Source: a virus (lineage: Duplodnaviria; Heunggongvirae; Uroviricota; Caudoviricetes). From it: a DNA stretch of 64,000 nt. Below, piece after piece: positions 1 to 64,000 of the stretch. The notes below the pieces were generated by a model that was not told where the DNA came from, ran no database searches, and worked only from the letters and a program-made list of their open reading frames with translations. A program made the translations under genes and the position numbers. The stretch is taken from the IMG/VR virus record IMGVR_UViG_3300042923_000692, positions 26,709 through 90,708 of that record; one strand, written 5' to 3'. Within the stretch, counting starts at the first letter, position 1; every line of letters begins with the position of its first letter.

Positions 1-52
1 GTTTGAGGATTTGCTGTTTTACCGCCGGAATATCTAGCTCCATTATCCTACC

Positions 53-138
53 TATCTCGGCAGACTAAGAGCCCAGAAGAAGGCCGCCGTTGCTGGAATG
101 AGGGCCACCAGAACTACGAAGAACCACACCTTGACCAT
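53..138 (-). CDS. 28-aa hydrophobic peptide (MVKVWFFVVLVALIPATAAFFWALSLPR)
   Basis: ATG..TAG ORF below the track cutoff; single transmembrane-like segment; ends 12 nt before the next minus-strand gene. Confidence 0.25.
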
Positions 139-149
139 ATCTACAGTCT

Positions 150-416
150 TTACTTTGCCTGCCATTCTTCCTCCTTAAAGATCTTCATCGCTCGATGCTC
201 TTTAGTCCACAGATATGCATTGCGACTGAATACTGCAAAGTAAAACACCGATGCGACAACGAACCCCCACTGCTCGGTAACGATGGCATACGCGGTCCAG
301 ACGAACTGGTTTGCGATATTCACATACCATGCCCACCAGACCTTCTTACCCGCGAGGAAGAATCCGACAATTCCCACTGCGCTTAGGAACCAAGACCACA
401 GTTGGTTAGGATCCAT
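150..416 (-). CDS. hypothetical membrane protein (Trp-rich, 2-3 TM)
   Basis: 88-aa ORF with hydrophobic helices. Confidence 0.45.
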   Translation of the reverse strand: MDPNQLWSWFLSAVGIVGFFLAGKKVWWAWYVNIANQFVWTAYAIVTEQWGFVVASVFYFAVFSRNAYLWTKEHRAMKIFKEEEWQAK

Positions 417-539
417 TATCGATCGCTTTCACGGTCTCCGGATCAATGATGAGAGTCCCGTCGTTCGCCACGAACATGTGAATTTCCTCACCGACCTTCA
501 TGTTTAAAAACCGTTCGTTAAACTCCGATTCTCCGGCCA

Positions 540-1241
540 TTAGGGAGCGACACGTCCGTTCAACACGAAGGCCTCGTGAGTGAGCGGCATCTCCTCAGCG
601 AAGATATCCTCCACCTTCTCGGCGACCATCTGGATCTCACGCTGCGGGAAGCTCGGCACCAGAGCACCGTCCTGCTGACTGCGGAGAGACAGGTAGTTCA
701 TGAGCGAACGAGCGTTGACCGTCCAGTACATCTGACTCATGATGTTTACTGGAAGCACCATACGAGCCACCTCGTTGGCAACGCCGATACCAAGAAGACG
801 CTGGTACTCGTTCCATGACGCCGACGAGATATACCGAAGCGACTCTTCGGTATCGATCCGAACGTCCTCCGGAGTTGCTCCGAAGTCGGGCTTCATCTTC
901 GTTCCGTTGTTGACCAGACTGCGGTCATCGCCCGGAATATAGAATCGCGGAAGCAGCGTGGTGTACCGACCGGACATCTCGTTGATGCTAGAGATGCGGT
1001 GCTTCACCTGCTCTCGAGAGGCGAAAATGGGAAGCTCGATGAAGAACGTGAACGCGTTGTGCTCGAACGGAACGCCGTGCTTGTTCTTCATGAGGGACTG
1101 GATAAGACGAGGCGGGACCGTGTCGGGACTGTTCTCACCCTTGCCGCTAACCTGGGCTGCCTGAATAACCGTGTCGTCAGACGCCATAGAACGAATGAGC
1201 TTGACCGCTACATCATTAACAAATTCGATATCGTTGATCAT
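540..1241 (-). CDS. thyX: FAD-dependent thymidylate synthase ThyX
   Basis: 233 aa; ThyX signature RHRISSINEMSGRY (RHRxxSxxxxSxR). Confidence 0.85.
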   Translation of the reverse strand: MINDIEFVNDVAVKLIRSMASDDTVIQAAQVSGKGENSPDTVPPRLIQSLMKNKHGVPFEHNAFTFFIELPIFASREQVKHRISSINEMSGRYTTLLPRFYIPGDDRSLVNNGTKMKPDFGATPEDVRIDTEESLRYISSASWNEYQRLLGIGVANEVARMVLPVNIMSQMYWTVNARSLMNYLSLRSQQDGALVPSFPQREIQMVAEKVEDIFAEEMPLTHEAFVLNGRVAP

Positions 1242-1269
1242 CTAAGTTTTCTCCTAATGGGATAAGGGG

Positions 1270-1572
1270 TCAAAGAAGAGACTTGTCGTAAGTCTCGAGT
1301 ACCTTGTTGGCTAGAACAGTCCACGTCTCGTACTGACTGAGCACCTCGGCGATGGGACGGTCCGTCGGTGCTTGTACAATCTGCACGAGAAGGTAATATG
1401 CGGCGATCTCTGTAACACCGAACTTGGGAAGATCTGCGTCGGGAATAACCTCGGCCGAGAAACTCTTACTCTTGAGGTAATCCCCCTCGGCGGCGATGGC
1501 GTGAGTAATACCAAGCTTACGCTTACCGAGAGAGTCGCGAATAAGAGCCAGTTCTGCAATAAGATCAATCAT
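1270..1572 (-). CDS. hypothetical protein
   Basis: 100-aa ORF, protein-like composition, tight spacing to neighbours. Confidence 0.5.
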   Translation of the reverse strand: MIDLIAELALIRDSLGKRKLGITHAIAAEGDYLKSKSFSAEVIPDADLPKFGVTEIAAYYLLVQIVQAPTDRPIAEVLSQYETWTVLANKVLETYDKSLL

Positions 1573-1810
1573 TTGGTTCCTTGTTGTATTCTTGGATTTC
1601 TTCGTGGACTTTTGTCATAGCCGGGTTGGCACCTTTGGCATAGAAACCGATCGCGATTAGGTTCTCCCCAAGACCCTCGGCGAGGATCTTCACCAATTTC
1701 ATGTCGATATTGGCAGTCATCTTACCAGTTTCGTAATCGAACTCTGCTCGACCGATTACTTTGTCCCATCCCATGGTGATAGGAACGGTAACTCCCGTCG
1801 CATTACTCAC
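1565..1810 (-). CDS. hypothetical protein
   Basis: 81-aa ORF overlapping neighbours by 8 nt. Confidence 0.5.
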   Translation of the reverse strand: MSNATGVTVPITMGWDKVIGRAEFDYETGKMTANIDMKLVKILAEGLGENLIAIGFYAKGANPAMTKVHEEIQEYNKEPND

Positions 1811-2039
1811 TGATCAGCCCTTTCGGGGCTTTCTCGGATCGAGCTGCGTCGTCAGTCACCGGAGGAGTGGACATCGCGACCAGAGCGTTTGCGGCACGAG
1901 CCAGAATTTTGTTCTGTTCCGCGATAAGATCGTTCTGTCGACTGATGAGCGTATTCTGCATCGTAAAGGCATTATTGATCATGTTGGTGTTGCGTCGAAC
2001 AGCCCGAACAACTTCGTCAATTCCAAATGCCACGATCAA
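1803..2039 (-). CDS. hypothetical protein
   Basis: 78-aa ORF. Confidence 0.45.
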   Translation of the reverse strand: MIVAFGIDEVVRAVRRNTNMINNAFTMQNTLISRQNDLIAEQNKILARAANALVAMSTPPVTDDAARSEKAPKGLISE

Positions 2040-2422
2040 CTCCTATTCAGTTTGTTCGGCGGGTAATCACCGAGGAGATCTTTAGCCGACTGGGACTTGT
2101 TATACGCCGCCAACACAAGTTCGGCAGTTCGATACACGTCTTCTGCAGTGATCTTCGAATAGAGAATGTATTTCTCTTTATCTTCCCCAGTGATGATCTC
2201 TCCGCCGAGAACGTTCTCTTTAGGAACTTCCTTCTCGGGGTAAGTTCCGAACTGAATTCCAAAGAACGTTCGAGGGGCTCGAGTGATCTCCGTATATGGC
2301 TGGATTATCTGAACCTCTACGGCATTGGTGAGTCCTCCGTAATAGTGCCTTTCCTGCCGAACTCGCCAGAACATTCCTTCTGGAAGAGCCGGAAGACCCG
2401 TCTCTACGTTAACTTCGCTCAT
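2036..2422 (-). CDS. hypothetical protein
   Basis: 128-aa ORF, ATGA overlap with downstream gene. Confidence 0.5.
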   Translation of the reverse strand: MSEVNVETGLPALPEGMFWRVRQERHYYGGLTNAVEVQIIQPYTEITRAPRTFFGIQFGTYPEKEVPKENVLGGEIITGEDKEKYILYSKITAEDVYRTAELVLAAYNKSQSAKDLLGDYPPNKLNRS

Positions 2423-2446
2423 CTATTTATCTCCTAGTAGATATGA

Positions 2447-2665
2447 TTAGAGCTCTTCAGTCTTGCGACGATTCTCTCGAGCCAGAATTTCCTCGTACTC
2501 CTTATTCAGAAGTCGAGCAATCTTGGCAGCAATATTGCGATGACCCGCATCAGGAACCACGATAGTCCAAATGGTTCGCCCATTGCTGCCGAGATTGCTT
2601 TCCATCACCGCGTGCTTGTCCGAGGTACCCGTCCCCAGATTCAATACTTCGTATTTGTCAGCCAT
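2447..2665 (-). CDS. hypothetical protein (72 aa; start MADKYEV)
   Basis: internal ATG at 2665 preceded by GAAGGAGC SD; gives an 8-nt overlap with the upstream gene instead of 68 nt. Confidence 0.45.
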   Translation of the reverse strand: MADKYEVLNLGTGTSDKHAVMESNLGSNGRTIWTIVVPDAGHRNIAAKIARLLNKEYEEILARENRRKTEEL

Positions 2666-2873
2666 CGGCCGCTCCTTCGTTCTCGTAACGGACGATGCGC
2701 GCGGCAGCGTCTCCTGCTTTATCAAATGCTTTCTTACGGTTCATGGTAATGCCACTTCTGTCGAATATGAGCGGAACTCCCTCATACCAAACATCCCATA
2801 TCCAAAACTTGAAGACTCGACGAATACGGACGTGAACCAAAGCCTTCTGGCGAGCTTCTCTGAATAGGCTCAT
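2658..2873 (-). CDS. hypothetical protein
   Basis: 71-aa ORF. Confidence 0.45.
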   Translation of the reverse strand: MSLFREARQKALVHVRIRRVFKFWIWDVWYEGVPLIFDRSGITMNRKKAFDKAGDAAARIVRYENEGAADG

Positions 2874-3034
2874 TGGAAATCCGTTGGGGTCGTGGTCATG
2901 ATGAATACCAATGCAGCGACAAGAAGGCCGATCGCAACTAACCAGGGACCCATGTTTATGTAGTTCTCCCAGTACTTGTCCTCGGCCTTCTTGTCTTCGA
3001 GATATCGCTTAGCTGCTTTCTTCTTGACGCCCAT
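2870..3034 (-). CDS. small membrane protein
   Basis: C-terminal TM helix LVAIGLLVAALVFIM; start uncertain (ATG 3034 or 3112). Confidence 0.4.
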   Translation of the reverse strand: MGVKKKAAKRYLEDKKAEDKYWENYINMGPWLVAIGLLVAALVFIMTTTPTDFQ

Positions 3035-3341
3035 TGTTCGCCAAACTCTCTTGAAGCTCTCGAGTCTTCTCTTCGTCGATGATGAAGTTGTCGTGACCAG
3101 GACGCATACCATCAGGACACTCGTTCGGTACCGTATGAGGGTGCCAAACGTCGTTCTGATAGTGGATCAGCTCCTGACCACACTTCTTGCAAGTTCCGAC
3201 CTCGGCGATATCATCAGGGAGTGTTGAACTTTCCCCATCCTTCTCCGTGCGCAACGCGCGTAGAGCTTCCGTGTACTTAATCCCCTTCTCCGCTGCCAAC
3301 TTCCGCGCTCGATCCTGAAGTTCCTTGTCCCGGTACGCCAT
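3009..3341 (-). CDS. zinc-ribbon protein (CKKCG...C-P pair)
   Basis: 110 aa; GAGGAG SD before ATG at 3341. Confidence 0.5.
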   Translation of the reverse strand: MAYRDKELQDRARKLAAEKGIKYTEALRALRTEKDGESSTLPDDIAEVGTCKKCGQELIHYQNDVWHPHTVPNECPDGMRPGHDNFIIDEEKTRELQESLANNGRQEESS

Positions 3342-3567
3342 ATGCTTTCTCCTCTGGTGTTTTCAGTCTCAATCGAGTCGTTGAAACGATACGATATTCG
3401 TTTTGACTGAGATCTTGTTCGACAGTATCAACCTCTTCGAGAACGTAATCTCGAACGAGATCTTCCATTGTAATCTGGTAATGTTCCCTAAACGATTGAA
3501 TATAACGTTCTAACTGATACTGTTGATCCCTAACGGCGATTTGGATCAACCTATCAAGGTCAGTCAT
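3277..3567 (-). CDS. hypothetical protein
   Basis: 96-aa ORF; its 3' end overlaps the next gene by 65 nt. Confidence 0.4.
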   Translation of the reverse strand: MTDLDRLIQIAVRDQQYQLERYIQSFREHYQITMEDLVRDYVLEEVDTVEQDLSQNEYRIVSTTRLRLKTPEEKAYGVPGQGTSGSSAEVGSGEGD

Positions 3568-3826
3568 ATCGCTGCCCCTCCGGAAGACCTCGATCGCGCC
3601 AAATTCGCTTACGAGTTTCCTTGTCCCCCCACATGAATCGATATATCTCTTTAAGGGTGGGTGATCGATCGAATTGAGCTTGCAACTGTTCGGTTACTTC
3701 AGTTAGAGAGTCCGAATAGAGATCGTGACGGACAAAACGTCGACACTCACACGCAGTGGCCGTACAAGGTCCGGTTGCATCTTCATGCTCGGTATTGTAA
3801 TGTCCACAAATACACAGAAGTCCCAT
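3560..3826 (-). CDS. zinc-ribbon protein
   Basis: 88 aa; CICGH...C..C.C cysteine cluster. Confidence 0.5.
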   Translation of the reverse strand: MGLLCICGHYNTEHEDATGPCTATACECRRFVRHDLYSDSLTEVTEQLQAQFDRSPTLKEIYRFMWGDKETRKRIWRDRGLPEGQRYD

Positions 3827-3983
3827 TTCAGTCTCTTTCTACGCAACTATAGATCGGAACTCCCTTTACGAATACCCCACCGTTAGAGACGCAGTCAACC
3901 ATGCTCCAAACACCACAGACGATAAATACAACTAAGATGCCCAAGACGATGAGTCCTAGGATAATTTCCATAGTGTTGTTCAT
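3813..3983 (-). CDS. 56-aa transmembrane peptide
   Basis: ORF absent from the track (<60 aa); MNNTMEIILGLIVLGILVVFIV...; fills the gap between neighbours exactly. Confidence 0.45.
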
Positions 3984-3992
3984 GGTTCTCTT

Positions 3993-4799
3993 TCAGTTAG
4001 GATATGCGAATAGCCAGACGGCATCAACCTGAGGATCGAGGTAATACCCCTCTTTCGGATAAGCTTCGATCTGTTCAGTATTCTTTAGCGGATATGATCC
4101 TGCGGGAAGAACGGGACCCTCGGACGTCCGATAATCAACACCTTCGCATTCAGGGATGATAATCGATTGCGTCGGCCTATTATAGATCGGCTGATGTAGA
4201 ATAACCTTTTTCAGCTTCTTCGGAGGAAAATCCGCAGCCTTCATGTATCGCTCACGGGCTTCTTCTGCAGTGATGACATTCTTTTCGAATTTCTTGTCGA
4301 TGGTTTCGATAGACCACTCAGCCGTCTCGATAAAATTCGGATCCGCCATCGCCTCCATGATCTGACCCCTATACCGATCATCCAACTCGGGATGCTCAAT
4401 CATGAAGATCATCAGCGTAAATGCGTGCCATGCGACACTGGCCATATGCGGAAGCTGCGTCTCGGGATCATTATCCTCGCCACCCCAGAATGCATTGGCG
4501 TGTCGAATAAGAGAGTCGTACGACTTACTCCAATCGTATCCCTTACGCCAATTATGAGCGTCGTACTTCTTCTCGCCGAATCCGTACAGCTGCGCCATGA
4601 GATCCAGAGCCTCAGTCGGAATAAGACTGTGACGCTGCGGCTTGACACCCTTCATTCCACCAGTGGCAGAAACCGTCCGAGTCTCACCCTTGACGAAATC
4701 TCCACAAGGACACTCTTCTAGGACACAAGGCGCCACGTCGGAGAGAATCGAACCGCGATGTTCGTCAAATGAGTGAAAGCAGGTCTTGCAGTAATCCAT
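3993..4799 (-). CDS. dATP/dGTP diphosphohydrolase-domain protein with N-terminal Cys4 zinc finger
   Basis: 268 aa; motif GMKGVKPQRHSLIP...GEKKYDAHNWRKG resembles the dATP/dGTP pyrophosphohydrolase N-terminal domain. Confidence 0.55.
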   Translation of the reverse strand: MDYCKTCFHSFDEHRGSILSDVAPCVLEECPCGDFVKGETRTVSATGGMKGVKPQRHSLIPTEALDLMAQLYGFGEKKYDAHNWRKGYDWSKSYDSLIRHANAFWGGEDNDPETQLPHMASVAWHAFTLMIFMIEHPELDDRYRGQIMEAMADPNFIETAEWSIETIDKKFEKNVITAEEARERYMKAADFPPKKLKKVILHQPIYNRPTQSIIIPECEGVDYRTSEGPVLPAGSYPLKNTEQIEAYPKEGYYLDPQVDAVWLFAYPN

Positions 4800-4940
4800 C
4801 TAGTTATTCTCCTCTGGCATTTTGAACCACTGACAGTCGCAGCCGAACACCTTGCAGCCGTGCTTATCCTTAGGGCTGTGGGACGCTGCTTGATGGTCAC
4901 ACTTGCCGCACTTTACGGCAAGCTTCGAAACCTCGGACAT
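4800..4940 (-). CDS. 46-aa Cys-rich (rubredoxin-like) peptide
   Basis: ORF absent from the track; CGKC...C..FGCDC; TGATG overlap with MazG stop, abuts the next start. Confidence 0.45.
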   Translation of the reverse strand: MSEVSKLAVKCGKCDHQAASHSPKDKHGCKVFGCDCQWFKMPEENN

Positions 4941-5719
4941 CAGACCTCGATCGTGGCGACAATCAGCTCGGAATCGTCAGACGGATCCGAGAGGAATTCT
5001 TCCCAGGCCTTACCGTTCTCGATCTGACGAAGCACGATAGGCTCGAGGTCTGCCGGCGAGTAAGTGTCGGGCTTGAGACCCTTGCCGAACTCGTCCTTTT
5101 CGATGGTGTATCGCTTCAGATCTTCGTTCCAGACAGTCTTGCTGAGGTTGCTACGGTGAACCTCATCGAAGATCTCCTGAATATCGATACCGTAGGCCAC
5201 GGCCGTACCGATCACGACGTAGAGAACGTCTGCGATACCGTCAGCCACACCCACGAGATCGCCCTTGAGCATGCTTGCGACGAGCTCGTCAGACTTGTTC
5301 TTGACGAGAAGTTCGACATAGTGATTCGCCGAATATGGCGTAGCATTACCATCGATATCAATCATGAACTCGCTGATATCCTTGGCGCCAAGAAGCTCCT
5401 CGACCATGAGTCGAATACGAAGCGTGCGGACCTCGTCCGATGGAAGCTGCGGGTAATCCGCCACCTCCTGATCGCAACGACGCATGAACTCCTCGATATC
5501 CTCCTGCATGGAGTTCTTGGTGTGACGCAGACGATATGCCTTGGCTGCCATGATAAGCGCGCCAGCCTTTACCGTCTGTCCGCGCGAAATATAGTCGAAC
5601 GCCTGGTCCAGCAGATGGTCAAGACCGTGATCGTCGTCGTGCTTCTCGTCGTAGCCCTTACGGCGGTGACGGTCAAGCTCGGCAACAACGGCGCGGTGGA
5701 ATCCAGAAAGGTCAGTCAT
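4940..5719 (-). CDS. MazG-like nucleotide pyrophosphohydrolase
   Basis: 259 aa; MazG-type helix GDLVGVADGIADVLYVVIGTAVAYGID...EV. Confidence 0.7.
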   Translation of the reverse strand: MTDLSGFHRAVVAELDRHRRKGYDEKHDDDHGLDHLLDQAFDYISRGQTVKAGALIMAAKAYRLRHTKNSMQEDIEEFMRRCDQEVADYPQLPSDEVRTLRIRLMVEELLGAKDISEFMIDIDGNATPYSANHYVELLVKNKSDELVASMLKGDLVGVADGIADVLYVVIGTAVAYGIDIQEIFDEVHRSNLSKTVWNEDLKRYTIEKDEFGKGLKPDTYSPADLEPIVLRQIENGKAWEEFLSDPSDDSELIVATIEV

Positions 5720-6035
5720 CGTTTTCTCCTTGGTTAGCTATACGAAGAAGGATATCTCCGTGGCATGCTTTTGGTGCACAGAAGCACACCAGATCTTTTC
5801 CCGCTAGTGTTTCTCTGATACGAATTCGAAGCGACGGATGCTGCGAGACATACGCCTCATACGCAGCAATCACATCCTCTCTAGTCAATCCATCTCGAAT
5901 AGCCCAAGGGTTACCCCAAGGACTACCTCGACCGATATAGACGGCATCCGGGGGGATCTCGTCCTTATACTTATTGAGTACTCGAGGCATCGTCATCCTT
6001 GATAGTAAATATCGTAGGCGTTCCGAGGCTTCCAT
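5712..6035 (-). CDS. DUF4326-family protein
   Basis: 107 aa; motif YIGRGSPWGNPW...FCAPKACHGD. Confidence 0.65.
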   Translation of the reverse strand: MEASERLRYLLSRMTMPRVLNKYKDEIPPDAVYIGRGSPWGNPWAIRDGLTREDVIAAYEAYVSQHPSLRIRIRETLAGKDLVCFCAPKACHGDILLRIANQGENDD

Positions 6036-6128
6036 TCGTCGGACTTCAGAGCTGGCCCTAGACCACTAAACTCATTCGACTTTGGAAAATAGAAGACGAA
6101 CATGCCTCGTTCGTGATGGAGGTAATCG

Positions 6129-6560
6129 TCAATCTGTTCCACTGGTTACCTCATATCGTACGGTCGGGATCCCAGCCTTCTCAGCGAGGTCTGCACACAT
6201 GGTTGCTCCTCGGCTAGCATCCCTGATGAATGCAAGACAAATATCCGCACCAAGCTTGACCATCTTGGCATTACGAACATATCCCGCACGCCGACATGTT
6301 CGCCAACCTCGACACGTTTCGGAGCAGTCTGGCTGGTGATTTCTCCACTGAGCCGGATGAATCTCCACCTTGCATCCGAAAGCATGACCCAGATTACCAG
6401 CCAGAGTGTCAGCCCCACTGGCCCCACCATGCACAATAGTCACATCGTAATCACCCGGAAATACCGTCACTCCAGTCTCGCGAACAATTACATCGGCGAT
6501 AGCCTGCGCGACAGAACCATCATCAATCCAATTACGACTACCCGTGACGAGAATACGCAT
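6129..6560 (-). CDS. SLOG/DUF2493-family (DprA/Smf-like Rossmann) protein
   Basis: start moved to MRILVTGSRNW; motif HGGASGADTLA. Confidence 0.6.
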   Translation of the reverse strand: MRILVTGSRNWIDDGSVAQAIADVIVRETGVTVFPGDYDVTIVHGGASGADTLAGNLGHAFGCKVEIHPAQWRNHQPDCSETCRGWRTCRRAGYVRNAKMVKLGADICLAFIRDASRGATMCADLAEKAGIPTVRYEVTSGTD

Positions 6561-6957
6561 GACGCTCCTTATCATACTTCTCGATGTAGTAGTTGTCAGT
6601 CTGATACTGAGCGTTGAACTCGTCAGCCAGAGCCTGAGCATTCTCTTTGGAAGCGACTTCGAGGATGGAATATCCGCCATCATGTCGCTTGACCTTCGTG
6701 ACCCAAAGGTCTTCGTCGGTTGTCTCCGAGATCTCCGACACGGTGAAGATATACATGTCGTCGACGTTGGGGGCCTTTACAACTTCTGACGCACGAAGCT
6801 TCATGGATCCGTTCTCGCTACGAACCAGTACGATATCGCCATTCTTAAGACCGGACGCCACCCAGCACGTAGCCTTACCCTTTCGAGCAGTCTTGTCCCA
6901 GTTAAGAATGTTGAGGTTGTGTCCCCAGCGTCCGTGTGTGAAGTCGTGCTCAGTCAT
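6538..6957 (-). CDS. hypothetical protein (139 aa; start MTEHDF)
   Basis: the track's 214-aa version has a low-complexity S/T/R N-terminal extension; the internal ATG at 6957 gives an 8-nt overlap with the upstream gene. Confidence 0.5.
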   Translation of the reverse strand: MTEHDFTHGRWGHNLNILNWDKTARKGKATCWVASGLKNGDIVLVRSENGSMKLRASEVVKAPNVDDMYIFTVSEISETTDEDLWVTKVKRHDGGYSILEVASKENAQALADEFNAQYQTDNYYIEKYDKERHAYSRHG

Positions 6958-7186
6958 CAGCTTCCAGCTTCTCGTACTCTTCGATACAGGTGGGACAGAC
7001 GGTTCGCCCAAGAGGGTCGACCTGCTGACGGATGATCTTCCCACAGAGTGCCTGCATGGGCGTTCCGTAGAAAAGGTTGTCGCTAATAGCTTTCTTGCTG
7101 CAGTAATGCTGAAACTTGTCGTGATCGCCATTCTCGGTGTCGATCGTGACTGTATCCTGCTTGACATCCTCGAGCAGATCAACCAT
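6950..7186 (-). CDS. small CxxC zinc-ribbon protein
   Basis: 78 aa; C..C...CPTC. Confidence 0.5.
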   Translation of the reverse strand: MVDLLEDVKQDTVTIDTENGDHDKFQHYCSKKAISDNLFYGTPMQALCGKIIRQQVDPLGRTVCPTCIEEYEKLEADD

Positions 7187-7204
7187 TGAATATCCCCTAT
7201 CTAA

Positions 7205-7567
7205 TTAGTTTGAATTTGTGGAGGCGTGGCCAAATGCTGCATCACGGAGATCCTGCGCAGCACGTGTGTACTTCTTACTGTTTTTGATGACATTGATCAT
7301 TGCGCCACCCTGCTTGCTTACTCGCACCAGCATGCAGAGTCGACTCGTGGCGATATGACGAACCGTCGCCTGGTTGTTCACCATGTAGTCCGGGAATTCA
7401 GGAATAACCCTATAACCACGAATAATTCGAGGATCCTGCACGATCTTGTCGCACTTATGCAGAGGCTCACCGCACATCGCACAGACTGCCTGGAACTTGC
7501 CACAGTCCATACAGATGATGTTGGTTACGACCTCATATTCTGAATGATCGTGAGCAGTTTCACTCAT
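7205..7567 (-). CDS. Cys-rich hypothetical protein
   Basis: 120 aa; CMDCG...CAMCG. Confidence 0.5.
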   Translation of the reverse strand: MSETAHDHSEYEVVTNIICMDCGKFQAVCAMCGEPLHKCDKIVQDPRIIRGYRVIPEFPDYMVNNQATVRHIATSRLCMLVRVSKQGGAMINVIKNSKKYTRAAQDLRDAAFGHASTNSN

Positions 7568-8880
7568 GCAGCAACACTCTCATTACCTGTGAATCGTCGA
7601 ATCGGGATGACGTTGTCATTCTTGGGTTCTTCCTTTCTAAACGGAGATTTGTCACCGAACATTTCCTTCTCGTAAGTACGCTCGTTGAAGGTTTTCTTGG
7701 TCATCAGGGTTTTCCAGATGGCCTTATCGATGGGGGCGGTTGAACGAAGAATATAGTAGAACAAATCTACATACTTCGTGTTTAGACGATCGATTCGTCC
7801 TTTCGACTGGTGGAATGCTTTCCAAGAATATGGGAGGCTATAAAACGCAATAGCATCAGTACTAATACAGTTCCAGCCTTCAGATCCTGCAGTGTACTGG
7901 ACAAGGTAGATCCACTTGTCCCCGTCCGGGATTTTCTCATGTTTCTGTCCATTCCATTCAGCCAATGGATAATTGAGCGTCGTCCGAAGGGTCCTCAACG
8001 TATCCAACTCGTAGTTGAAGTTGTAGAAGATGATCAGACGAGGGTGCTTCTCTAGAATGCGTAGGATTTCTCCCAGACGGCTAGGGTCGCTGTTCGTAAG
8101 CTTTCGGCAGTAAGCCAAGAGGTCCGTGATACCTTGGAAGGGTTCTTCGGTATCAGGATTGAAACGTGACGCCACGACTTGCTTATACTTAGCATCATCA
8201 TAGTCGCTAAGAACATAGATTTCATGTCGTTTTGTATGCCGCTCGTATGGCATGTCAACCAGGATTTGGTCTCGAAGACGGTCGAGATGACCTGTTGCCA
8301 CGAATCGTTCCACTTTAGGGAATTTGCTAAAGCGGCTGAATACAGCATGTTCCCGAAGGAACTCCGACCTGTTCTTAAAGAAGCCATTAGCAACGAATAC
8401 TGGAATATAGTCCATCCAAGTATCCCCGGGCGTGGCCGACAGAAGGATCCATCGGTTGTTCGCGGCGATCTTGTAGAACGACTTAACCCAAGCACCCGAT
8501 CCGACCAACCGCTGCTCATCGAATATGAAGAAAGCATCAGTGATGTGTTCGTATTGACTGATGTTGTTCCAGGAGTCGACGTGCATTTGGACTCCATTTG
8601 GGTCGGATTCTCTAAAGAGTCCAAGTTTTCCTCCATCCAGTTCCCATTCCATATCATTGCGCTTCTTAGCCGTGGTGATGATATACAGATCCATGGGATT
8701 CTCCATGGGCTTTACTGTATCAACCACCCCCGGGATAATAGGCATACCCTTACATTCCTTCATGTAGTAATATGCCAACGCAGTGATTGTCTTACCGGTA
8801 CCGACTTCTCCGCGAAGAATCGACCCGTTGTGCATTTCGAGAATCGCCTGCATCTGATGAGGCATTAGACTGACGCCCAT
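7564..8880 (-). CDS. SF2 (SNF2/DEAD-like) DNA helicase
   Basis: 438 aa; Walker A GEVGTGKT, motif II FIFDEQR, C-terminal helicase motifs. Confidence 0.75.
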   Translation of the reverse strand: MGVSLMPHQMQAILEMHNGSILRGEVGTGKTITALAYYYMKECKGMPIIPGVVDTVKPMENPMDLYIITTAKKRNDMEWELDGGKLGLFRESDPNGVQMHVDSWNNISQYEHITDAFFIFDEQRLVGSGAWVKSFYKIAANNRWILLSATPGDTWMDYIPVFVANGFFKNRSEFLREHAVFSRFSKFPKVERFVATGHLDRLRDQILVDMPYERHTKRHEIYVLSDYDDAKYKQVVASRFNPDTEEPFQGITDLLAYCRKLTNSDPSRLGEILRILEKHPRLIIFYNFNYELDTLRTLRTTLNYPLAEWNGQKHEKIPDGDKWIYLVQYTAGSEGWNCISTDAIAFYSLPYSWKAFHQSKGRIDRLNTKYVDLFYYILRSTAPIDKAIWKTLMTKKTFNERTYEKEMFGDKSPFRKEEPKNDNVIPIRRFTGNESVAA

Positions 8881-9225
8881 TAAGCCTCCCAGCTCGAGGT
8901 GTAATAAATAAGCCGACCCGACTTATCTTTCGGACGGTGGTAGAAGTATTCGATCGCATCGACCAAAAACATCTGACCCTCTCCGATATCATCAGGGATG
9001 GTCGTTCGGTATCCATCGTGGGGACCCCCCAGGATTACTACTTTCATATCCTCCGAGTCCTAGTACGGGATGAAAACGTTCTTTTTGGGATGTGGGGTGA
9101 ATCAAGGTCATGACCTTAGCCACCGCATCGCTCAATCCGTCGGCGAATGAATCGTCATTGTACACCGCGGGTTTTTCTACACTTATTTGACCGTAGCCCT
9201 CAATGTGAATGGTTACGTCTGCCAC
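8880..9225 (-). CDS. hypothetical protein encoded in two frames (8992..9225 and 8880..9047) joined by a -1 shift at a G6 run
   Basis: both partial ORFs look protein-like; the frame change sits exactly at C6 (plus strand 9025-9030); TAATG overlap with the helicase start. Confidence 0.45.
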
Positions 9226-9442
9226 CGCCGGCGCCCTTCAGTAGTAGTTGCAGCGAAAGTCGATCCTGTTCTACTTCGTATCCGCACTTCTTACATTCGA
9301 AGTAATAAACGCCGAGGAGGAAGTTGTCAGTATACCCAGTTAGTTCGAAGGAGTGCTTCTCGCACGCCTTTTCGTTTCGCTCGATCTTCCGCCTCCTTGA
9401 GCTCCTTCTTGAAGTCCTCGTGACCCCAGGTCCAATCGCCAT
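9200..9442 (-). CDS. small CEKH...ECxxCG zinc-finger protein (paralog 1)
   Basis: 80 aa; paralog of 9327..9614; AAGGAGG upstream of the CEKH region; start uncertain. Confidence 0.4.
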   Translation of the reverse strand: MAIGPGVTRTSRRSSRRRKIERNEKACEKHSFELTGYTDNFLLGVYYFECKKCGYEVEQDRLSLQLLLKGAGGGRRNHSH

Positions 9443-9614
9443 TACCGAGAATGTATGGTGTTGGGGCTTGACCAGTAATGCACATCTTGAAGGTCCAGCG
9501 AATCTGCCAGAAATGATTCCCGCAGTTACGACATTCCCATTCGTAAATCGCGAGTGCGCTATCTGGGTCTACACCCTTGTAATCGTATTGATGCTTCTCA
9601 CACAGTCCGGGCAT
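9327..9614 (-). CDS. small CEKH...ECxxCG zinc-finger protein (paralog 2)
   Basis: start set at MPGLCEKH after a GGAGAGG SD. Confidence 0.5.
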   Translation of the reverse strand: MPGLCEKHQYDYKGVDPDSALAIYEWECRNCGNHFWQIRWTFKMCITGQAPTPYILGNGDWTWGHEDFKKELKEAEDRAKRKGVREALLRTNWVY

Positions 9615-9969
9615 TTTCCTCTCCATATTTGGGGTCAAACGACAGGTTGAGAACCGTACAGTCGCTCTTGTTGCCGTTCTTGTAGAATATCGGGATGCCA
9701 TGGCGATAGTTGACGAAGAAGGCCTCAGTGACCAACTCGTCTACGTAATGATCCCCATATGCGCCAAAATACCTAAGTCGAACTTCCATGCGACCGGTGA
9801 ATTTATTAGGTCTCTGGTTTAGTTCGTATTCTCCAACCAGATCGATAACCCGACCGTAATTGCTTACGGCGTAAGGCTCCCAATGCGGAATCGGGACGAA
9901 TAGTTCTTCAAGCTCCACGCTCAAGACCTCTCGAAAATATCGACATGGATGGTGACGTATCCTGGGCAT
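9598..9969 (-). CDS. truncated NUMOD4/HNH_3-like homing-endonuclease paralog
   Basis: 123 aa; WEPYAVSNYGRV (NUMOD4) but lacks the C-terminal HTH found in 10073..10612. Confidence 0.55.
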   Translation of the reverse strand: MPRIRHHPCRYFREVLSVELEELFVPIPHWEPYAVSNYGRVIDLVGEYELNQRPNKFTGRMEVRLRYFGAYGDHYVDELVTEAFFVNYRHGIPIFYKNGNKSDCTVLNLSFDPKYGEENARTV

Positions 9970-10072
9970 CGATGAACTACGGCCTCGGCCTCGTCCGAAT
10001 ACTTCCAGAAATGCTGCTCGTGGTTATCCGTATTCGGGCATAGACTACGATCGGCGGAATCAATAACAGGCA

Positions 10073-10612
10073 CTAGCGCTCCTCGACGTATCGAAATGTG
10101 TAACCTAGGTGATGTGGGCGCTCCCCCCGGAGGACCCTGTAGATGGAACTCGGATGCCCACCAATATGTTCTGCACAGTCATGTACGTTATTGAAGATCT
10201 CTCCAGACTCAATAACCATGACTCTTCTGACTGCTATTTTCGGAGGATTCTTAATCAACTGACCCATTCGTTGTCCTTGGCGGAAACGAAGATTGTACAC
10301 GTTGAGATTGGAATGATCCCCGTCTCTAGGCTTAACGCTCAACTCCGACGAATATCCATTGATGAAGGCCGCGGCCACCAGTCTATGAATTGCGACGTCA
10401 TAGGGCTCTTTGTCTTTGTACAGAACAACTCGGTAGTGTCCGTAGCCGTTGATGCGAGGTTTGAGAAGTTTATCAAATCTCAAACTCTTGACTCGACCGA
10501 GATTACTAACGGCGTAGTCAGGAAATCCCTCGATCGCGGCCCACTGCTCTTCGATCATTAAGACATATGTTCTTCGTTTCTCCTTGACTACGTCAGTTAG
10601 AATCGTCCACAA
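10073..10612 (-). CDS. HNH homing endonuclease (NUMOD4 + HNH_3 + C-terminal HTH)
   Basis: 179 aa; FPDYAVSNLGRV, INGYGHYRV...AIHRLVAAAF...DGDHSNLNVYNLR. Confidence 0.75.
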   Translation of the reverse strand: MWTILTDVVKEKRRTYVLMIEEQWAAIEGFPDYAVSNLGRVKSLRFDKLLKPRINGYGHYRVVLYKDKEPYDVAIHRLVAAAFINGYSSELSVKPRDGDHSNLNVYNLRFRQGQRMGQLIKNPPKIAVRRVMVIESGEIFNNVHDCAEHIGGHPSSIYRVLRGERPHHLGYTFRYVEER

Positions 10613-10635
10613 TCTTGCCCGAAGGCTAGTGGATG

Positions 10636-10806
10636 TTAGTTAGCTTCCTCGTCCGTGAAGCTCTCTGCGAGATGCTTGGTCTTGTGATCGCCCTCATGAG
10701 GCGAATATAGCGAACACTTAGCGTTGTCGATCTTACGCTTCTTAGGACAGAAATGTCCGTATCGATGGGTCGTGTTGATCACGAGATCTTCAGTGTTGTC
10801 TGTCAT
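10636..10806 (-). CDS. 56-aa Cys/His-rich peptide
   Basis: ORF absent from the track; MTDNTEDLVINTTHRYGHFCPKKRK...; TAATG overlap with the upstream gene. Confidence 0.4.
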   Translation of the reverse strand: MTDNTEDLVINTTHRYGHFCPKKRKIDNAKCSLYSPHEGDHKTKHLAESFTDEEAN

Positions 10807-11009
10807 TATTCCTTATCCCTATCAGCAACGTGGGCCTTATTCAAAGCGTCAGCAATACGTACGGCCGCCTCTCGAGATCCCGCATCCGGAACCTCGATGT
10901 ACCAAACCGAATCCTTATCCTCGGCGATAACCATCCAGGTACCTTCATCCATATCCAGAACGTATGGATTCCTAGGTACAGCCCCCAGGAAGAACGGTGC
11001 GTACTTCAT
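10806..11009 (-). CDS. hypothetical protein (67 aa; start MKYAPFF)
   Basis: internal ATG preceded by AAAGGGGGACAA SD; the longer track version lacks an SD. Confidence 0.5.
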   Translation of the reverse strand: MKYAPFFLGAVPRNPYVLDMDEGTWMVIAEDKDSVWYIEVPDAGSREAAVRIADALNKAHVADRDKE

Positions 11010-11430
11010 TTGTCCCCTTTCAAGAGATACCCATAATTGTGACCACAAAAAGATAGGGTATGGGGGCCGCGCCGATAGCCGACGAGACCCCCATATAATC
11101 AGGCGCCCGAGAATGATCCCGGGAACAGTTCCAGCTGTCTGTGACTTCGCCACCTCTGGAAAGGCGCTTATTGGTAACATAGTTACCTGCATATATACCT
11201 GATAGCGCGGTTTTAACTAACTCATCCACAGGGGGGCCTAACCCCCATAAACTTTCGGTGCGGCGCCACACCGCTCACGTACCGGCTGCTGCATGATACA
11301 ACCTGCCATTACCCCAAGTATCACAGGGGCACCGATACCGCACTGGACCTAAGAGCTATTTAAACTCGTCCAGTCGAGTTCCCACATACCGAAGATCTGG
11401 GAGTAGGTCAAACCTTCGGGCTGAAGGATA

Positions 11431-11727
11431 CTACGCCGCGATCTCCGCGTCAGCTTCCGCAGCGGGTGCTGCAATCTTAAGGTGCTTCTCAAGCAGGATA
11501 GGATTGTATCCCGTCCAAGTGATCGTCTCACCAGTGGACTCATCCACAACCTTGATGACCGGAGCCTGAGCCACCTCGAGAACGGTCTTGAGAGCATCCA
11601 CGATATCCACGGCGCTTGCGTGGGTGAAGTCCTCATATCCGTTCGCCTTGAGCCAACGCTCGGTAGCTGTACACTGCACGCAAGCGGGCTTGCTATACAG
11701 AGTGACCTTCTTCTTCGCCATGTTCAT
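11431..11727 (-). CDS. nrdH: NrdH-like glutaredoxin
   Basis: 98 aa; VTLYSKPACVQCTATERWL redox motif. Confidence 0.75.
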   Translation of the reverse strand: MNMAKKKVTLYSKPACVQCTATERWLKANGYEDFTHASAVDIVDALKTVLEVAQAPVIKVVDESTGETITWTGYNPILLEKHLKIAAPAAEADAEIAA

Positions 11728-11769
11728 CTTTCAGAGATATCGCGCGTACTTCTTGACAACTGCGCGAAA

Positions 11770-11961
11770 CTACTGATTGAGGTCTACCTCGGGAGGTAGT
11801 GGATCATCAGACCGCTCCATCAGTTCTAGTTGCCAGTCCTTGGGGTAGTACCCCATTTTCTCCTGGAACTTGGCAGCCGCTTGGTCGTGCGTATCTGCCT
11901 CAATGATGAATTTGCGATGATTAGTCATGGCAATCCATACACGACCAAGCGACTCAGCCAT
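11770..11961 (-). CDS. hypothetical protein
   Basis: 63-aa ORF. Confidence 0.45.
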   Translation of the reverse strand: MAESLGRVWIAMTNHRKFIIEADTHDQAAAKFQEKMGYYPKDWQLELMERSDDPLPPEVDLNQ

Positions 11962-11966
11962 GATAC

Positions 11967-12242
11967 CTACCCCTTGATCGCGAAGAGCAGATCGAAACGG
12001 TCTGGCGAAAGCACCAGCACCGAACGATCTGTGTCGATAACAACGTAGTCGCCCTTGAGAGCTCGACCACCCGCGTTGGGAATCGTGATGGTGACGTAAC
12101 TGCCACCATTTCGTGCGGTGTCCTCGCCGGCGTTCTCCTTCACGAAATCGACAACCTCAGCACCGTTCTTACCGGTGAACTGAACGGCCTTCGCCTTCGC
12201 GGGGCGTCGACGAACCTCGAGGACGTTATTCTCGTCAGTCAT
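11967..12242 (-). CDS. hypothetical protein (start MTDENNV)
   Basis: Arg-rich leader in the track ORF trimmed; ATGA-type overlap with the upstream gene. Confidence 0.5.
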   Translation of the reverse strand: MTDENNVLEVRRRPAKAKAVQFTGKNGAEVVDFVKENAGEDTARNGGSYVTITIPNAGGRALKGDYVVIDTDRSVLVLSPDRFDLLFAIKG

Positions 12243-12687
12243 TATCCGACTCCTGATTCTTCTTGTTCTTCTTCGAGGCAGCCTTCTCCTCGGCAAGCTC
12301 GCGCTCGAAAGCGGCTTCCTCGTCCTCGTCCTCAGTCACATCGACGATATCACCACCGCTATTGAGTTCGACGACCTCTCCGACGTTGTCGACCGGATCG
12401 GCGGCCTTGGACTCATCGGGAGCCGCATCCACTCGAGGCGCCTCAAGATCGAGATCTTCTCGTGCCTCCGAAGCCGTAGTAGCGCCGGTTCCACCCGAGA
12501 CAACTGATTCAGCAGCAAGAGCCGCCTCTTCCTCGTCCGAGAAAGTCACGTCACGAACGCGAACGTTCTCATATCCCGGAGAGAACTCGAAAGTGCGAAC
12601 ACCGTCCTTTGCGGGGCTAGCCCACCCGACCTGGGTGCGATTTCCGCCCACGTCGGCGAACATCGCCACACTATGCTTTTCAGCCAT
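12235..12687 (-). CDS. acidic (D/E-rich) hypothetical protein
   Basis: start MAEKHSV after an AAGGAGC SD; 8-nt overlap with the upstream gene. Confidence 0.55.
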   Translation of the reverse strand: MAEKHSVAMFADVGGNRTQVGWASPAKDGVRTFEFSPGYENVRVRDVTFSDEEEAALAAESVVSGGTGATTASEAREDLDLEAPRVDAAPDESKAADPVDNVGEVVELNSGGDIVDVTEDEDEEAAFERELAEEKAASKKNKKNQESDND

Positions 12688-13147
12688 TGTTTTGCTCCTT
12701 GCTTGTAGGGGTGTAGATATCCGAAGTCGGAATGCTACGCATAATACCCGGGCAAAGACGCGCCGCATAAACGTGCCAAACCTGGCCCATAAAATACATA
12801 ACATCTTGACCGCAGGCGTTACACTTACCCGCTTCAGATTCAAGAGATACCGCGCTAGTCACGCGAGTATACTCTTTGGAGAATTCGTTTCGGTCATAGA
12901 CGCGAACGTCCTGCTCACCGTGGTGAACCAGGTAATCTCCTACTCGGATCGAGAACGAATCTCGATATTTGATATGCCAATCGATGACGATTTCGTTACC
13001 CTTCATGTAGGTAACGGATTCATTGGCGGGGGATCCGTAGATATCTGAAAGCCACGTCCGAACGGCTTCCACGTTCTCTACGGACGTCTTAACGGCGGTG
13101 ATCACTCGAGGATCAGGCTGCCACTTCTCAAAGACTTCGTTATTCAT
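12680..13147 (-). CDS. hypothetical protein
   Basis: 155-aa ORF. Confidence 0.5.
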   Translation of the reverse strand: MNNEVFEKWQPDPRVITAVKTSVENVEAVRTWLSDIYGSPANESVTYMKGNEIVIDWHIKYRDSFSIRVGDYLVHHGEQDVRVYDRNEFSKEYTRVTSAVSLESEAGKCNACGQDVMYFMGQVWHVYAARLCPGIMRSIPTSDIYTPTSKEQNNG

Positions 13148-13155
13148 TGAGATCC

Positions 13156-13542
13156 TTAGCGATCGTATGGTGGCGAGACGACGGTAACGAGATTGACGTT
13201 AACCTTATTTCGCGGCTCATACTTATGGATATCCGTCCGATCGACTGGGAAGTAGACGGTTTCGACCTTCTCCGACCATTCGTTGTAATGGTCTTGCTTC
13301 TGCATGACATATTGCCCAACATCCACACGGGCAGTAAGCGCCCAACGATCGCTCGCTCGGGTGTTCTCAGCTTCACGCTCAGCGTAGAATTTAATCGTCT
13401 TCGGCTTACCGATAACCTCGGAGATCTCAACCTTGCCACAACCCATCCAACGAGCGACGTCGTAGATGTTGTCATCGGTGAGAAAGACCGAAACCAGAGG
13501 GATCGGAGCAGTCTGCCAGTTCTGAAACTGGAGAGCAACCAT
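13156..13542 (-). CDS. hypothetical protein
   Basis: 128-aa ORF; preferred over the overlapping 13140..13538 frame, which is Arg/Ser low-complexity. Confidence 0.5.
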   Translation of the reverse strand: MVALQFQNWQTAPIPLVSVFLTDDNIYDVARWMGCGKVEISEVIGKPKTIKFYAEREAENTRASDRWALTARVDVGQYVMQKQDHYNEWSEKVETVYFPVDRTDIHKYEPRNKVNVNLVTVVSPPYDR

Positions 13543-14105
13543 TAGCCCTCGAGCTCCAGCATCTTCTCGAACTCGACCTGCTCAGGAGTGGACTCCTGCC
13601 AGACCAGCACGTTCTGTGCCGACTCGAGCTCGGGGACGTCTGCGTAACGAAGCTCCAGCTCGTCCTCACGAACGGTACCGAAGAAGGTCTGCAGGTATGC
13701 GGTGACCGTGGTACGACCGTCCGGCCAGTCCCGCTTGTACTTGCTGAAGATGAGGTCGATCTTGGCGAAGTCTGCCCAATCGAGCATGGCGAGCATGTCC
13801 TCGGTGAACTGACGACGACCCTTCGACGTGATCACGAAGATCTTCGGCGGGATATTGCTGTCCATGTTGACGTTGATCTTAAGGTGGGCCTGAGGGATCT
13901 CACCCTCCTCGCGAGGCTTGAGATACTTCACGTTGAAGCCCTCTGCCTCAAGAGCCGCTGCCACGTCCGGCGGAAGCAGAAGATGGAAGTTGCGCTTGCC
14001 GGCGGCGTTGAAGTTACCTGCGGCTCCCGCAAAGTTTCGGAATGTAATACGGGCCTCGTCGACGAGGAACTTTCCGTCGTCCTGGCGTGCGAGCTGATTT
14101 GCCAT
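13542..14105 (-). CDS. gp2.5-like (DUF2815-type) single-stranded DNA-binding protein
   Basis: 187 aa; N-terminal pattern ARITFRNFAG..GNF..GKRNFHLLLPPD resembles T7 gp2.5/DUF2815; acidic C-terminus. Confidence 0.45.
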   Translation of the reverse strand: MANQLARQDDGKFLVDEARITFRNFAGAAGNFNAAGKRNFHLLLPPDVAAALEAEGFNVKYLKPREEGEIPQAHLKINVNMDSNIPPKIFVITSKGRRQFTEDMLAMLDWADFAKIDLIFSKYKRDWPDGRTTVTAYLQTFFGTVREDELELRYADVPELESAQNVLVWQESTPEQVEFEKMLELEG

Positions 14106-14566
14106 CAGTTGTTCTCCTCAGTAGTTTCGATAGTTGCGGATCGGTACTCGGCGATGATCTCATCAACCGTCTTGTCTTCGACGAGGCTTTCGAATCCAAC
14201 GATTCGCACCTCATCATTTTCGTCTTCGGTAATCGCGACGATTTTGCCGTCCGCGAGAGCCTGGTTCTGCGCCTCACGCACAGCAGCCTCGTCAACGATG
14301 ATTTCCTGGTACATCTCGTTCACGACATCAGCTTCGAGCATGATCGTGCCAAGCCCGAGAAGAGCGCCTCGTTCGATCGCGTTCTGAATGGCAACCGCAG
14401 CGGCTGTATCCTTGAACTCGACGACGAGAGTGCCATATCGCAGACGGGCCTTGCCGATTTCGATATTGGTCTCACCCTTGTCATTGGGAACGAAGACCGG
14501 GAAGTCTACGTTTGTTGCAGTGGGTCGAGCGTCTGAAACCAGACGGGCACCCTTACGCTTTGCCAT
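14105..14566 (-). CDS. hypothetical protein
   Basis: 153-aa ORF. Confidence 0.5.
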   Translation of the reverse strand: MAKRKGARLVSDARPTATNVDFPVFVPNDKGETNIEIGKARLRYGTLVVEFKDTAAAVAIQNAIERGALLGLGTIMLEADVVNEMYQEIIVDEAAVREAQNQALADGKIVAITEDENDEVRIVGFESLVEDKTVDEIIAEYRSATIETTEENN

Positions 14567-14762
14567 CAGTTTTGTTCTCCTTACGAGACTTGATCTCGGC
14601 TACGACCTGTTGAATTCGACGTTCGTACACCGTCCAGTAATGAAATTCCTTGAGAAGTTGACTCTCGCTAAGATCCTTTAGATCTTTAACGTAAGATTCA
14701 TCGTGAACATCTTCTTCGGTCTCAACTCCGTGAGCGGAATATGTGACCTTATCGTCAGCCAT
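14553..14762 (-). CDS. hypothetical protein
   Basis: 69-aa ORF. Confidence 0.45.
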   Translation of the reverse strand: MADDKVTYSAHGVETEEDVHDESYVKDLKDLSESQLLKEFHYWTVYERRIQQVVAEIKSRKENKTDGKA

Positions 14763-15198
14763 CAGTTTGTCTCCTTGTTACTGGCCACACATACGGAACA
14801 TCTGTTGTAATTCCTGGGAAATGCCGCCGGTAGTATTCTTCGTTTTTACGAAGTAGATTGGATTGGTGTGAAATATGGAGCTCGATGTTACCCATCCACG
14901 GTGGTGGAATCAACGGAGTGGCCATCGGTTCGACAATGACGTCCAGAAATATAAGACGTGTCTTTTCCCAACACGTATCCTGGAAGCCGCGAACCGATGA
15001 CCACTCGTGACACACCGCCTGCTGATAAGCAAGCAGCGCTCGTTCATACCCTTCCCACATCAGCACCGCCGGGTGATTATCCCAGCCACTCCCACCGTAA
15101 GCGAGAGCCTGCATGATCTGAAGAGTTTCCACTCTTTGCTTACCGAGTCGCTTATCGTCAAGAACTCGAGCGCTCCATGTGAAATCATCCCAAGGCAT
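14755..15198 (-). CDS. hypothetical protein (weak resemblance to pyrimidine-dimer DNA glycosylase N-terminus)
   Basis: 147 aa; VLDDKRLGKQRVETLQIM resembles the EndoV LxDxHLxAExRE helix, not conclusive. Confidence 0.45.
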   Translation of the reverse strand: MPWDDFTWSARVLDDKRLGKQRVETLQIMQALAYGGSGWDNHPAVLMWEGYERALLAYQQAVCHEWSSVRGFQDTCWEKTRLIFLDVIVEPMATPLIPPPWMGNIELHISHQSNLLRKNEEYYRRHFPGITTDVPYVWPVTRRQTDG

Positions 15199-15330
15199 GA
15201 ACGTCTGAATATCAGTCTCCTAACTGAAGAGCTCTTCAGCCCAATAATGATCTCTCAGATAACCGCTACATATAGCACAGCGAGTCTTATCTTCGGCGGA
15301 CGAATCGAAGTCCCCTTCACACTCGTCCAA

Positions 15331-18300
15331 TTATGCCGCCTGTACCAGTTCGTACTGCGAGTCGACAAACCACTCGAACGTCAGCAGATCCGTAGTGAAT
15401 TTATTGATCGTATCGATCGCCTCGTCCACCAGTCGTTCGAAGTACTTGATATCGATCTGGTCCTGTAGACCCAGAGTCTCCACCATCTCAGCTTCGAGCC
15501 AGAACCATCCCTTAGCGCCAGTTGCGGAAGCGAACTTACCATCCTTCTCACGAAGGAGATATCCACCACCAGCATTCGGCTCCATAGGACAGAACGAACC
15601 AGCCTTACCGACGAATCGCATATTGTTCTCGTCGAGATCCTTAGCCAGAGCCATCGGAGTGTCCTCGATACCCGTGTAGTCGATGTAAAGAGCGGTCGTA
15701 ACCGTCTTCGTCTCGCACAGATCCTTGAACTCGATATCTTCGTGACTGAACAGACGCTTGAACACGTACGGATGAGCAAACTGAGCCCCCGTAGCGTCCC
15801 ACTTACCATCAGCCTTCTGTGCAATATAGACTGCGTCGTTAACCAGGGCCATCTTGCGATAGGTTTCCTCGTGCTCGAAGTCATATCCATACTTCGCACC
15901 AAAGTCCATGACGAACTGGATGATCTCAGGCGTAGCATTCGGGATCTTGATGGAGTCCGTCTTGATATGGACAACCTGGAACCCCTGCTCCTGAACCGCA
16001 TGTTTCAGATCGATCATAAACAAAGCGCCACGCTTTGCCACGATGTTGTCGATATTCCGCGGGTCCTTGAACGGGTTGTCGAATCGCGCGCTCGTCAGCC
16101 CATAGACCGAGTTGATCGCGATCTTCAGAGCGTCCGAAAGGGCCTTCGCCATCATCGGGTCACTCAAATATCGAGAGATCTTCTCGCCGAGAAGCTCCTT
16201 GACCTTATCGACATCCTTGCGCTTGATCGCCACACGAGCGGTCTTGATGGTGGAGAACTTCTCCGTGAACTCGCCGAACATATCCAACTGCTCGATCGAG
16301 GTCGGATGCATCGATGCGACGTCCAACACGGCGACGTTCTCGTAGACACCCGGCTCAGCATAGACATATCCACCCTCGCCAGTGATCTCGTCACGGTAGG
16401 TCGACTTGCCCATCTCGTACTTGTATCCCGGGAACATTTCCCCGAGGTCCGTGTACTTGAACTTGCTCTGAGGCTTACGCTCTTCCCCGAAAATGATCTT
16501 CGTGGTGTGAGCGTTCGTAGTCGCGTTCATCGGAAGACCCGAAAGCTCCGACAGAATCTGGCGAGCAATAACGTCAGGCTCGAGGTGGTTGCGCACCACG
16601 TTCGTTGCCCAGACGTCGTTGCAGCAGTACTCTGCGACCTTATCCCAGAGTTCCTTCGGAACCGGCTGATCCCACGGAATACCAAGCTCGAGGTGGTGAA
16701 TACCGAGGGTAATCTCCCACTTCTTCAGCCCCATCTTGACCGTGGCAACGTCGTAAAGGTCCATGTACGAGAGGTTGTAGGCCTCACCGAACAGGGCGTT
16801 CGGAACGTTACCGATGATCTTCTGCGAGAGGTTGTACAACTGCTGGTTGTTGAATCCCAGATATGCACCGTACAGGATATGGTTGTCGTAGCGACGGTTG
16901 TTGAAGCCAACGAGCTTCATACCGAGAAGCTGCTCGACCTCTCGCTGCGACGGATTGATCATCGTAACGATCGATTCCTTCGGAGCATCCTTGTACATCC
17001 AGCAGATAACGAACAGGTTCGGGAAGACCTCAACGTCGAAGAGGACTTCCTTATCCGCGTTAAGAGTACGCTCACTCTTGAAGGTGTCGGGCACCTCGGC
17101 AGCCGCTTCGAGACGACCCTCTGACGCGAACTTCATGTCCTGGACCAGCTTCATAGCTGGCATCGCCTGATTTGTGCTGAGCGACGCAAACGAGAAGATC
17201 TTGTTACGCTGGTCCGTGACATCATAAACCAGCCCATCCTTATAGGCCTGCTCCAGAATATGATGGATGAAGTCGACGTTAGTCTTGGTACCTCCGGGAC
17301 TCGCCTCCTTACGGAGGGCTTTATTGATGAGCGCGCGGATATGACGTTCATCCGCGAGCTTATTGACATCCATCGATTTCTTCTCCTTCAGCGGAAGTCC
17401 GCTGTTAATTGTGGCGATTGGGACGTTGTTACACAGCGACAGTCGTCTACGCAGTGCGCTATTTCCCTTGTAGACCTTAACTTCGATTCCATCATCATAG
17501 CTGTAGCTAAGCTCTTCAACGGCTCCGTCATAATAGTAATGGAGATGGATCCCATCACCGCTCTTACTAAACTCGGCGTAGGTGGCGGGCCATGTTGAGG
17601 CCGCCTCGAGGTTTCGTTCGGCAGACTTTTTACCGTCCTTGTCCTTAAGATCGAAGTCGATCACGATTAGGTTCTCAGGAACCTTAACGTAGTGCTCTTG
17701 TGTCGTGTCGAGATCTTTTAGAACCGTCGAAACAATAGCGTCTGGCTCGGGTACGAACTCAACAGTCTTACCGAGTTTATCATCGAACTTGGATCGAACC
17801 GAATTATCCCAATATAGACGCGGGTTACCCTGCGAATTGGTGTACTGAGCCGGAAACTTAGCGAGTTCTTTGTCGAGAAGAGACTCAGTTTCCTCCATGA
17901 CGAGTGAGAACATATGCTGGGGTTCTGACTTTCCGGTAGGCGACTTGAATTTATCTGCCTTAAAGCCAGAATAATAGGATCTGACTCGCTCCCCATTAAT
18001 ATCCACTGCGCGATCTTCGAAAGACTCAAAGTAGTTGCGGAATTCTTCGCGGAACCGATGCTGGGGCATCTTCCATTCCGTTTGAGTATCCACTACCCAA
18101 AGCTTCCATAGGTCCCATGCCTGCCGAAGCGTGGCGCCGTCCTGGGCCTTGAAGATATCGTAGTGTGTTTCAATGAAGTTGAAGAACACATCCGTTTGCA
18201 GCATCATCTCAATCGGCTTGTATTCTGCGTAGTAGTGCTTCCCCATGCTCTGGTAAACCTCGTGACAGTGCGCAGCAATGGCGCCCAGTTCGAATTTCAC

Positions 18301-19281
18301 CTGAGTCATAAGACTCTGATACTTGCGCGCAGGCAACAGCCGCTCGGAGGGATGAATATCGATCGTCCTACGAATAAGACCCGACTTGGAGTCGGTGAAC
18401 TTAACCGCAGAGTTCGAGCCAATGATGAAGAACGTGTCAAACCGACTCGTGTAAAGCGGCTTATTCTTCTCATTGATTTGGATGGGCTCGTGAGAAACCA
18501 TCGAGTTGAACTTGGTGTTGTCCTGAATCTTACTCAGGTCACCATCGTGATCGATCGCGAGAAGCGGATTCATTTTGAAGGCTTCCAGCGCAAACGCATT
18601 GCTCGCGCTGGTAAGCTCCTTCGCGTTGAACGCCTCCCAATATCCCTCAAACAGCATCTGGATGATGTTGATGATGGTACCCTTACCCGTACCCGGAGCA
18701 CCGTAGAAAATGACGAACTTCTGAATCGTCTTCGAGTCACCAGCGACAATTGAGCCGATGGTCCACTCGATTTTCCTACGCTCCTCCGGGTCGTACAGGG
18801 TGCTAACGATCTCTTCCCATGCCGGAGCTTCCCCGGGAGAGAGATCGTAGGGCAGTCGCTTTGTTACATAGTCCTCTTTCTTCACCTCACTGTTCTTGAA
18901 CGTGAGATGATCATCCAACTGGTGAAAGTTGTTCTCCAGATGACCAACATAGTTTCGGTAAGTCAGCCACGAATTCGTGTTGAAGTTTCCGAGCGTCTTG
19001 CGATAAATATCGAAAAGACCGGGTGTTTGGACCTCATAATTACGAATATCGGCATCGATCAGACGCTGAACATCGAATTCGTCTGTCGACCAAAGCTGTC
19101 TCTCTTCGTCCCAAATGGCGTAGAACTGCTTCCCCCGCACCATCAGGTCCTTCGATCGCTTAACTCGGAAGGACGGGTAAACCTCGAGAATTGCCTTCTT
19201 CTGGTTACCCGCCTCCTTCTCGAGAATCTCGTAGAAATCGAGAGTCTGCTTGCTCTTAAACGTATCGTTTACTTCGGTCAT
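15331..19281 (-). CDS. replication megaprotein: SF3/D5-like P-loop helicase + AEP primase + family-B DNA polymerase (3'-5' exo + pol)
   Basis: 1316 aa; Walker A GAPGTGKGT (~aa 200); AEP motifs VIDFDLKD and SGDGIHLHYYY (~aa 550); PolB ExoI FDVEVF, ExoII FNNRRYDNHILYG, ExoIII YCCND, motif A DVASMHPTS, motif B KIAINSVYG, motif C HIKTDS. Confidence 0.8.
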   Translation of the reverse strand: MTEVNDTFKSKQTLDFYEILEKEAGNQKKAILEVYPSFRVKRSKDLMVRGKQFYAIWDEERQLWSTDEFDVQRLIDADIRNYEVQTPGLFDIYRKTLGNFNTNSWLTYRNYVGHLENNFHQLDDHLTFKNSEVKKEDYVTKRLPYDLSPGEAPAWEEIVSTLYDPEERRKIEWTIGSIVAGDSKTIQKFVIFYGAPGTGKGTIINIIQMLFEGYWEAFNAKELTSASNAFALEAFKMNPLLAIDHDGDLSKIQDNTKFNSMVSHEPIQINEKNKPLYTSRFDTFFIIGSNSAVKFTDSKSGLIRRTIDIHPSERLLPARKYQSLMTQVKFELGAIAAHCHEVYQSMGKHYYAEYKPIEMMLQTDVFFNFIETHYDIFKAQDGATLRQAWDLWKLWVVDTQTEWKMPQHRFREEFRNYFESFEDRAVDINGERVRSYYSGFKADKFKSPTGKSEPQHMFSLVMEETESLLDKELAKFPAQYTNSQGNPRLYWDNSVRSKFDDKLGKTVEFVPEPDAIVSTVLKDLDTTQEHYVKVPENLIVIDFDLKDKDGKKSAERNLEAASTWPATYAEFSKSGDGIHLHYYYDGAVEELSYSYDDGIEVKVYKGNSALRRRLSLCNNVPIATINSGLPLKEKKSMDVNKLADERHIRALINKALRKEASPGGTKTNVDFIHHILEQAYKDGLVYDVTDQRNKIFSFASLSTNQAMPAMKLVQDMKFASEGRLEAAAEVPDTFKSERTLNADKEVLFDVEVFPNLFVICWMYKDAPKESIVTMINPSQREVEQLLGMKLVGFNNRRYDNHILYGAYLGFNNQQLYNLSQKIIGNVPNALFGEAYNLSYMDLYDVATVKMGLKKWEITLGIHHLELGIPWDQPVPKELWDKVAEYCCNDVWATNVVRNHLEPDVIARQILSELSGLPMNATTNAHTTKIIFGEERKPQSKFKYTDLGEMFPGYKYEMGKSTYRDEITGEGGYVYAEPGVYENVAVLDVASMHPTSIEQLDMFGEFTEKFSTIKTARVAIKRKDVDKVKELLGEKISRYLSDPMMAKALSDALKIAINSVYGLTSARFDNPFKDPRNIDNIVAKRGALFMIDLKHAVQEQGFQVVHIKTDSIKIPNATPEIIQFVMDFGAKYGYDFEHEETYRKMALVNDAVYIAQKADGKWDATGAQFAHPYVFKRLFSHEDIEFKDLCETKTVTTALYIDYTGIEDTPMALAKDLDENNMRFVGKAGSFCPMEPNAGGGYLLREKDGKFASATGAKGWFWLEAEMVETLGLQDQIDIKYFERLVDEAIDTINKFTTDLLTFEWFVDSQYELVQAA

Positions 19282-19299
19282 TACACCCCCTTTTCGAAA

Positions 19300-19887
19300 C
19301 TACCACGATGGACGACTGCTGGTATACGTACCCTCTAATAGATACGTAGACATTTGAGTCCACAGTTCGACTGTCCTTTGATCTTCCATCGCACGACGAA
19401 GTGGGAAGAGACCTCCCGTTCCGTCATAGTGATATGTCCTACGGTTCAACCGCTCAAGCACCTCTTCCACCTCCTCCTGGATGGAGATTTCAAAGATGTC
19501 GTCGGTGTATCGATCTAGCTCTAGATTGTGCACAAGACGCCAGAACCATTCAACGGGTGTCCCCTGAGACTCATCCTCAAAGGACACCCGTTCGGCAAGG
19601 GCGATAATCATCTCGAGCATACTGCACCCGAGATCAAACCAAAGCCCATAAGGATCGTTCAACTGATAACCGGTCGACTGAAGGAATCGGATCCGAAGAT
19701 CTTTTCCATCAGCCGCCCGGTTATCGTCGTTTGGCACGTATCCCTCAAACTGCTTAGTATACATCTGGCCAAGTAGCTGCCAGTGATTGAGAGCAGGGTT
19801 GCGGTTCTGAACGCTACTGACTAGGCCGTACAGCCACGTCAGATATGCCTCATCTAGAGATGGCGAACCATTAGTCATCGTCTCCAT
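19300..19887 (-). CDS. hypothetical protein
   Basis: 195-aa ORF. Confidence 0.5.
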   Translation of the reverse strand: METMTNGSPSLDEAYLTWLYGLVSSVQNRNPALNHWQLLGQMYTKQFEGYVPNDDNRAADGKDLRIRFLQSTGYQLNDPYGLWFDLGCSMLEMIIALAERVSFEDESQGTPVEWFWRLVHNLELDRYTDDIFEISIQEEVEEVLERLNRRTYHYDGTGGLFPLRRAMEDQRTVELWTQMSTYLLEGTYTSSRPSW

Positions 19888-20644
19888 CTCGCGAGTTCCG
19901 GCGAGTGCCGACGCGATCCGAGCCCTTAGGGATATTCAGCACGATCTCGGTGTACGAGCCCGAGTTTCGATGGACCTTGTAGTCCGTGCTGATCTGAGGG
20001 GCTCGAACGTAGACCACGTTGGGGTCGCCACTTCGAATACCGAAGAAGTCCAGGTGTACTTCTCCGATAAGATACTCGATATCGTCGACGGGGCGCTCAT
20101 CCTCGTCGGTCAGGGTGTCGTCATCCTCGTAGTAGACGATGTCCGACTTGTCCCACTCGGTCTCGGTAGTACGAAACTCCTCTTCCGAGATGAGGTAGGG
20201 CTTGTGCATGAGTCGAAGCTTGTCTCCGTCGTAGTCACGAAGAAGCAGACTCTCCTTCTCCTTGACACCCTTCGGCGGCTTCTCGTTTCGGTCGTAGATG
20301 GAGAGATTTCGCTCTCGCAGCTCTTCCTCCGCGTCGATCGTCCCATCCGGAGCAGGAGTCACCGTACGATATCCGAGCTGTCGAACGAAGTCCTCGGCTT
20401 CTGCGCGCTGCTCCTCTGAGAGGCCTGCACCGGGAACCGGAGTCGACTCGACATCCGCCGGGCTGTAAACGTTGACGATCTTCTTGCCATCGAACTTGGC
20501 GGCATAGGACGCCTTAACGTCGTCGATATCGCGCTGAGCACGCTCTGCGAAGGTCTTCTTGACCGTCACGTACGTGATTGCGCCACCGATGAGTGCTCCT
20601 CCAACAGAGGAGACCAGGGTGTTAATAAGCAATCGCTTGTCCAT
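19871..20644 (-). CDS. membrane-anchored acidic protein
   Basis: 257 aa; N-terminal TM helix. Confidence 0.5.
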   Translation of the reverse strand: MDKRLLINTLVSSVGGALIGGAITYVTVKKTFAERAQRDIDDVKASYAAKFDGKKIVNVYSPADVESTPVPGAGLSEEQRAEAEDFVRQLGYRTVTPAPDGTIDAEEELRERNLSIYDRNEKPPKGVKEKESLLLRDYDGDKLRLMHKPYLISEEEFRTTETEWDKSDIVYYEDDDTLTDEDERPVDDIEYLIGEVHLDFFGIRSGDPNVVYVRAPQISTDYKVHRNSGSYTEIVLNIPKGSDRVGTRRNSRDGDDD

Positions 20645-21078
20645 CAGTTGCTCTCCTTCTTGATGTTCGAGGCCTTACCAGACTGGCGTGCCGTTGATCG
20701 ATACTGTCGCTTGAACTGTCCCCGAGCCGGCTTTTCCAGCTCTTTCTTCAGACTCTGAAGACCCTCGTTGTCACGAAGCGGACGCTGCGTCAGGTGATCC
20801 TGGCGTACGAACGGCTTGTGCGTTCCGTCGCTGGGCGACGACTTCGTCGTAGAAGGCTTTTTCCCCGTCGTTGAGGTAGATGACCCCGACTCCGAAACTG
20901 TCTTCTTCGAGGACGACTTCGTGGAGCGAGATGATCCCGAGGGCTTCACACTCTTCGTCGAAGGCAGCTTCCCATTCGTTCGTGAGGAAGTAGTCAGCTC
21001 GGCGGCCAGTTCGACCTTCCGTGCTTCCTTCTTCTCGTCGATCTGCTTCTTCACGGCGGCGGGGGTGGGGATGTTCAT
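20644..21078 (-). CDS. S/T/K-rich low-complexity protein
   Basis: 144 aa. Confidence 0.45.
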   Translation of the reverse strand: MNIPTPAAVKKQIDEKKEARKVELAAELTTSSRTNGKLPSTKSVKPSGSSRSTKSSSKKTVSESGSSTSTTGKKPSTTKSSPSDGTHKPFVRQDHLTQRPLRDNEGLQSLKKELEKPARGQFKRQYRSTARQSGKASNIKKESN

Positions 21079-21147
21079 CTGACTTTCTCCTCTTATTGAT
21101 CTTGCGGCGACGGCTCTTAGCAGTCATTTAGTAAGGCCCTTCACATA

Positions 21148-21975
21148 TTAGATGAGGTCGAGGATGACTCCATCGACGTTGAAATCGAGCAGAATATAAC
21201 CGTTGCTTGCCTGCTGGTCCTTGATACCGAAGTCGATGTAGTCGTCGCCAGTACCCTTCTCGTAGACCCACCCAGTGACTGCGCCCGCCTTCGTGTCCGG
21301 AAGACCGAGCGCTCGAAGAACGTCATTCAGGAAGACGTGGCCCTTGACCTGAAGGCGATCATTGAAAATGCGCTCGAATCGAGTGACGAAGAACAGGTTG
21401 TCGTTATGACGACCCGACCAGTTGTCATTTTCCGGACCGAAGGAGTGAACGTAGTTACCCTGCGTGTCGTCGCGGGTTACGGACTTGACCTTCTTTCCGT
21501 CCTCTCCGACGATCGTCTCCTCGCGGAGTCCATATCGATACTTCGCGTCTGCCTCCTCGCCGTGCTCCTCCACAACACGCTTACGGTACTCGGCAAAGGC
21601 CTGCTCGAGACCCTTGTACGCACCAATAAGCGCGATATTGCGCTTGTGGAGAATGTTGTGTCCAACGAGAATGGTGACGATCGACGCTGCACCGAGCGTA
21701 ACCGGGATGCTGTAGAGCTTGGCCAGGTTGAAGATATTCTTCGCGACGGCCTTGTTAAGATCCGCCTGAGTGGCGTTCTCGTCACTCTTCACGACGTCAA
21801 GTCGATCGCGTGCCTCATCGAGAGTGCTCTCGAGCTTGAGCGTGTTTCGAGCCGCCAGAACGCCTGCGGTGACGAGACCGGCGATACCCACTGCAGTAAG
21901 AATCTGCGGCGAGTACTTCTGAAGCTGCAGCACGCTCCGGCTGAACGTACGCTGCAGAGCGGGGCTGATATTCAT
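21148..21975 (-). CDS. membrane protein, paralog family A (N-terminal TM, C-terminal FLNDVLRALG...GWV domain)
   Basis: 275 aa; paralogous to 34077..34862 and 33603..34001. Confidence 0.55.
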   Translation of the reverse strand: MNISPALQRTFSRSVLQLQKYSPQILTAVGIAGLVTAGVLAARNTLKLESTLDEARDRLDVVKSDENATQADLNKAVAKNIFNLAKLYSIPVTLGAASIVTILVGHNILHKRNIALIGAYKGLEQAFAEYRKRVVEEHGEEADAKYRYGLREETIVGEDGKKVKSVTRDDTQGNYVHSFGPENDNWSGRHNDNLFFVTRFERIFNDRLQVKGHVFLNDVLRALGLPDTKAGAVTGWVYEKGTGDDYIDFGIKDQQASNGYILLDFNVDGVILDLI

Positions 21976-22163
21976 CAGATTTCTCCTGTTACTTTTTTGT
22001 CTATGAATTGGGCGTCAGGACTAATCCAGGCCGCCGGTTCGTTGATCGTCTCGGAATATGTCCAGCCGTGCCAGAGCATATCTCTAACTATCGATCGAGG
22101 GAGGTTCGTGCGCTGTGAGATATGATCTACAGCTTCACGGGTTACCGTCGTGTGCTTGCCCAT
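21975..22163 (-). CDS. hypothetical protein
   Basis: 62 aa. Confidence 0.4.
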   Translation of the reverse strand: MGKHTTVTREAVDHISQRTNLPRSIVRDMLWHGWTYSETINEPAAWISPDAQFIDKKVTGEI

Positions 22164-22822
22164 TACGGCAAGACTTCGGGCTTCGGGAGGTCGAGAAGAT
22201 AACCCTCACGAATCTGAATAACGCTAGCGCGGGTGAGATTCGTCCAACCATACTTCTGGTCGGTGAATTCGCTCGAGATGTTGGCCGCGGTGTAGAGATC
22301 CACAACCTTAGCGTTCCCGTAGTTCTCGATGAGATCACGAAGCGAGTCGATCACCATTTCGGCGTCCGAACGCGTCTGGAAAATGATCTCGTTGAACGAG
22401 TGAGTTGCTCGTGCCTGCTGACTCAGCGGGGTCTGCGACTGCTGCTGACCGCCACCATTGAAGAACTTTCCATATCCAGAGGTAACTCGACTACCCACCA
22501 CACTACCGATAGCACCACCCGGACGAGCAGAACTGCCGTAGAGGATGCGGTTAATGCCCTGAGTAACCAGATCGGCGATGATGTTCTTAGTTCCAGGAAC
22601 CACAACCTCCAGAAGGAGATACTGACCCACTGACTGAGCGCTATCGCCGGCGTACGCAGTCAGGAATTTCTTACGAAGAGGCTCTTTTCGCTCGACTGCC
22701 GTGCCGGAAATGACCGGACCCGCGATTCGAGACGCTGGAGCGGCCTCCGGCTGCTTAGACTTGTTGCTGTTTGCGGCGTAGTTCATTGAACTGGAGTTCG
22801 CGGCGCCGTTTTCATCTGTCAT
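22163..22822 (-). CDS. hypothetical protein
   Basis: 219 aa. Confidence 0.5.
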   Translation of the reverse strand: MTDENGAANSSSMNYAANSNKSKQPEAAPASRIAGPVISGTAVERKEPLRKKFLTAYAGDSAQSVGQYLLLEVVVPGTKNIIADLVTQGINRILYGSSARPGGAIGSVVGSRVTSGYGKFFNGGGQQQSQTPLSQQARATHSFNEIIFQTRSDAEMVIDSLRDLIENYGNAKVVDLYTAANISSEFTDQKYGWTNLTRASVIQIREGYLLDLPKPEVLP

Positions 22823-22885
22823 GATGCTTCTTTCCTAAAAATCGAGCGAAAATAGAAGGCCCTGTGAGGGGTCTCCTATTTTGAG

Positions 22886-23161
22886 TCAGATCTCTTCCTT
22901 TGCGGAAGGGACTTCCTCCTCATCCGGAACGGGGTCTGCGGTCACGGTCGTGATCACGGATTCGACGTTGTCCATGACGATCTGCGAGAGCTTCGCTGCG
23001 AGGAGGCCGCCGACGATAGCCACACCGACCTTGATTCCGAATGCCGGGATGGCTTTCAGATCAGTCGGTACGAGCTGCTTGGCGACCCCATCGAACGCGA
23101 TACTCGCGGACGTCGTGACGACGATTCCGAGTACGGTCGGGATATGATCCTTTACGGACAT
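22886..23161 (-). CDS. small membrane protein
   Basis: 91 aa, 2 TM helices; preceded by a copy of the conserved promoter-like motif. Confidence 0.5.
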   Translation of the reverse strand: MSVKDHIPTVLGIVVTTSASIAFDGVAKQLVPTDLKAIPAFGIKVGVAIVGGLLAAKLSQIVMDNVESVITTVTADPVPDEEEVPSAKEEI

Positions 23162-23196
23162 GGGGTGGGGTTCCTTTCAAGAGATGAAATGGGTCT

Positions 23197-23225
23197 CATT
23201 ATAGGCCTTGTTTTTCCTGCGAGGA
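23197..23225 (-). promoter_or_regulatory. conserved promoter-like motif (copy a)
   Basis: minus strand CCTCGCAGGAAAAACAAGGCCTATAATGAGAC followed by TCTTGAAAGGAAC...ATG. Confidence 0.45.
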
Positions 23226-23293
23226 CCCAAAGAGGAAAGCGAGGCCGGGCGGGCCCTTTATACATACCCGCCCGACCTCAGTCTCTGAGAACT

Positions 23294-23974
23294 TTACCCG
23301 TAATTCGGATCCGACTCACGAACGCGGAACTCGGGCTCCGTCCGATCGACCTCCGCGGGCTGGGATGCCGACTCCTGGGAAGCCTTCCAGGCGAGGTATG
23401 CCTCCAGGTCGTACTGCTGGGGCGTATTCGCCTTCGTTGCTTCCTGGTTGATGATGGCCTTGGTAACCACGGGGTCCTGAACCATACCCTCGCTCAGACT
23501 CTGTCGCTGTGCCTGAGCCGCCGCAAACTGTGCACGAGCATCGGGCTGATACTGCTGCGCCGCCTGAGCCGATGCCTGGTTGGTGGCAAGCTGACGCTCG
23601 GCTGCGTCGAGAAGCTGAGCCGGAATAATCCCCTTGATGAAGGCGAGACCCTTGGCTGCGTCGTTATCCACCAGATCGAAGAGGAAATCGTCGTAGAATG
23701 CCGAGCGGATGAATCGGTTGGTGATCTCCGGCGACTTGTCGAAGTACTTACCGTCGTCCGACTTGAGACCGTATGAAGCGTGCGTGAGCTTCTTGAGGAG
23801 ATCCAGAATGCCACCGAGAGTAGGGTTGTCCTCGACCCGACGCATCATATTCGCCAGACCACCCTCGATGCTGTTCTCGAGGTCGATGATCTCGTTCTTG
23901 GTCAGGTTGAAGTACTCAACGGTCGTCTGGGCGTCGCCGTTGAAGTCGGTGAAGTGAATTGTTTCCTTGAGCAT
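23294..23974 (-). CDS. hypothetical protein (Q/A-rich C-terminus)
   Basis: 226 aa. Confidence 0.5.
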   Translation of the reverse strand: MLKETIHFTDFNGDAQTTVEYFNLTKNEIIDLENSIEGGLANMMRRVEDNPTLGGILDLLKKLTHASYGLKSDDGKYFDKSPEITNRFIRSAFYDDFLFDLVDNDAAKGLAFIKGIIPAQLLDAAERQLATNQASAQAAQQYQPDARAQFAAAQAQRQSLSEGMVQDPVVTKAIINQEATKANTPQQYDLEAYLAWKASQESASQPAEVDRTEPEFRVRESDPNYG

Positions 23975-23989
23975 TAGCTCTCCTTCTTA

Positions 23990-24250
23990 TTAGTTCGCGG
24001 ATGCCGCGATTGAGTTCTTGGTCTGGCGATAGATCTCTGCCGCAGACAGTGCGCCGACAGGATTATTCACCACGGGAAGTTCGTAGGTCGAGGACTTCTT
24101 GATCTTTCGCTTCTCGCGAGTCTTCGCCGAGTTGTGCGCATGCTTCACCATCTTGAAGACCGGTGTGCCTTCTCCGCCATGAATATAACCCCTGGCGTCC
24201 ACCGACCATCCTTCTCGGTCCGGTGCGGTATCGGTAGCGGCGTCGTTCAT
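23990..24250 (-). CDS. hypothetical basic protein
   Basis: 86 aa; AAGGAG SD. Confidence 0.5.
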   Translation of the reverse strand: MNDAATDTAPDREGWSVDARGYIHGGEGTPVFKMVKHAHNSAKTREKRKIKKSSTYELPVVNNPVGALSAAEIYRQTKNSIAASAN

Positions 24251-24404
24251 CGTGTTTCTCCTTGATAATCAGGGCTTCGATATCAAACGGGGTATCCAGG
24301 CCGTCATTCCAGAATGAGTTCCACTCAGCAAGTGGTGCGATCGCATTGAGCGCCAGATTCCACGCCTCGTGGGGTGACATCTCTGAAAGGTTCTCTGGAA
24401 TGAC

Positions 24405-24566
24405 GGCCTGGGGCTTACTTGATGAGTCGAGTATCATCAGGCTTGGCGATGGTACGGAGAGCACCCTTCTTGGTCCTCACCTTTTCCGTACCCTTCTTCC
24501 GATGGAAGTCCTTCGGAAGGCCAGACGGAGACCCATGCGGCATGGGAATCGGGTGCTGGCGCTCCA
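24405..24566 (-). CDS. 53-aa basic peptide (MERQHPIPMPHG...)
   Basis: ORF absent from the track; TAATG overlap with the upstream gene. Confidence 0.35.
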
Positions 24567-24785
24567 TTAGGAGTTCTCGACGGGGGTTGCGGGAGTGAAT
24601 CGCTCGAGGAATCGCTGGACCTTCTTCGCCGAGCGAGGCTGAGCGGTCCCCGAGAACTTGGTACCGGGAGGGCCCGGAACCGGCTGAGCGACGTACGAAC
24701 GCTGCTCGGGAGGGGTGGGAACCTTGGGCTTCTTCACGAGGGGAATGCCGGCGCGCTTGCGGGCCTTACGTGCTGCAGTGCTCAT
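24567..24785 (-). CDS. basic hypothetical protein
   Basis: 72 aa. Confidence 0.45.
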   Translation of the reverse strand: MSTAARKARKRAGIPLVKKPKVPTPPEQRSYVAQPVPGPPGTKFSGTAQPRSAKKVQRFLERFTPATPVENS

Positions 24786-24834
24786 CTATTTTCTCCTTGT
24801 TGTGAGGGTGATTGGAAAAGGGGTCTTAGATATG

Positions 24835-25203
24835 TTAGCTCTGGAGAGAAATCTCGAGATTCCGCTCAAGAGCGTTCGCGATGATCGGTGCGAAGTTGTA
24901 ATCGTGTTCCTTGAGCCAAGCCTTCACGACCGTCTGAATGGCGTCTTCGACCTGAGCCTTGATCTTGTCGGCGCCGATGATCTGACGGACCACATCTTCG
25001 GCGACTTTGGTGACTTCTCTCTGGAAAGCCGTAGCGAGAGGCGACGGCAACTTCTTTCGATTGTACGGATCTTCCTGCGCGGTCATCAAGAATGAAAGCG
25101 CATCCTGGACGAGTCGATCGCGGGTCTCCGGACCGATAGAATCCAGGATATGCTGCGCCAGAATTCCCTGCAATTGCTCATCGTTGATACTGAAATCAGC
25201 CAT
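24835..25203 (-). CDS. hypothetical protein (start MADFSIND)
   Basis: AGGAGAGAAACCG SD inside the TTCAATCAAAATAGGAG motif. Confidence 0.55.
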   Translation of the reverse strand: MADFSINDEQLQGILAQHILDSIGPETRDRLVQDALSFLMTAQEDPYNRKKLPSPLATAFQREVTKVAEDVVRQIIGADKIKAQVEDAIQTVVKAWLKEHDYNFAPIIANALERNLEISLQS

Positions 25204-25565
25204 CGGTTTCTCTCCTATTTTGATTGAAAACTCCCCGTATCGTGGGGCCGACGCCGGACTATATGACCCCCGTCGGGGTCTACCGGATAGCGTCATCGCC
25301 CTCTATTAGATCCGTCGGGGGCCTATTCCGAACAAAACGATAGAGTACGATGGATACGTTGTTTAGAGAATGAGACGGGTTCGCCGCACTAGGTTGCCAT
25401 TCATCACGCTATGATACGTGCTTTCAGCCACGGACGCATTACCAAGAGGCAATTCGACCCATCTCATTGGCAGTTTTTGAGGCAGAGTTACCGCTCTCCC
25501 CGAAGTATTAACCTGGTTCCAAACCGTGGGCTAGGCATCATCAGGTAGGGCTTCGGACCCTAATT

Positions 25566-27170
25566 CTATCGAACGAAGTTGGCGATCAGAGCCGGTGCGT
25601 TCGAGTCGAACCCTGCGATATCCAGGGCATTGAGATCGGACGGATCCGCCATCGAGAACTTGTTCGCAGTCACCGCGTTAACGATGATCTTCGCGTTCAC
25701 TCCCGAGACATGACGGTATCGCTCGAGCGCCTGGAACGGGTGGTGGTAACCCAGACCGTTCTCGTTGTCCGTGAAGAGAACGAAGGCGTCGACCTTCATG
25801 TCCTTCTGCAGAGCATCCATCATCGGGAGGGAGAGGTTTGTGCCCCGGAAGGGGAACGCGCCAGTCTCAGTCATCACAGTCTCGAGGGAATCCCGAGCGG
25901 TGATGTTGAGGAACTCCATCCGATCCTGGAAAGCACCGAAGTAGTGCTCACGCTCCGTTCGAGCCACCACCATCGCCATAACCGCGGCGATCTCACGAGG
26001 TGACAGCGGAACCTTGTCGGAAATCCGAGAAGGACCATCCATCGACTGTGAAACATCGATGCCGAGGTAGTGCGCCTTGCCGGTGGGCTCGACCGCAGCG
26101 AAGGAACCGTAGAACGATCCCTCGAGCGCTGCAACGATCCGACCAACGGGAGACCACTGGCTACGCTCGCCATATCCCTGACCGTAAGTACGCATCGCGA
26201 TGAGCGCATTGACGGGGTGGATACGAGCCTTACGAAGCTCGTCCGAGTCGGTGAGTCGATCCTCGATTCGTCCGGTCCAACCACCGAGTTGCGTGATCAG
26301 CCCCAGGTTGGTAAGACGAGGAAGCTGGCGGATGAGCGCCCCAAGAGGCACGTTTCCCTCGAGAAGGGCCTCCCACACGGGGACATCGTTCAACACTTCG
26401 GTCGGAAGCATCTCCCACGAGAGACCATACTCGCGGATGATACGAGGAATATCCCGAGCGTCAGCGGTCTTGGCGATCTCGAAGCCCTGAACGACACGAG
26501 GAAGTTCCTCGATCGCGACAGACTTACCAAGCGCCCAGTCCAGAAGCGGACCAGAGGAGGGACGGTCGCTCGACTTGACGTACTTCGACAGACGAAGCGT
26601 ACGAGAGTGATCGAACCCACCGCGCTGACGGTACTTGACCATCTGGTAGGCAAGCTTGTCGACCGGCTTCTCGTTGTACCAGCGTCCGATCGCCTTCTTG
26701 AGACCCGTTCCGCCCAGGTTCTTGAACTGGGACAGATATCCGAGGAACTCGAAAAGGGTCGAAGCCGTCCGAGCGACTGCCTGGATCGCCTGGAATCCGA
26801 GGTTCTTCACCTTCGGGTCTTCCGTCGAGGCGATCACCAGAGCCAGAGCGAACAGACCAGGAGACTGGCTCGGCGCCCGGCCAGAAACTGAAACCTCTGT
26901 GATGAGGTCGATCAGCTCGATAGCCCGGTCGGACTCGGCGAGCTTCTTGATCGTCTCGGCGTTCTTCATGGCGAGCTTGCCGCCGGCCTGGTAGAACGAG
27001 GACTCCGATCCGAGGATCAGGAATCGCTCGGCACGCTTCATGTCATCGATCTTGAAGACGTATCCGCCCTGGTGGCTCTTGACCTGGTCGGGGGTGGCGC
27101 GGACTGTCGCGGGGGTCGTGTTTCGGTGTGCTGCGTGTCCAAATGACACACCGCGGAGTGAGTTGGGCAT
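25566..27170 (-). CDS. rsr: Ro60 orthologue (Rsr): TROVE domain + C-terminal vWA
   Basis: 534 aa; TROVE-like N-terminal region; MIDAS-type GIDVSQSMDG in the C-terminal vWA; GAAGGAG SD. Confidence 0.75.
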   Translation of the reverse strand: MPNSLRGVSFGHAAHRNTTPATVRATPDQVKSHQGGYVFKIDDMKRAERFLILGSESSFYQAGGKLAMKNAETIKKLAESDRAIELIDLITEVSVSGRAPSQSPGLFALALVIASTEDPKVKNLGFQAIQAVARTASTLFEFLGYLSQFKNLGGTGLKKAIGRWYNEKPVDKLAYQMVKYRQRGGFDHSRTLRLSKYVKSSDRPSSGPLLDWALGKSVAIEELPRVVQGFEIAKTADARDIPRIIREYGLSWEMLPTEVLNDVPVWEALLEGNVPLGALIRQLPRLTNLGLITQLGGWTGRIEDRLTDSDELRKARIHPVNALIAMRTYGQGYGERSQWSPVGRIVAALEGSFYGSFAAVEPTGKAHYLGIDVSQSMDGPSRISDKVPLSPREIAAVMAMVVARTEREHYFGAFQDRMEFLNITARDSLETVMTETGAFPFRGTNLSLPMMDALQKDMKVDAFVLFTDNENGLGYHHPFQALERYRHVSGVNAKIIVNAVTANKFSMADPSDLNALDIAGFDSNAPALIANFVR

Positions 27171-27223
27171 CGGTTTTCTCCTTCGGATCTCTGGGTAGAG
27201 ACGGGTAGCGAGTAGACAGGGGT

Positions 27224-27291
27224 ACGACGGTGCGGGTTTATCCCCAAGCGGGGATATCTTAAGATGGAAGATGACGCATTGTCTTGGATCT
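27224..27291 (-). ncRNA. Y-RNA-like module 8 (hairpin type), directly upstream of rsr
   Basis: bounded by AGATCCAAG and CTGTCT; contains ATCCCC-GCTT-GGGGAT tetraloop hairpin. Confidence 0.4.
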
Positions 27292-27336
27292 ACTCGGGTT
27301 TGGACATCTAGACAGGTTTGTGATATTCGACTTTTT

Positions 27337-27426
27337 AGACAGTTGCTCTGCCGATTGAGCTACACGTCATAGAGACGCGACGGGACTTGAACCCGTAACA
27401 CACGGATAACCGAATATCTTGGATCT
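27337..27426 (-). ncRNA. Y-RNA-like module 7 with permuted tRNA-like domain (YrlA-like)
   Basis: order T-arm ACGGG-TTCAAGT-CCCGT, acceptor 3' strand CGCGTC, loop TCTAT, acceptor 5' strand GACGTG, D-arm GCTC-AATCGGCA-GAGC. Confidence 0.5.
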
Positions 27427-27443
27427 AGATGGACTTGGGATTC

Positions 27444-27561
27444 AGACAGGGAATTGATGATCGATAAGCGTGTTGCCGATTACACTACGAAGCTAATGCT
27501 TCGGTGGGATTCGAACCCACAATACTCTTTCCGCATAAGATAACCGATCAAACTTGGATCT
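27444..27561 (-). ncRNA. Y-RNA-like module 6 with permuted tRNA-like domain
   Basis: T-arm GTGGG-TTCGAAT-CCCAC, then CGAAGC-ATTA-GCTTCG acceptor hairpin, then D-arm GTGT-AATCGGCA-ACAC. Confidence 0.5.
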
Positions 27562-27590
27562 GAATCGTGCTGGAACTACAGTTAAACCCC

Positions 27591-27643
27591 AGACAGGTTT
27601 GCGCGAAAGCGTTATTTTACAGATGACGCTAACGCTTGGATCT
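27591..27643 (-). ncRNA. Y-RNA-like module 5 (hairpin type)
   Basis: AGATCCAAG...CTGTCT boundaries; loop with TCATCT. Confidence 0.35.
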
Positions 27644-27669
27644 GGGATGGTTAAATGGATTAAAGGTTT

Positions 27670-27829
27670 AGACAGGAGTATGAGCATCGAATTTGTTGAG
27701 GTGTGACTACCGGGCACAAGGCAACCGGTCGCTTTAGGCCGCTCAGCCACGAGGGAATCTTAATAAGATACCTCGACGGGATTTGAACCCGCGGTCGCAT
27801 GATTCTAGATAACGATGACTCTTGGATCT
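27670..27829 (-). ncRNA. Y-RNA-like module 4 with permuted type-II-like tRNA domain
   Basis: T-arm CGGG-TTCAAAT-CCCG, acceptor strands CGAGGTA / TCCCTCG closed by a TTATTAA loop, Ser/Leu-like D region GCT-GAGCGGCCTAAA-AGC plus ACCGG...CCGGT arm. Confidence 0.45.
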
Positions 27830-27847
27830 AAACCAAGATTAAAACTC

Positions 27848-27907
27848 AGACAGGGGAATGCAAATGAGGTAATTTTCTCCCTAAGATAACCCTCGTAGCT
27901 TGGATCT
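27848..27907 (-). ncRNA. Y-RNA-like module 3 (hairpin type)
   Basis: boundary motifs; GAGG...CCTC stem with GTTATCT loop. Confidence 0.35.
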
Positions 27908-27926
27908 GAGTTGGATAAGCGGGTTC

Positions 27927-27985
27927 AGACAGGGATTCATGTTAGAGGATTGTCTGCAAGATAGATAACTCTAACACTTGGATCT
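27927..27985 (-). ncRNA. Y-RNA-like module 2 (hairpin type)
   Basis: boundary motifs; TGTTAGAG/CTCTAACA 8-bp stem, loop begins TTATCT. Confidence 0.35.
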
Positions 27986-28004
27986 GAACCGTAAAATAGG
28001 ACGA

Positions 28005-28130
28005 TAGACAGGGTGGTTGACGATTGGGTATAAGCGCTCTGCCGACTGAGCTACACGATGCACGCACCATGACGGGACTCGAACCCGCGACCTCTCCATT
28101 AACAGTGGGTAACCAATCATCTTTGGATCT
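28005..28130 (-). ncRNA. Y-RNA-like module 1 with permuted tRNA-like domain
   Basis: AGATCCAAAG start; T-arm GCGGG-TTCGAGT-CCCGT; acceptor strands ATGGTGC / GCATCGT; D-arm AGCTC-AGTCGGC-AGAGC; 9-bp terminal helix CCAATCGTC/GATGATTGG. Confidence 0.45.
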
Positions 28131-28139
28131 ATCGTTTCG

Positions 28140-28212
28140 CTCCTACACCAGGACTCGAACCTGGAACCAACGCATTAACAGTGCGACGCTCTGCCAATTG
28201 AGCTATGTAGGA
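28140..28212 (-). tRNA. tRNA-Asn (anticodon GTT), canonical order
   Basis: cloverleaf: acceptor TCCTACA/TGTAGGA, D-arm GCTC-AATTGGCA-GAGC, anticodon loop CTGTTAA, T-arm CCAGG-TTCGAGT-CCTGG. Confidence 0.7.
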
Positions 28213-28385
28213 ACGTGGAATGAGCGTCGGGAGCCGACCCCGATATGCGTGCTGCCTTCCATCCCCCGAGGTCCCAAGCTCGGGGGATGGCTGCACAAAA
28301 CTACTCTCACGCGAGGAATGACGTGGAGTTTCCGCCGGTACTCATTCAACGGAGGCTAAAGCCTCGTCCCCCCGAGAGGGAGCTT

Positions 28386-28979
28386 TCAGAACGGGATGTT
28401 CGTGAAGATCGCGCTGTCGTAGTCGAACGACGTGGGCGAGATCTCCAAGGTGATGCTGGACGGATCCGCAACACTGAACGCCGTGTACCACTCGAGCGTC
28501 TGTCCCGGAAGCACCGAAGTGACCGGGAAGAGACCGAGATCGCCATATTCGGCGTTGCCAACATCCGCGATGTACTCAGCCGGCTTGCCACCAGACGTCG
28601 CCGAAGGGACGGCCGTGGGCTCGAGCGGCTCAGTGGAGTTGTTCGTAAGGACGACCTTGAAGACGGTCGGCTGGTAGCCTTCCACGATTCCCTGAGCGTA
28701 CTCCCCGGGGGTGAAAGGGCCGATGAGGGCTACCGAAATGCTGACGCCGTCCTCGTAAGTAACGACATCGCCGAACTGCTTGATGAGGGGGTTGACGGGC
28801 GGGGGCGTCTGCTCCGGCTCCTCAACCTCCTCCGCTGCGGAAGACGCGAAGGGGTCCGGAGACTCCGCGACGGCCTTGGACGCGCATCCCGTGAAGAAGA
28901 GGGCAATCGCAATTGCCATCAGGAATGCGACGATGACCCAGATCACTCGAGAGGTCTGGATACGCTGCGAATTGGTCAT
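28386..28979 (-). CDS. secreted lipoprotein
   Basis: 197 aa; signal peptide with lipobox LFFTGC. Confidence 0.6.
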   Translation of the reverse strand: MTNSQRIQTSRVIWVIVAFLMAIAIALFFTGCASKAVAESPDPFASSAAEEVEEPEQTPPPVNPLIKQFGDVVTYEDGVSISVALIGPFTPGEYAQGIVEGYQPTVFKVVLTNNSTEPLEPTAVPSATSGGKPAEYIADVGNAEYGDLGLFPVTSVLPGQTLEWYTAFSVADPSSITLEISPTSFDYDSAIFTNIPF

Positions 28980-29067
28980 TTTCTTGTCCTTTCAAAGACA
29001 GTCGATCTTTGGTGAATGGGATGGTGGGAGCCAAAGCATTTCGCGTATGACTCCCACCGGGGATTTT

Positions 29068-30018
29068 TTACTTCTGCTTGTATCGACGCTTGACGTCGAA
29101 GGTGTCATCTTCGCGCACGACGAGCTTGAGGATCCGCAGAGCCGAGCCGTTTGTGCGCTTCAGGATGATGGTGATGTCGCCGTCGATGTTCTTGATCATC
29201 TCGGTGATGGTGTGGAACGTTCCTCCGACGGGCAGGAAATCTCCCAACCAGAGATCGTTTGCCGGGACTTCCTTGAGCCACTCCTGCTTCTTGGGAGGCT
29301 TGATGGCTTCGTAGAGACGCTGGGTCATCTCGGCATCCTTCGCGCAGTACCCGAAGACCTCATCGTGGGCGGCCTGCTCCTCGTCCGAAATGAACTGAAC
29401 TTCTCCTCGAGAAAGCTCCTGGGAGCGTTCGGCCAACCAGCGATCGTAGTCTGGCTCGCAGGGCGCCTGCTGGTCATCCGAACGGATCTCCGTGGAGCCG
29501 ACCGAATATCCCAGATGAGCCTCGTATCCGAGGTCGTCCAGGATTTGCCCGTAGAAGTCGCCGAAGAACTTCTTAAAGCTCTCATCGATGAAGAACTGAA
29601 CGTCCATCTCCTTGAGAACCGCCCACTTGATGGTCTCGTTGTATATGCGCGGGATTGCAGTACCGTCGGCGTAGATGCCGTCGAAGGTGATGAGATTGGT
29701 CCGAGGCCGGCTCTTGAGGTTCGTCACGATCGCCCAACGAGAAGTTTCGGCAACTCGATTGCGCTCTTGAGGCGAAACGTTATTTGAGCCGACAACCGCC
29801 GGCACGATGCGATCGGGGTTCTCTCGATAATTCGAATCCGCGAGGAGAACGATAAACCCATTTCTGAGCTGGTCGCCGGTCACGACCTGATGTTCCTCGA
29901 TCAGAGGGTTGAAAGTGAGCGGGACGTATCCAGAAGGCACGCGCATGGCGGCAACTCGCTGTCCACAGATGTTGAGCTCGATCTCGTTTGCGGCCAGTTC
30001 GACGACGCGGGTATCCAT
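29068..30018 (-). CDS. hypothetical protein (316 aa; start MDTRVVEL)
   Basis: large conserved-looking ORF between the two tRNA/Y-RNA clusters; no recognisable catalytic motif. Confidence 0.5.
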   Translation of the reverse strand: MDTRVVELAANEIELNICGQRVAAMRVPSGYVPLTFNPLIEEHQVVTGDQLRNGFIVLLADSNYRENPDRIVPAVVGSNNVSPQERNRVAETSRWAIVTNLKSRPRTNLITFDGIYADGTAIPRIYNETIKWAVLKEMDVQFFIDESFKKFFGDFYGQILDDLGYEAHLGYSVGSTEIRSDDQQAPCEPDYDRWLAERSQELSRGEVQFISDEEQAAHDEVFGYCAKDAEMTQRLYEAIKPPKKQEWLKEVPANDLWLGDFLPVGGTFHTITEMIKNIDGDITIILKRTNGSALRILKLVVREDDTFDVKRRYKQK

Positions 30019-30112
30019 CAGTTTTTCGTGTCCTTTCAAGACAGATGATCTTGCGAAAATGAGAAAGCAGAAGCACTCACTTTGGGGGTGTGAGTGCTTC
30101 TGCTGTCCGTGA

Positions 30113-30301
30113 CTACTGAGCGGCGTCAGTGACGGCTTCGGCGACGGTTTCGCTGGTGATGAGGACGACGGGCACGGCTGCGTTCTTCTTCGTGAGGTAG
30201 ATGCCGGCCGCGACTGCGGCGACGGTGATACCTGCAGCGATGAGAGTCTTGGTGCGGGCGCCGTTCTCGTTCGTGCGAATTGCTGCGACGAATTCCTTCA
30301 T
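30113..30301 (-). CDS. small membrane protein
   Basis: 62 aa, one TM; promoter-like motif upstream. Confidence 0.5.
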   Translation of the reverse strand: MKEFVAAIRTNENGARTKTLIAAGITVAAVAAGIYLTKKNAAVPVVLITSETVAEAVTDAAQ

Positions 30302-30331
30302 TGAGTATTCCTTTCAAGAATGTGTTACGGT

Positions 30332-30361
30332 GTCATTATAGGGCTTGTGATTCTTGCGAGG
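30332..30361 (-). promoter_or_regulatory. conserved promoter-like motif (copy b)
   Basis: CCTCGCAAGAATCACAAGCCCTATAATGACAC + CATTCTTGAAAGGAATACTCAATG. Confidence 0.45.
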
Positions 30362-30421
30362 GCTATCGCGTGTGAGGCGCGTCACCCATGTGGATGAGCA
30401 TGACCTTACCGTTCTTGCGAA

Positions 30422-30613
30422 CTACTCGGCAGGCTGCGCAAAGGGGCTTGACGGTTGAGATGGTGTGCATTTCTCTCCGTAGATCTTGTCGATGGCTTTC
30501 TGCTCGAGGTCGAATACCACAACTACCGCCAAGGCGATACCCATACCTGCGAGCACCATATACGGCAGATCGACCTTCGAGACAATGTACTTGAGAAGCG
30601 CTGAACCTACCAT
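30422..30613 (-). CDS. small membrane protein (start MVGSALLKY)
   Basis: 63 aa with TM helix; the track's N-terminal extension is low complexity. Confidence 0.4.
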   Translation of the reverse strand: MVGSALLKYIVSKVDLPYMVLAGMGIALAVVVVFDLEQKAIDKIYGEKCTPSQPSSPFAQPAE

Positions 30614-30855
30614 GTCTCTAGGTGAGCGTCGGTGACTTCTCGATAGTGGTTCTCGAGATGGAATTCCTCGCGCTGACACTTGGCGCCGGTTCGAGGGTTG
30701 TCGAACTGACAGGTGCCATCCCAACGCCTTTCGGCGGCCAGACGCTCCTCTCGAGCGATGTCCTTGTCTCGCTGAAGCCTCCATAGGAAGAGAGCAAGGA
30801 TCAGAAGTGCTACGATCCCCAGGATGATGAAGGGGATCATTCGTGTGAACATCAT
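30607..30855 (-). CDS. membrane protein with Cys pair
   Basis: 82 aa; TM helix; GGGAG SD within the TCAATCAAAATGGGAG motif. Confidence 0.5.
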   Translation of the reverse strand: MMFTRMIPFIILGIVALLILALFLWRLQRDKDIAREERLAAERRWDGTCQFDNPRTGAKCQREEFHLENHYREVTDAHLETW

Positions 30856-30887
30856 CGGTTACTCCCATTTTGATTGAATTGACGCAG

Positions 30888-30956
30888 TACTTACGACGGG
30901 ATTCGAACCCGCATCCTAAGCCAGAGGCTCAGCTCTACCAGTTAAGTTACGTAAGT
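30888..30956 (-). tRNA. tRNA (canonical order; anticodon uncertain, possibly TCT/Arg)
   Basis: acceptor ACTTACG/CGTAAGT, T-arm GCGGG-TTCGAAT-CCCGT; D and anticodon arms irregular. Confidence 0.45.
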
Positions 30957-31262
30957 TACCCCGGAGGGATTGTGTGATTGTACTCCGGATACCCGCTCAG
31001 ACCCATTCGAGGCTCATCTAGAATCGCCGATACGAGGATCAACATGACGTCTACGACTCCCAGGAGTGACCACTGAGCTATTAGCTCGGGTATTTCCCAT
31101 GGTATCGACCAAATCATCATCGTTGTCTTGCGGGTTTTGTTTCTTCTTGGATTGACACCCCATGAAGAGTGCGCACCCAGGGACTTGAACCCTGGATCTC
31201 AGAGGTTAGCTTCACGCTACAATCAGGGATTGTTTGAATGCGTGGAACATGAGACGCCGCCG
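30957..31262 (-). ncRNA. tRNA-like / structured RNA region (second cluster)
   Basis: T-arm CCAGGG-TTCAAGT-CCCTGG at 31177-31195 with palindromic GGTGCGCAC; CCGGAG...CTCCGG hairpin; GAGCTA-A-TAGCTCAGTGG junction; GATCC-type motifs related to the Y-RNA array. Confidence 0.3.
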
Positions 31263-31280
31263 CCCCGTGCGCCGGTTCAC

Positions 31281-31496
31281 TTAGGAACCGTTGGTTCGAA
31301 GGCGAAGGCCCTCGGTGATGCCACGTCCGGCGCCGATGGCGCTGTTGGCGGCGATGACGGTGACCTGAACGGCGAGTGCCACGACGGTCACGCCGGCGCC
31401 GACCACGAGCGAGTTCGTGCCGGCCTTCTTGAGCTCATCGATGAGTGCCTTGCGGGCATTCGTTGCGGCGGCTCGTGCAGCTGCTGTTTCAGCCAT
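31281..31496 (-). CDS. small membrane protein
   Basis: 71 aa; Ala-rich TM. Confidence 0.45.
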   Translation of the reverse strand: MAETAAARAAATNARKALIDELKKAGTNSLVVGAGVTVVALAVQVTVIAANSAIGAGRGITEGLRLRTNGS

Positions 31497-31519
31497 CTTT
31501 TCTTCTCCTTTGTTGGGTA

Positions 31520-32479
31520 TTACTGAGGCGCAGCAGGAAGCTGGCCCAGCGAGTTGAAGTTCTGCGGAACGACGATGGTGTTCGCGTTCGCAAGAGCTTC
31601 GATCTGACGCATTGCGATGATCTCCGGAGTCAGCGAAGCGGCGAGAAGGCGGTTAGCCTCGGCCTCACCGGTCGCTCGCGAGATTGCTGCCTGAGCCTCG
31701 CCATCAGCCTTTGTCTTGGCCGTCTTCGCATCCGTCTCGGCCTTCAGCAGGTCGGTCTCGGCGTTCTGAGCGTCCTTGAAGCGCTGCTGGACATCCTCGG
31801 GGTAACGGATTCCGTGAATGTTGACGTTCTCAACGATGACACCCTTCTTGGCCCAGGCCTTGGTGAGTGCTTCGGTGATCTCGGCACGAAGGCGAGGACG
31901 TTCGGAGAACATCTCGACAGTGGTGAACGAGCCGGCGATATCACGAGGGATCGACTTGACATCGTTCTCGACGACCTTGATCTCGAAGTCGTTCTGATCG
32001 GTGAACCCCTTGGTCAGTGGAACGACCGCGTCGGCCTTGATCGAGAACAGCACCTGGATATCCATAGGAGCCGAGATGCCGTCCTTGTCGATGAAGACGA
32101 TCTCTGCACCAGCGACCTGCTGACCATCGTGCGTGGTGGATCCGTCACCAGTGAACGTCACATCCTGGTTCTTGATATCCCAGGCGATGGTGTCCTGCCA
32201 CGGAGCCTTGGTGTGGAAACCGGTAGTGGTGACAGCATCCTCCTGCACAACACCAGACCAGTCCTTCAGAACCACCGACGAACCCGTCTCCACCGAGAAA
32301 TTCGTCGAGAAGACCGTGAACAGAACGGCGAGCAGACCAAACAGCACGGTCCAGATCCAGGCTCCGATTCGGGCGAATCGACGACCCGCTTCGTACTCGT
32401 CATCCTGCTTTCGCCAAGCCACGATGAGAAGCACACCCACGATTGCGAGAATCGCGAAGATAATTGCCCAAACGAACAT
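31520..32479 (-). CDS. SPFH/Band-7 (stomatin/prohibitin-like) membrane protein
   Basis: 319 aa; two N-terminal TM helices plus Band-7 core. Confidence 0.7.
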   Translation of the reverse strand: MFVWAIIFAILAIVGVLLIVAWRKQDDEYEAGRRFARIGAWIWTVLFGLLAVLFTVFSTNFSVETGSSVVLKDWSGVVQEDAVTTTGFHTKAPWQDTIAWDIKNQDVTFTGDGSTTHDGQQVAGAEIVFIDKDGISAPMDIQVLFSIKADAVVPLTKGFTDQNDFEIKVVENDVKSIPRDIAGSFTTVEMFSERPRLRAEITEALTKAWAKKGVIVENVNIHGIRYPEDVQQRFKDAQNAETDLLKAETDAKTAKTKADGEAQAAISRATGEAEANRLLAASLTPEIIAMRQIEALANANTIVVPQNFNSLGQLPAAPQ

Positions 32480-32491
32480 CTAGTTTTTCTC

Positions 32492-32707
32492 CTATTTCTG
32501 CCACCAGGGAATTTCCTGGCGACCATCGATACAAGTCATGGGGGATCCATGATATGTTCCGTGCTCCGTTGTTACGGCCGTCCGCCTATCAGTAATCATC
32601 TCCAGGCAGGTAATGCAAGTCAGCGGAGGCTGACTGTTCTTCAAGAGGATCTCGTCGACCCTCAGCTTTTTCTCTTCCTGAGTTTCATCCCAGTGGAGTT
32701 CCATCAC
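32492..32707 (-). CDS. small Cys-containing protein
   Basis: 71 aa; CITC...C. Confidence 0.4.
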   Translation of the reverse strand: MMELHWDETQEEKKLRVDEILLKNSQPPLTCITCLEMITDRRTAVTTEHGTYHGSPMTCIDGRQEIPWWQK

Positions 32708-33033
32708 TGATCTTCGGGATTACGATAGAAGACCAACGTCTGAGAGATGGTCACCTCGTATCGATCCCTGTCCCGAAGTCCTTCGGCCGAATGGAACTCG
32801 ACGTCACCAAATTCGAGGAGGAAATCCTCCCCGAGAGTGGCGACGGCTCCGGGATTGCTCAGGAAATGATTGGACAGAATCTCACGAGCGATGAGCTGCT
32901 CGTCGAGAATTCGGTCCATGATCTTCTGGTAGTGAGACTTCTCCTCGACCGGCTTCTCGATATCCTCGACGAGAGCTAACGGCGCACCCTGGGACTCATC
33001 CGGAAGGAATCCGTTGTAGTCGGTGTTCATCAC
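32704..33033 (-). CDS. hypothetical protein
   Basis: 109 aa. Confidence 0.5.
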   Translation of the reverse strand: MMNTDYNGFLPDESQGAPLALVEDIEKPVEEKSHYQKIMDRILDEQLIAREILSNHFLSNPGAVATLGEDFLLEFGDVEFHSAEGLRDRDRYEVTISQTLVFYRNPEDQ

Positions 33034-33230
33034 TTGCCCTCACTGACATCTTGGAATGTGCGCATGACCAGTCGGACCGGCTCCGTGCGGAAGGGGTTGT
33101 TGATTCGAGCCGCGATTGCAGCTTGAAGGAAACCTGCGATATTGCGAGCTTCATCCTCAGTAACCTCGAAGGTGACTACGCGCTTCGGCTTTGGTGCGAT
33201 GTTGGCTTCCATTATCCACCCTCGTTCCAA
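33030..33230 (-). CDS. hypothetical protein
   Basis: 66 aa. Confidence 0.45.
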   Translation of the reverse strand: MERGWIMEANIAPKPKRVVTFEVTEDEARNIAGFLQAAIAARINNPFRTEPVRLVMRTFQDVSEGK

Positions 33231-33601
33231 AGTCGGATCTGATCGGCGGAAACACCAATCACTCGGTCATCGAACTTGACACGGTAGTCCCAGCTGGCGA
33301 GATTATTCAACTGGTCCTCGTCGGAGATCTCCATGAGAATTCCGATGCGGTCGTTGTAGAGAAGGGTGTTCTGGATGAGGACTTTATCACCCGACTTCGG
33401 CGCGTCCCCCCAGGGGGTATCGTCATGGTTGAACTCGCTACCACGATAGAAGTAGTAGCTCAAGCCCTCCTTGGCGCCATCCTTACCGACGAGCTCTACT
33501 CGGTCACCCCAGGGTGCCGAAATAACCCCGGTGATGTTGGATCCATCACGAACCCACTGGTTGACCTCGGCGTAGAACCGATCGCGATTCAGATACTTCA
33601 T
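33212..33601 (-). CDS. hypothetical protein
   Basis: 129 aa. Confidence 0.5.
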   Translation of the reverse strand: MKYLNRDRFYAEVNQWVRDGSNITGVISAPWGDRVELVGKDGAKEGLSYYFYRGSEFNHDDTPWGDAPKSGDKVLIQNTLLYNDRIGILMEISDEDQLNNLASWDYRVKFDDRVIGVSADQIRLWNEGG

Positions 33602-33602
33602 G

Positions 33603-34001
33603 TCAGTCTCCTAGAACGTTGAAGAGGATGAGACCCTCGTGATTGATTCGAAGGAAATACTCGCGAACTTCAGTACCCGCGTACCTCGTCTGGGTTTCCT
33701 CGATCCGGATATTCCCGGAGAGAACCGGCCTCTCGAACTTGACCTGCTTCATGCGAGGAGTCCAACCCACGAGCTGGCCGGCCATGGTCTCTCGGATACC
33801 CAGGTGACGAAGGACTTCGTTGAGGAAGACGTATCCTTTTGCCACGAGAAGTTCGTTGAAGTAGTTCTGGGTTCCCTGAAGGAAGAAACGATTGTGATCG
33901 TCGCTCTTGTCGAAATTCGGGTTGGTGAAGTCGAAGATGAATTCGCGCTGCTCCATACGACGACGGAATCCTTCAGTCTGAAGGCGTTCTAGGACGTTCA
34001 T
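33603..34001 (-). CDS. paralog family A, C-terminal domain only (VFLNEVLRHLG...GWT)
   Basis: 132 aa; shares the conserved C-terminal block with 21148..21975 and 34077..34862. Confidence 0.5.
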   Translation of the reverse strand: MNVLERLQTEGFRRRMEQREFIFDFTNPNFDKSDDHNRFFLQGTQNYFNELLVAKGYVFLNEVLRHLGIRETMAGQLVGWTPRMKQVKFERPVLSGNIRIEETQTRYAGTEVREYFLRINHEGLILFNVLGD

Positions 34002-34076
34002 TTCGTGCCTTTCTGGCAGAGTGGAGTCTGGGACCCCTGCCTTCTACAGACAAGGGTCCCAGAGGTCATTTTCTCT

Positions 34077-34862
34077 TCACCACGGATCGTTGGCGAAGGT
34101 GACGCTTGGTGGGGTTCGATATCCGATGGTGAGCACCGGCTTCTCGTCATGCGCTGCGCCGCCGATAACAACCTCGAGCGGCTTCTTGTTGTTCCATCCA
34201 ACAACCTCGCCGGCGTCGGAGTGCGGCAGGCCAAGCTTATCGAGGAAGACGTTCAGAGAGATGAATCCGTCATCAAGACAGACTCGATTGGCGTCGTTCT
34301 CGGCTCGATGGATCTTCTCGGCATTACTAACGAAGACCTGCTGAGTGTGGGTCTCGATGACCATCACGTCACCGTCCTTGGCGATGACCAGACGATCGAG
34401 TTCGTCCCGCTTCTCGTTCACCTTATCCTGGGCGATATCGTCCTGGATACGACGCTCCTTGGGCTTGCTGGTGGTCTCAACCATCTTGGACTGGTACTCG
34501 GAGAGAGCACGTTCGGAAATGGCCGCGGCAGAGATGAGTGCGACGTTTCGGTTGGCGCTAATCCGATGGCTGCCGACGACCGCCACACCCGTGACGACAC
34601 CGACCACAACGACGGGAATATAGAACTTCCACGTTTCCTTGAGGACTTCCTTCGGCGTCATGAAGACAGTCTCTTCGCCATCGGGAGTTTCGTCGATGCG
34701 TGCTGCCGCGTCTGCCATCACGACAAGACCGGACTTGAATCCCGCACGAGATGCGAGATATGTTGTAGCGGCGAGGCCGGCCACGCTGACGGATGTGAGG
34801 ATTTCTGGTGCATACTTCTTAAGCCCGATACCGAGCTTATGCATGTTCTCCTGGAGAGTCAT
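34077..34862 (-). CDS. membrane protein, paralog family A
   Basis: 261 aa; same architecture as 21148..21975. Confidence 0.55.
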   Translation of the reverse strand: MTLQENMHKLGIGLKKYAPEILTSVSVAGLAATTYLASRAGFKSGLVVMADAAARIDETPDGEETVFMTPKEVLKETWKFYIPVVVVGVVTGVAVVGSHRISANRNVALISAAAISERALSEYQSKMVETTSKPKERRIQDDIAQDKVNEKRDELDRLVIAKDGDVMVIETHTQQVFVSNAEKIHRAENDANRVCLDDGFISLNVFLDKLGLPHSDAGEVVGWNNKKPLEVVIGGAAHDEKPVLTIGYRTPPSVTFANDPW

Positions 34863-35161
34863 GACTTATCTGCTTCCTGGTCGTAAATTGGCTGTGCGGT
34901 TCGAGACCGGCGTGTGGGAACTGGCTTCAGTGGCTCGGTCGGAGGGCTGTACCGAACAATCGGATATTTCGTGTCACGAGCATTATCGCGTACGACAAGA
35001 AGAATCCAGATGATCAGCAGGACGAAACCGATGATCGCACTGAGAAGGGCGAAGAGTCCGAAGTCTGCCTCGGCGAGATATTCGAGAGTGCCGACGCCGA
35101 GAACGAAACCTCCAACGCCGAGAATCATGAGGATAAACTGAATAACATTCCTCAGAGTCAT
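34859..35161 (-). CDS. small membrane protein
   Basis: 100 aa, 2 TM. Confidence 0.5.
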   Translation of the reverse strand: MTLRNVIQFILMILGVGGFVLGVGTLEYLAEADFGLFALLSAIIGFVLLIIWILLVVRDNARDTKYPIVRYSPPTEPLKPVPTRRSRTAQPIYDQEADKS

Positions 35162-35163
35162 TT

Positions 35164-35499
35164 CTATTCTCCTTCCAAGAGAGGTTCTCGAGTCATTATC
35201 CTGGGACGACTCAAATCGGACGTTAGCTCAAATCCAAAACGCTCATAGAATCGAATAAGCGCGTTGTTGTCGAGACCTTCGCGAGGATTTCCATAACGCT
35301 GAACTTCCAGCCAAACGGGGATTCGGTTGGCGTCAGCGAAAGCCATAACCTCGATCATGAGCGCAGTCGCGTGACCTTGACCTTGCTGCTGCGATATGAG
35401 ATTGGTAAGCTTTGCCGTGCCATCATCTTCGAAGTGGAGTGTAAGAGACGCCGACTCCAACTTGAATATCGAACTGGTTATACGATCATGTTTGATCAT
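35164..35499 (-). CDS. GNAT-family N-acetyltransferase
   Basis: start MIKHDRI after AAAGGAGG; motif QGQGHATALM...RFYERFGF. Confidence 0.6.
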   Translation of the reverse strand: MIKHDRITSSIFKLESASLTLHFEDDGTAKLTNLISQQQGQGHATALMIEVMAFADANRIPVWLEVQRYGNPREGLDNNALIRFYERFGFELTSDLSRPRIMTREPLLEGE

Positions 35500-35576
35500 G
35501 GGATCCTCCTTTCGGTCAAACAAAAGTGAAAGGCGCAACTGGCGGGTTGCGATGTAGTCCTTTCGGTCTACCCTTT

Positions 35577-35604
35577 CACTATAGGGCTTGCAATTCTTGC
35601 GAGG
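35577..35604 (-). promoter_or_regulatory. conserved promoter-like motif (copy c)
   Basis: CCTCGCAAGAATTGCAAGCCCTATAGTG upstream of the GNAT gene. Confidence 0.4.
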
Positions 35605-35910
35605 TTAAGCCGCTTTCTCAGCGTTTTTCAGTTCTAGATATAGAGCATATCGCTCTTTAGGATTTAGTCCGGCAAACATACCGTGACGGTTATGTGAATC
35701 GCTATCTTCCTCGACCTCCATGATCCAAGCTAGGCAATCTTCTCGAACATCACAGCTACCACATATCTTTCGAGCTTCTGTGTATTGGACGCCGGCATCC
35801 GGGAAGAACGGCTGAAATCCAACTTGAGTACACAGTGCTCCATCTTGCCACGGGAGCTTTTGAGGTGCTGCGATATGGATCTGCACCTCGTAAATTGTTC
35901 CGTTTTTCAT
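35605..35910 (-). CDS. whiB: WhiB-family Fe-S transcription factor
   Basis: 101 aa; four-Cys pattern C-x..-CGSC-x5-C plus basic C-terminus. Confidence 0.75.
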   Translation of the reverse strand: MKNGTIYEVQIHIAAPQKLPWQDGALCTQVGFQPFFPDAGVQYTEARKICGSCDVREDCLAWIMEVEEDSDSHNRHGMFAGLNPKERYALYLELKNAEKAA

Positions 35911-35926
35911 CGTGTCTTTCTTGGGG

Positions 35927-35962
35927 AGGGAGAAAGAAAGAAAGCCTCGATGATGAGGCCTC
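35927..35962 (-). terminator. intrinsic terminator
   Basis: minus strand GAGGCCTC-ATCATC-GAGGC then TTTCTTTCTTTCT. Confidence 0.5.
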
Positions 35963-35970
35963 CTTTCGTA

Positions 35971-36207
35971 CTACTTGGTGAGGGCGTGGTCTACGGCTGT
36001 GATGGCGATGGAGCCAAGGGTGGCTGCTGCGATGGAGGCGACGGAGACGACGATGGCTCCGATGACGAGCTGCTTGCCGAGTCGGCCGGCGGCTGCTTCT
36101 GCAGCTGCGACGTAGTCGACAGTGGGCTCTTCGATCGGGATCTCGTCGGTCTTCTTCGTCTTCTTCGGGAAGAGCGTGACCTTGACTTCAGGCTTAAAAA
36201 TGGCCAT
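35971..36207 (-). CDS. small membrane protein
   Basis: 78 aa; C-terminal TM. Confidence 0.5.
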   Translation of the reverse strand: MAIFKPEVKVTLFPKKTKKTDEIPIEEPTVDYVAAAEAAAGRLGKQLVIGAIVVSVASIAAATLGSIAITAVDHALTK

Positions 36208-36228
36208 GAGAGTTTCCTTTCAGGGGGT

Positions 36229-36258
36229 GTCATTATAGGCCCTGTAATTCTTGCGAGC
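36229..36258 (-). promoter_or_regulatory. conserved promoter-like motif (copy d)
   Basis: GCTCGCAAGAATTACAGGGCCTATAATGACAC + CCCCTGAAAGGAAAC..ATG. Confidence 0.45.
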
Positions 36259-36299
36259 ACGCCAAAAAGAGAAGGCCCGGTTAGGGGCGATCTCCTTTA

Positions 36300-36464
36300 C
36301 TACTTCGAGGTCTGGATGATGTAGAGCTTCTCGATCTTGGTCGTTCCGGGGAGGGGCTTGCACGTGCGGTGCTTCCGAATCTGGTGGGTGATACCAGCGG
36401 CGGTTGCGGCGACGGCGACTCCTGCAGCGGCGACGATCAGTTTGATCTTGGTGTCTTCGTTCAT
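36300..36464 (-). CDS. 54-aa membrane peptide
   Basis: ORF absent from the track; MNEDTKIKLIVAAAGVAVAATAAGI... Confidence 0.45.
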   Translation of the reverse strand: MNEDTKIKLIVAAAGVAVAATAAGITHQIRKHRTCKPLPGTTKIEKLYIIQTSK

Positions 36465-36484
36465 GGTTAGTCCTTTCGAGGGGT

Positions 36485-36514
36485 GTCATTATATGCCCTG
36501 TGAAATCTGCGAGC
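36485..36514 (-). promoter_or_regulatory. conserved promoter-like motif (copy e)
   Basis: GGCTCGCAGATTTCACAGGGCATATAATGACAC + CCCTCGAAAGGAC. Confidence 0.45.
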
Positions 36515-36520
36515 CAAAAA

Positions 36521-36633
36521 CCATAAGAGCTGTATCTTGCCTGGTATCAAGGCGTTTAAGCTACTCCATTGCTGATCCGCTTGCCTGGTAAATCAAGGCG
36601 TTTAAGCTACTCCTTTGCCGCGGACTCTTATGG
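36521..36633 (-). ncRNA. candidate small structured RNA or iteron element with its own promoter and U-run
   Basis: 9-bp closing inverted repeat CCATAAGAG/CTCTTATGG; two tandem 33-34-nt direct repeats (cttgcctggta[a]atcaaggcgtttaagctactcc); T5 immediately downstream on the minus strand; no ORF. Confidence 0.4.
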
Positions 36634-36662
36634 TCATTATAGTGCTTGTGATTCATGCGACG
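36632..36662 (-). promoter_or_regulatory. conserved promoter-like motif (copy f) driving the ORF-less element
   Basis: GTCGCATGAATCACAAGCACTATAATGACC. Confidence 0.45.
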
Positions 36663-36667
36663 ACCTC

Positions 36668-36700
36668 GCGAAAAAAGGAAAGGGCTCCGTAGAGCCCCGT
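36668..36700 (-). terminator. intrinsic terminator
   Basis: GGGGCTC-TACG-GAGCCC + TTTCCTTTTTT. Confidence 0.55.
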
Positions 36701-36703
36701 CCG

Positions 36704-36835
36704 TTAGTCGAACTCGGGATGGTTGAGATTGTCGAAGAGACGCTCAGCATGGCTCCTACCCAGAAGCTCGATGACGACATCGTAGATGTCTTCTTCGGGC
36801 TGGTAGATGGTAGGGGCGGACTGCATTGTCTTCAT
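36704..36835 (-). CDS. 43-aa acidic peptide
   Basis: ORF absent from the track; MKTMQSAPTIYQPEEDIYDVVIELLGRSHAERLFDNLNHPEFD; own promoter and terminator. Confidence 0.4.
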   Translation of the reverse strand: MKTMQSAPTIYQPEEDIYDVVIELLGRSHAERLFDNLNHPEFD

Positions 36836-36855
36836 TTGGTCTCCCTTTCAGAGGT

Positions 36856-36886
36856 GTCATTATAGTGCTTGCAATTTGTGCGAGGG
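36856..36886 (-). promoter_or_regulatory. conserved promoter-like motif (copy g)
   Basis: CCCTCGCACAAATTGCAAGCACTATAATGACACC + TCTGAAAGGGAGACCAAATG. Confidence 0.45.
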
Positions 36887-36888
36887 AG

Positions 36889-36915
36889 CAAAAAAGAAAG
36901 GCTCCGAAGAGCCTC
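36889..36915 (-). terminator. intrinsic terminator
   Basis: GGCTC-TTCG-GAGCC + TTTCTTTTTT. Confidence 0.55.
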
Positions 36916-36919
36916 TCCT

Positions 36920-37093
36920 TTAACGGAATCGATTACGAATCGAATCCTGGGTGGCAAGGTAGATCAGCGCTTCCTTGGAAGTCGCAGCTCCGAGTTCTCG
37001 GACAACGCGGCTGGTGCCGCGGATGTATCCGAATGAGAACGCGATTGCTGCGGTTCCAACGACTGCGATGGCGATCTTGGCCTTTTCGTCCAT
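36920..37093 (-). CDS. 57-aa membrane peptide (start MDEKAKIAIAVVG)
   Basis: TM helix; SD GAAAGGAACCATC; the track's 110-aa version would read through the promoter and terminator. Confidence 0.45.
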   Translation of the reverse strand: MDEKAKIAIAVVGTAAIAFSFGYIRGTSRVVRELGAATSKEALIYLATQDSIRNRFR

Positions 37094-37113
37094 GATGGTT
37101 CCTTTCGATCTGG

Positions 37114-37144
37114 TGTCGTTATAGGACCTGTGATTAGTGCGAAA
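37114..37144 (-). promoter_or_regulatory. conserved promoter-like motif (copy h)
   Basis: GTTTCGCACTAATCACAGGTCCTATAACGACACC + AGATCGAAAGGAACC. Confidence 0.4.
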
Positions 37145-37200
37145 CATTTCATGGAAAACCCCACCCGGGGAAATTTTTGAAAGGGGTTGTGGCTTTCGCG

Positions 37201-37246
37201 CAAAACGGAAGGAGGTCCCGGCAGCGGTTAAGCTACTAGGACCTCC
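37201..37246 (-). terminator. terminator-like hairpin
   Basis: GGAGGTCC...GGACCTCC 8-bp stem then TTCCGTTTTG; loop contains GGTTAAGCTACT, the motif also found in the 36521..36633 repeats. Confidence 0.4.
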
Positions 37247-37289
37247 TCCCATTTTGATTGAATCTGCCGAATAGTGGCCGATGCCGGCT

Positions 37290-37580
37290 TCAGGCCTTGC
37301 GGATGAAGCTGACTGCTTTCGAGGTCAGAGAATGACCGGCCTGCTCATAGGCGATGATCACGAGGATTCCTCCGATGGACGCGATGACGGGGATCCAGTC
37401 CTTCAGGGTTGTACGTTCGCGGACGTTGGGGTCCTTGATCTTGTACAGCTCCTGAAGTGCTGTCACCATCTTCGCGTACTCGGGGGAGTCCGCCGTGACC
37501 GAAGCCATCTGGTCAGTGATGTCTTTGATCTGCTTCTCGATGAGAGTCTGCTTGTCCTGCTTGGTCTTCTTGCTAAGCAT
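37290..37580 (-). CDS. small membrane protein (holin-like?)
   Basis: start MLSKKTKQ after CTCTTGAAAGGAGACCCC; C-terminal TM. Confidence 0.5.
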   Translation of the reverse strand: MLSKKTKQDKQTLIEKQIKDITDQMASVTADSPEYAKMVTALQELYKIKDPNVRERTTLKDWIPVIASIGGILVIIAYEQAGHSLTSKAVSFIRKA

Positions 37581-37603
37581 GGGGTCTCCTTTCAAGAGAT
37601 GGG

Positions 37604-37632
37604 TGTCACTATAGGGCTTGTGATTCTCGCGT
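37604..37632 (-). promoter_or_regulatory. conserved promoter-like motif (copy i)
   Basis: CACGCGAGAATCACAAGCCCTATAGTGACACCC. Confidence 0.45.
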
Positions 37633-37633
37633 G

Positions 37634-38074
37634 TTACTCAGTAACTCGCAGGCGCACAACCTCGGCCTTAACCGCCTCAAGCTCCTGCTGCTTACCAACA
37701 AAGATAGCAAGCAGAGCAGAGAAAGACGAAAGAGCCAGCGACAGTCCGGCCAGAAGAGCGGCGTTAGTTTCCGCATCATACAGGCCGAAGAACACCAGAG
37801 CCGGTGAGACGGTGGCTGCGAGACCGTAGACGGCCGCGCGAATCACAGTCCAACCCGTGCTCCAGTCACCCTTACGCACATTGACCAGAGCCAGAAGTGC
37901 AGCGAGGAACTGAAGAACGGCACCAGCGATGATGAGTGCATTCTCAGTCTGAGCCTGTGTGGCGAAACCACCAAGAATCAGAAGAGGTGCGAGCGAACCG
38001 AGCCACAGCTGAATAAGCTGTCGTCGTTCGGGGTTAAAGAAATCAGCGAACTTCTGCATTGTATTCTCTTTCAT
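37634..38074 (-). CDS. multi-pass membrane protein (holin-like)
   Basis: 146 aa, ~4 TM helices, charged C-terminus; start may be ATG at 38059. Confidence 0.5.
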   Translation of the reverse strand: MKENTMQKFADFFNPERRQLIQLWLGSLAPLLILGGFATQAQTENALIIAGAVLQFLAALLALVNVRKGDWSTGWTVIRAAVYGLAATVSPALVFFGLYDAETNAALLAGLSLALSSFSALLAIFVGKQQELEAVKAEVVRLRVTE

Positions 38075-38784
38075 TAGTCGTTAGTGCCCTTCCATGTGCC
38101 AGAAACTCTGACATATGGAACGGCCGGTTTCCAGACGCCAGCGACTCTGACGTATGGAATTGCGTCCTTCCAGACGCCGGCGACTCGAACTTTAGCTCCA
38201 GCCAACGTATCTCCCTGAAAGCGGGAAGACCACGATCCGGTACCAACTGCGTTGACGCCTCTAGCCCAGAAGTAATATGTAGTACTGAGATCGAGACCGC
38301 TTACGGTTTGTGTTCCACTGGCCGTTATGATGGTTGACGGACTACTGCTCGAGGTTCCGTAACCAAGTTCCCATCGGATAATAGAGGATCCACCATCACC
38401 GGCACTGCTGAATCTAGCTCGCAGAGTTGTGTGGGTTTCTTCATCCACCCCAATAACGTTTGGCGGTGGAGGGACCGTATCTCGAGAGAAATTAAACGAT
38501 ACCGAAGTCGGTCCACCAAGACCCTGCGTGCCGGTGGCATTCAGGGTGAAGTTAACCGTACCGCCTTGACCGGCACCGAATGGACCCAGCGATACGATTA
38601 GTTTCTTACCGGATCCCGCAGGATACGAATAAGTACTAGATCCGCTACCGATGGGGTCGGACCAAGAGAATCCGCCCGTACCGATGTTGGTGGTCGACTG
38701 ACCGGCCTCGATATAGATGTGAATCCATGAGCCAGTATCTTCGATATGGATGGTACCGGTAGTTCCGGTAGGATAAGTAGCCAT
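38074..38784 (-). CDS. minor tail protein with fibronectin-III-like domain
   Basis: 236 aa; Gly/Ser/Thr-rich beta composition. Confidence 0.5.
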   Translation of the reverse strand: MATYPTGTTGTIHIEDTGSWIHIYIEAGQSTTNIGTGGFSWSDPIGSGSSTYSYPAGSGKKLIVSLGPFGAGQGGTVNFTLNATGTQGLGGPTSVSFNFSRDTVPPPPNVIGVDEETHTTLRARFSSAGDGGSSIIRWELGYGTSSSSPSTIITASGTQTVSGLDLSTTYYFWARGVNAVGTGSWSSRFQGDTLAGAKVRVAGVWKDAIPYVRVAGVWKPAVPYVRVSGTWKGTND

Positions 38785-38791
38785 ATCTTAC

Positions 38792-39244
38792 CTACACGGT
38801 CTTAAAGTAGATGTCCCCATCGGAACCACCGGAAGGACTTGCCGTACCAGAAGTGATACCAATGCCCGATCTGGCGGTAGCTTTGGTTGTACCGCCAGTT
38901 CCGCCTCTAGTCACCGGTACGGTACTATCCGTAGCCACAGTACCGAGACCGAGAGCGGTTCGAGCAGCCGAAGCCGTAGTAGAGCCAGTTCCACCCTTAG
39001 CTACCGGCACCGTATTTTCTGTAGCCACAGACCCAAGACCGAGGTTGGCTCGGGCTCCTGTAGCGGTGCTCGAGCCAGTACCTCCGCGAGAAACCGGCCA
39101 AATCGATAGGATTAGTGCCTTAACCTGAGCGACATAGTCTCGAGTACGATTGATCTCGCGAGCACCGTACTTTACTTTGCCTTCCTCGCCAGTTCCTGGA
39201 ACGATGGCATATCCGGCGGCAACCGCCTCATCTCCAACAGCCAT
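38792..39244 (-). CDS. glycine-rich repeat minor tail/fibre protein
   Basis: 150 aa; repeated GGTG(S/T)TTA...LGLG.VAT..TVPV units. Confidence 0.5.
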   Translation of the reverse strand: MAVGDEAVAAGYAIVPGTGEEGKVKYGAREINRTRDYVAQVKALILSIWPVSRGGTGSSTATGARANLGLGSVATENTVPVAKGGTGSTTASAARTALGLGTVATDSTVPVTRGGTGGTTKATARSGIGITSGTASPSGGSDGDIYFKTV

Positions 39245-39257
39245 TATTTCTCCTTAA

Positions 39258-39599
39258 TTATACGTCAATCCATTTACCGTCACGAATGAATCCGTGCATA
39301 CCACAACAGGATGGCCAGAATACAGACGCTTCGATATGAAGAGGATCGACACTAATTAGATCATGAAGACCAACACCTGCGGGTTTCCATCCGACATACA
39401 GAAGAGTCCAATGATCAGCATTGGGATCTCTCTGGTCGATCGGGCGAACGTTTAGATCGCAGTCGTGCCATACCCACAAACAGTGGATGTTGTGTTCGTG
39501 TTCGTCTTCGTAATTGCAAGTCCAGGAATATGCGACTTTCTCTCCGAGAAGCGTAACTTCCGCCTCTCGTTCCATGAATGCCCAACGAATTAACGTCAT
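39258..39599 (-). CDS. hypothetical protein (tail module)
   Basis: 113 aa. Confidence 0.45.
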   Translation of the reverse strand: MTLIRWAFMEREAEVTLLGEKVAYSWTCNYEDEHEHNIHCLWVWHDCDLNVRPIDQRDPNADHWTLLYVGWKPAGVGLHDLISVDPLHIEASVFWPSCCGMHGFIRDGKWIDV

Positions 39600-40768
39600 A
39601 CCGTATCCCAGAAGTCAGTGTCAGGAACCATATCCCACTCCTCGCTAAAGTCCCAAGCCATCCACGAACCAGGCGTGATGAACTCGTCAATGGCGAGAGT
39701 CGGGTAAGATCGCTCACCCTGCTCATCATCTACGAATATCTGTTCCGTAACGCGCATGCGGTTTGTAATACCGTCATCATTACGCATCTCTACCAGATCG
39801 CCCAACTCGTAGTCAATCCCATACCGGTAATTGCTATTTTGCGGGAGCTCACCATCCAGAGCAGTCAACGCTCGTGCTGCAGAAAGCGCATCCTTACCAC
39901 GCTTTTCCAACATATCTTGCAGCGTGGTTCCGGCGCCCATGGCGATGTCCGTGGCATCGACGAATAGAACTTTACGATCGAATCCGGACGTTGTGGCGTC
40001 ATAACCAATGGCGTAAACTACTCGAGTGCCGTTCTGTGCTATAACATATGCGACATTCTTGTGGTTTTCGACAGAGCTAAACTCGGCGACGTTAGTCAGG
40101 TTCTCCAAATCGGGGCTGAAAATAACAGCCGGGAGTGTCGATTGTGAAGAGGTTCGATCGTTACCGGAATAAACATCGAAGTACGTCATAGAGGTATCCG
40201 GACCCCTATAGAGTCGGAACCCCAAGCCGTAAATATCACATACGTACTTAATCGACTGGTATACAGTTTCATAAGGGAAGTCGATTGTGATGTTTTCTTC
40301 CGATTCCGAAATCGTACTTGTGGGGTATAGACTACCAGCGGTAATAAACGGAATATTATCGGCCGGAATCGCGGTGTTGTTTCGACAGTAACTGTCGAAC
40401 ATAGATCTTGCGATGAAGCCCGGAGTACCTGTCTTGCTGACGGCTACGGGGGCTCCACCGGTAAGAATGTTGGTCTTTCGATTCAGTCGATTTTCCATGA
40501 CAGACTCCAACGATCGACCCGTCACTGTTAGGATGGATCGACCGTCGGAGTCATCTTTGTTTTCAATATTCTCGATCGTCATAACTCGAGTAGAGTTATT
40601 ATTCGCCAGACGCTTACCCATTGTTAGGAGAGATCTAGATTCCGGTGTCGAGTGAATGGTCAACTGAAATTCACCAGCAGAGGAGTATCTTTCGGTCCAA
40701 ATTAGAGATTCAAAACGATCGATGACCGTTTGGCGGCGAAGCAGATCGTCAAGAATATACACCTCCAT
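39596..40768 (-). CDS. minor tail protein
   Basis: 390 aa; position immediately downstream of the tape measure cluster. Confidence 0.55.
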   Translation of the reverse strand: MEVYILDDLLRRQTVIDRFESLIWTERYSSAGEFQLTIHSTPESRSLLTMGKRLANNNSTRVMTIENIENKDDSDGRSILTVTGRSLESVMENRLNRKTNILTGGAPVAVSKTGTPGFIARSMFDSYCRNNTAIPADNIPFITAGSLYPTSTISESEENITIDFPYETVYQSIKYVCDIYGLGFRLYRGPDTSMTYFDVYSGNDRTSSQSTLPAVIFSPDLENLTNVAEFSSVENHKNVAYVIAQNGTRVVYAIGYDATTSGFDRKVLFVDATDIAMGAGTTLQDMLEKRGKDALSAARALTALDGELPQNSNYRYGIDYELGDLVEMRNDDGITNRMRVTEQIFVDDEQGERSYPTLAIDEFITPGSWMAWDFSEEWDMVPDTDFWDTV

Positions 40769-41590
40769 TTAAAGACCTCCGTATTTTTCAGTGTACCCCA
40801 CGGTGTAAGGTACAGCTGCTCCCGTCATTTGAACTCGGAATCCGTTGTTACCGGGCTGAAGTCTAATCCAGTCCGAATATGGCGAAACTCCGTATAGGAA
40901 TGAGCTACTCACACCCGCACGATTTAGCGTCGCGTACTTTTTTCCGGGAACCGTACTGATTTCCAGAACATCGCCGGCCAGAAGAGATCCGGCAAACGTC
41001 ATGGTACGAGCCTGTTCCCCTTCTGGGGTGTGATAAATGGTGAAACCGGTTAGTGTACGATTCACATTGAGTGTGAACACGATACCGCTATCGACACTAC
41101 CGTCATAAACGATGTTGATGTCGGTCTCGGTGGATACCGAAGACTCAGATATCGTGTTAACCTCGGGATCGTAGAAATCGGGATCGAAACAGATGATCGA
41201 AATAGTTGCCTCGGGATCCGCCGTGAATAGTGGGCAGACGAAAGATTCGACTCGACCCTCAGTATTCAAGGTGGGGAAATCCTCGGAAAGAAACTTCAAA
41301 TAAGAAACTTTCTTAGGCATGAAGAATTTGTAGAGATTATCTCTCAAGGACCGAACCGACGTTGTAGAATAGTCGGGTTCAAGTCCGAGTTTGAGGATGA
41401 TGTTCCTCTTCTCTCGTCTACTGGACTGGTACTGTTCCCCATCCAGGCGCGCAAAGCTCGAAGAGACAATGTTCGCCTGGACGGGGTCCAGTCCCTCGAT
41501 ATCTTTAACTAGATATCCACCAGAAATGTCCTGTAGCGGAAGAGGAAGGATCAAACCCTGCTCAGTTTGTGCCTCCACTTGGTAGAGCAT
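40769..41590 (-). CDS. minor tail protein (distal-tail-like position)
   Basis: 273 aa; immediately follows the tape measure gene. Confidence 0.55.
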   Translation of the reverse strand: MLYQVEAQTEQGLILPLPLQDISGGYLVKDIEGLDPVQANIVSSSFARLDGEQYQSSRREKRNIILKLGLEPDYSTTSVRSLRDNLYKFFMPKKVSYLKFLSEDFPTLNTEGRVESFVCPLFTADPEATISIICFDPDFYDPEVNTISESSVSTETDINIVYDGSVDSGIVFTLNVNRTLTGFTIYHTPEGEQARTMTFAGSLLAGDVLEISTVPGKKYATLNRAGVSSSFLYGVSPYSDWIRLQPGNNGFRVQMTGAAVPYTVGYTEKYGGL

Positions 41591-44500
41591 TGTTTGTAGT
41601 CACCTTTCCCTTAGCTACAGACAGCTGGTTTCGTGTGTTTCGGTAGATCTCCGCCTGGGACAAAGCCTTAGGCGAATAGTTGTTCTGAGTATAGTAGGTG
41701 TCGCCACCACTCGACTCAGCTGCGAACTCCAACTTCATTTGCTCAACCTGTTCGGTTGCGCTAGCGATATTGGTAGCATACGCATAACCCTTATCCACCT
41801 TTAGTGCTGCCGGGTTGAGAATACCGTCAAGCTGGCCCGAATCCTTCCTAATCGCTGAAAGATCCAATACCGGCCTAATGGTGGGTTCGACATTCACATC
41901 AGTCATTACAGCGCTCGAGATAGCCTCGATAGACTTTCTAACCGCGTGAATTGCGCCGTCGCCGACGAATTCGCCGGCCTTGTTAACCAGGTTGGCATTC
42001 TTTCGAATACCAAGAGCCAACCCTTCGGAGGTAAACTTTCCGAGCTTCATGAACTCACGAGAAGGAGATTTGATGCCGAGCTTCTTCTTGATGGTTTCGA
42101 CCATAGCCGTAGCGATCTTATCCATCTGAGAACTGATGGCCTTCTCCTGCTTCTTAAGACCCTCAACCAGTCCTGCCGCCGAATCTACCGCGGCCTGGTA
42201 AAGCGACTTAGAAGCTGTCGATCCAAGAGTGGACGACGCCTTGGTGAGTTGCTTACTCATGCTGTTTAGCTCGGCAACGCCGCCCTTACCCTGTGCCAGG
42301 ATATCATCCATGAACGGCAGGGCTGCCGTACCGCTACTGAGAAGCTGCTCATAAAGAGCATCGTTAAGACCCATCGACCGAAGTTCCTGGAGCTTTTCAG
42401 TAAATTCAAGAGTCTCTTTAACCTGAGTCTTGAGATCCGTGTAGTACGACCGCTGGGTGGTGTTCCCATCGATAGACGGTAGATTATCGAACTGGTCCTT
42501 GAGACTCTTGGCGTAATCGTCGCGAGTCTTCTTGGCATCTTCGAGCTTCTTGCGAGCTTCTTCGAGTTTGGTCGTAACCTTATCGTAGTCCTTCGACAGT
42601 GCACGGAGATGATCCCGTTCGTCATCCATATCTTCGTTGAGAGTTTTCAGAGCCGCGCTAGCGCGCTTCTTCTCTGCAGTTGCCTCCGCGATTATAGCTC
42701 GCTGCTTGCGGATTTCCTCATAGTCGAGCTTACGAGCTTTAGTCAACGTTTTGAGTCTGTCAGTGGCTTTCTCGATGGTCTTATCGGAACCCTCTATGGC
42801 TGAGGTTAGAGCCTCGCGCATAGTTTTAGTTGCCGCATTGATCTCGTCGTTACTACCAGTCAGACCCTTCACGAAGCCCTCGGTCGCAAACTTACCAACC
42901 TTGATGAATTCCTTAGACGGTGAAGCAATTCCGAGGAAGTTCTTCGCCGCGTTAAGTGCATTCTCGGCCACTCGACGTGCAGCATCCATAACTTGGCCGA
43001 TACCATCCGAAAGACCGAATGTCAAACCACTAATGATCTCAGAAGCGAGCTCCTTAGCTGCGGTCTGCATTCTAGCCTTGTTATTTCGAATGCCCTGAGC
43101 CAGACCCTCCACGAAGGAGATGATCAGGTTGGCACCCGACTGAATGATTGTCGGAAGGTTTCGAGCGATACCATCGATGAAATTAACGATAACGGCCGTT
43201 GCCGAATCGATGAGTCGACCGACGTTATTAGCGATACCGTCAAGGATTCCGATTAGGAGCCTCATACCTGCATCGACGAAGAACGGTACACCCTCCACGA
43301 CCTTATTAACCAGCATCACGACGAGGTTCCAAATGGTGTCGATAACCAAGGGAGCCGTCGTGTTGATGGCGTTAAGAAGTGATGTGATGAGTGTCGTCAT
43401 GGCCGCGGTGAACTCAGTCGCGCCTCCGGCGATCACCAACGCGAAGTCGATGATGCCTTGAGCGAAGGCCGCCATAGCGGTCGGAATGAGTCCGATGATA
43501 ACTTCCACGGCAGCTTTGAGCGCCTCGGTTCCCAAAGTTCCGGCTGCTGCTAGAGCAACCAGTCCTGCCGACATCATAAGCAATCCAGCACCGGCCAAAT
43601 AAGCGCCGGTGCCAATCAACATGATTGCCGTGCCGAGAAGCAAGAAACCTACCGAAGCAGGAATCAGAAGCAACCCGCCGACTGCGAGGATAGCGATAGA
43701 AGCGCCCAACACTGTCAGACCTCGACCGATGGCATCCCAAGACATAGTCCCGAGAAGCGCCAAAGCCGGTGCCAACATCATCAGACCCGCCGAAACCACG
43801 AATAGCGCCAGACCACCGAGTGCAACGATCGGAATACCCATGAGAGCCATGGCCCCCGCAAGAATCGCCAGCGAACCGGCGAGCATGACAAGAGATCTTC
43901 CGATTTCATCCCAACTGAACGTTGCGAATATCTTCATTGCGCCCGTGAGAATGGTAATCGCGATAGCCATGGCGATCATTGTCGCCGCGCCAACCGGAGC
44001 CATTTTCAATGTGGATAGAATCGCCACTGCTCCGACAAGGATACCAACCGTGGCACCCATGACGGTAATGGCTCTTCCGATATCATCCCAGCCCATGGTG
44101 GAGAACACCTTAAGCGCGCCAGCCATAATGGCCATGGTGACACCCAAGCCAAGCAAGGCTGCGGTACCACCAACGCCCTTCTGCGCCAACTTACCGGCGC
44201 CCACCATGATAGCCACTGAACCGGCCAACATAGCACTTGCTCGAAGGATATCGTCCCAACTCATGGTGGCCATGATCTTGAGCGCACCCGCCATGATAAC
44301 GATGGCCGTAGCAAGAACCACCATGGCACCGGCACTGACCATGAGCTTAACGCCCAGACCCTTGCCATCGAGAAGCTTCATAGCCGCAACCATGAGAGCC
44401 AACCCGATCGCCATAGCAGACAGACCGCGAGCAAGCTCGACCCAATCCATGCTCGCCATGATCTTGACTGCCGCAGCAAATATGACCATAGCGGTGGCGA

Positions 44501-46667
44501 GACCGATAAGAGCACCGCCGAGGATCCACAGCTTACCGGCGCCGGTGACCAAACGGTCCATAAGAACCATCATGCCAGCCAACTGACCAAACATGATCGT
44601 CATCGCTCCGAGAACGATAAACAGCTTGGCGGTATCGACGAACGAAAGAGCCACGACCGCGGCCGTGAGCAAACCGATCGCGATGGCGATACCCATAAGG
44701 GACGCAGCCTTGAGTGTGTTCTGCATCTCGTCGAAAGTGTCGGTCATGGCGGTAAAGACACCCTTAATGGTGTCGACCATGCCGCCGCCCTCCTTCTTAT
44801 CGAAGATTCCCTTGATGAAATCAAAGGCCTTCTTAAGAATGATGCCGATACCAGTAAGAGCTCCGACGTTCAACAGACCCACAAGGACGTTGAAGTCCAT
44901 GGTTTCGAAGAAATCGCCCAAGACCTTCTTGGCGTCACGGAAGAAGTTTCCGAGTTCGACCCACACCGGAGCGAGGAACTCACCGATCTTCTTGAATGCG
45001 TTTGCTACTGCTTCCCAAGCAGCTGCGAGATCCCACGTAGATACCGCATTAACGGTCCAGGCGCCAAGTTCACGCAGCTTATCGATCGGATACTGGAGAA
45101 CATTGCCCAAGAACTCGAAGATCTTGTTCAATGCATCGCCGTTCTTGATGGCGTCTCGAACCTTAACCAGCCAGTCACCAATACCCGCAGTAACGGCAAG
45201 AACTCCACCGGCGCCCTCGGTAGCCGCTCCGAAGAGTCGACCGAAGAGACCGATGACCTGCTTGATGATCATCCAACCAATGTCGAGAACCGCGAAGACG
45301 CCCATAAAGGTACTCTTCAGGTTCTTCATCGTCTCGGCAGACGGCTTCATGCTCTCCGCGAAGAGCTTGAAGTTGTTTGCCATGACCAGAAGGTTGTGGA
45401 TGGTGATCGGCGGGAATATCTCCTTGAACGCGCTCTGGATGGGCATGATGTACATCTTCACGGCTTGCCAGATACTGGCGATGCCGGAAAGAATGTTATC
45501 GCGCCCTCCCATTTTGACGAATCCACGAATGAGATCGTTGCGGGTCTCGGCCATGTGACCGATGACGCCACCGAGCTCGTCATTGACGGCCGTCCAGAGA
45601 TCTGTAGCCTGGTTGAAGTCACCGATCAGGAGATCGAAAGTTTCAGACCAACCCGATCCGACAGACTCCTGCATGGTACCAAGAAGCTGCGTAAAGGTAC
45701 GAACCTTCGTAGCCGCATTCTCAGACATCTCTTGCTGGGCCTTGAATGTGGCGATCTGAGCATCAGACAGACCCAGAGATGCCTGAGTAGCTGCGTCCAT
45801 ATCGCCGGCCATGATCTTGAGATAGTTCGACATGACATCTGCCGACAGCCAGTTATGCTCAAGCGAACCGTTGAAGTTCTTAGAGGCTTCTTCCGCAGAA
45901 GTAGTCTCGTCATTGAACATACCCATAGACTCGGCGATCTCGATGAGACCGTTCTGCATGTTCTTGTTACCCATACCCACATTCTGGAGCGAACGCCAGT
46001 CCATGAGTCGAATAGTACCTGCAGAAAGAGCCTGAGAAAGCTGATAGGCAGCACCGGCGGCGCCCTGGGCGTTAGTGCCAGAGGCCGCGGCTTCGTTGGA
46101 GAAACCCTTGATGAGGGACGTTGCTTCGCCGATCTGAAGACCGGCATTGGTGAACAGACCAATGTTCTTGGTCATGTCTCCGAAGTTATAGATGGTCTTA
46201 TCGGCGTACGTGTTGAGCGCGTCAAGATTGGCTGTAACTTCGGGAAGCTGAGTCCCGTATCGAGCGGTGTTGGAGAGGATGGTTTGAATCGAGCCCATCT
46301 TGAGCTCGTACTCAGCGAATCCCGCCTTGACTGGATCGATGGTGAGCGACTTAGCGATGGTTATACCGGCATCCACCGCACGATTGGCGATGTTGGCGAG
46401 CGCGGTAATCGCGACTACAGACATCGCGCCGAACTTAGACGCGATTTCCGAAACGCCATCGGCGAGGCTAGTCAGAGAGAAGTTTTTCCCGGCTCGATCC
46501 AGATCATTAAGACCCTTAGCCGCGTCCCCCAGATTCAAGCCTTGCTTCAGTTTTTCGAGAGCCTTGCTTGTGTCGGCAACGCCCTTTTGGAACTGATCGC
46601 CGTTAAATTTCATTCCGACGACGCGTTCGTCGATCTTGCTACTCATGCAGTGGTCACCTCCGTCCAA
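41562..46667 (-). CDS. tape measure protein
   Basis: 1701 aa; coiled-coil ends and long hydrophobic Ala/Gly/Ile-rich repeats typical of tape measure proteins. Confidence 0.85.
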   Translation of the reverse strand: MDGGDHCMSSKIDERVVGMKFNGDQFQKGVADTSKALEKLKQGLNLGDAAKGLNDLDRAGKNFSLTSLADGVSEIASKFGAMSVVAITALANIANRAVDAGITIAKSLTIDPVKAGFAEYELKMGSIQTILSNTARYGTQLPEVTANLDALNTYADKTIYNFGDMTKNIGLFTNAGLQIGEATSLIKGFSNEAAASGTNAQGAAGAAYQLSQALSAGTIRLMDWRSLQNVGMGNKNMQNGLIEIAESMGMFNDETTSAEEASKNFNGSLEHNWLSADVMSNYLKIMAGDMDAATQASLGLSDAQIATFKAQQEMSENAATKVRTFTQLLGTMQESVGSGWSETFDLLIGDFNQATDLWTAVNDELGGVIGHMAETRNDLIRGFVKMGGRDNILSGIASIWQAVKMYIMPIQSAFKEIFPPITIHNLLVMANNFKLFAESMKPSAETMKNLKSTFMGVFAVLDIGWMIIKQVIGLFGRLFGAATEGAGGVLAVTAGIGDWLVKVRDAIKNGDALNKIFEFLGNVLQYPIDKLRELGAWTVNAVSTWDLAAAWEAVANAFKKIGEFLAPVWVELGNFFRDAKKVLGDFFETMDFNVLVGLLNVGALTGIGIILKKAFDFIKGIFDKKEGGGMVDTIKGVFTAMTDTFDEMQNTLKAASLMGIAIAIGLLTAAVVALSFVDTAKLFIVLGAMTIMFGQLAGMMVLMDRLVTGAGKLWILGGALIGLATAMVIFAAAVKIMASMDWVELARGLSAMAIGLALMVAAMKLLDGKGLGVKLMVSAGAMVVLATAIVIMAGALKIMATMSWDDILRASAMLAGSVAIMVGAGKLAQKGVGGTAALLGLGVTMAIMAGALKVFSTMGWDDIGRAITVMGATVGILVGAVAILSTLKMAPVGAATMIAMAIAITILTGAMKIFATFSWDEIGRSLVMLAGSLAILAGAMALMGIPIVALGGLALFVVSAGLMMLAPALALLGTMSWDAIGRGLTVLGASIAILAVGGLLLIPASVGFLLLGTAIMLIGTGAYLAGAGLLMMSAGLVALAAAGTLGTEALKAAVEVIIGLIPTAMAAFAQGIIDFALVIAGGATEFTAAMTTLITSLLNAINTTAPLVIDTIWNLVVMLVNKVVEGVPFFVDAGMRLLIGILDGIANNVGRLIDSATAVIVNFIDGIARNLPTIIQSGANLIISFVEGLAQGIRNNKARMQTAAKELASEIISGLTFGLSDGIGQVMDAARRVAENALNAAKNFLGIASPSKEFIKVGKFATEGFVKGLTGSNDEINAATKTMREALTSAIEGSDKTIEKATDRLKTLTKARKLDYEEIRKQRAIIAEATAEKKRASAALKTLNEDMDDERDHLRALSKDYDKVTTKLEEARKKLEDAKKTRDDYAKSLKDQFDNLPSIDGNTTQRSYYTDLKTQVKETLEFTEKLQELRSMGLNDALYEQLLSSGTAALPFMDDILAQGKGGVAELNSMSKQLTKASSTLGSTASKSLYQAAVDSAAGLVEGLKKQEKAISSQMDKIATAMVETIKKKLGIKSPSREFMKLGKFTSEGLALGIRKNANLVNKAGEFVGDGAIHAVRKSIEAISSAVMTDVNVEPTIRPVLDLSAIRKDSGQLDGILNPAALKVDKGYAYATNIASATEQVEQMKLEFAAESSGGDTYYTQNNYSPKALSQAEIYRNTRNQLSVAKGKVTTNNALPSGGTN

Positions 46668-47020
46668 AGGTCAGCTAAAATCTGTTCAAAAATCGGTCGC
46701 ATAGCGGGGTTGATAAAATCTCTACCCTGAACGTATCCGCCGGTTCCGGTTCCGTGACCGTATTGGATTCCGATAACCACCGGAAAACCATTCTCAATAT
46801 CCGAGTTAGTCCAGTTGATCTCGAAAGACCCCCGAGATCTACGGGTTTCGTATCCCCAAGAATTGGCAGCCAAACTGGAATCTATAGGCGTGGCCGCAGC
46901 CAAAGCAGACACGCCTCTTTTACCAACCCGCTGAAGAATACTGGCGAAATCCGCCTTGGTCATACGCCTAAGGAAGCGATCAGTGTTCTTAAAGTCACCT
47001 TTATGTTCGAACACAATCAT
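46643..47020 (-). CDS. hypothetical protein (tail assembly region)
   Basis: start taken at the second ATG (MIVFEHKG) after a GGGAG SD. Confidence 0.5.
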   Translation of the reverse strand: MIVFEHKGDFKNTDRFLRRMTKADFASILQRVGKRGVSALAAATPIDSSLAANSWGYETRRSRGSFEINWTNSDIENGFPVVIGIQYGHGTGTGGYVQGRDFINPAMRPIFEQILADLWTEVTTA

Positions 47021-47044
47021 GTTTACTCCCATTTTGACGAAAAC

Positions 47045-48127
47045 CTATACGGATTCGATACTCAACCAAGTTCGGGTGGTGCTGTTACCCATGGCCACGG
47101 TACCCGTAGAACCTCGAGCCCCCTCGATGGTAAAGGATTCCCCGACAGAGAACTCTCTATAGATGTTGGTGAAATTCACAGTCGAGATTCCGAGTGTATC
47201 GGCGCGGCCGTGTACCGCATAGAGATTAGAACCCTCGTAGTCAAACAAGAATTGAACAAGGACCGGTGCCGAAGCAGTCCCAACACTTATGCTTCCCGAG
47301 ATAGCGTAAATCCCGTCTCGAGTACAAGTCCAAGTACCGCCCGTGGTGTATGTAAAGTCGGGGTGCGCGTAGGTGATTGTGTCGAAAGGGATGATCTGAG
47401 CCGTGGTTGTCAACGCCATAACCGACGAAGACCGATAGAATCCATAAGTGAATTCCTGAACCCACGGCTCCCAAGTAGCACCACCATCGTATGAGTCTCG
47501 AACCCAACGACGACGATCCAGAATTCCGGTGGCGTCGGTGAACACCCTTCGGAATTCCTGACGAATGAAGCTTTCGGTACTATCGACCGCTCGATAAACT
47601 ACGAGCAATCCGAGATTAGTAACGGTCGCGGTGTTCAATGCCGTGTTTAGAACTCGGTACTGCCCCGGAAGTACGCAGTCGTTACAATCCACAACGTCAT
47701 CGCCGATGACCAAAGAGGTCGGTTCGTAAGGAGTGAATGTCGCCGGCGCAGTCATAGTGCGTCGGTACGTGACCCCAGACATCGCATCGGCATCCGAATT
47801 GGAGAGGTCTTGAATGAGCTTCCCCGAAGGTCCGACTCGAACAAGTCCACTCCAACTCTTCGACGGATCGGGAGAGTTAGTGGCGCCAACAGCACTGGTG
47901 TAGAAACCCGGCTCGACGGCTAGGTTCCAATCCGAAGTGGTCTGGCCGCCATTGTTAAGTCGATTCGGAAGATCCGCAGGATCACCCTTTACGTAACCGG
48001 CATCGATAGTTCCGCCATCTTGCCTCGTTAGAATAAGATGGTTGGACAGATCTACAGCGCCTGAAACAATACAAGACGCCTCAATAGCTAGCATTCGTTC
48101 TTTAGTTAGACCACTCACGGTAGCCAT
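47045..48127 (-). CDS. structural (tail) protein
   Basis: 360 aa; beta-rich, T/S/G-rich. Confidence 0.5.
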   Translation of the reverse strand: MATVSGLTKERMLAIEASCIVSGAVDLSNHLILTRQDGGTIDAGYVKGDPADLPNRLNNGGQTTSDWNLAVEPGFYTSAVGATNSPDPSKSWSGLVRVGPSGKLIQDLSNSDADAMSGVTYRRTMTAPATFTPYEPTSLVIGDDVVDCNDCVLPGQYRVLNTALNTATVTNLGLLVVYRAVDSTESFIRQEFRRVFTDATGILDRRRWVRDSYDGGATWEPWVQEFTYGFYRSSSVMALTTTAQIIPFDTITYAHPDFTYTTGGTWTCTRDGIYAISGSISVGTASAPVLVQFLFDYEGSNLYAVHGRADTLGISTVNFTNIYREFSVGESFTIEGARGSTGTVAMGNSTTRTWLSIESV

Positions 48128-48139
48128 GAGACCCCCTTC

Positions 48140-48916
48140 TTAAAGAGAACTGATCGTGTATGAATTCGAATCGATAAATATAGCGCTCGGCCAGGTGATT
48201 TCGAAACTGGTAGCGTCGAGCATTACAATGGCGTCATCCGGACCTTCTGCAGTCCAAGACCCATCGCCGTGATCTGTGATGCGGAGAATCGAAGCCTCTT
48301 CGAACAACTCTATAACTTCGTCCATCGACGGAAATCTAGGATCGTTGAGATCGTCGCCGTAGAGAATATTCTCCAAAGCTTCAATGGCCCACGAGTAAGC
48401 CCTGGTCGAGTCGACAATCAAGTGTGCCGTGCGCTCACCAGTCGACAAAATAATAGGGGTCGTGGTTAGTTCCCAACCGAAATTAATCGGTTCTAGGCCA
48501 GAGTTTATAGACGTGTTGTCTACACCGGCGGGGGTAACCATAGCATTATAAACGAGGTGAATCTTGTATCCAGACTCGATCTCTGAATCTATACCGACAC
48601 CAGTTCGATATGAAAAATTAAAGGGCAATTTCGGTTGTCCCGAAACTCTGTCTACAAGTCCCGAAAATGGTTCGAAAGCTTCGGGATATGTGATCGCCTG
48701 GATCTCCGCAGCAAAGCTTTCATTCTTCGTTTGGATTCGAAACTTTCGACCATCCACGAAGTTTTCGGAAATATCCGAACCGGAAGGAGCCTCTGTAACC
48801 GAGACCAGACCATTCCACGGAATTCCTACGCCGTCCAAAACGGGGTAGAAAACGCCTCGGTCAACGCCGATGTCGTAGGAACGTTTGCTGGGATCATCCC
48901 AAACAAGTCTAGTCAT
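48140..48916 (-). CDS. major-tail-like protein, paralog 4
   Basis: 258 aa; N-terminal LVWDDPSKRSYDIGVDRGVFYP...WNGL block shared with 51572..52414, 52414..53043 and 53634..54515. Confidence 0.55.
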   Translation of the reverse strand: MTRLVWDDPSKRSYDIGVDRGVFYPVLDGVGIPWNGLVSVTEAPSGSDISENFVDGRKFRIQTKNESFAAEIQAITYPEAFEPFSGLVDRVSGQPKLPFNFSYRTGVGIDSEIESGYKIHLVYNAMVTPAGVDNTSINSGLEPINFGWELTTTPIILSTGERTAHLIVDSTRAYSWAIEALENILYGDDLNDPRFPSMDEVIELFEEASILRITDHGDGSWTAEGPDDAIVMLDATSFEITWPSAIFIDSNSYTISSL

Positions 48917-48945
48917 TCGGGAGGCTCCTTCCGGGCAGATATGTA

Positions 48946-49584
48946 TTAGTCGATGATGTTATCCGAGACAATTCGAGCAAGCCACAGAATGGCGTTGTCT
49001 GTTGTCACGGCGTTCTGATCGACCGCTTTTCGATACTGATACATGGATCCCATAGCATCAGTGATGGATTTTTGTCGCTGCGTGATTGCAACAATCGCGT
49101 CGCGAATGGCATTCATCTGTGCCTGACTGTACGTAGCTCCTGGCGCGAAAGCCTGAATCTGCGTAATATGTGTAGCGATCTGATTAGACAGCGCGTCGGC
49201 CTGACCCTTAAGGATGTCAGCCTGAGCAATGTCATCTTGAGCAGCAGTTCGAGCCGCAGTAATATCGGCGATTCCCGAAGCCAACTGAGTGAGCAGGATA
49301 TTCCTTTCGGAATTAACCAACTCATTCTCGATCTCTTCTACAGTCTTTTCTCGCTGGGTCCACACTTGAGTGATGGTGTTCTCCGAATACACATACGAGG
49401 AAACCCAAGTAATAGTCTCGGTATCTGCCGGTCGGGCAGCTTCTGTGATAAGATACCATCCGGCCAAAGCCAGAGTTGAAGGATTCCTATCTCGAAGATC
49501 CCACCATCGAACGCCGTCGAAAATCGTATGAGGCGGTTGACCGATAGAATCAACCGTAGTTCCCGTTACGTGTCCATAAACCAT
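48946..49584 (-). CDS. hypothetical structural protein
   Basis: 212 aa. Confidence 0.5.
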   Translation of the reverse strand: MVYGHVTGTTVDSIGQPPHTIFDGVRWWDLRDRNPSTLALAGWYLITEAARPADTETITWVSSYVYSENTITQVWTQREKTVEEIENELVNSERNILLTQLASGIADITAARTAAQDDIAQADILKGQADALSNQIATHITQIQAFAPGATYSQAQMNAIRDAIVAITQRQKSITDAMGSMYQYRKAVDQNAVTTDNAILWLARIVSDNIID

Positions 49585-49627
49585 TAAGCAACTCCTGCCG
49601 CTTTAGCGTGTACTAAAATATATACGG

Positions 49628-51571
49628 TCAAGCCAGATCCCCAATAAGAATCCACGAGTTTGCCGCATACTTAACGGCGGTCATCGAAGACCACTGAGCG
49701 CGAGCAACCAACGAAGGAGTACCGTTGACAGTAGCCCCGGATCCAGCAACGAAAGTCGCAAGACCCGTGTTGATGATTGAGAAATCAATCTGAGTACCGA
49801 TCGGGAAAGCTACCGTCGCATCCGAAGGAAGCGTTACCGTGATCGCAGCAGTATTAGACAGAGTAACCAGTTTGCCCTGATCCGTAAGGACTGGTGCATA
49901 CGTGGTACCAGTCTGCGGATTTACTCCGACATACAAACCTCTAGTCGCAGTAACGCCCGCCGAAGTGGCAGCCTTTGTTGTATCGGTTCCGGTTACAACG
50001 TCCGAACTAGAAGCTAGCTGGAGGATGCCGGCTGAGGCAACTGAGCCCGTTACGAGACCCATTGTCGTTCCGGAAATAGAAAAAACGGTAGACACCGACA
50101 AAGGAGCGAATGCCCCCGCCGAATCATCCCAGAACATGATACGATCACCATTAGGATCGGCAAATGCCGTAACCTTAGCATTCAGCGCCGTTTGAAGATC
50201 CGTCTGAGAAGACAGAGTTCCGGTAATCGTACCCCAAGAGGCACCACCGCCACCGCCGCCCGCGGCTACAGGACTCACAACCCAAGTATTGGCCGCGGTC
50301 TTAATCACTCGAGTTACGGTCCACTGCGAAGCTGTCAAAGCCACACCAGTTACCGTAGCGCTAGCGCCAGCTGCAAATGTCGCAGTTCCTGCGCCGAGAG
50401 TAACGAAAATGATTTCCGTACCAATCGGGAATGCCGTGGTGGCATCCGAAGGAAGCGTGACCGTGATCGCCGCAGCGTTAGACAGAGTGACAACCTTACC
50501 CTGATCCGCAAGGACAGGAGCGTAAGTTGTACCCGTTTGCGCATTTACCGCAACATACAACCCTCTTGTCGCGGTAACGCCTGCCGAAGTGACAGCCTTT
50601 GTTGAGTCCGTTCCAGTTACAACTTCCGAATTAGTGGCTAGCTGTAGAATACCAGCAGAACCCGTGGATCCAGTAATTAGACCCATCGTTGTTCCGGAAA
50701 TAGAAAAGGCTGAAGACACCGACAAAGGAGCAAACGCTCCAGCGGAATCGTCCCAGAACATGATACGATCGGCATTCGGATCGGCAAATGCCGTAACCTT
50801 AGCATTCAGCGCCGTTTGAAGATCCGTCTGAGAAGACAGAGTTCCGGTAATCGTACCCCAGGACGCAGCGCCTCCACCGCCGCCGGCAGCCACGGGGCTG
50901 ACAACCCAGGTATTAGCTGCAGTCTTAATCACTGTAGTCACGGTCCACTGCGAGGCAGTCAGGGCTACTCCAGTTACAGCGGCGCTAGCGCCAGCTGCAA
51001 ATGTCGCAGTGCCGGCCCCGGTAGTAACGAAGACGATTTCCGTACCAATCGGGAACGCTGTAGTAGCATCCGAAGGAAGCGTAACCGTGATCGCAGCGGC
51101 GTTAGACAGAGTAACGACTTTACCCTGATCCGCAAGAACTGGGGCATAGGTCGTACCGGTCTGTGCATTCACCGCAACGTACAAACCGCGAACTGCCGTC
51201 AGACCCGCCGGAGTAACCACTCGAGCGGCATCGGTACCGGTGATCGTTTCTGCGTTGGTTGCCAGTTCCGAAATACCAGTCAGCGAAGTAGTCGCCGACC
51301 GAACCGTGGGGGCCGCGGCAGTACCACCGAGATGGTTGGTGAGTTGCACGACACCTTTTGTCGAGGTGGTAGCATCCGCAACAGTAATCGAAATGCTATC
51401 GAGGGCGTCATCCGACACAACACTCAAGTTGACATGAGAACCCGCGGAAAGCGACGCGTTGATCACATCTCGAATAGCTTCGGCGATGGTTTCGCTGGTC
51501 GCCAATGCCAGGATAACCTCAGCTGGGAGATTATAACCTTCATCTACCGCAACCACAAGATTATAAGGCAT
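49628..51571 (-). CDS. tail fibre-like protein with three ~208-aa near-identical tandem repeats
   Basis: 647 aa; G/T/A-rich; DNA repeat period ~623 bp. Confidence 0.6.
   Translation of the reverse strand: MPYNLVVAVDEGYNLPAEVILALATSETIAEAIRDVINASLSAGSHVNLSVVSDDALDSISITVADATTSTKGVVQLTNHLGGTAAAPTVRSATTSLTGISELATNAETITGTDAARVVTPAGLTAVRGLYVAVNAQTGTTYAPVLADQGKVVTLSNAAAITVTLPSDATTAFPIGTEIVFVTTGAGTATFAAGASAAVTGVALTASQWTVTTVIKTAANTWVVSPVAAGGGGGAASWGTITGTLSSQTDLQTALNAKVTAFADPNADRIMFWDDSAGAFAPLSVSSAFSISGTTMGLITGSTGSAGILQLATNSEVVTGTDSTKAVTSAGVTATRGLYVAVNAQTGTTYAPVLADQGKVVTLSNAAAITVTLPSDATTAFPIGTEIIFVTLGAGTATFAAGASATVTGVALTASQWTVTRVIKTAANTWVVSPVAAGGGGGGASWGTITGTLSSQTDLQTALNAKVTAFADPNGDRIMFWDDSAGAFAPLSVSTVFSISGTTMGLVTGSVASAGILQLASSSDVVTGTDTTKAATSAGVTATRGLYVGVNPQTGTTYAPVLTDQGKLVTLSNTAAITVTLPSDATVAFPIGTQIDFSIINTGLATFVAGSGATVNGTPSLVARAQWSSMTAVKYAANSWILIGDLA
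49900..51300. repeat. tandem direct repeat (~623 bp x ~2.3) inside the fibre gene
   Basis: e.g. caaatgccgtaaccttagcattcagcgccgtttgaagatccgtctgagaagacagagttccggtaatcgtacccca at 50161 and again at 50784. Confidence 0.7.
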
Positions 51572-52414
51572 TTATGTCCCCAAAATGTAAAGCCCGGGCG
51601 TAGAAGTGGCGCCCAGTCTGGATCCAACAGGAATAAGGTAGAAACCTTCGACGTTCGAAATTTCGAGATCGGTATCGATACTGATTGTCGTGGATATGGG
51701 ATACAAACCAGTGAAAGTATCCGGGAATATCGTGAACGACAATGTCGGAATGAAGTTAGCAAAGAGTTCCATAACTTCAACCACGGAGGGCAGATATGGG
51801 TCGTTACTATCGGATCCGTAAAGCAAGTCCTCGAGTTGTATCATCAACGCCGAAGGCGTCTTTCGAGAATCCACAACAAAATGAGCACTAGGCCGATATC
51901 CAACGATGTCCGGAGGAAGAGTGGAAATTTCCCAACTAAGAGTTAGCAGATCGATCGAATCACTTCTAGATTTGTTCTCTCTTGTCGACACCGAAGCCAA
52001 TGCGTTGTATACAAGATGAATCTTGTACGCATGATCGATACCGTCATCGTCGTTTCCGATTCTTGTCCGATACGCCATACCGAAAGGTTTGCGAGTTTGC
52101 TGCGTAACAAACAGTCCGGGAAGGAATTCCTTAGACCCGTCACATTCGAGCAATTCGAATGGTGCAGAAACCGCTTCGATGGTTGCTGAAAATTCCTCAT
52201 CGGAAGAAACGTTCAGGTATTTATAACCATCGAGATAATATGGTTGAGGATCCCCACCGGAAGGAGCTTCCGATACTCCAGTAAGACCATTCCAAGGAAC
52301 TCCAGGCCCAACCTGAGGATAGAGAACTCCTCGATCTACGCCTACTTCGAAGTATCGTTTTCCGATGGTTCCCCAAGTAAGTCGAGCCACAATTCCTCCT
52401 TCCGGAATGATCAT
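51572..52414 (-). CDS. major-tail-like protein, paralog 3
   Basis: 280 aa; conserved N-terminal block. Confidence 0.55.
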   Translation of the reverse strand: MIIPEGGIVARLTWGTIGKRYFEVGVDRGVLYPQVGPGVPWNGLTGVSEAPSGGDPQPYYLDGYKYLNVSSDEEFSATIEAVSAPFELLECDGSKEFLPGLFVTQQTRKPFGMAYRTRIGNDDDGIDHAYKIHLVYNALASVSTRENKSRSDSIDLLTLSWEISTLPPDIVGYRPSAHFVVDSRKTPSALMIQLEDLLYGSDSNDPYLPSVVEVMELFANFIPTLSFTIFPDTFTGLYPISTTISIDTDLEISNVEGFYLIPVGSRLGATSTPGLYILGT

Positions 52415-53043
52415 TAAGAGAATAGAGTTACCAATTCGGTCGCCGGCGGAAGTCTCGGATCGTTAAGATCGTCACCGTAGAGAATGGTTTCGAGTGTTTC
52501 GACGACTAGTGGATTCGCTCTGGTGGAGTCGACTACAAAATGCGCGGTCGGTTTAATCCCGATGACTCGTTCCGGAGACGTTGTAATGTTCCAAGATAGC
52601 GAAGTTGGAGAAATAGAATCCCCCAAAGTCGCGTTGTCTCGAGATGTTGGTGAAATCAAAGCCCGATAAACCAGATGTAGCTTATACCCATAGTCCAGGT
52701 CCGAGTCGCTACCGATCATAGTTCGATAGCAAAATCCAAAACTAAAGCGGCGCTGATGGCCGATGAATAGGCCATTTGTAATCCCCATCAAACCATCGAA
52801 GTCCGGAAAACCATCCGGTGGAGAATATGCCTCGATCTCAGCTTCAAACTCTTCGGATGAAGCGACATTTAGATACTTCTTACCGTCTATAAAATACGGT
52901 CGAGGTTCTCCATCAGACGGCGATTCGCTAACCGAGATGATACCATCCCAGACAATTCCGGGGGAGTTGTTGGGGTAGACTACCCCTCGGTCAACGCCGC
53001 TCTCGAAGAATCGTTCTCCGGTCGATGCCCAATTAAGTCTCAC
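52414..53043 (-). CDS. major-tail-like protein, paralog 2
   Basis: 209 aa; conserved N-terminal block. Confidence 0.55.
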   Translation of the reverse strand: MRLNWASTGERFFESGVDRGVVYPNNSPGIVWDGIISVSESPSDGEPRPYFIDGKKYLNVASSEEFEAEIEAYSPPDGFPDFDGLMGITNGLFIGHQRRFSFGFCYRTMIGSDSDLDYGYKLHLVYRALISPTSRDNATLGDSISPTSLSWNITTSPERVIGIKPTAHFVVDSTRANPLVVETLETILYGDDLNDPRLPPATELVTLFS

Positions 53044-53055
53044 CCCAACCCCCGT

Positions 53056-53598
53056 CTATCCGGTAGTGCCTAGTTGTTTCTGACGCTGCTCATTAAGAGA
53101 ACGATTGCGAGCCGCGAGTTCAGCTCTAGACATCTTCTTCTGAGGCTTGTTCTTCTCATTCATAACTCGAATTAGCGTGAACAACTGATTCAGATGTCGA
53201 GTTTCATACTCTAGCGGTATGTTGAATGAGATCATCCAGTATCGAATAATCTCATTAGTAATTATCTCCCGAGATGGTCTTCCCGGAAGTGAAGAAAAAG
53301 TGGTAGCGGTCATGTTAGATTCGATATAGTCGTTAATCTTGTTAACGTTGTCTTTACCGAGTCTAAACATAACGCTACCATCAACATTTTCATCCAAGCA
53401 CATTGCATGAATGTATGCATACGTCTCTTCGGTAGTCTTCTCGCCGTTCCCTAGGAATGGCTTTTCAAAGATTGACTCCCATTTTGAAAGGGAGACCAGG
53501 GAATGCTCAAGCACCAGAACAGTCTCTGGAGTAGTGACGAATTGCTCCGTCGACTCGTCCCAAGACTCAACGCCCGGCACTGTTATTGTAACTGGCAT
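53056..53598 (-). CDS. tail-assembly-chaperone-like protein
   Basis: 180 aa; basic C-terminus; placed right after the major tail gene, but the tape measure gene is not adjacent. Confidence 0.4.
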   Translation of the reverse strand: MPVTITVPGVESWDESTEQFVTTPETVLVLEHSLVSLSKWESIFEKPFLGNGEKTTEETYAYIHAMCLDENVDGSVMFRLGKDNVNKINDYIESNMTATTFSSLPGRPSREIITNEIIRYWMISFNIPLEYETRHLNQLFTLIRVMNEKNKPQKKMSRAELAARNRSLNEQRQKQLGTTG

Positions 53599-53633
53599 TC
53601 CCCGGTCTCCTTTCAGACGTGGATCACCCCTTG

Positions 53634-54515
53634 TTAGGCAGTCTTCTTGAACGACCAGTCGTCGTCCGAACCAGCCGCGAACTTGTATGCACCAGTCGAC
53701 GGCGTGGCACGAATGACCAGCGTGTCGTTGAGCACCGCGATCGTGACCGTGCCGGTGACGACTGCGTTGGTGTCTGCACGACGGTACGTGACACCAGTGA
53801 CGGTCGGAATGGTGATGACACCAGCCGCGGTGGCCGTCGGAGCGGTCGGCGTAACAGTGGTCTGACCACCAGCGAACATCGTCACTACTTCGTCAGGCAG
53901 CGGGAGGCGAGCGTTGGTACCGGCGGTACCGTAGAGCGCCTCCTCGAGTGCGGTGAGGTTGGCCGCGTTGACCTTGGTCGAGTCGATCGTGATGATCGCC
54001 GTCGGCTTGAAACCCGTAACGGGCACGGGAGTCGTGGTGACTTCCCAGCTGAACGTGATCGCCTCGGGCGAATCGTTGACCGTGTTGTAGGCCTTCTCCG
54101 ACGGAGCCGCGAGGGCGCCATACACGAGGTGCAGCTTGTAACCGTAGTCAGCTCCGACCGAGTCGTTACCGAGCTTGGTGCGGTACGAGAAGCCAAAGGT
54201 CTTTCGAGCCTGCTGACCAATCGACACACCCGCGGAGGGGTTGGCCGTACCATCGCACTGGGCGAAGGCCGTCGGATACGTGTAAGCCTCGATGGTCGCG
54301 CCGAACTCCTCGGCGGAAACCAGGTTGAGGTACTTGATGTTGTCGGCGTACAGTGCCGTGGCCTCAGCGCCCGTGGGCGACTCGGTAACCGCGGTCAGAC
54401 CGTTCCAAGCGTAACCAGTGTCATAGACACCGCCAGTCGGAATGTACAGCACGCCTCGGTCAACACCGGTCTCGTAAAGACGCTCACCGGTGCCATCCCA
54501 GGTAAGGATTGCCAT
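53634..54515 (-). CDS. major tail protein (paralog 1, with C-terminal Ig-like T-rich extension)
   Basis: 293 aa; conserved N-terminal block plus TVTPTAPTATAAG... extension. Confidence 0.6.
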   Translation of the reverse strand: MAILTWDGTGERLYETGVDRGVLYIPTGGVYDTGYAWNGLTAVTESPTGAEATALYADNIKYLNLVSAEEFGATIEAYTYPTAFAQCDGTANPSAGVSIGQQARKTFGFSYRTKLGNDSVGADYGYKLHLVYGALAAPSEKAYNTVNDSPEAITFSWEVTTTPVPVTGFKPTAIITIDSTKVNAANLTALEEALYGTAGTNARLPLPDEVVTMFAGGQTTVTPTAPTATAAGVITIPTVTGVTYRRADTNAVVTGTVTIAVLNDTLVIRATPSTGAYKFAAGSDDDWSFKKTA

Positions 54516-54529
54516 GATCTACTTCCTTT

Positions 54530-54865
54530 CTAGAAGTATAAGAAATAAACTCGATGGTACAGGCCGTCCTGAGAATAGGCTCTTTCAAACCTAGCTCGAA
54601 GCGTCTCCACCTTGTTTCGAACCGGAACCGAAGGATCGCGATCGATACAAGTGACCTGCCACGCATCGACCCGTCGATAGGGATCGTTGTTCGCGTAGAT
54701 AGCATCCTGATCATCGTAGTGATACTCGATGGCTGGATACTCCATGCTGGTGTTTTCATCCGCACCGAAATAGACGTTTCGAGTTTGAAGGAAATCAACG
54801 AAGATTTCGTTCAATACCTCTTGTCTATTGGTTGGAGGACTAGGGGGTGGAGGCCCGGGGACCAT
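54530..54865 (-). CDS. head-tail connector/completion protein (by position)
   Basis: 111 aa. Confidence 0.4.
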   Translation of the reverse strand: MVPGPPPPSPPTNRQEVLNEIFVDFLQTRNVYFGADENTSMEYPAIEYHYDDQDAIYANNDPYRRVDAWQVTCIDRDPSVPVRNKVETLRARFERAYSQDGLYHRVYFLYF

Positions 54866-55178
54866 TGTACACCTCCCCGAGACTGAGAATCAGGCGTGGT
54901 TCCTTCTTCTCGATCCGGGAGATGTACCAAGTAACGCCCTCCCACTCGACGAATCTAATGGCAGGGACGTTCTTGAAAGCGTATTCGGTAGCCAGAATAC
55001 TGATTCGATTACTCACCCTGTTATTACGACTGGTCGTATTCTCACCGTCATCGACGGAACGACCGGGCTGGAGGACGTCACCAAAGAACTCAAGTTCGGT
55101 GATGACGTCCTCCCGTACGCCAGGACGAGTCTCTTCAGTCTTGCCGAAACCGACTTTACCGAAGAACTTGTCTGCCAT
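54840..55178 (-). CDS. head-tail adaptor-like protein (by position)
   Basis: 112 aa. Confidence 0.4.
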   Translation of the reverse strand: MADKFFGKVGFGKTEETRPGVREDVITELEFFGDVLQPGRSVDDGENTTSRNNRVSNRISILATEYAFKNVPAIRFVEWEGVTWYISRIEKKEPRLILSLGEVYNGPRASTP

Positions 55179-55199
55179 TTTGAAGGATTACTCCTCGAC

Positions 55200-57425
55200 T
55201 CAGTACGCGTAGAACCAGTCGGTGTCGATGCCGTGCGGGAACGAGTAACCCGTAGCCGGACGTGCCTCGACCTCGGTCGACTCGGTGATCGCGGGCAGGG
55301 CGCCAGCGGTCTGCTCGACGTTGTCGATGTAGTACTTCACACCGGTCTGAGCGGGGATGGTGATGACGTGAGTCGCCGGCACGTAGGTCGGCTGCGTCGG
55401 GGTAACCACCGTACCGAGGTTCTTCTTGATGACGAGAGCCGACTTGGGCTTCGTCAGCGCACCCGAGATGCGGGACTCGATGAGGTACTTGTACTGGTTG
55501 TAGTCGATGTCGAAGTCATCGAACATGCCAATACGGCCACCAGCGTCAGCACCAACCGTGTAGTCCTGCAGGTTGACGATGATACCGAGGATCTCAGGAG
55601 TGTCCTCCATGACCTCGACGGTCACGATGCGAGACACGCGAAGCGCGGCCGCAAGCGACTCCTGCGTCTCGTAGAGACGACGGCCAACCTTGTCCTTCTG
55701 CAGGATGAGGTCGGTGAGGATCTCGTCCGTGGTGAAGAGGACGGGGTTGCCCGAGCCCTTGTAGTTACGACGAGCGTAGAGGATGCCCTCGACGATGTCA
55801 TTCGCGGACGACTCAGCCGCCAGCGTGACAATGTGCGAGTACATGTCGTGATCGAACGCGATGGGCCGAATGTGGTCCTCGTCGATCTTGTCCTCGTCGT
55901 CAACCTCGCGGCCGTCACCGATGAGGATCGCACGCGCGATTTCCTCATCGAGCATGAGACGCATCTCAGCCTTGAGCCAGGCAACGACGTCCAGGTCGAC
56001 GATGTCGATGATGTCGTCACGGTCCAGCTTCTGCTTCTTGTAGACCGTGGTGGGCGTGGTCACTCGCTTCAGGAGCTTGATAACCTCGTCCTTCTTCATG
56101 TTGCCCTTGACGTAACCCTTGGCACGCGCCTCTTCGGCGGTGATGTCGGCCACGAGCGTCTTGATGCGCGAGAAGGGCGAGTGACGGGTGCCCTCGAGCA
56201 CCGTCGCGACCCACTCGGTACGACGCTTGAGGAGCTCAGGCGTGTTCTGGAGCGCCTTGGCGTCCGGGAACAGGAGGTCGATATCGATGATACCATACTC
56301 CTGAGCGTGCGCAAGGATGGCCTCCTTGAGCGAGCCGTCACGCTTGGCGTCGGACATGATGGTGTCAAGCTGCGAGTGGCTCAGAGTAGCCTGGCCCGAG
56401 CCGGTCGAAGCGTCGCCGGTGAGGCCGGCCTGCTCGAAGAGGTTGTGTCGCATTGCGTCGAATCCTTCCTGGATCTTAGAGTCGAAGTGAGCAAGGAAGG
56501 ATTCCTTGTCATCCTCGGAAATGCCGGTCTGAGCAAGCTCGCCGGAATCGGTCTCAGCGAGAGCTTCTCCGATAAGATAAGCAACGACCGCCTTCTGCTC
56601 CTCCGTGAAGGAGTCATAGACGTCCTGGACCGTCTTGTCTTCGGCGTGCTCCAGGGTGTTGTCGGTGGGCATGTTGTCTCCTTCAGTAGACGTTTCATAG
56701 GAGTGAGCGAGAGCTTCTCCAATGAGGTGATGAACCACAATCTTCTGAGCACCAGTCAGCGAGTCAAAGACCTGCTGCATGTTGTCGTCGGCGTGCTGAA
56801 GGGATTCGGTAGAGTCGCCCTCAGCGTGCACAAGTGCCGCCTCGAGAAGGTGGTGAACAACGACCTTCTGGTCATCATTCAGGGATCCGAGGACCTCCTG
56901 AACCGATGTGTCGGTGTCGTCTTCGATGATCGATTCGGCGCCATTTTCAGAATGAACAAGCTCAGCAAGAGGCTGCTCGTTGAAGATGTACGCCTCGTGC
57001 TCATCCTCGATGAACGAATCCCCGTGAACGAGGTTAACGTTCTCGATAACGGCGCCAGGATTGGCTCCGGCAAGCACCAGACTGACCTCGCGAATATCGC
57101 CGTGGTAAACCTCTCGACCGCCGTCTACACGACGCTCATTGAGATTGTTGGCGAAGATCGAGAGAGCTTCGATGTCCTTGTGCTGGACCATGAACTTGGC
57201 CTGCTGGCCAGCTTCACTCGCGTTGAAGTATCCATGACAGAATACTCCGAATGCGCGGTCTTCGAGAATGGCATGACCGAGGACGGCGCCCGGGTCATTG
57301 TGCTGATGCTGCCAGACGAGAGGAACCTTCTTCTTGTCCATGTGCGCAAAGGCACCAGACTTGATGGTTCGACCGTCGGAGCACTTCTGGTCGTTGACGC
57401 TAGCCCAGCCGCTAAAGTCGGGCAT
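55200..57425 (-). CDS. prohead serine protease - scaffold-like repeats - HK97-fold major capsid fusion protein
   Basis: start likely second ATG (MPDFSGW) after a GGGAGA SD; HK97 gp4-like protease region (GDIREVSLVLAGANPGA); three QK(I/V)VVHHL(I/L)(G/E)EALAH repeats; C-terminal capsid-like region. Confidence 0.65.
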   Translation of the reverse strand: MPDFSGWASVNDQKCSDGRTIKSGAFAHMDKKKVPLVWQHQHNDPGAVLGHAILEDRAFGVFCHGYFNASEAGQQAKFMVQHKDIEALSIFANNLNERRVDGGREVYHGDIREVSLVLAGANPGAVIENVNLVHGDSFIEDEHEAYIFNEQPLAELVHSENGAESIIEDDTDTSVQEVLGSLNDDQKVVVHHLLEAALVHAEGDSTESLQHADDNMQQVFDSLTGAQKIVVHHLIGEALAHSYETSTEGDNMPTDNTLEHAEDKTVQDVYDSFTEEQKAVVAYLIGEALAETDSGELAQTGISEDDKESFLAHFDSKIQEGFDAMRHNLFEQAGLTGDASTGSGQATLSHSQLDTIMSDAKRDGSLKEAILAHAQEYGIIDIDLLFPDAKALQNTPELLKRRTEWVATVLEGTRHSPFSRIKTLVADITAEEARAKGYVKGNMKKDEVIKLLKRVTTPTTVYKKQKLDRDDIIDIVDLDVVAWLKAEMRLMLDEEIARAILIGDGREVDDEDKIDEDHIRPIAFDHDMYSHIVTLAAESSANDIVEGILYARRNYKGSGNPVLFTTDEILTDLILQKDKVGRRLYETQESLAAALRVSRIVTVEVMEDTPEILGIIVNLQDYTVGADAGGRIGMFDDFDIDYNQYKYLIESRISGALTKPKSALVIKKNLGTVVTPTQPTYVPATHVITIPAQTGVKYYIDNVEQTAGALPAITESTEVEARPATGYSFPHGIDTDWFYAY

Positions 57426-57453
57426 ATGGTCTCCCATTTTGAAGATCTCCTTT

Positions 57454-58713
57454 CTACGGTTCGATCTGCTTCAGTTCGAGCATAGGTTCGACTTCAGCGG
57501 GAGTTATGGGTTGTCCGGTTTGTTCCCGAGTCAGGTTGGAGTTTCGAAGCTCGTCTGCCTTGGGGTCTTCCGATGGCGAGAACCCGATGATGCCACGGAA
57601 CTCATTCGACGAGAGAATCTCGTTACGAGTGAACTTGTCCGCGATCTCAGCGAGCTGACTGATCGGAACCAACTTGAACGGGTCGCGAGCAAAGTCGACA
57701 GCCTGTCCCTGGGTTCGTGCCGTCTTGGTCACGAACGTTCGGTTCAGGGCTTCACAGATTGCTCGAAGAACTGGCTCAATAGTTCGGTTGTAGTAGTTCA
57801 GCATGGTAGCCTCATCCGCAGTACCGTCGAAGACGGACTTAGTGAGACCGAGCTGGTTGTACAACTGTTCGGTGAGGAACTCGACCTGCTTGAGCATGTT
57901 GTTCTCGGCAGGACGGTTAAGCTGAGTAATCTTCTCAGCACCATCGGTGTAAGCGATGCCGTACTTACCTCGAGCAAGCTGATCTTCGATGTCTAGACGT
58001 CGATTGTTGGCCTGCTTACGACGTTCCTCAGTCTTGATGACATAAGGAAGCTGCACGATAAGGTCGAGTTTGCCGGACGCCGAAACTTCGTCCACCTGAT
58101 CCAAAAGCTGGAGCTTTCGAATTAGACGCTGAAGAATCGAGTTTGGCTCATTCATGACCGCATAGAGAGGATTCTCCACAATGGCCACGATTCGCTTCGG
58201 TAGAATGAGTTCGTCGTGACGACCCATCTCCTGATTCCAAATCTTAACTCGAACATGCTTCGGGAACCACCCAACGACTTCGCCGACCCTAAGACTCTTA
58301 ATGTCGTAACCGCCGGTATACTTGGGGTTGATCGTCGTGTCGACCGGAACCACAGCAATAACACCCTTATCAAAGAGTGTCATGGCCATGTCCTGACGGA
58401 AGGCAGTAGCTGCCTGATCCAAGTTCGCTTCAACGGTGAGACACTCGTTCAGGCCAGAATTGACCTGTTCGAGATACCGACCATTTGCGTCGCGACGAAT
58501 GTGGCGAATGAACACCGAAGCGACATCAACCCCAAGACGAGTGTAGATTGCGGAAATGATCGAACCTTCGCCGGAAATGCGAACTCGAGGACGATCTGGA
58601 CGAAGACCGTAACTGGCACCGTATGTATTAGCATACGGCATCGAGTACTCGGTCTGGTTCTCAGTGTCTACGAAAGCATTCCATGCGTGAGAAATACGAT
58701 CACGAATTCCCAC
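57454..58713 (-). CDS. portal protein
   Basis: 419 aa; position between terminase and capsid protease; portal-like size and composition. Confidence 0.65.
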   Translation of the reverse strand: MGIRDRISHAWNAFVDTENQTEYSMPYANTYGASYGLRPDRPRVRISGEGSIISAIYTRLGVDVASVFIRHIRRDANGRYLEQVNSGLNECLTVEANLDQAATAFRQDMAMTLFDKGVIAVVPVDTTINPKYTGGYDIKSLRVGEVVGWFPKHVRVKIWNQEMGRHDELILPKRIVAIVENPLYAVMNEPNSILQRLIRKLQLLDQVDEVSASGKLDLIVQLPYVIKTEERRKQANNRRLDIEDQLARGKYGIAYTDGAEKITQLNRPAENNMLKQVEFLTEQLYNQLGLTKSVFDGTADEATMLNYYNRTIEPVLRAICEALNRTFVTKTARTQGQAVDFARDPFKLVPISQLAEIADKFTRNEILSSNEFRGIIGFSPSEDPKADELRNSNLTREQTGQPITPAEVEPMLELKQIEP

Positions 58714-58745
58714 AAGCCACCTCCTTTCTTAGATAGATATCGCTA

Positions 58746-59252
58746 TTACTTCCAGGCGCCAGAAGCCTTATCGAAGGCCAGCGCGACTGTGCTGTAGGAG
58801 GTAAGTCCCTTATTGTCGGCAAAAGCCTTTGCGGCAGCGGCGGCACCACGCTTACCCTGAATAGAAGCGGCGAGATTACCCGCACCCTTATCCAGAACGG
58901 CTAGCGCGATTGGTCCAGCCAGAATTGCAGCGCCAACGGCAAGACCCTTGGCAGTGCTAGATGCGTACTCCTTGGATCGAGCTTTAACAATGGATTCGCC
59001 GTTGGCGATTCGTTTCTCGATCTTACGAGTTCCGCCTCGACCAACATTCTGAAGATCGTTAACGCGCTGCATCTTCGTGTATCCGGCATCTCGAGCAGCT
59101 TCAGAGTTAGCCTGACGCTCAGCTTTCTTTGCCGCAGATTTCTCTTTGCCTCGCTTAACTGCGGATTTAACTCCGTCGGTGGCACGACTAACGCCCCACT
59201 TCATCCCCTTAACGCCATAATGGGCAAGGAAATCATCTACGTTGTCAGACAT
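58746..59252 (-). CDS. DDFLAHYGVKGMKWG-family protein 1 (possible capsid-targeted internal protein)
   Basis: start MSDNVDDFLAHYGVKGMKWGV; basic, Ala-rich. Confidence 0.5.
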   Translation of the reverse strand: MSDNVDDFLAHYGVKGMKWGVSRATDGVKSAVKRGKEKSAAKKAERQANSEAARDAGYTKMQRVNDLQNVGRGGTRKIEKRIANGESIVKARSKEYASSTAKGLAVGAAILAGPIALAVLDKGAGNLAASIQGKRGAAAAAKAFADNKGLTSYSTVALAFDKASGAWK

Positions 59253-59253
59253 G

Positions 59254-59784
59254 TCACCTCCCAAAGTTCTTCAAGAACTGTGCGCCAGATTCAACCAACC
59301 CGGAGTTCTTGATGCTAGAATATGTAGCCTTGCCGGCTTTTGTAACGACGCCTCGAATCGCGGGATTCTTATACGCCGCATAGACTGCGACAGCGGATAG
59401 TGCTACTGGGGCACCGGTACCGAGTGCAAGGTTCTTGACGCCGCGGGCGGTCTTAGCCGTACCCTTAACAACATCCTTACGCTTGCGCTCACCACGAGCC
59501 TGAGAAGCGCGCTTACCGAGGTCCTGACTATTAAGATGCTGATCGAAAGCTTTAGCGTAAGCCGGGTCCTTCTTGGACTTAGCTTCCACCGTGGCCTTAA
59601 TCAACTTCCGTCGAGTACCAGCACCTTCCCCAAAGAACATCTTAGCCTTGGCGAATTCATCGGCATCTTTCCTAGCTTCTCGACTTGTTCTAGCCGAGAC
59701 TCCGGGAATGGCAGCACTACGCTTACCCCAACGCATACCCTTCACGCCATAATGGGCGAGAAAATCGTCTACGTTGTCGGTCAT
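59254..59784 (-). CDS. DDFLAHYGVKGMRWG-family protein 2
   Basis: start MTDNVDDFLAHYGVKGMRWGK. Confidence 0.5.
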   Translation of the reverse strand: MTDNVDDFLAHYGVKGMRWGKRSAAIPGVSARTSREARKDADEFAKAKMFFGEGAGTRRKLIKATVEAKSKKDPAYAKAFDQHLNSQDLGKRASQARGERKRKDVVKGTAKTARGVKNLALGTGAPVALSAVAVYAAYKNPAIRGVVTKAGKATYSSIKNSGLVESGAQFLKNFGR

Positions 59785-59785
59785 T

Positions 59786-60163
59786 TTAAGATCCTTCTCG
59801 AGCCCGAGACGCCTCGTTAACGGCGCGAATCTCATTGATCGTCTTACCGATCGCAACACCCTGAATGATGGTGTTAACTGCGGCGACGCCAATCCTAACC
59901 GACGGGTTGTTACCAGCGAGCGAGGTAATTGCCGATCCTCCGACGTTAGTGACCAAATTGACCATTAGCGACTTACCGACCGACTTAGAAATCGCCTTGC
60001 CGCGGGAACCACCGGAAGTATCCAGTCGCTCCTCACCAGCCTTGCGAAGAGTTTCGCGATTGGCCTTGCGTCGATCAGCCTTGGATTCACCAGCCTGACG
60101 CTTACCCCATCGCATTCCTTTAACACCGTAGTGCGCGAGGAAATCGTCCACTTCAGTGGTCAT
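59786..60163 (-). CDS. DDFLAHYGVKGMRWG-family protein 3
   Basis: MTTEVDDFLAHYGVKGMRWGKR. Confidence 0.5.
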   Translation of the reverse strand: MTTEVDDFLAHYGVKGMRWGKRQAGESKADRRKANRETLRKAGEERLDTSGGSRGKAISKSVGKSLMVNLVTNVGGSAITSLAGNNPSVRIGVAAVNTIIQGVAIGKTINEIRAVNEASRAREGS

Positions 60164-60171
60164 AATTTCTC

Positions 60172-61917
60172 CTATTCGAAAGCATCCTTGTTGAGCTTAT
60201 AGGCAACCCAGGCGTCAAGAAGAGCCGACACATTATCGATCTTTTGATCCTGTCGCTTCTTGAGAAGCTTTCGGTTACCGTTTGTGTCCTCCATGGTGAT
60301 GGCGTTACCCATAGCGAACTGCATAAGAGCTTCATCAAAGATGAGTGCCTTTTCGCCAGAGAGATGCTTTAGCTCACCCAAAGGTACGGATTCGGTGCGA
60401 GCACCCTGAATAACCTTCTCGATACCGAAAGGACCATTCTCAGATTCCCAACGGGTAACGAATTCCTTAGCGTTGTAAGGGTCGTAGCCAAAGCAACGAA
60501 CATCATACTCCTGCGAGAGAATGAACTTGTCCAGGTCGTCATACACATCCATCATGTCAAGAACATTGCCTGGAAGAACCATCAAGGTTCCCTCAGCCAT
60601 GAATTCCTGATACTTGAAGACGAGAGCCGCCTGGAGCTTTCTCATTGTCAGTTCGGAGATATAAGCTCGAGTCTTTACGCCAAAGGATCCATCACGAAGC
60701 GGGAATAGGAAAGTGAACGCACAGAAGTCATCGCCCTGAGAGAGGTCGGCACCCATGGCACACGGCATTCTCTCAAAGTTCTTCGGATTGTGCGGAACCG
60801 TCTCTTCATACGTGAAGAAGTAGGTGTAACCCTCCATCGGAATGCCGAAACGCTTGGCCAAAATGTCATTGCGCGCAGCAGGGACACTTTCCATTCGTTC
60901 GACGTCTTCCTGATACGTCTCGTATGTAACCGTGTAGTTGATGTTGGGCTGGGCCTTGGGCCACATCGCCGGGTTCGAAACCTCGTCGATGGAGTCGAGG
61001 TGATACCACCAGATCGAGACCTGAGGAGCCCAGTAGTCACCCTTAAGGATGTCCTGTAGTTCCATTTTGATGGTATCGCCGGAACCGTTACGAACCGTAC
61101 CCTCCGAGGAGATGGCGACGATCCAATAGCCCTCTTCCTTAGCGGCTCCCTGCTCCAAAGCACCGATAACGTCCTCTCGAACGTCACCAGAGAGCCACTC
61201 ATCCACGGTATTGTACTTAGTACGAAGACCCTGGAGCTTGTCGATGCGCATGGGGCGAATCTCAAGCAGTGAGTTAGTAAGGAAGTTCTCAATACCTTTT
61301 TTGGTACTGACTAGCTTCTGGCGGAGAGCTCGGTTACCAGTGGTGTTCTGGAGCGACCCCTCGGTGAGAAACTTAAAGTAAGGACCACGTGCGCGAGTAA
61401 TAGCAGTGCGCAAAGGCGAAAGTACTTCATCGGCCTGCTTCATTGTGGGCGCAGTAGCGATCTGATGCGTGGTGGCTGTGTCAACGGTCAGACCGTAAGC
61501 ATGCAGCGCTTCGGCATACATGGACTTAGCGCCACCTCGAGCAACAATCAGATACTGCTTCTTCGTAAGTCGTTGCTTAACCATCTTACGAACGTAATGA
61601 CCGCCGTGGTTGTCCGGCGAAGGTTCGTAGACGGTCTTCTCCCTGAAGGTGAACCAAGACAGAAGGTCTTCGGCCCAGAGCTTAAAGGTGTCGAGAAGTT
61701 TGAGAGGCTCACCATCGGTGAGGGTCAGTTCGTTCTCGCAGAAATCGACGAAGCCGTTAATGGCCAGATCGTCGTAATAGTAACGAGAGTCTTTGATGCG
61801 CGCATCGATTCGCAGCATCTGAAGAGAGACCTTTTCATTAACAGGAATCTCTCCGTTGATAACCGCTTGACGGAACATGCCGTAATACAACGGCACAGCC
61901 GTATTCGATAGGGCCAT
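60172..61917 (-). CDS. terminase large subunit
   Basis: 581 aa; ATPase and nuclease arrangement typical of TerL. Confidence 0.8.
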   Translation of the reverse strand: MALSNTAVPLYYGMFRQAVINGEIPVNEKVSLQMLRIDARIKDSRYYYDDLAINGFVDFCENELTLTDGEPLKLLDTFKLWAEDLLSWFTFREKTVYEPSPDNHGGHYVRKMVKQRLTKKQYLIVARGGAKSMYAEALHAYGLTVDTATTHQIATAPTMKQADEVLSPLRTAITRARGPYFKFLTEGSLQNTTGNRALRQKLVSTKKGIENFLTNSLLEIRPMRIDKLQGLRTKYNTVDEWLSGDVREDVIGALEQGAAKEEGYWIVAISSEGTVRNGSGDTIKMELQDILKGDYWAPQVSIWWYHLDSIDEVSNPAMWPKAQPNINYTVTYETYQEDVERMESVPAARNDILAKRFGIPMEGYTYFFTYEETVPHNPKNFERMPCAMGADLSQGDDFCAFTFLFPLRDGSFGVKTRAYISELTMRKLQAALVFKYQEFMAEGTLMVLPGNVLDMMDVYDDLDKFILSQEYDVRCFGYDPYNAKEFVTRWESENGPFGIEKVIQGARTESVPLGELKHLSGEKALIFDEALMQFAMGNAITMEDTNGNRKLLKKRQDQKIDNVSALLDAWVAYKLNKDAFE

Positions 61918-62102
61918 CGCCGACCCTCCTTTCTAGGTGTTACGTGGGGGACCTAAGCCGTCCCGGGAAAAGATCCCCCACGAGTTCACTCGTAACCCAG
62001 GAAAGCAGCGAAACTATCGTCCTCTACCGGCTTAGTGCTGGTGGGGGAGCATCCGTCACACGGACGTACCGTGCAGCTACAGTTTTTAGCCATGATTGGT
62101 TC

Positions 62103-62501
62103 CTACTTCTTGGGCTTCGGAATAACGTAAGATGCAGCTTCGGCAATATCGAACTTGCGCTGAAGAGCTGCCTTGATGCCGTACTTCATACCACCAGCAA
62201 GAGCCACTCCAGCAACCACACCTGTGGAGCTTAGAACGATCTTTTTGACGGCGGTTCGGCCAGGACTGAGGTCTGAATCCAGAAGATCCTTAACCTTTTT
62301 CTCCTGCTGAAGACGATTGACCAGCTTGTCCAGATCCTTATCGCTCAGCGTCTGGCGCCGGCGACGAGCATCCTTTCGCTGAGTGCGAATCTTTTCTTCC
62401 TTTTTGGTTCGCTGTACTCCGGGACTAACCAGTCCCTTTGAAACGCCCCATTTCATACCCTTTACACCATAGTGCGCGAGGAAGTCGTTTACGTCAGTCA
62501 T
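62103..62501 (-). CDS. DFLAHYGVKGMKWG-family protein 4
   Basis: MTDVNDFLAHYGVKGMKWGVSK; C-terminal TM. Confidence 0.5.
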   Translation of the reverse strand: MTDVNDFLAHYGVKGMKWGVSKGLVSPGVQRTKKEEKIRTQRKDARRRRQTLSDKDLDKLVNRLQQEKKVKDLLDSDLSPGRTAVKKIVLSSTGVVAGVALAGGMKYGIKAALQRKFDIAEAASYVIPKPKK

Positions 62502-62510
62502 GTCACCTCC

Positions 62511-62885
62511 TCATCTTAAAGGAATGGGGGATATGGTAATCCCGTCGAAACTTCTGTTAAGTTTGTACGCCATAAAGGCAATACCTGCGGCAACCGAAGC
62601 GCCAGTCAAAAGACCAGAAACGATAGCGTCTTTGTTGTCTTTTACGAGGCTGGTTGTAAAGTTTTTAGCAGCGGTTCTTTTGGGACTGAGATCCTCATCC
62701 AAAAGTTCCTTTAGCGTTTTCTCTTTACGATTTCGATCAACTAGTTCATCAAGAGTTTTGTCTTTCAACAGTTCTCGTCTAGCTCGTTGATCCGCTTCTT
62801 TGGCGGCCAATTTAGAAGCTCTACGAACGCCCCACTTCATACCTTTAATTCCGTAATGCGCAAGGAAGTCGTCGACATCCATCAT
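62511..62885 (-). CDS. DDFLAHYGIKGMKWG-family protein 5
   Basis: MMDVDDFLAHYGIKGMKWGVRR; C-terminal TM. Confidence 0.5.
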   Translation of the reverse strand: MMDVDDFLAHYGIKGMKWGVRRASKLAAKEADQRARRELLKDKTLDELVDRNRKEKTLKELLDEDLSPKRTAAKNFTTSLVKDNKDAIVSGLLTGASVAAGIAFMAYKLNRSFDGITISPIPLR

Positions 62886-63574
62886 GCAACCCCCGCAGCT
62901 TGAGCATGGGCGAGAATTTGAGAGTCAGAGAGTGCCGAGTTGTACCAAGCGACACCGCCAAATCGACCACTCATGCTGCGGTTCGTAGCGTCAGGGCTTC
63001 CGCCGAGAACCATATTCGTTCCCGGGATACCCATGGCGCGAACTCCCGATCGAACTTCTACCCCATTGTCGAACAACTTTGCCGTGGTACCATCCCACGT
63101 GACTGCCCAATGGTGAATTCCAGTTAGATCCGGTGCGGTATAATATGATCCGACAACGTATCCGGACGTAAGTCCTCCGAAGTAGAGAGTTACTCCATCA
63201 CTACCGTGACGTAGCGATATGACGTTTGACCACCGGAATATTTCATCCGCCGATACCCAAACGTTCATCACGGCGAGCATTTCGATAGTTAGGGCGGTGG
63301 GTGTCCCAATAGTGGCTGCCGCGGGTAGAGTAATCCCAGCGCTAGCTGCGCCGTTAATCCCAAGAGCCGTCGATCTATCCCCCACGCCATCGGCACCATA
63401 AGTAATACCAATATGGGAAGACGGTGTGATGTTACCCATCTGATCTACGGCCGGTTCTGCGGTATCATTGCCGGGAAAATAGAAGAAAGGGTTGTCAGCC
63501 AGAATCGCAGTTTCATACGATCCACCGCCCGAAACAGGAATGGATACCGCGGATCCAAAAATTCCCGATCTCAT
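62882..63574 (-). CDS. LamG/concanavalin-like jelly-roll domain protein
   Basis: 230 aa; motif MSGRFGGVAWYNSALSDSQI. Confidence 0.5.
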   Translation of the reverse strand: MRSGIFGSAVSIPVSGGGSYETAILADNPFFYFPGNDTAEPAVDQMGNITPSSHIGITYGADGVGDRSTALGINGAASAGITLPAAATIGTPTALTIEMLAVMNVWVSADEIFRWSNVISLRHGSDGVTLYFGGLTSGYVVGSYYTAPDLTGIHHWAVTWDGTTAKLFDNGVEVRSGVRAMGIPGTNMVLGGSPDATNRSMSGRFGGVAWYNSALSDSQILAHAQAAGVA

Positions 63575-63575
63575 G

Positions 63576-63980
63576 TCAAACCACTTCTTCGACGACGATT
63601 GGGTATAGCGAGGGAAGAGGTGTCAACTCACCATTCTCGACCGCAATGCTAATGCGCCATTCCATCTCAGACGCCTGCTTTTCAAGAGCGGCAATAACGA
63701 ACGAGGTTGTCGCGTTGATGTCGAACAGAAGTCGAACCTTGACGAACATGTAAGACTTAATGAGATTGAGATGCATAGAGTTGGGACCAAGATAGGTCGA
63801 CCAAAGCACCGAGCTGTCCTCAATCATGAATCCCTCAGCGGGACCAGCACCGATCTGCTGAAGAGTGGAGAACACGGAGTTGATATGCATGAGCACGTCG
63901 ACGTCAAACGCATCGTAGTCAGCGCTGATGCCAAGGACCTTCTTGGTTGTGTCCAGAATACTGTCCGGAATAGCAGGCAT
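63576..63980 (-). CDS. hypothetical protein
   Basis: 134 aa. Confidence 0.45.
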   Translation of the reverse strand: MPAIPDSILDTTKKVLGISADYDAFDVDVLMHINSVFSTLQQIGAGPAEGFMIEDSSVLWSTYLGPNSMHLNLIKSYMFVKVRLLFDINATTSFVIAALEKQASEMEWRISIAVENGELTPLPSLYPIVVEEVV

Positions 63981-64000
63981 GGTCTCTCCTTCCGTGTTTA

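Follow-up and report, generated by a model that had tools for sequence, protein, structure and literature searches.

A 33-nt putative promoter repeat heading mini-cassettes in a relative of Microbacterium phage Count, with the phage's own two-barrel RNA polymerase as its candidate reader

The RNA polymerase YonO of the Bacillus prophage SPbeta serves one long late operon from a single mapped promoter, P-YONO, whose sequence is undefined (Forrest et al. 2017, PMC5467207). Putative RNA polymerases with a DxDGD motif and helix-turn-helix (HTH) domains at both ends have also been described for a supercluster of actinophages, Lactococcus 1706 and FP_oengus, which includes cluster EL (Koert et al., bioRxiv 10.1101/842583). 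Cluster EL has no reported repressor or integrase (PMC7302621). Repeated intergenic motifs, asymmetric, 18-30 bp long and of unknown function, were found in the Microbacterium phage clusters EC and EI, and none was reported for cluster EL (PMC7302621). The motif, cassettes and small RNAs considered here are undescribed in bioRxiv 10.1101/842583, where the word "promoter" is absent, in the Microbacterium phage paper PMC7302621 and in the Arthrobacter phage paper PMC5513430. We analysed a 64,000-nt stretch of DNA (the window), which is the reverse complement of part of a 95.6-kb metagenomic phage contig. The contig is kin to Microbacterium phage Count (cluster EL), and the phage is apparently lytic.

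The repeat and its cassettes

A 33-nt motif, tTCGCAnGAATCACAaGgCCTATAATGACACC, is present in exactly nine full copies in the window, all on the minus (coding) strand, and seven of these sit within 35.5-37.7 kb (Table 1). A preliminary description had counted at least nine near-identical copies, and this number stands: with a position weight matrix (PWM) they score 40-54 bits, compared to less than 8 bits for the next best site in the window and ~10 bits for shuffled sequences. A core-only PWM built from 20 copies found no further intergenic copy. The degenerate variants proposed at three other sites did not hold up. Site 11021 bears a different motif, GGTCACAATTATGGGTA; site 28990 shares only the box resembling a Shine-Dalgarno (SD) sequence; and site 30040 looks like a promoter remnant because only the upstream half (TTTTCGCAAGATCA) has been kept, fused to an SD sequence. 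Beyond the window the contig holds ~11 more copies (4 in segment L008 and 6-7 in segment L016), for a total of ~20 in three genome arrays, one of them inside the window, and all ~20 are co-oriented with genes. Copies head mini-cassettes only: none was found in the structural module (38-64 kb of the window) or in Count 1-30 kb, and neither the structural nor the replication modules are preceded by one.

Conservation amounts to ~45 bits and spans positions -31 to +6, with a shared core of CGCr-N7-8-ACA-N5-TATrrT-GA. Across 20 copies the CGC, C15, the TATA and the GA after the box are invariant, the box itself being TATAAT or TATAGT in 18 and TATAAC, with a C at the equivalent of the -7 T, in the other two. 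The post-box sequence GA(C/G)A(C/A)C is kept across lineages, in the way of the stretch transcribed first at T7-type promoters, and positions -35 to -30 are either unconserved or lie within the T-run of the preceding terminator. As the preliminary description had noted, the -35 region is atypical: no TTGACA-like hexamer was found 16-18 bp upstream in any lineage examined, a consensus scan gave no enrichment, and the distance to the box is only 13-14 bp for TCGCA and 5 bp for ACA. No TG extension (TGn) was found either. For seven copies, an extended SD sequence, (CT)CTTGAAAGGA(G), stands 5-15 nt further on and precedes an ATG, the distance from motif to SD and ATG being fixed. This arrangement had been ascribed to every copy, at 5-12 nt, but P7 meets a 63-nt RNA first and P4 heads a unit without an open reading frame (ORF).

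Within 35.5-37.7 kb the units carry, in turn, genes for 96, 57 and 43 aa, an ORF-less RNA, genes for 54 aa and 78 aa (the latter with WhiB), and a leader RNA with a GNAT gene. Eight units close with a hairpin and U-run within ~350 nt, the terminators standing behind the 96-, 57-, 43-, 54-, 78-, 62- and 91-aa genes and the ORF-less unit. The layout of cassettes with their own promoter and terminator was thereby borne out, but not for all seven units as first claimed. The whiB gene has no promoter copy upstream and comes after the 78-aa gene's terminator, and since it lacks a copy of its own it is presumably expressed by read-through. The GNAT gene, whose Count counterpart gp42 is annotated as an acetyltransferase, has no terminator of its own and continues into two further genes.

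Table 1. Features of the motif-headed units, with positions in the window
Feature	Position	Strand	PWM (bits)	Details
Holin-like gene	37634-38074			P1 directly after
Promoter copy P1	37602-37634	-	44.7	ACACGCGAGAATCACAAGCCCTATAGTGACACC
96-aa membrane protein gene	37290-37580	-		phrog_5818, function unknown
Terminator after 96-aa gene	37201-37255	-		Hairpin + U-run (RNAfold); loop has AGTAGCTTAACCGC
Second hairpin behind this terminator	37153-37170
Promoter copy P2	37112-37144	-	40.4	Box TATAAC (C at -7 equivalent)
57-aa membrane protein gene	36920-37093	-		Ortholog Count gene 37
Terminator after 57-aa gene	36889-36921	-		GAGGCTCTTCGGAGCC + T6
Promoter copy P3	36853-36885	-	47.6
43-aa acidic peptide gene	36704-36835	-
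Terminator after 43-aa gene	36671-36702	-		GGGGCTCTACGGAGCCC + T-run
Promoter copy P4	36630-36662	-	40.5	Heads ORF-less unit
ORF-less RNA	36516-36635	-		~115 nt
Promoter copy P5	36482-36514	-	40.6
54-aa membrane protein gene	36300-36464	-		Ortholog Count gene 39
Terminator after 54-aa gene	36264-36298	-
Promoter copy P6	36226-36258	-	50.5
78-aa membrane protein gene	35971-36207	-		Kept in Count gp40, Camille gp33, Zeina gp38
Terminator after 78-aa gene	35931-35967	-
WhiB-family gene	35605-35910	-		Pfam PF02467, E 2.3e-14
Promoter copy P7	35572-35604	-	42.5	Abuts whiB stop codon
Y-shaped leader/small RNA	35517-35579	-		63 nt; upstream of GNAT ribosome-binding site
GNAT acetyltransferase gene	35164-35499	-		111 aa; Pfam PF00583, 23.2 bits
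Promoter copy P8	30329-30361	-	53.9	Exact consensus; isolated
62-aa membrane protein gene	30113-30301			Behind P8; strong terminator at end
Promoter copy P9	23192-23224	-	45.2	Isolated
91-aa membrane protein gene	22886-23161			Behind P9; terminator at end

Two of the units in the array begin with structured RNAs. In the ORF-less RNA, for which no Rfam family was matched, a robust closing helix (ACCAUAAGAG/CUCUUAUGGU) begins 1 nt past the box, is followed by U5 and encloses two direct repeats, GGAGUAGCUUAAACGCCUUGAU(UU)ACCAGGCAAG, with a weak internal fold (z = -1.6). The P7 leader RNA begins inside or at the edge of the box and consists of GUGAAAGG, hairpin 1, GCAAC-CCGCCA-GUUGC and CCUUUCAC with a U-run. 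Compensatory changes preserve its fold in Count, Camille and P092, where 9 of 18 pairs are changed on both sides in at least one of the four sequences. The P7 helix could alternatively serve to terminate read-through from whiB. Overall, in ~10 convincing units of the ORF-less or leader type, spread over five loci, the closing helix of the terminator-ended RNA starts between -2 and +2 nt relative to the box end.

Distribution of the motif and of the polymerase gene

The copies P1, P8 and P9 have orthologs upstream of Count genes 36, 57 and 68, respectively, the first with the same idiosyncrasies. Such idiosyncratic differences are shared by orthologous copies, and the copies are therefore old and vertically inherited rather than recently homogenised. 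The preliminary description held that absence of the motif before homologous genes in relatives would refute it; the motif is present there in both Count and Camille, so this test fails to refute the proposal. Together with the co-orientation and the fixed spacing to SD and ATG, this pattern supports promoter-plus-terminator cassettes, and the sequence data indicate that the 33-nt copies form a genuine family of promoters.

The same core was found in Count, Camille, Streptomyces phage Rima, Arthrobacter phage Zeina, a metagenomic relative (L014) and Lactococcus phage P092, so that the motif is conserved across phages of different host phyla. Camille has the boxes TATGGT and TATGAT; P092 lacks both a -35 box and a TG extension, and its TATAAT is separated from a TTTACA box by just 5 nt; and Faecalibacterium phage FP_oengus has a diverged motif whose box, TATGGA or TATGAG, lacks the -7 T. 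Cassette content varies, for example in Count, which has no ORF-less unit, and in Camille, which has no WhiB and carries the leader RNA after the acetyltransferase gene. Such differences fit the earlier suggestion of a hotspot for gene acquisition, but this suggestion is weakened by the 96-aa and 78-aa cassettes, which are conserved across host genera (for the 96-aa protein, 60 phage records have a homolog at the same position).

A BLAST search with a 46-nt promoter-plus-SD query matched 116 of 50,697 phage records, on the plus strand for all matches listed, and only in Arthrobacter, Streptomyces, Gordonia, Curtobacterium, Microbacterium (4 records), Rhodococcus and "Siphovirus contig89". Records bearing the polymerase (n=250) come from these genera too, and additionally from Lactococcus, Faecalibacterium and a small number of others. 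All 116 motif records thus fall in genera also present among the 250 polymerase records, a co-occurrence at the genus level, with records compared one by one among the matches listed. It is worth noting that, counter to a reading by the phage polymerase, this co-occurrence could reflect the shared ancestry of a gene-sharing supercluster (bioRxiv 10.1101/842583).

Which enzyme reads the motif

The contig encodes, 22.7 kb beyond window position 1, a 927-aa single-polypeptide two-barrel (YonO/QDE-1-like) RNA polymerase, P0003, which is 87% identical to Count gp132 and matches PHROG 4291 over its full length. Both ends carry sigma-region-4-like HTH domains with Pfam Sigma70_r4/HTH matches, and the Pfam RdRP match is weak (E 3e-3). 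The motif SGADFDGD is invariant, GADFDGD being unchanged in 12 and in 40 homologs, and contains the DxDGD signature of the catalytic loop. An AlphaFold model (pLDDT 76.6) recovered QDE-1 in Foldseek (E 2e-9), followed by RDR2, beta-prime subunits and the crAss phi14:2 polymerase. Judged by this model and the catalytic motif, P0003 is a two-double-psi-barrel YonO-like polymerase.

We favour, at a probability of roughly 0.6, the reading that the motif copies are promoters of the phage's own polymerase rather than of the host sigma-A holoenzyme. The preliminary description had suggested a phage-specific or alternative sigma factor. A phage-specific reader comes close, but a sigma factor is probably the wrong agent: none is annotated in Count, and the contig carries a polymerase of matching genus range. 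The HTH domains would contact the upstream boxes (T)CGC(A/G) and (T/C)ACA, the DNA would melt at TATA(A/G)(T/C), and the RNA would start at, or adjoining, the invariant G of the post-box GA. Each short transcript would then comprise either a perfect extended SD sequence and a tiny ORF (membrane peptides, with WhiB and GNAT reached by read-through) or a small structured RNA, and would end at the hairpin and U-run. The outcome would be insulated, maximal-strength expression cassettes in three genome arrays. As in a phage-polymerase regulon, the phage encodes its own polymerase and has a long, conserved, co-oriented motif with matching genus range; a promoter ahead of the middle and late (replication and structural) genes, also expected of such a regulon, was not found. 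The polymerase operon itself has only a weak motif variant followed by a leader terminator. The first supply of enzyme would therefore need another route, either the host polymerase or injection with the DNA, which speaks against this reading.

Less probable, although the strongest of the alternatives, is that host SigA (sigma-70 family) reads the copies as early "-10 only" promoters, which can work in Actinobacteria. TATAAT would be the -10 element, the cassettes would be early host-takeover genes, and the TCGCA and CACA boxes would either be sites for an accessory factor of phage or host origin or simply have been inherited by duplication. The box is a perfect TATAAT in most copies, the consensus of the primary sigma factor, which runs counter to a phage-polymerase reading, and even the Camille boxes still fit the actinobacterial TANNNT; yet the -7 T is a C in 2 of 20 copies and missing in FP_oengus, while the GA after the box is invariant. 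Counter to the proposal, there is no -35 box at the proper distance in any lineage and no TG extension in P092, conservation of ~45 bits runs from -31 to +6, and the same non-sigma elements persist in phages of different host phyla, exclusively within genera that have polymerase-bearing phages. The cassette genes, with their small membrane proteins, WhiB and GNAT, do resemble early or accessory genes, and something must be transcribed before the phage polymerase exists. The closing helices of the RNAs, on the other hand, begin at the box edge, and a start ~7 nt downstream, as in sigma-70 geometry, would delete the 5′ arm of the closing helix, although this argument for the start site is indirect. 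On balance we regard transcription by SigA as doubtful.

Far less likely is that the repeat is a regulator site (an operator or "stoperator"-like array) or, in the manner of the T4 promoter-early stem-loops, a module for recombination, with TATAAT incidental or secondary. Terminator and promoter do form a ~60-nt repeated module flanking small ORFs of variable content, and one apparent remnant lies at ~30040 (upstream half fused to SD), but the orthologous copies are old and vertically inherited. The fixed motif-SD-ATG distance and the inclusion of a TATA box are not those of a stoperator, and neither a repressor nor an integrase has been reported in cluster EL (PMC7302621). A plus-strand promoter of the T7/SP6 kind (…GTGTCACTATAGGGCTTG…) driving antisense transcription can be dismissed, since the suggestive string TCACTATAGGG is read in only two of nine copies, the other seven reading TCATTATAGG, no T7-family polymerase is annotated in Count, and genes, SD boxes and U-run terminators all lie on the minus strand.

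Comparison with known systems

Small accessory ORFs set between repeated promoters and stem-loop terminators, and clustered in plastic regions, are shared with the PeSLs of T4-type phages, reportedly described by Arbiol, Comeau and Krisch in 2010, and with the morons of lambdoid phages, reportedly by Juhala/Hendrix in 2000. Both rely on sigma-70 promoters of the host, and for morons expression is from a prophage. The cassettes here are like morons in that one gene, equipped with a promoter and terminator of its own, is inserted between phage genes, but they belong to an apparently lytic phage, and their motif has no -35 box and tracks a phage polymerase. The EC and EI motifs likewise occupy short intergenic gaps, all pointing the same way and 20-30 bp ahead of start codons (PMC7302621), but they differ in sequence, and those clusters fall outside the polymerase-bearing supercluster.

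T7-type promoters resemble the repeat in being long, near-invariant motifs that run through the start site in many co-oriented copies, specific to polymerase-encoding phages, with purine starts and short leaders (at the predicted start site here). The T7 polymerase, however, is a right-hand enzyme, whereas P0003 is predicted to be a two-barrel (beta/beta-prime-like) one with fused HTH domains; and the present motif is ~33 nt long, has a TATAAT-like box, stands before no structural genes and heads units that are nearly all monocistronic and terminated.

The supercluster polymerase of Koert et al. is of the same protein family and the same phage set as P0003. YonO, too, is a siphovirus-encoded, single-polypeptide, two-barrel DNA-dependent RNA polymerase, an activity that is predicted for P0003, and transcription from P-YONO starts upstream of an unannotated non-coding RNA (PMC5467207), a trait that the motif units would share. 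Unlike YonO, the enzyme here falls into the phage-1706-like branch, bears HTH domains at its N and C termini and has a candidate promoter that occurs ~20 times per genome before mini-cassettes. We consider it slightly better than an even bet that the motif is the cognate promoter of an uncharacterised class of phage polymerase: minimal, two-barrel and sigma-free, with its own sigma-region-4-like HTH, a bipartite upstream element plus TATA-GA box as its target, and ~20 mini-operons and small RNAs per genome in phages from Lactococcus to Streptomyces. If true, this would be the first promoter consensus for any YonO-like polymerase, and one that can already be read from available genome sequences.

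A repeated promoter-like motif and its cassettes

The preliminary description had claimed an array of single-gene cassettes at 35500-37660, each with the same promoter-like motif and its own terminator, and the repetition itself proved to be real and far beyond chance. When a position weight matrix built from the reported sites was run against both strands of the window, it recovered exactly nine copies of the motif (P1-P9; minus-strand reading cCTCGCAaGAATcACAAGcCCTATAATGACACC), all of them on the minus strand, which carries all genes, and all scoring 40-54 bits as compared to no more than 8 bits at every other position on either strand and about 10 bits in shuffled sequence. Seven of these copies cluster within 35572-37634 and two are isolated. 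For seven copies, the sequence (CT)CTTGAAAGGA(G) is located 5-15 nt downstream and is followed by an ATG 5-9 nt further on; this box is an extended Shine-Dalgarno (SD) sequence, fully complementary to the 16S rRNA 3′ tail. Folding of the spacers placed a strong hairpin and then a U-run after the 96-, 57-, 43-, 54-, 78-, 62- and 91-aa genes and after one ORF-less unit.

The window matches JGI metagenome contig Ga0456364_0000501 (95,562 bp) in reverse complement; this contig includes four further copies just past window position 1 and six or seven farther away, for about 20 in total. In the 20 copies taken together, CGC, TATA, a single C of CACA and the GA after the box are invariant, total information is approximately 45 bits, and the equivalent of the -7 T (sigma-70 numbering) is C in two. 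None of the roughly 20 copies is positioned in the structural module of the contig, and a weaker, core-only matrix revealed no extra copies upstream of structural or replication genes.

Sites at 11021, 28990 and 30040, which had been listed as degenerate variants, each scored below 8 bits and are not copies: the first is part of a different motif, the second matches the SD box only, and the third looks like a decayed promoter copy minus its TATAAT core. The different motif, GGTCAC(A/T)(A/T)TTATGGGTA, occurs once in the window, with two copies ahead of the VRR-Nuc/Cas4/RNA-polymerase operon on this contig and likewise two in Microbacterium phage Count; it may represent a different promoter or regulatory class. 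As for the claim that every unit has its own promoter and terminator, it stands for most cassettes. It does not stand for WhiB, which has no motif copy and sits behind the terminator of the 78-aa gene, and it needs qualification for the GNAT gene, since P7 abuts the whiB stop codon and a 63-nt Y-shaped RNA with a U-run precedes the GNAT ribosome-binding site. The functional reading of the units as promoter cassettes is essentially right.

Features of the window and of related loci (positions refer to the window unless a part of its own contig, L008 or L016, or a phage genome, L002 for Count, L007 for P092 and L017 for FP_oengus, is named)
Feature	Location	Strand	Sequence or remark
Motif copy P8	30329-30361	-
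Motif copy P9	23192-23224	-
Apparent motif remnant	~30030-30060	-	TTTTCGCAAGATCA, fused straight to the following gene's SD box
Second motif	11028-11044	-	site 11021 reads GGTCACAATTATGGGTA; upstream of gene starting near 11012
Second motif, two copies	L016 ~8140-8230
Second motif, two copies	L002 ~44700-44800
WhiB protein	cassette array		PF02467, E 2e-14
GNAT acetyltransferase, small	cassette array		one
43-96-aa proteins, several	cassettes		mostly membrane; function unassigned
Holin-like gene	immediately upstream of array
AGTAGCTTAA(A/C)CGC, exact	36552-36565, 36598-36611, 37224-37237	-
ORF-less promoter copies	L008 13107-13175, 14504-14660
Promoter then tRNA or tRNA-like gene	L007 19581-20080
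Promoter then tRNA or tRNA-like gene	L017 2843-3100
Motif in Rima (Streptomyces)	intergenic regions		GGTCGCATATTTTACACGCCCTATAGTGAGACC
Motif in Zeina (Arthrobacter)	intergenic regions		TTTCGCAnAAATTACAnGGCTTATAATGAGAAC
Motif in Camille (Microbacterium)	intergenic regions		TCGCGnAAAAAACAnGnCTTATGGTGAGAAC
Motif in P092 (Lactococcus, 33% G+C)	intergenic regions		GTTTTACATACCCTATAATGAGA, at least 11 copies
Motif in FP_oengus (Faecalibacterium)	intergenic regions		GACGCGAAAAATnCAGnnTnCTTTATGGAAGG
Non-coding region ahead of Cas4-RNA polymerase operon	L002 44144-44862		repeats TGGCCAAA, GTGCCATAAT
Non-coding region ahead of Cas4-RNA polymerase operon	L017 26895-27768		repeats GGCCAAAAA
Non-coding region ahead of hydrolase-RNA polymerase operon	L007 44413-44772		repeats CCCGGATTTT, perfect TTGACA
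Ro60/TROVE + vWA ortholog region	25566-27170, 27321-28095	-	PF25045 E 3.5e-50; PF05731 E 3.6e-30
Pistol self-cleaving ribozyme	11312-11379	-	RF02679, full-length match
tRNA-Asn(GTT)	28139-28212	-
tRNA-Arg(TCT)	30887-30956	-
tRNA-like fragments uncalled by ARAGORN	27.2-27.5 kb, 31.1-31.3 kb

Elsewhere in the window, the region of the Ro60 ortholog contains tRNA-like fragments and repeats CCCTGTCTGA…AGATCCAAG, together with three sub-threshold matches to YrlA (Y RNA-like, RF02553; best 45.4 bits, E 1.4e-8) just upstream of the Ro60 gene, and it looks like a phage Ro60 and Y-RNA module. The Pistol ribozyme scored 42.7 bits in Rfam against a gathering score of 34.5.

Related phages and promoter-proximal RNAs

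The closest cultured relative of the window is Count (cluster EL), which shows approximately 73% nucleotide identity in patches and has kept synteny across the tape measure, the minor tail genes, the small-gene array, WhiB and the acetyltransferase. The motif is present in this relative as well, upstream of the ortholog of each window cassette (genes 36-40, 42, 57 and 68), and a second motif array is located near the right end of the Count genome. Orthologous copies have peculiarities in common, such as the ACGCGAG…TATAGT that precedes the 96-aa gene in Count and in the window alike, and are therefore vertically inherited rather than recently homogenised. Sixty phage records, from Streptomyces, Arthrobacter, Rhodococcus and Microbacterium, have a homolog of the 96-aa protein at the equivalent genomic position. 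In all of Rima, Zeina, Camille, P092 and FP_oengus, the copies are followed by small genes or small RNAs terminated by a hairpin and a T-run. A 46-nt promoter-plus-SD query matched 116 of 50,697 phage records; among the matches listed, all were on the gene strand and most in unannotated spacers, and they came only from Arthrobacter, Streptomyces, Gordonia, Curtobacterium, Microbacterium (4 records) and Rhodococcus phages plus a human-associated siphovirus contig. The GNAT protein, used as a query for related loci in viral contigs, returned a single, unrelated locus. The cluster EL paper gives no repeated motif for EL, and the word 'promoter' is absent from it (PMC7302621); a limited literature search likewise found no description of the motif, its sequence strings returning unrelated primers only.

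Two of the window's units deserve comment as RNAs. The P7 leader is composed of GUGAAAGG, two hairpins, CCUUUCAC and a U-run, and is conserved in Count and also in Camille, where it comes after the acetyltransferase instead of before it; P092 has a unit of similar architecture, and by BLAST Count was the sole match. When four sequences were aligned, both sides of the pair had changed in at least one of them for 9 of 18 pairs; with so few sequences, these compensatory changes are suggestive rather than proof. In the ORF-less P4 unit the closing helix is robust but the internal fold is no better than shuffles (z = -1.6), and Count lacks a counterpart of the unit. Neither RNA gave anything above chance against Rfam. 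Candidate roles are attenuation of the GNAT operon, action as stable small RNAs and, in the case of P7, termination of read-through from whiB.

Two of the three exact occurrences of AGTAGCTTAA(A/C)CGC lie within the P4 RNA and the third in the terminator loop behind the 96-aa gene; the orthologous terminator in Count has a GCTTAAC loop too. Just outside the window on the same contig, one ORF-less promoter copy is followed by a hairpin RNA of about 30 nt that ends in T6 and another by an RNA of some 135 nt with extensive structure (dG -53.7), the latter being conserved in Count at about 70019. In P092 and FP_oengus, the tRNA or tRNA-like gene straight after the promoter has an extra enclosing helix and a T-run, making it its own promoter-terminator cassette.

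A two-barrel RNA polymerase as candidate reader

In spirit, the earlier suggestion that the reader is phage-specific is probably correct, with one substitution: the agent is most likely not a sigma factor but a two-barrel RNA polymerase with fused HTH domains, encoded at the other end of the genome. On balance, we put the probability that a phage polymerase reads the motif at roughly 0.6. In Count this protein is gp132, the product of the last large gene, whose annotation says no more than HTH DNA-binding protein; a full-length match was obtained to PHROG 4291 ('RNA-dependent RNA polymerase'), along with a weak Pfam RdRP match and Sigma70_r4/HTH matches at both ends. The 87% identical P0003 (927 aa) was placed on the window's own contig, 22.7 kb past window position 1, by protein search and contig look-up; a metagenome scan with gp132 missed that contig. 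Homologs of gp132 were identified in 250 phage records, whose genera include all motif-bearing genera as well as Lactococcus, Faecalibacterium and a few others, and in genomes with a known map it is the final large gene at the right end. The beta-prime-like catalytic loop SGADFDGD is invariant in alignments covering the proteins from Lactococcus and Faecalibacterium phages as well. A fold search with an AlphaFold model (pLDDT 76.6) returned the two-barrel polymerase QDE-1 (E 2e-9), followed by P74 gp62, RDR2, bacterial and eukaryotic beta-prime/Rpb1 subunits and a crAss-like phage polymerase; sequence and profile searches of the PDB gave only HTH matches and sub-significant beta-prime matches. 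Koert et al. had already proposed that the protein is a YonO-like polymerase and a signature of a 'supercluster' including cluster EL, in a paper that does not discuss promoters (bioRxiv 10.1101/842583), and the characterisation of YonO explicitly left promoter sequence and promoter finding open (PMC5467207). Our limited literature search found no description of this polymerase class with its candidate promoter.

The main alternative, which we consider less likely, is that host SigA, with or without an accessory factor, reads the motif. In its favour, the box is a perfect TATAAT and actinobacterial promoters often lack a -35 box. Against it, this motif has a -35 box in no lineage, and P092 has no TG extension despite its Firmicute host. 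The conserved upstream boxes stand at spacings unusable by sigma region 4, 13-14 bp for TCGCA and 5 bp for ACA. Moreover, the -7 T appears dispensable, yet the two bases after the box are invariant and the 4-5 bases following GA are conserved between lineages. In about 10 convincing units from five loci, the closing helix of a terminator-ended small RNA starts close to the box end (-2 to +2 nt); among them are P4 and, by direct reading, P7, the 30-nt hairpin RNA on the window's contig, the tRNA-containing units of P092 and one unit of Zeina. If transcription began about 7 nt further downstream, the 5′ arm of that helix would be lost. A simple sigma-70 consensus scan showed no enrichment (6 sites versus 7.9 expected). 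A further point for the host enzyme is that some transcription is needed before any phage polymerase exists. The phage-polymerase reading has weaknesses of its own. The polymerase operon has only a weak motif variant and then a leader terminator, leaving the enzyme's first synthesis unexplained; structural and replication genes without a copy in front are a second weakness. A T7/SP6-like promoter on the plus strand was rejected, as genes, SD boxes and U-run terminators are all on the minus strand.

By analogy with lambda, the right end with the polymerase operon would enter the cell first. In Count, FP_oengus and P092 the operon is preceded by 360-870 nt of non-coding sequence rich in short repeats, which might serve for early control or as an origin of replication.

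Significance and comparison with known systems

YonO-type polymerases, with a single polypeptide and two barrels, are regarded as modelling the enzyme from which all cellular RNA polymerases descend, and over 100 sequenced phages have the consensus of about 30 nt; several of these phages can be cultured (Count, Rima, P092). If confirmed, reading by the phage polymerase would give Actinobacteria and Firmicutes a small orthogonal set of polymerase, promoter and terminator. It would also account for how the 'small-gene arrays' that follow the tail genes in clusters EL, BD, AU, DJ and others are laid out, and would mark several small RNAs close to promoters as part of the output of the phage's transcription programme. 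If host SigA is the reader, the motif would constitute an ordinary early promoter set, though an unusually regular one.

A promoter regulon served by a phage polymerase is a known kind of thing. Unlike sigma-70 promoters, the motif has no -35 box; as in T7-type promoter regulons, it is long, phage-specific and would run through the start site, although late-gene promoters, which a T7-like deployment would include, are absent here. The cassettes differ from a strict moron in showing no sign of prophage expression, and they resemble both the T4 PeSLs and the lambdoid morons in that small accessory ORFs sit between a promoter that recurs from unit to unit and a stem-loop terminator.

Follow-up and report, generated by a model that had tools for sequence, protein, structure and literature searches.

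In a Count-like phage the tail genes are followed downstream by an array of very small genes, and this array raises a simple question: one of its promoter copies has no gene behind it, so what might an orphan promoter of this kind be for? The element lies in the window, by which is meant the whole stretch of 64,000 nucleotides that was analysed, and an initial annotation had singled it out as a promoter copy followed by two tandem repeats, a closing inverted repeat and a run of T. Relative to a Count-like phage genome the window reads as the reverse complement, the genes of this region all being on the minus strand, and its source is the JGI metagenome contig Ga0456364_0000501 (95.6 kb). Microbacterium phage Count (MH153801) is a lytic phage of cluster EL with 51.4% G+C, compared to ~69% G+C in its host (PMC7302621), and no other isolate resembles the window over an extended length, the nucleotide identity being 74-81% in patches. 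The 5.6 kb surrounding the element are identical in the Logan assembly of SRR35185192, a sample that is perhaps not independent of the JGI metagenome, and because of this identity the element is no assembly artefact.

The products of the array are mostly single-pass membrane peptides, none of which has a Pfam or PADLOC family, and the element's neighbours are tiny membrane proteins, WhiB and GNAT. Each gene unit runs from a terminator hairpin through a T-run, a promoter block and a short leader (AAAGGA) to the ATG, the leaders ending in CTCTGAAAGGA followed by 6-9 nt and then the ATG. The 29-nt promoter block is present in 6-7 copies within 2 kb, and the features TCGCA-N13-TATA(A/G)TGAC recur in all of the copies, whether of this phage or of its relatives. 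On the plus strand (37602-37614 (+) and other copies) the block reads GGTGTCACTATAG, which is one base off the core of the SP6 RNA polymerase promoter; the orientation of this reading is opposite to the genes and Count is without an annotated phage RNA polymerase, the likeness probably being a coincidence. Between the WhiB and GNAT acetyltransferase genes (window ~35520-35604 (-)) there is also a conserved structured leader, in the order promoter, GAAAGGGUAGACCGAAAGGACUACAUC, hairpin, T-run, Shine-Dalgarno (SD) sequence and ATG, in which compensatory changes between relatives preserve the pairing of both hairpins; it has the look of an attenuator or riboregulator.

The orphan promoter and the sequence behind it

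The orphan promoter that the initial annotation had noted is intact and has every feature common to the family. Alone among the copies of the array it has no leader, SD and ATG after it, with ~105 nt of non-coding sequence standing in place of leader and ORF (Table 1). The cassette ends as every gene cassette does, with the 3' arm of a stem, a T-run and the CTCGCA of the next promoter, the T-run directly abutting that promoter as had been described. The inverted repeat that closes the element was given as 9 bp and is indeed there, but its length is 10 bp (ACCATAAGAG and CTCTTATGGT), or 12 bp with G-U pairs, and the complementarity score between the start of the cassette and the sequence before the T-run was reached in 0.05% of shuffles. 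Likewise two tandem repeats are present, but they are longer than the 33 nt first proposed, at 37 and 39 nt, and differ by an indel of 2 nt instead of one, the end of the copy placed at 36568 being at 36567. They are identical at 36/39 positions (92%), differing by one mismatch and the one 2-nt indel (AA), and have a period of 44-46 nt, of which only 37-39 nt are repeated. The 16-mer core of the repeat occurs exactly twice, and when up to three mismatches are allowed there are 3 matches against 0.31 expected.

It is apparent that no credible ORF fits within the element, as was first thought. The sole minus-strand ORF of at least 30 aa (36656..36561, 31 aa) begins inside the promoter spacer, and the 44-46-nt period places the two repeats in different reading frames. 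UUG-initiated mini-ORFs of 11 and 27 codons were considered and rejected, the GGAG spacing being 13 nt and the frames continuing across the T-run and across the promoter that follows. Repeats, inverted repeat and motif recurrence are each above chance, and all the parts described initially are present with small coordinate corrections; by its layout the element is a putative gene-less mini transcription unit, with its own promoter, two tandem repeats and a T-run.

Table 1. Location of the element, of the features around it and of the ORF-less cassettes in related phages
Feature	Position	Strand	Details
Upstream 43-aa gene	36704..36835	(-)	Orthologue of Count gp38
Intrinsic terminator of the 43-aa gene	36670..36698	(-)	Hairpin GGGGCTCTACGGAGCCC then TTTCCTTTTTT; -18.1 kcal/mol
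Orphan promoter block	36634..36662	(-)	TCGCA, 13 nt, -10 TATAAT at 36641..36636, GAC
Inverted repeat, 5' arm	36625..36634	(-)	RNA sense ACCAUAAGAG; starts 2 nt past the -10 hexamer
Direct repeat 1 in RNA order	36580..36618	(-)	39 nt, GCAAAGGAGUAGCUUAAACGCCUUGAUUUACCAGGCAAG
Direct repeat 2 in RNA order	36536..36572	(-)	37 nt, GCAAUGGAGUAGCUUAAACGCCUUGAUACCAGGCAAG
Inverted repeat, 3' arm	36520..36529	(-)	CUCUUAUGGU
Run of five U in RNA sense	36516..36520	(-)	Directly before GGCTCGCA of the next promoter
Next promoter copy	36482..36515	(-)	-10 at 36493..36488; normal leader GACACCCCTCGAAAGGACTAACC then ATG
Downstream gene of a 54-aa single-transmembrane protein	36300..36464	(-)	Orthologue of Count gp39
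Long terminator hairpin	37201..37256	(-)	Apex with third motif copy CCUAGUAGCUUAACC; -34.8 kcal/mol
Type a cassette	L202-L204		~105 nt; after 56/57-aa gene
Type b cassette	L205		~120 nt; after 56/57-aa gene
Type c cassette	L196/L197		~125 nt; after 56/57-aa gene
Type d cassette	L193		~185 nt; replaces 43-aa gene cassette

A third copy of the motif, GCGGTTAAGCTACT at 37224-37237, matches at 13/14 positions and lies in the apex of the long terminator hairpin, and TTAAGCTAC has 3 occurrences against 0.22 expected. The recurrence of an 11-nt core in this hairpin had been noted initially and is there, but its GCUAC part is in relatives a covarying stem and not a conserved motif. The hairpin itself is kept in Count and in the relatives L007 and L194, with both inner and outer stems covarying and the apical loop UUAAC(C/U) constant. 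In the same region (window 37100-37256 (-)) the hairpin is followed by a conserved spacer, TTTCAAAAATTTCCC.GGTGGGGTTTTC, and then by a promoter-like remnant that is without a -10.

The end of the element is a weak one. The local hairpin before the T-run has a predicted -6.3 kcal/mol and is not adjacent to the U-run, the terminators of neighbouring genes ranging from -11.5 to -34.8, and the terminator scan called no canonical intrinsic terminator at the element. Compared with shuffles the predicted stability of the fold gives z = -0.49 and -0.81, or +1.0 with the RNA starting 7 nt after the -10, thus the element is predicted to fold no more stably than shuffled sequence; in the centroid fold the GGAGUAGCUUAAAC segments are unpaired. 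The 5' arm of the inverted repeat would lie mostly outside the transcript because it starts so close to the -10 hexamer, and an RNA begun ~7 nt downstream of the -10 would retain only ~5-7 nt of it.

Searches for known RNA families and targets gave little. On the element Rfam had no match at an E-value up to 10, with the relatives' cassettes also blank in both gathering and permissive scans, and ARAGORN, including its relaxed and mitochondrial modes, found no tRNA or tmRNA. BLAST against phage (50,697 records) and plasmid (72,556) collections gave no match to the element at E-values up to 10. Likenesses to 5S rRNA, SRP RNA and tmRNA were considered and are without Rfam support. For antisense targets the best ungapped duplex score within the 64-kb window, ~31 kb of the contig lying outside it, was 28, and the shuffles averaged 32.6 and reached 44 at most. 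The ten neighbours hold no ToxN/AbiQ, CptN, TenpN or Cas protein by Pfam and PADLOC.

The window does have other RNA features. There is a match to the Pistol self-cleaving ribozyme at 11312-11379 (-), with 42.7 bits against a gathering threshold of 34.5 (Rfam), which sits in a ~240-nt gap after a gene ending at 11431, and there are a tRNA-Asn(GTT) at 28139-28212 (-) and a tRNA-Arg(TCT) at 30887-30956 (-). Among the genes of Count are those of an RtcB-like ligase and of another RNA ligase.

Cassettes without genes in related phages

At the orthologous junction, between a gene of 41-43 aa and one of 54-59 aa, Count, IMGVR_UViG_3300020181_000018 and ~10 metagenomic relatives have one terminator and one promoter in a gap of ~90-100 nt. 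The element is absent from all of the ~12 relatives that are readable there and for this reason is judged to be an accessory insertion, the 54-aa gene being found in all relatives without it. In the initial annotation a lack of conservation of the repeats was one of two observations that would together count against it, and the repeats are indeed absent from every relative examined here. Both promoters that flank the element look like orthologues of the relatives' single promoter, with one resembling that of Count and the other that of L007. If just the segment within the inverted repeat were removed then two tandem promoters would be left, an arrangement found in no relative. As the relatives have a single promoter and none has tandem promoters, the inserted unit would include the promoter, being a promoter plus non-coding body and not a bare MITE.

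The neighbourhoods of homologues of the 54-aa protein were retrieved and compared, and four further types of ORF-less cassette, each running from promoter to T-run, were found in the same small-gene array of relatives (Table 1). The turnover of these is best seen among genomes that encode an identical 57-aa protein (L201, L202, L203, L205, L206). They differ in nothing but this: L201 and L206 lack a cassette, in L202 one of type a lies within flanks 97-100% identical to those of L201, and between L203 (type a) and L205 (type b) there is a clean replacement within flanks 96-100% identical. Coding cassettes are swapped likewise, a 41-aa gene against a 53-aa gene. These alignments show coding and non-coding cassettes alike being gained, lost and swapped at the repeated junctions of terminator and promoter, in a turnover that is recent, and the element is one such insertion. 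When all five cassettes were compared by BLAST with every family locus, none was found to have a source sequence there.

The ORF-less cassettes are diverse, unrelated in sequence, mostly weakly structured and short-lived. In four of the five the start is complementary to the sequence before the T-run (shuffle fractions 0.0005, 0.003, 0.002 and 0.023); in types a and c this complementarity extends into the -10 hexamer and therefore would not be wholly inside an RNA started ~7 nt past TATAAT. Types c and d have in common ACGU.GAAA.CGUAUUCU.AG. Type d (L193 2174-2375; L207, which is Mudcat, 1165-1280; L208, which is Ingrid, 1160-1300) has matches of 76-83% identity in gaps of ~36 Arthrobacter phages, thus it spans phages of two host genera. 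These matches are unannotated in most of the phages, and in Ingrid and Loretta they lie beneath the reverse-strand hypothetical gene 41. Its stems keep their pairing via double changes when aligned by hand, UCCGU/ACGGA against UAGGU/ACCUA and UUACGU/ACGUAA against UAAUGU/ACAUUA. Given the Arthrobacter phage matches and the compensatory changes in the stems, type d appears to be a conserved structured RNA, at least one in the class, and is a candidate for a new phage RNA family. In Arthrobacter phage Mudcat the homologue of the L193 cassette is arranged as a promoter, a leader of ~95 nt, a T-run and the gene 38 SD, and a second promoter is missing. In Ingrid a further ORF-less promoter cassette (~1085-1150) has a tRNA-like T arm, GCGGTTCGAATCCGC, beside a 7-bp acceptor-like stem (GGTAAGG/CCTTGCC), and was not called by ARAGORN or Rfam.

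Comparison of the genomes demonstrates, at the level of the letters, the anatomy of the element, its status as an insertion and a class of junction-bounded, rapidly exchanged ORF-less cassettes. A parallel can be drawn with PeSL (promoter-early stem-loop), which are mobile regulatory cassettes of T4-type phages (PMC2839356, PMC4122927). In both, composite terminator-promoter motifs are repeated between small accessory genes, and these motifs bound the indels and replacements seen between close relatives. The likeness is one of layout, and a relationship in sequence is not to be expected. The host belongs to another phylum, the promoter sequence and the type of phage are likewise different, the phage here being a siphovirus of Actinobacteria, and unlike PeSL some of the cassettes exchanged here are without any ORF. 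Promoter-driven phage ncRNAs and mobile promoter-terminator cassettes are thus already known. Exchangeable cassettes without an ORF, which would be new, we did not find described for these actinophages, nor were these promoters or cassettes found in the Microbacterium and Arthrobacter phage genomics literature.

Occurrence of the motif elsewhere

The repeat of the element is related to part of one other cassette. The type c cassette of L196 is identical to the window repeat at 21/25 positions and shares with it the exact 11-mer AGTAGCTTAAA, the two cassettes having in common the motif GGAGUAGC..AAAC.CCUU. Type c contains UGGAGUAGCC-AAACUCCUU-AUAC, in the form of a perfect GGAGU/ACUCC hairpin, and also CCUAGUAGCUUAA, the same as the apex of the window hairpin that holds the third motif copy. 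In ~170 kb of family DNA GTAGCTTAA has only 4 occurrences, all of them on the sense strand and all in non-coding sequence, and an nhmmer profile run against all DNA of the comparison set found no new members of the motif.

Further afield, an exact-word scan of viral contigs gave one homologue, L002, and a scan of metagenomes gave only its relative L015. These belong to an unrelated phage lineage of proteobacterial type and carry the 22-mer GGAGTAGCTTAAACGCCTTGAT (28/31 with flanks), for which a rough estimate of chance occurrence is 1e-2 to 1e-3. The 22-mer lies there in a divergent intergenic region with iteron-like repeats, and L002 and the window have no protein in common. It is part of a G+C-rich non-coding patch of ~100 nt within AT-rich intergenic DNA (L002 940-1060; L015 260-380), and this patch has 1 difference in ~100 nt while its flanks have diverged.

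An exact 18-mer scan of 185,579 GTDB species genomes gave 7 single scattered matches and found no tandem array and no actinobacterial match, a diverged host copy being one that such a scan would let escape. The complement of the motif encodes IKAFKLL, a motif of ThrRS, and 3/7 of the genome matches are thrS. An origin from thrS, or an antisense role towards it, was rejected, the similarity being convincing over only 21-27 nt and the L196 homologue having frame-breaking indels. Actinobacterial ThrRS presumably differs at the IKAFKLL motif, which was counted against such an origin, and the thrS match is treated as probable coincidence.

Possible roles of the element

The explanation that fits best is that the element is a mobile ncRNA cassette, either a small RNA or a long leader, which displays a duplicated motif and is likely to be a decoy or regulator acting in trans. 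This is put forward tentatively, at somewhat short of an even chance, and the estimate is a joint one for an active orphan promoter, a short ncRNA, partial read-through, a working motif and a role in trans. The element would be an accessory ORF-less expression cassette of a Count-like (Microbacterium cluster EL-type) lytic phage, in which the orphan promoter would fire to give a short ncRNA. With so weak a terminator some of the transcripts would probably run on into the 54-aa gene, to which they would form a long 5' leader. The RNA would display two copies of GGAGUAGCUUAAACGCCUUGAU, which holds a Shine-Dalgarno-like GGAG and is predicted to be unpaired, and this duplicated motif would be the working part. 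Its most likely function would be to act in trans, as decoy or regulator, on a factor of the host or of a rival and not on the phage's own mRNAs.

A small regulatory RNA with duplicated binding sites had been among the candidates of the initial annotation. The anatomy fits it, and it is strengthened by the presence in related phages of further ORF-less cassettes, of which one has a homologous motif. Against it are the weak terminator, the shuffle-like fold, a 5' arm that is mostly upstream of the likely start, and its absence from relatives. There is precedent in the mycobacteriophages L5, D29 and StarStuff, in which the abundant Pleft RNA and the D29 63-64 intergenic RNA were found by RNA-seq and Northern blot (PMC5712189). 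These too are intergenic RNAs of actinobacteriophages with no conserved ORF and a phage promoter; they differ in that they are proven as transcripts, that of the element being a predicted one, and are without tandem repeats. The comparison of the element with the phage collection found no sequence similarity to the L5, D29 or StarStuff RNAs, and the tandem-repeat element matches no described family.

The main rival is that the element is neutral recombination debris, with recombination, either illegitimate or at the junction, having duplicated the promoter and trapped filler, slippage having duplicated ~45 nt, and the result being tolerated without function. It fits with this that the element is missing from every relative, that ORF-less cassettes turn over fast and are sequence-unrelated and weakly structured, that no target, family or host match was found, and that the promoter remnant after the 37201-37256 hairpin means that decayed junctions exist. 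Yet the promoter is fully intact and the two repeats are still 92% identical, the layout of inverted repeat and T-run recurs in independent cassettes, and the motif is common to the L196 cassette and an unrelated viral lineage. The type d cassette is moreover conserved in phages of two host genera, and on balance the debris explanation is considered unlikely, though it is the most serious of those opposed to the ncRNA cassette.

A role in cis is the less probable alternative that follows. Read-through would give a long 5' UTR of the 54-aa gene with the repeats as sites for binding or attenuation, or else the element would only stop RNA reading through from upstream, as an insulator. The weak terminator is consistent with the former, as is the Mudcat homologue of the L193 cassette, which is the leader of gene 38 with no second promoter, and as is the conserved structured leader with a T-run that precedes the GNAT gene in all relatives. 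For the insulator there is the point that the full 5' arm would be present only in RNA started upstream. However, a complete promoter and leader already belong to the 54-aa gene, which in all relatives is expressed from these alone, and a strong terminator (-18.1 kcal/mol) is already in place 30 nt upstream of the orphan promoter. The cis-acting leader RNAs lambda nut and HK022 put lie just after phage promoters. They resemble the element in being directly downstream of a promoter, in a terminator-rich array and with two repeated modules, but the element has no conserved hairpin pair, is absent from relatives with the same terminators, and no partner protein was identified for it.

A more far-reaching version of the trans-acting RNA is that the cassettes are exchangeable RNA counter-defence genes, that is promoter-driven decoy RNAs mimicking a host RNA ligand and swapped at the terminator-promoter junctions as hosts change. 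In such a scheme the two UUAAAC sites would release one 46-nt monomer that is like a type III antitoxin and is pseudoknot-capable. This is regarded as a long shot.

Of comparably low probability is that the 37/39-bp repeats act as DNA, as iterons or operators for replication, partition or repression, another candidate of the initial annotation. Two near-identical long direct repeats do lie between two promoters, and the homologous 22-mer of L002 and L015 sits beside iteron-like repeats in a divergent intergenic region. The proposal found no support, for there are no further copies in 64 kb apart from the partial one in the hairpin apex and no sequence-specific binder was identified among the neighbours, which are membrane proteins, WhiB and GNAT. 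In addition the repeats are absent from relatives with the same replication genes, so they form no essential origin, the spacing within the repeat varies by 2 bp, and L002 is without any protein that it shares with the window.

Equally improbable is direct mimicry of a defence RNA, either a type III antitoxin (pseudo-ToxI-like) or a CRISPR-repeat mimic (Racr). A promoter, tandem repeats of 44-46-nt period and a T-run match the layout of type III antitoxin loci (PMC5086642), and phage PhiTE pseudo-ToxI, in which phage repeats occur without the toxin, is a precedent (PMC3475682). The ToxI, CptI and TenpI arrays and PhiTE pseudo-ToxI have, like the element, a promoter, short tandem repeats of similar period and a terminator-like end (PMC5086642, PMC3475682). 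Two UUAAAC sites bound exactly one full unit, unit 1 can by hand be drawn as an H-type pseudoknot (GCCU/AGGC + UGAUUU/GGAUCA), and the element is accessory in a fast-turnover locus. Set against this, no ToxN, CptN, TenpN or Cas protein is nearby, the gene downstream instead being that of the 54-aa membrane protein. The 7 single genome matches by exact 18-mer (in 185,579 genomes) include no tandem array and none in Actinobacteria, no host counterpart thus being found. Only 37-39 nt of the 46-nt period are repeated, unit 2 is unable to form the pseudoknot, and the terminator is weak. Racrs and viral mini-arrays are likewise small non-coding repeat units with their own promoter in accessory phage loci (PMC10651486), but here the exact-word scan found no CRISPR array with this repeat, the 7-11 nt between the repeats are too short for a spacer, and there is no conserved CRISPR-type hairpin. 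Finally, a MITE bounded by 10-bp terminal inverted repeats is barely credible, since, although the inverted repeat at the ends is perfect and relatives lack the element, there is no target-site duplication (flanks ...CCAAAA and CATTAT...), the 64 kb hold just one copy and the collections of phages, plasmids and viruses hold none, and excision would leave tandem promoters, which are seen in no relative.

Even if the element should prove to be debris it would still document promoter-terminator junctions that make and erase sequence in near-identical phages. If it is transcribed and functional, then the hypervariable small-gene arrays of actinobacteriophages would exchange ncRNA genes besides tiny proteins, by recombination at the junctions in a manner like that of PeSL, and were the counter-defence reading to be true the locus would be an RNA-based anti-defence island in actinophages. 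Gaps of this kind are routinely left unannotated or lie under spurious reverse-strand ORFs, as with gene 41 of Arthrobacter phage Ingrid. The signature of an orphan promoter with no SD or ATG, followed by a T-run and the next promoter, could be used to look systematically for small RNAs of phages, and anti-defence decoys may be among these.

Follow-up and report, generated by a model that had tools for sequence, protein, structure and literature searches.

In the window, i.e., the whole stretch of 64,000 nt of an actinobacterial phage that was analysed here, five small proteins (P1 to P5) share an almost invariant N-terminal motif, DUF7211, most likely a mark of proteins destined for loading into the capsid. 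With moderate confidence, we regard P1 to P5 as capsid-loaded and probably ejected proteins in which this motif is retained for docking. Uncharacterised so far, DUF7211 itself is a constant component throughout one large lineage of head-gene modules of phages.

Organization of the head genes in the window

When all six frames were searched with a profile of the DUF7211 motif, exactly five matches were obtained (E 2e-17 to 2e-19, followed by one at 0.3). The five corresponding ORFs, like all other features with coordinates given below, are situated on the minus strand; each of the five starts with ATG and is preceded by a purine-rich, Shine-Dalgarno-like stretch. The gene order begins with the head-tail connector (Phage_connect_2; 63576..63980), which constitutes the conserved upstream boundary of the head module, and continues with a LamG gene, P5 (62511..62885, 124 aa, motif at nt 62829-62876) and P4 (62103..62501, 132 aa, motif at nt 62445-62492). 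After 185 nt, P4 is followed by the terminase large subunit (TerL, 60172..61917; TerL_nuclease 1.3e-32, phrog_9 2.4e-101), and downstream of the latter lie P3 (59786..60163, 125 aa, motif at nt 60104-60151), P2 (59254..59784, 176 aa, motif at nt 59725-59772) and P1 (58746..59252, 168 aa, motif at nt 59193-59240). The portal protein (57454..58713; Phage_portal 7e-16) is encoded directly downstream of P1, and then comes a fusion protein of 745 aa (55200..57437) in which, according to Pfam and PHROGs matches, a prohead protease (Peptidase_S78) is joined by a linker (aa 160-377, 56307..56960) to Phage_capsid. Both the position of the five genes on either side of the terminase gene and the fusion of protease and capsid protein had been claimed in an earlier note on this DNA and are confirmed here, with two of the genes upstream and three downstream of TerL.

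The motif and the protein bodies

P1 to P5 start with ..V(D/N)DFLAHYG(V/I)KGM(K/R)WG, and their alignment contains 14 invariant columns (M1, V5, D7, F8, L9, A10, H11, Y12, G13, K15, G16, M17, W19, G20), such that the nearly invariant block described earlier is borne out. All five match Pfam PF23847 (DUF7211; E about 4e-13 to 2e-15) and, with 48.8-56.4 bits against a gathering score of 27 for this HMM of 25 positions, belong to the family. The same sequences are catalogued in PHROGs 6291, 7502, 7021, 14126, 35934 and others; the Pfam and PHROGs entries record no function for the motif, and a literature search for "DUF7211" and for the motif string found no paper with either. The third codon positions of the motif vary among the five copies and its amino acids are invariant, which points to purifying selection on the motif peptide and not to recent gene conversion. 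In the AF2 models, the motif reaches a pLDDT of 46-58 only, versus 70-91 in the adjacent helices; in P4, a long helix (33-77) has a pLDDT of 85-91 and the motif one of about 58.

The five proteins had been considered paralogous. Outside the motif, this holds clearly for P4 and P5 (43% identity and a common helix element), whereas P1, P2, and P3 represent different module families with different PHROGs. In P5, a basic linker is followed by the conserved helix element (LKDKTLDELVDRNRKEKTLKELL, E 8.6e-08) and a Gly/Ala-rich hydrophobic tail; P4 consists correspondingly of an Arg/Lys-rich linker, the helix element (LSDKDLDKLVNRLQQEKKVKDLL), a hydrophobic segment, and a C-terminal IPKPKK. P3 has a basic, Gly/Ser-rich body, P2 is a helical bundle matching phrog_6291 end to end (E 2e-58), and P1 exhibits an Ala/Lys-rich body with a hydrophobic segment. 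All five are indeed basic (pI 9.65-10.5), and each possesses one Gly/Ala-rich hydrophobic stretch near its C-terminus, but with a best 19-residue Kyte-Doolittle mean of 1.4-1.95, the C-terminal TM helices previously ascribed to some of them are borderline. P1 to P5 are single modules in which no enzymatic domain was found, and none of them matches Phage_Mu_F in Pfam at E<=0.1.

DUF7211 proteins in other phages

With Phage_connect_2 before TerL and a fused protease-capsid gene after the portal gene, the window contains a head module of the phage 1706 type. The same module is found at 72 genome or MAG loci detected by means of the motif, and in the reverse search, starting from the capsid fusion, all 37 complete modules encode a DUF7211 ORF. 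Pooled, 82 complete metagenomic or genomic modules (i.e., those with connector, TerL, portal, and protease-capsid fusion) all carry between 1 and 9 copies of the motif, in agreement with the earlier placement of the genes in a head-morphogenesis module; for the 78 modules with a capsid fusion of typical length, the copy number is likewise 1-9, with a median of 3. The number of motif copies shows no correlation with fusion length (rho 0.09, p 0.45), and docking on the linker repeats thus finds no support. In all modules, the DUF7211 genes are embedded strictly among the connector, TerL, portal, and capsid genes, and the order of the window recurs in Count, Rima, 1706, ReqiPepy6, Bilo, Qui, and OhMyWard.

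Concerning the presence of homologues in virions, which is taken here from database annotation, ORF7 of Lactococcus phage 1706 (462 aa, two motif copies) is annotated as "structural protein" and gp019 of Rhodococcus phage ReqiPepy6 (one N-terminal copy) as "virion structural protein". ORF7 is the sole DUF7211 protein of 1706, lies directly upstream of TerL, and contains the helix element; ReqiPepy6 has eight motif genes (gp013, gp015-gp021) of 129-531 aa. Both phages share with the window the motif and the entire head module from connector to protease-capsid fusion, whereas a single 462-aa protein and eight genes, respectively, stand in place of its five short single-module genes.

In total, no fewer than 11,253 protein clusters (50% identity, E<=1e-3) contain the motif. 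The best-scoring relatives are 400-1500 aa long and contain 2-5 copies between modules of one polypeptide: among the 150 best matches, copies defined by a regular expression number 2 in 64 proteins, 3 in 65, and 4 in 18 (147 of 150 with 2-4), most of the copies in these multi-copy proteins being internal, and HMMER finds up to 5 matched stretches per protein among the best relatives. The notion of an intrinsically N-terminal tag thus fails. The residues V-R-K right after the motif are conserved as part of it. P2 is a homologue of module 2 in the four-module protein P0128, and the P4/P5 type corresponds to the terminal "LSxxEL..R..E..Y" module of longer proteins, forming the C-terminus of polyproteins of up to 1500 aa. 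Of the 55 longest relatives, 23 begin with a 2H phosphoesterase domain with both HxT motifs; GNAT was found in two, LysM and CW_7 in one each, and Phage_Mu_F was not among the families matched at E<=0.001.

A candidate prohead-protease site

A hydrophobic-x-[H/Q]-[S/T/A] site is situated upstream of 196 of 310 internal motif copies (63%, against a background of 9.7 +/- 1.8%), at a distance of about 10 residues (9-14); the other 37% of internal copies lack it. Its position equals that of the start Met in stand-alone genes: among 174 N-terminal copies, 104 have Met 10 residues before the invariant His, and 142 have T, S, or A as residue 2. In 48 protease-capsid fusions, the linker contains 77 such sites versus 10.1 +/- 3.1 in shuffles (about 8-fold), the capsid domain 1 versus 4.8. 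The linker of the window has nine (LVHSEN, LVHAEG, LQHADD, LAHSYE, LEHAED, LAQTGI, FEQAGL, LSHSQL, LAHAQE), which are candidates for cleavage during maturation and conform to the type seen before internal DUF7211 copies in relatives; four divergent fusions all have H354 in L-S-H|S. Its enrichment in the linker and its position upstream of the motif make this a candidate site of the prohead protease, cleavage at which would expose the motif rather than remove it, and via this common site a link between the protease and the DUF7211 proteins is plausible. Within P1 to P5, the site does not occur, hence not after the motif either. This, together with the upstream position, suggests that the motif becomes exposed and stays on the mature protein as its N-terminus instead of being cut off as a leader, and speaks against the earlier proposal that the prohead protease cleaves the tag away.

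Comparison with known systems

The internal proteins IPI-III and Alt of phage T4 are similar to the DUF7211 proteins in that a short common peptide is found on proteins that are otherwise unrelated and include enzymes, and in the connection to a prohead protease. T4 internal proteins reach the head and are injected; their leader, always N-terminal and of low conservation, is cut off at L/I-x-E. DUF7211, in contrast, is nearly invariant and often internal and repeated, being N-terminal in the window but not across the family; the candidate cleavage, enriched 9-14 residues upstream, is not found at the C-terminal end of the motif in P1 to P5, and there is no sequence relationship between the two peptides. 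Equally, the cargo-loading peptides of encapsulins are short, conserved, and attached to diverse cargo, which they bring into an HK97-fold shell; they are, however, C-terminal and bind the shell protein, whereas DUF7211 is N-terminal or internal.

Genes next to the portal gene also encode SPP1 gp7/MuF head proteins, MuF-toxin fusions, and polyvalent proteins; these are minor head proteins with variable effector fusions, 2H phosphoesterases among them, and part of them undergo processing ahead of or during packaging (PMC5512222). For 2H-MuF/portal fusions, packaging and injection have been predicted (Iyer et al. 2017, PMC5512222). The fusions of DUF7211 with enzyme cargo (2H phosphoesterase, GNAT) are a parallel to T4 Alt and to these MuF fusions. 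Despite this similarity, MuF is a folded domain of about 110 aa and DUF7211 a linear motif of ~20 residues repeated between modules, and P1 to P5 lack Phage_Mu_F. Polyvalent proteins combine at least two effector or enzymatic domains and are encoded among late or packaging genes; P1 to P5 do not show such a combination, whereas some relatives with 2H or GNAT and several DUF7211 modules fit in part.

Alternative explanations

P4 and P5 resemble small terminase subunits (TerS) in size (about 125-190 aa in this type), basic linker, and long helix, P4 being encoded directly upstream of TerL, and one could suppose that proteins of this type bind phage DNA through the linker and oligomerise through the helix, with DUF7211 as a peptide that binds TerL or the portal and the remaining motif proteins as accessory factors. 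A DUF7211 ORF precedes TerL in 76 of the 82 modules, most often of the P4 type, and 62 of 69 helix-type ORFs occupy this classical TerS position, which argues against capsid loading; a TerS is neither detectable in the window nor annotated in relatives ("terminase" only), an HNH endonuclease gene lies near in relatives (cf. HNH-dependent cos phages), and motif conservation far above that of known capsid-targeting peptides could reflect another role, e.g., TerL binding. Nevertheless, we consider a TerS function unlikely, since no TerS family match exists in Pfam, PHROGs, or NCBIfam for P1 to P5, no HTH was seen in the AF2 model of P4, and a hydrophobic tail is atypical of TerS. Furthermore, the motif is common to up to nine modules per genome and also heads modules fused to 2H or GNAT, helix-type modules end long polyproteins, ORF7 of 1706 is annotated as structural despite its location, and in some modules (L039, L064) the connector adjoins TerL and the only DUF7211 gene follows TerL or the portal gene. 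A removable leader of the T4 kind, which would direct the proteins to scaffold or core before the prohead protease cuts it off, is distinctly unlikely: it would agree with the N-terminal motif in five of five window proteins, with a protease that the capsid fusion brings into the procapsid, and with the virion annotations of homologues, but not with the internal, repeated copies in the best-scoring relatives, the conserved V-R-K directly behind the motif, the enriched site at the start-Met position, or the lack of a site after the motif in P1 to P5. The earlier reading as capsid-targeting sequences is supported as far as the head module, virion-annotated homologues, and enzyme cargo are concerned, and is not supported in its T4-style form.

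The hydrophobic tails could also serve as host-membrane anchors of unpackaged proteins, which might take part in assembly at the membrane, in the timing of lysis, or in superinfection exclusion, with DUF7211 as a peptide for interactions in the cytoplasm. The annotation "membrane protein" that homologues bear in Arthrobacter phages Qui and Truckee likewise speaks against capsid loading, endolysin and holin genes lie directly upstream of the connector in relatives, and rare LysM or CW_7 fusions exist; this is improbable, however, given the borderline hydrophobicity of the segments, their absence from many family members and modules, the strict confinement of the genes to the head block, and the structural annotations. 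Improbable as well, finally, are assembly chaperones or scaffold-like proteins that are degraded or expelled and absent from mature virions: their helical, basic character and low predicted order, the location in the head module, and a possible protease link would suit such a role, but the capsid fusion already possesses a scaffold-like repeated linker of its own, homologues are annotated as structural in 1706 and ReqiPepy6, enzyme cargo makes little sense on a scaffold, and P1 to P5 have no candidate protease sites.

A proposed docking motif for capsid loading

Coming back to capsid loading, we infer docking, its partner, cleavage, and ejection as follows. P1 to P5 are single-module DUF7211 members of a 1706-like head module of siphophages infecting Gram-positive hosts, with the order connector, DUF7211 gene(s), TerL, DUF7211 gene(s), portal, protease-capsid fusion. 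The ~20-residue block [S/T]-D-x-V-D-D-F-L-A-H-Y-G-V-K-G-M-K-W-G-V-R-K, lacking a fold of its own, would most likely be a linear docking motif by which unrelated basic helical modules, and in relatives 2H phosphoesterase or GNAT acetyltransferase cargo, enter the procapsid during its assembly, probably close to the portal vertex or at it. The portal is a candidate partner; solved or predicted structures gave no hint of one. In many relatives, the prohead protease would probably separate the modules strung into one polyprotein by cutting at hydrophobic-x-[H/Q]|[S/T/A]-[D/E], about 10 residues before each motif, which would create the N-terminus that the stand-alone genes of the window would have upon removal of the initiator Met, with the motif retained. 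The virion would carry these proteins, which would probably exit with the DNA at infection.

Tentatively, DUF7211 might even serve as a general tag for cargo loading in a very large lineage of Gram-positive phages and prophages, among them many of gut Lachnospiraceae and Oscillospiraceae. Tagged modules, which the prohead protease would cut out of polyproteins at hydrophobic-x-[H/Q]|[S/T/A], might then dock at a conserved procapsid site (portal or protease) and be delivered with the DNA to the next host, P1 to P5 being non-enzymatic members that act as DNA-end or membrane-channel ejection proteins. If this is true, 2H phosphodiesterase cargo could destroy cyclic-nucleotide defence signals on entry.

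Motif genes and gene order in the window

The five motif genes that the earlier note had placed on both sides of the large terminase subunit gene (TerL) are all present as minus-strand ORFs at the coordinates it claimed: P1 (58746-59252, 168 aa), P2 (59254-59784, 176 aa), P3 (59786-60163, 125 aa), P4 (62103-62501, 132 aa), and P5 (62511-62885, 124 aa). The gene order, entirely on the minus strand, begins with a connector (Phage_connect_2; 63980-63576), followed by a LamG-like protein (63574-62882), P5, P4, TerL (61917-60172), P3, P2, P1, the portal (58713-57454), and finally an ORF of 745 aa (57437-55200) combining Peptidase_S78 and Phage_capsid, such that the fusion of protease and capsid protein was likewise recovered.

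Each of the five genes starts with ATG behind a purine-rich, Shine-Dalgarno-like stretch, and the products are all basic (pI 9.65-10.5) with one Gly/Ala-rich hydrophobic stretch near the C-terminus (19-residue Kyte-Doolittle mean 1.4-1.95). Their N-terminal block contains 14 invariant columns (M1, V5, D7, F8, L9, A10, H11, Y12, G13, K15, G16, M17, W19, and G20) and matches Pfam PF23847 (DUF7211, 25-position model) with E 4e-13 to 2e-15; NCBIfam gave no match for P1-P5. Searching the window with a profile in all six frames singled out exactly P1-P5 (E 2e-17 to 2e-19; next best 0.3). Concerning their supposed paralogy, only P4 and P5 are clear paralogues with 43% identity, whereas the five proteins as a set align poorly beyond the N-terminal block. 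The third-position bases of the invariant-residue codons vary among the five genes, such that the identity of the motif is kept by selection on the peptide, and recent gene conversion is ruled out as its source.

The gap between P4 and TerL measures 185 nt, as compared to only 14 nt in Microbacterium phage Count. It contains a terminator-like hairpin (61995-61978) and a minus-strand ORF of 35 aa (61986-62093; MAKNCSCTVRPCDGCSPTSTKPVEDDSFAAFLGYE). An AGGAA stretch precedes the start of this ORF by 8 nt, and its product has four Cys residues (CxC...CxxC) and a C-terminal DDSFAAFLGY with a faint likeness to the first half of the DUF7211 block. The LamG-like gene (230 aa; Laminin_G_3 / ConA-like lectin, Pfam E 3.8e-12) shares 4 nt with the start of P5, and one hydrophobic-x-H-A site, LAHAQA, is situated near the C-terminus of its product; the slot between connector and P5 is unusual for a lectin-fold gene (usually tail or decoration). 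At the junction of portal and fusion (57438-57453), the window has no intervening gene. An ORF of around 165-215 aa is found there in Count (gp18, 213 aa), Rima (gp13), and ReqiPepy6 (gp023), as well as in many metagenomic relatives, and in a few loci (L042, L064) a DUF7211 protein fills this slot. Elsewhere in the window, positions 20000-38000 exhibit a higher G+C content (0.54-0.575 versus about 0.48-0.53) and a sign change in GC skew, which suggests a block of opposite gene orientation or of different origin.

Motif copies in long relatives

A profile was built from the five N-termini, and it matched 11,253 clusters (E<=1e-3) among 1.84 billion representative proteins. The best 150 of these matches are mostly long (up to 1538 aa); by regular expression, 64 of them contain two motif copies, 65 three, and 18 four, the copies lying about 205 residues apart (median), and HMMER found up to 5 matched stretches in some. 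Ten long relatives exhibit a recurrent build, in which the motif is followed by a basic linker, a variable module, an acidic stretch, and the next motif. P2 is homologous to module 2 of the four-module relative P0128, and P4 and P5 are homologous to the terminal module type, which possesses a hydrophobic tail and a second conserved element (L-S-x-x-E-L-x5-R-L-x-x-E-x-x-Y-x-x-L, the helix element). The latter is nearly confined to DUF7211 ORFs (85 of 88 matches) and has no carriers in the window other than P4 and P5. The motif is a repeat that heads modules and not a private N-terminal tag. Gene-calling artefacts are ruled out as an origin of the polyproteins: The long relative P0162 is a single unbroken ORF (606-4679 in locus L006), flanked by a truncated gene upstream and by the portal gene, and ORF7 of Lactococcus phage 1706 contains two motif copies and no stops.

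Among the 55 longest relatives, the first domain of 23 is a 2H phosphoesterase with both HxT motifs conserved; other domains are GNAT acetyltransferase (two proteins), LysM (one), and CW_7 (one). The 2H-headed polyproteins (P0162, P0240, and 21 others; 2'-5' RNA ligase / LigT-like) are encoded immediately before the portal. Such proteins could be enzymes that the virion delivers and that act on cyclic or 2'-5'-linked nucleotides; 2H phosphoesterase-MuF/portal fusions were predicted by Iyer et al. (PMC5512222) to be packaged and injected effectors.

Occurrence in sequenced phages and in one head-gene module

Among sequenced phages, Count is the closest relative (77% nucleotide identity over 71% of the region) and possesses five motif genes (gp10, 12, 14, 15, 16) in the arrangement of the window. 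Streptomyces phages of the Rima group have four, and a regular-expression scan of Rhodococcus phage ReqiPepy6 found eight (gp013, gp015-gp021). By tblastn, residues 1-47 of P1 matched 376 places in 138 phage records (Arthrobacter 64, Gordonia 53, Streptomyces 10, Rhodococcus 4, Curtobacterium 4), with up to eight places per genome; some of these genes are annotated as 'acetyltransferase' or 'membrane protein'. The GenBank notes of ReqiPepy6 relate the entire module to phage 1706. In two public records the start is probably mis-called: The annotated start of Arthrobacter phage CapnMurica gp06 (L004) is the Met inside G-M-K-W-G, and in Rima gp07 (L002) the motif lies upstream of the annotated start.

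The tie between motif and module (connector, TerL, portal, protease-capsid fusion) was examined in both directions. In the forward direction, a motif scan with one genome per species yielded 72 loci, mainly from Bacillota (Lachnospiraceae, Oscillospiraceae, Ruminococcus, Blautia, Hungatella) and Actinomycetota (Actinomyces, Atopobium, Collinsella, Eggerthellaceae), which were annotated with profiles of the proteins of the window, Count, Rima, 1706, and ReqiPepy6. Nearly all loci with enough flank share the order connector, one or several DUF7211 genes, TerL, again one or several DUF7211 genes, portal, and fusion. In the reverse direction, 80 IMG/VR loci were gathered by the protease-capsid fusion alone, 37 of them with a complete module. 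The regular expression found a motif ORF in 35 of these, and the remaining two carry divergent copies directly upstream of TerL (H-V-G-I-R-G-M-R-W-G and a truncated M-P-G-V-K-G-M-R-W-G), so that the motif is present in all 37.

Pooling gave 82 complete modules, among which the 78 with a capsid fusion of typical length contain between 1 and 9 motif copies (median 3). A DUF7211 ORF precedes TerL in 76 of the 82. A helix-type member (i.e., of the P4/P5 type) is detectable in 69, before TerL in 62 of these; modules with just one DUF7211 protein mostly have one of this type. In a few modules (L039, L064) the connector adjoins TerL, and the sole DUF7211 gene follows TerL or the portal.

Virion annotation and a candidate protease site

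The only DUF7211 protein of phage 1706 is ORF7 (462 aa), encoded immediately before TerL, with the motif copies L-Q-H-R-G-V-I-G-M-R-W-G and L-L-H-K-G-V-K-G-M-K-W-G as well as the helix element; its database record labels it 'structural protein'. ReqiPepy6 gp019 (331 aa, N-terminal motif) is annotated as 'virion structural protein, similar to 1706 gp07', a label taken over by PHROG 35934. Virion association of the DUF7211 proteins is therefore plausible, indirectly, via the database annotation of homologues.

A candidate site of the form hydrophobic-x-[H/Q]-[S/T/A..], whose H/Q lies 9-14 residues (mode 10-11) before the invariant His of the motif, precedes 196 of 310 internal motif copies (63%), as compared to 9.7 +/- 1.8% when positions in these proteins are drawn at random; the strict form H-[S/A]-[D/E] is found upstream of only 22%. 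P1-P5 contain no hydrophobic-x-[H/Q]-[S/T/A] site. Of 174 copies that stand alone or at an N-terminus, 104 have their initiator Met 10 residues before the invariant His, thus at the H/Q position of the site, and 142 have T, S, or A as residue 2. The initiator Met is usually removed when residue 2 is S, T, or A; if so, the resulting N-terminus would match the product of a cut after H/Q.

Concerning the fusion, its linkers in 48 distinct proteins contain 77 sites with [D/E] at +2, against 10.1 +/- 3.1 in shuffles, and in the capsid domain the candidate site is depleted (1 versus 4.8). The fusion of the window has nine candidate sites (residues 160-377), and the fusions of the window, Count, Rima, and 1706 all share H354 (L-S-H|S-Q-L). 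Maturation sites of HK97 gp5 and herpesvirus assemblin sites likewise typically have a hydrophobic P3 and a Ser at P1'. The fused S78 protease would have hydrophobic-x-[H/Q]|[S/T/A] specificity and would separate the polyprotein modules just upstream of each motif; by such a cut, the motif would be exposed and kept, not removed.

The linker further contains, at aa 160-265 (approximately 56650-56960, minus strand), three tandem units of about 45 aa each (QEVLGSLNDDQKVVVHHLLEAALVHAEGD, QQVFDSLTGAQKIVVHHLIGEALAHSYE, and QDVYDSFTEEQKAVVAYLIGEALAE), each closed by a candidate cleavage site; there are three units in Count, and one each in Rima and 1706. Docking of the motif on this repeated linker was rejected, motif copy number and fusion length being uncorrelated (rho 0.09, p 0.45). 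A resemblance of 'ESFLAHFD' in the capsid precursor to the first half of the motif was also dropped, as it is conserved in the window and Count, but not in Rima or 1706.

Structure prediction and literature

AF2 models built with family alignments reached a pLDDT of 66 overall in P4 (helix 33-77 at 85-91) and of 64 in P2 (helical bundle 31-121 at about 70-87). Within the motif the score was 46-58, the rest being mostly helical at moderate confidence, and these models fit a linear motif that would be ordered only on a partner. Foldseek found no significant match for the two models in PDB and BFVD, and the PDB holds no chain with the motif and none matching a polyprotein. A literature search found 'DUF7211' and 'HYGVKGMKWG' in no paper, and the Arthrobacter phage survey contains neither proteomics nor a remark on the motif.

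Discussion

Already known are the motif itself, in Pfam DUF7211 and several PHROGs, and the structural annotation of two homologues. The searchable literature gave no description of a universal motif in this module, of its arrangement in polyproteins, of cargo fusions, or of a candidate cleavage site common to the family and the capsid precursor. In our reading, whose chances we put at about even, the DUF7211 proteins are lineage-specific head-associated proteins, probably portal-proximal, which would share the motif as a docking element and include enzyme cargo in relatives; candidate docking partners are the portal, the protease domain, TerL, and the connector. They would work like the internal proteins and Alt of phage T4. 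The earlier note had likewise proposed capsid-targeted internal or ejection proteins, with a T4-like N-terminal tag and cleavage by the prohead protease, which is supported in part: Head-module cargo or virion proteins and a link to the protease remain plausible from the annotations and the shared candidate site, whereas the cleaved-off leader is unsupported, since the motif, unlike a T4-type leader, is often internal and the candidate site lies on its wrong (upstream) side. The SPP1 gp7/MuF carriers and the polyvalent proteins of Iyer et al. (PMC5512222) would work in a like manner, but the DUF7211 proteins have no MuF domain and belong to none of these families.

The main rival explanation regards the helix-type protein as similar to a small terminase subunit (TerS). 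Although it occupies the TerS slot in most modules of a lineage without a known TerS, it exhibits no TerS or HTH signal, and its basic character and long helix, which would suit such a role, are combined with a hydrophobic tail that would not. Its position as terminal module of very long polyproteins, the gene-order exceptions among the modules, and the structural annotation of 1706 ORF7 also speak against a TerS-like protein. A role of the DUF7211 proteins as membrane proteins, or a scaffold-like one, is less likely.

The role of the motif is directly testable in relatives that can be cultured (Microbacterium phage Count, Streptomyces phage Rima, Lactococcus phage 1706). If it is a capsid-loading signal, it would show how one of the most common lineages of head modules in Gram-positive phages, which extends over lytic actinophages, many prophages of gut Firmicutes, and at least 11,000 clusters of proteins, loads accessory and effector proteins. 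Injected anti-defence enzymes (2H phosphoesterase and GNAT fusions) could then be sought by a rule on sequence, the fused S78 protease would have a predicted specificity of cleavage, and a tag of around 20 residues would be usable for loading foreign proteins into such phages; the signal would also bear on the missing small terminase of the lineage.
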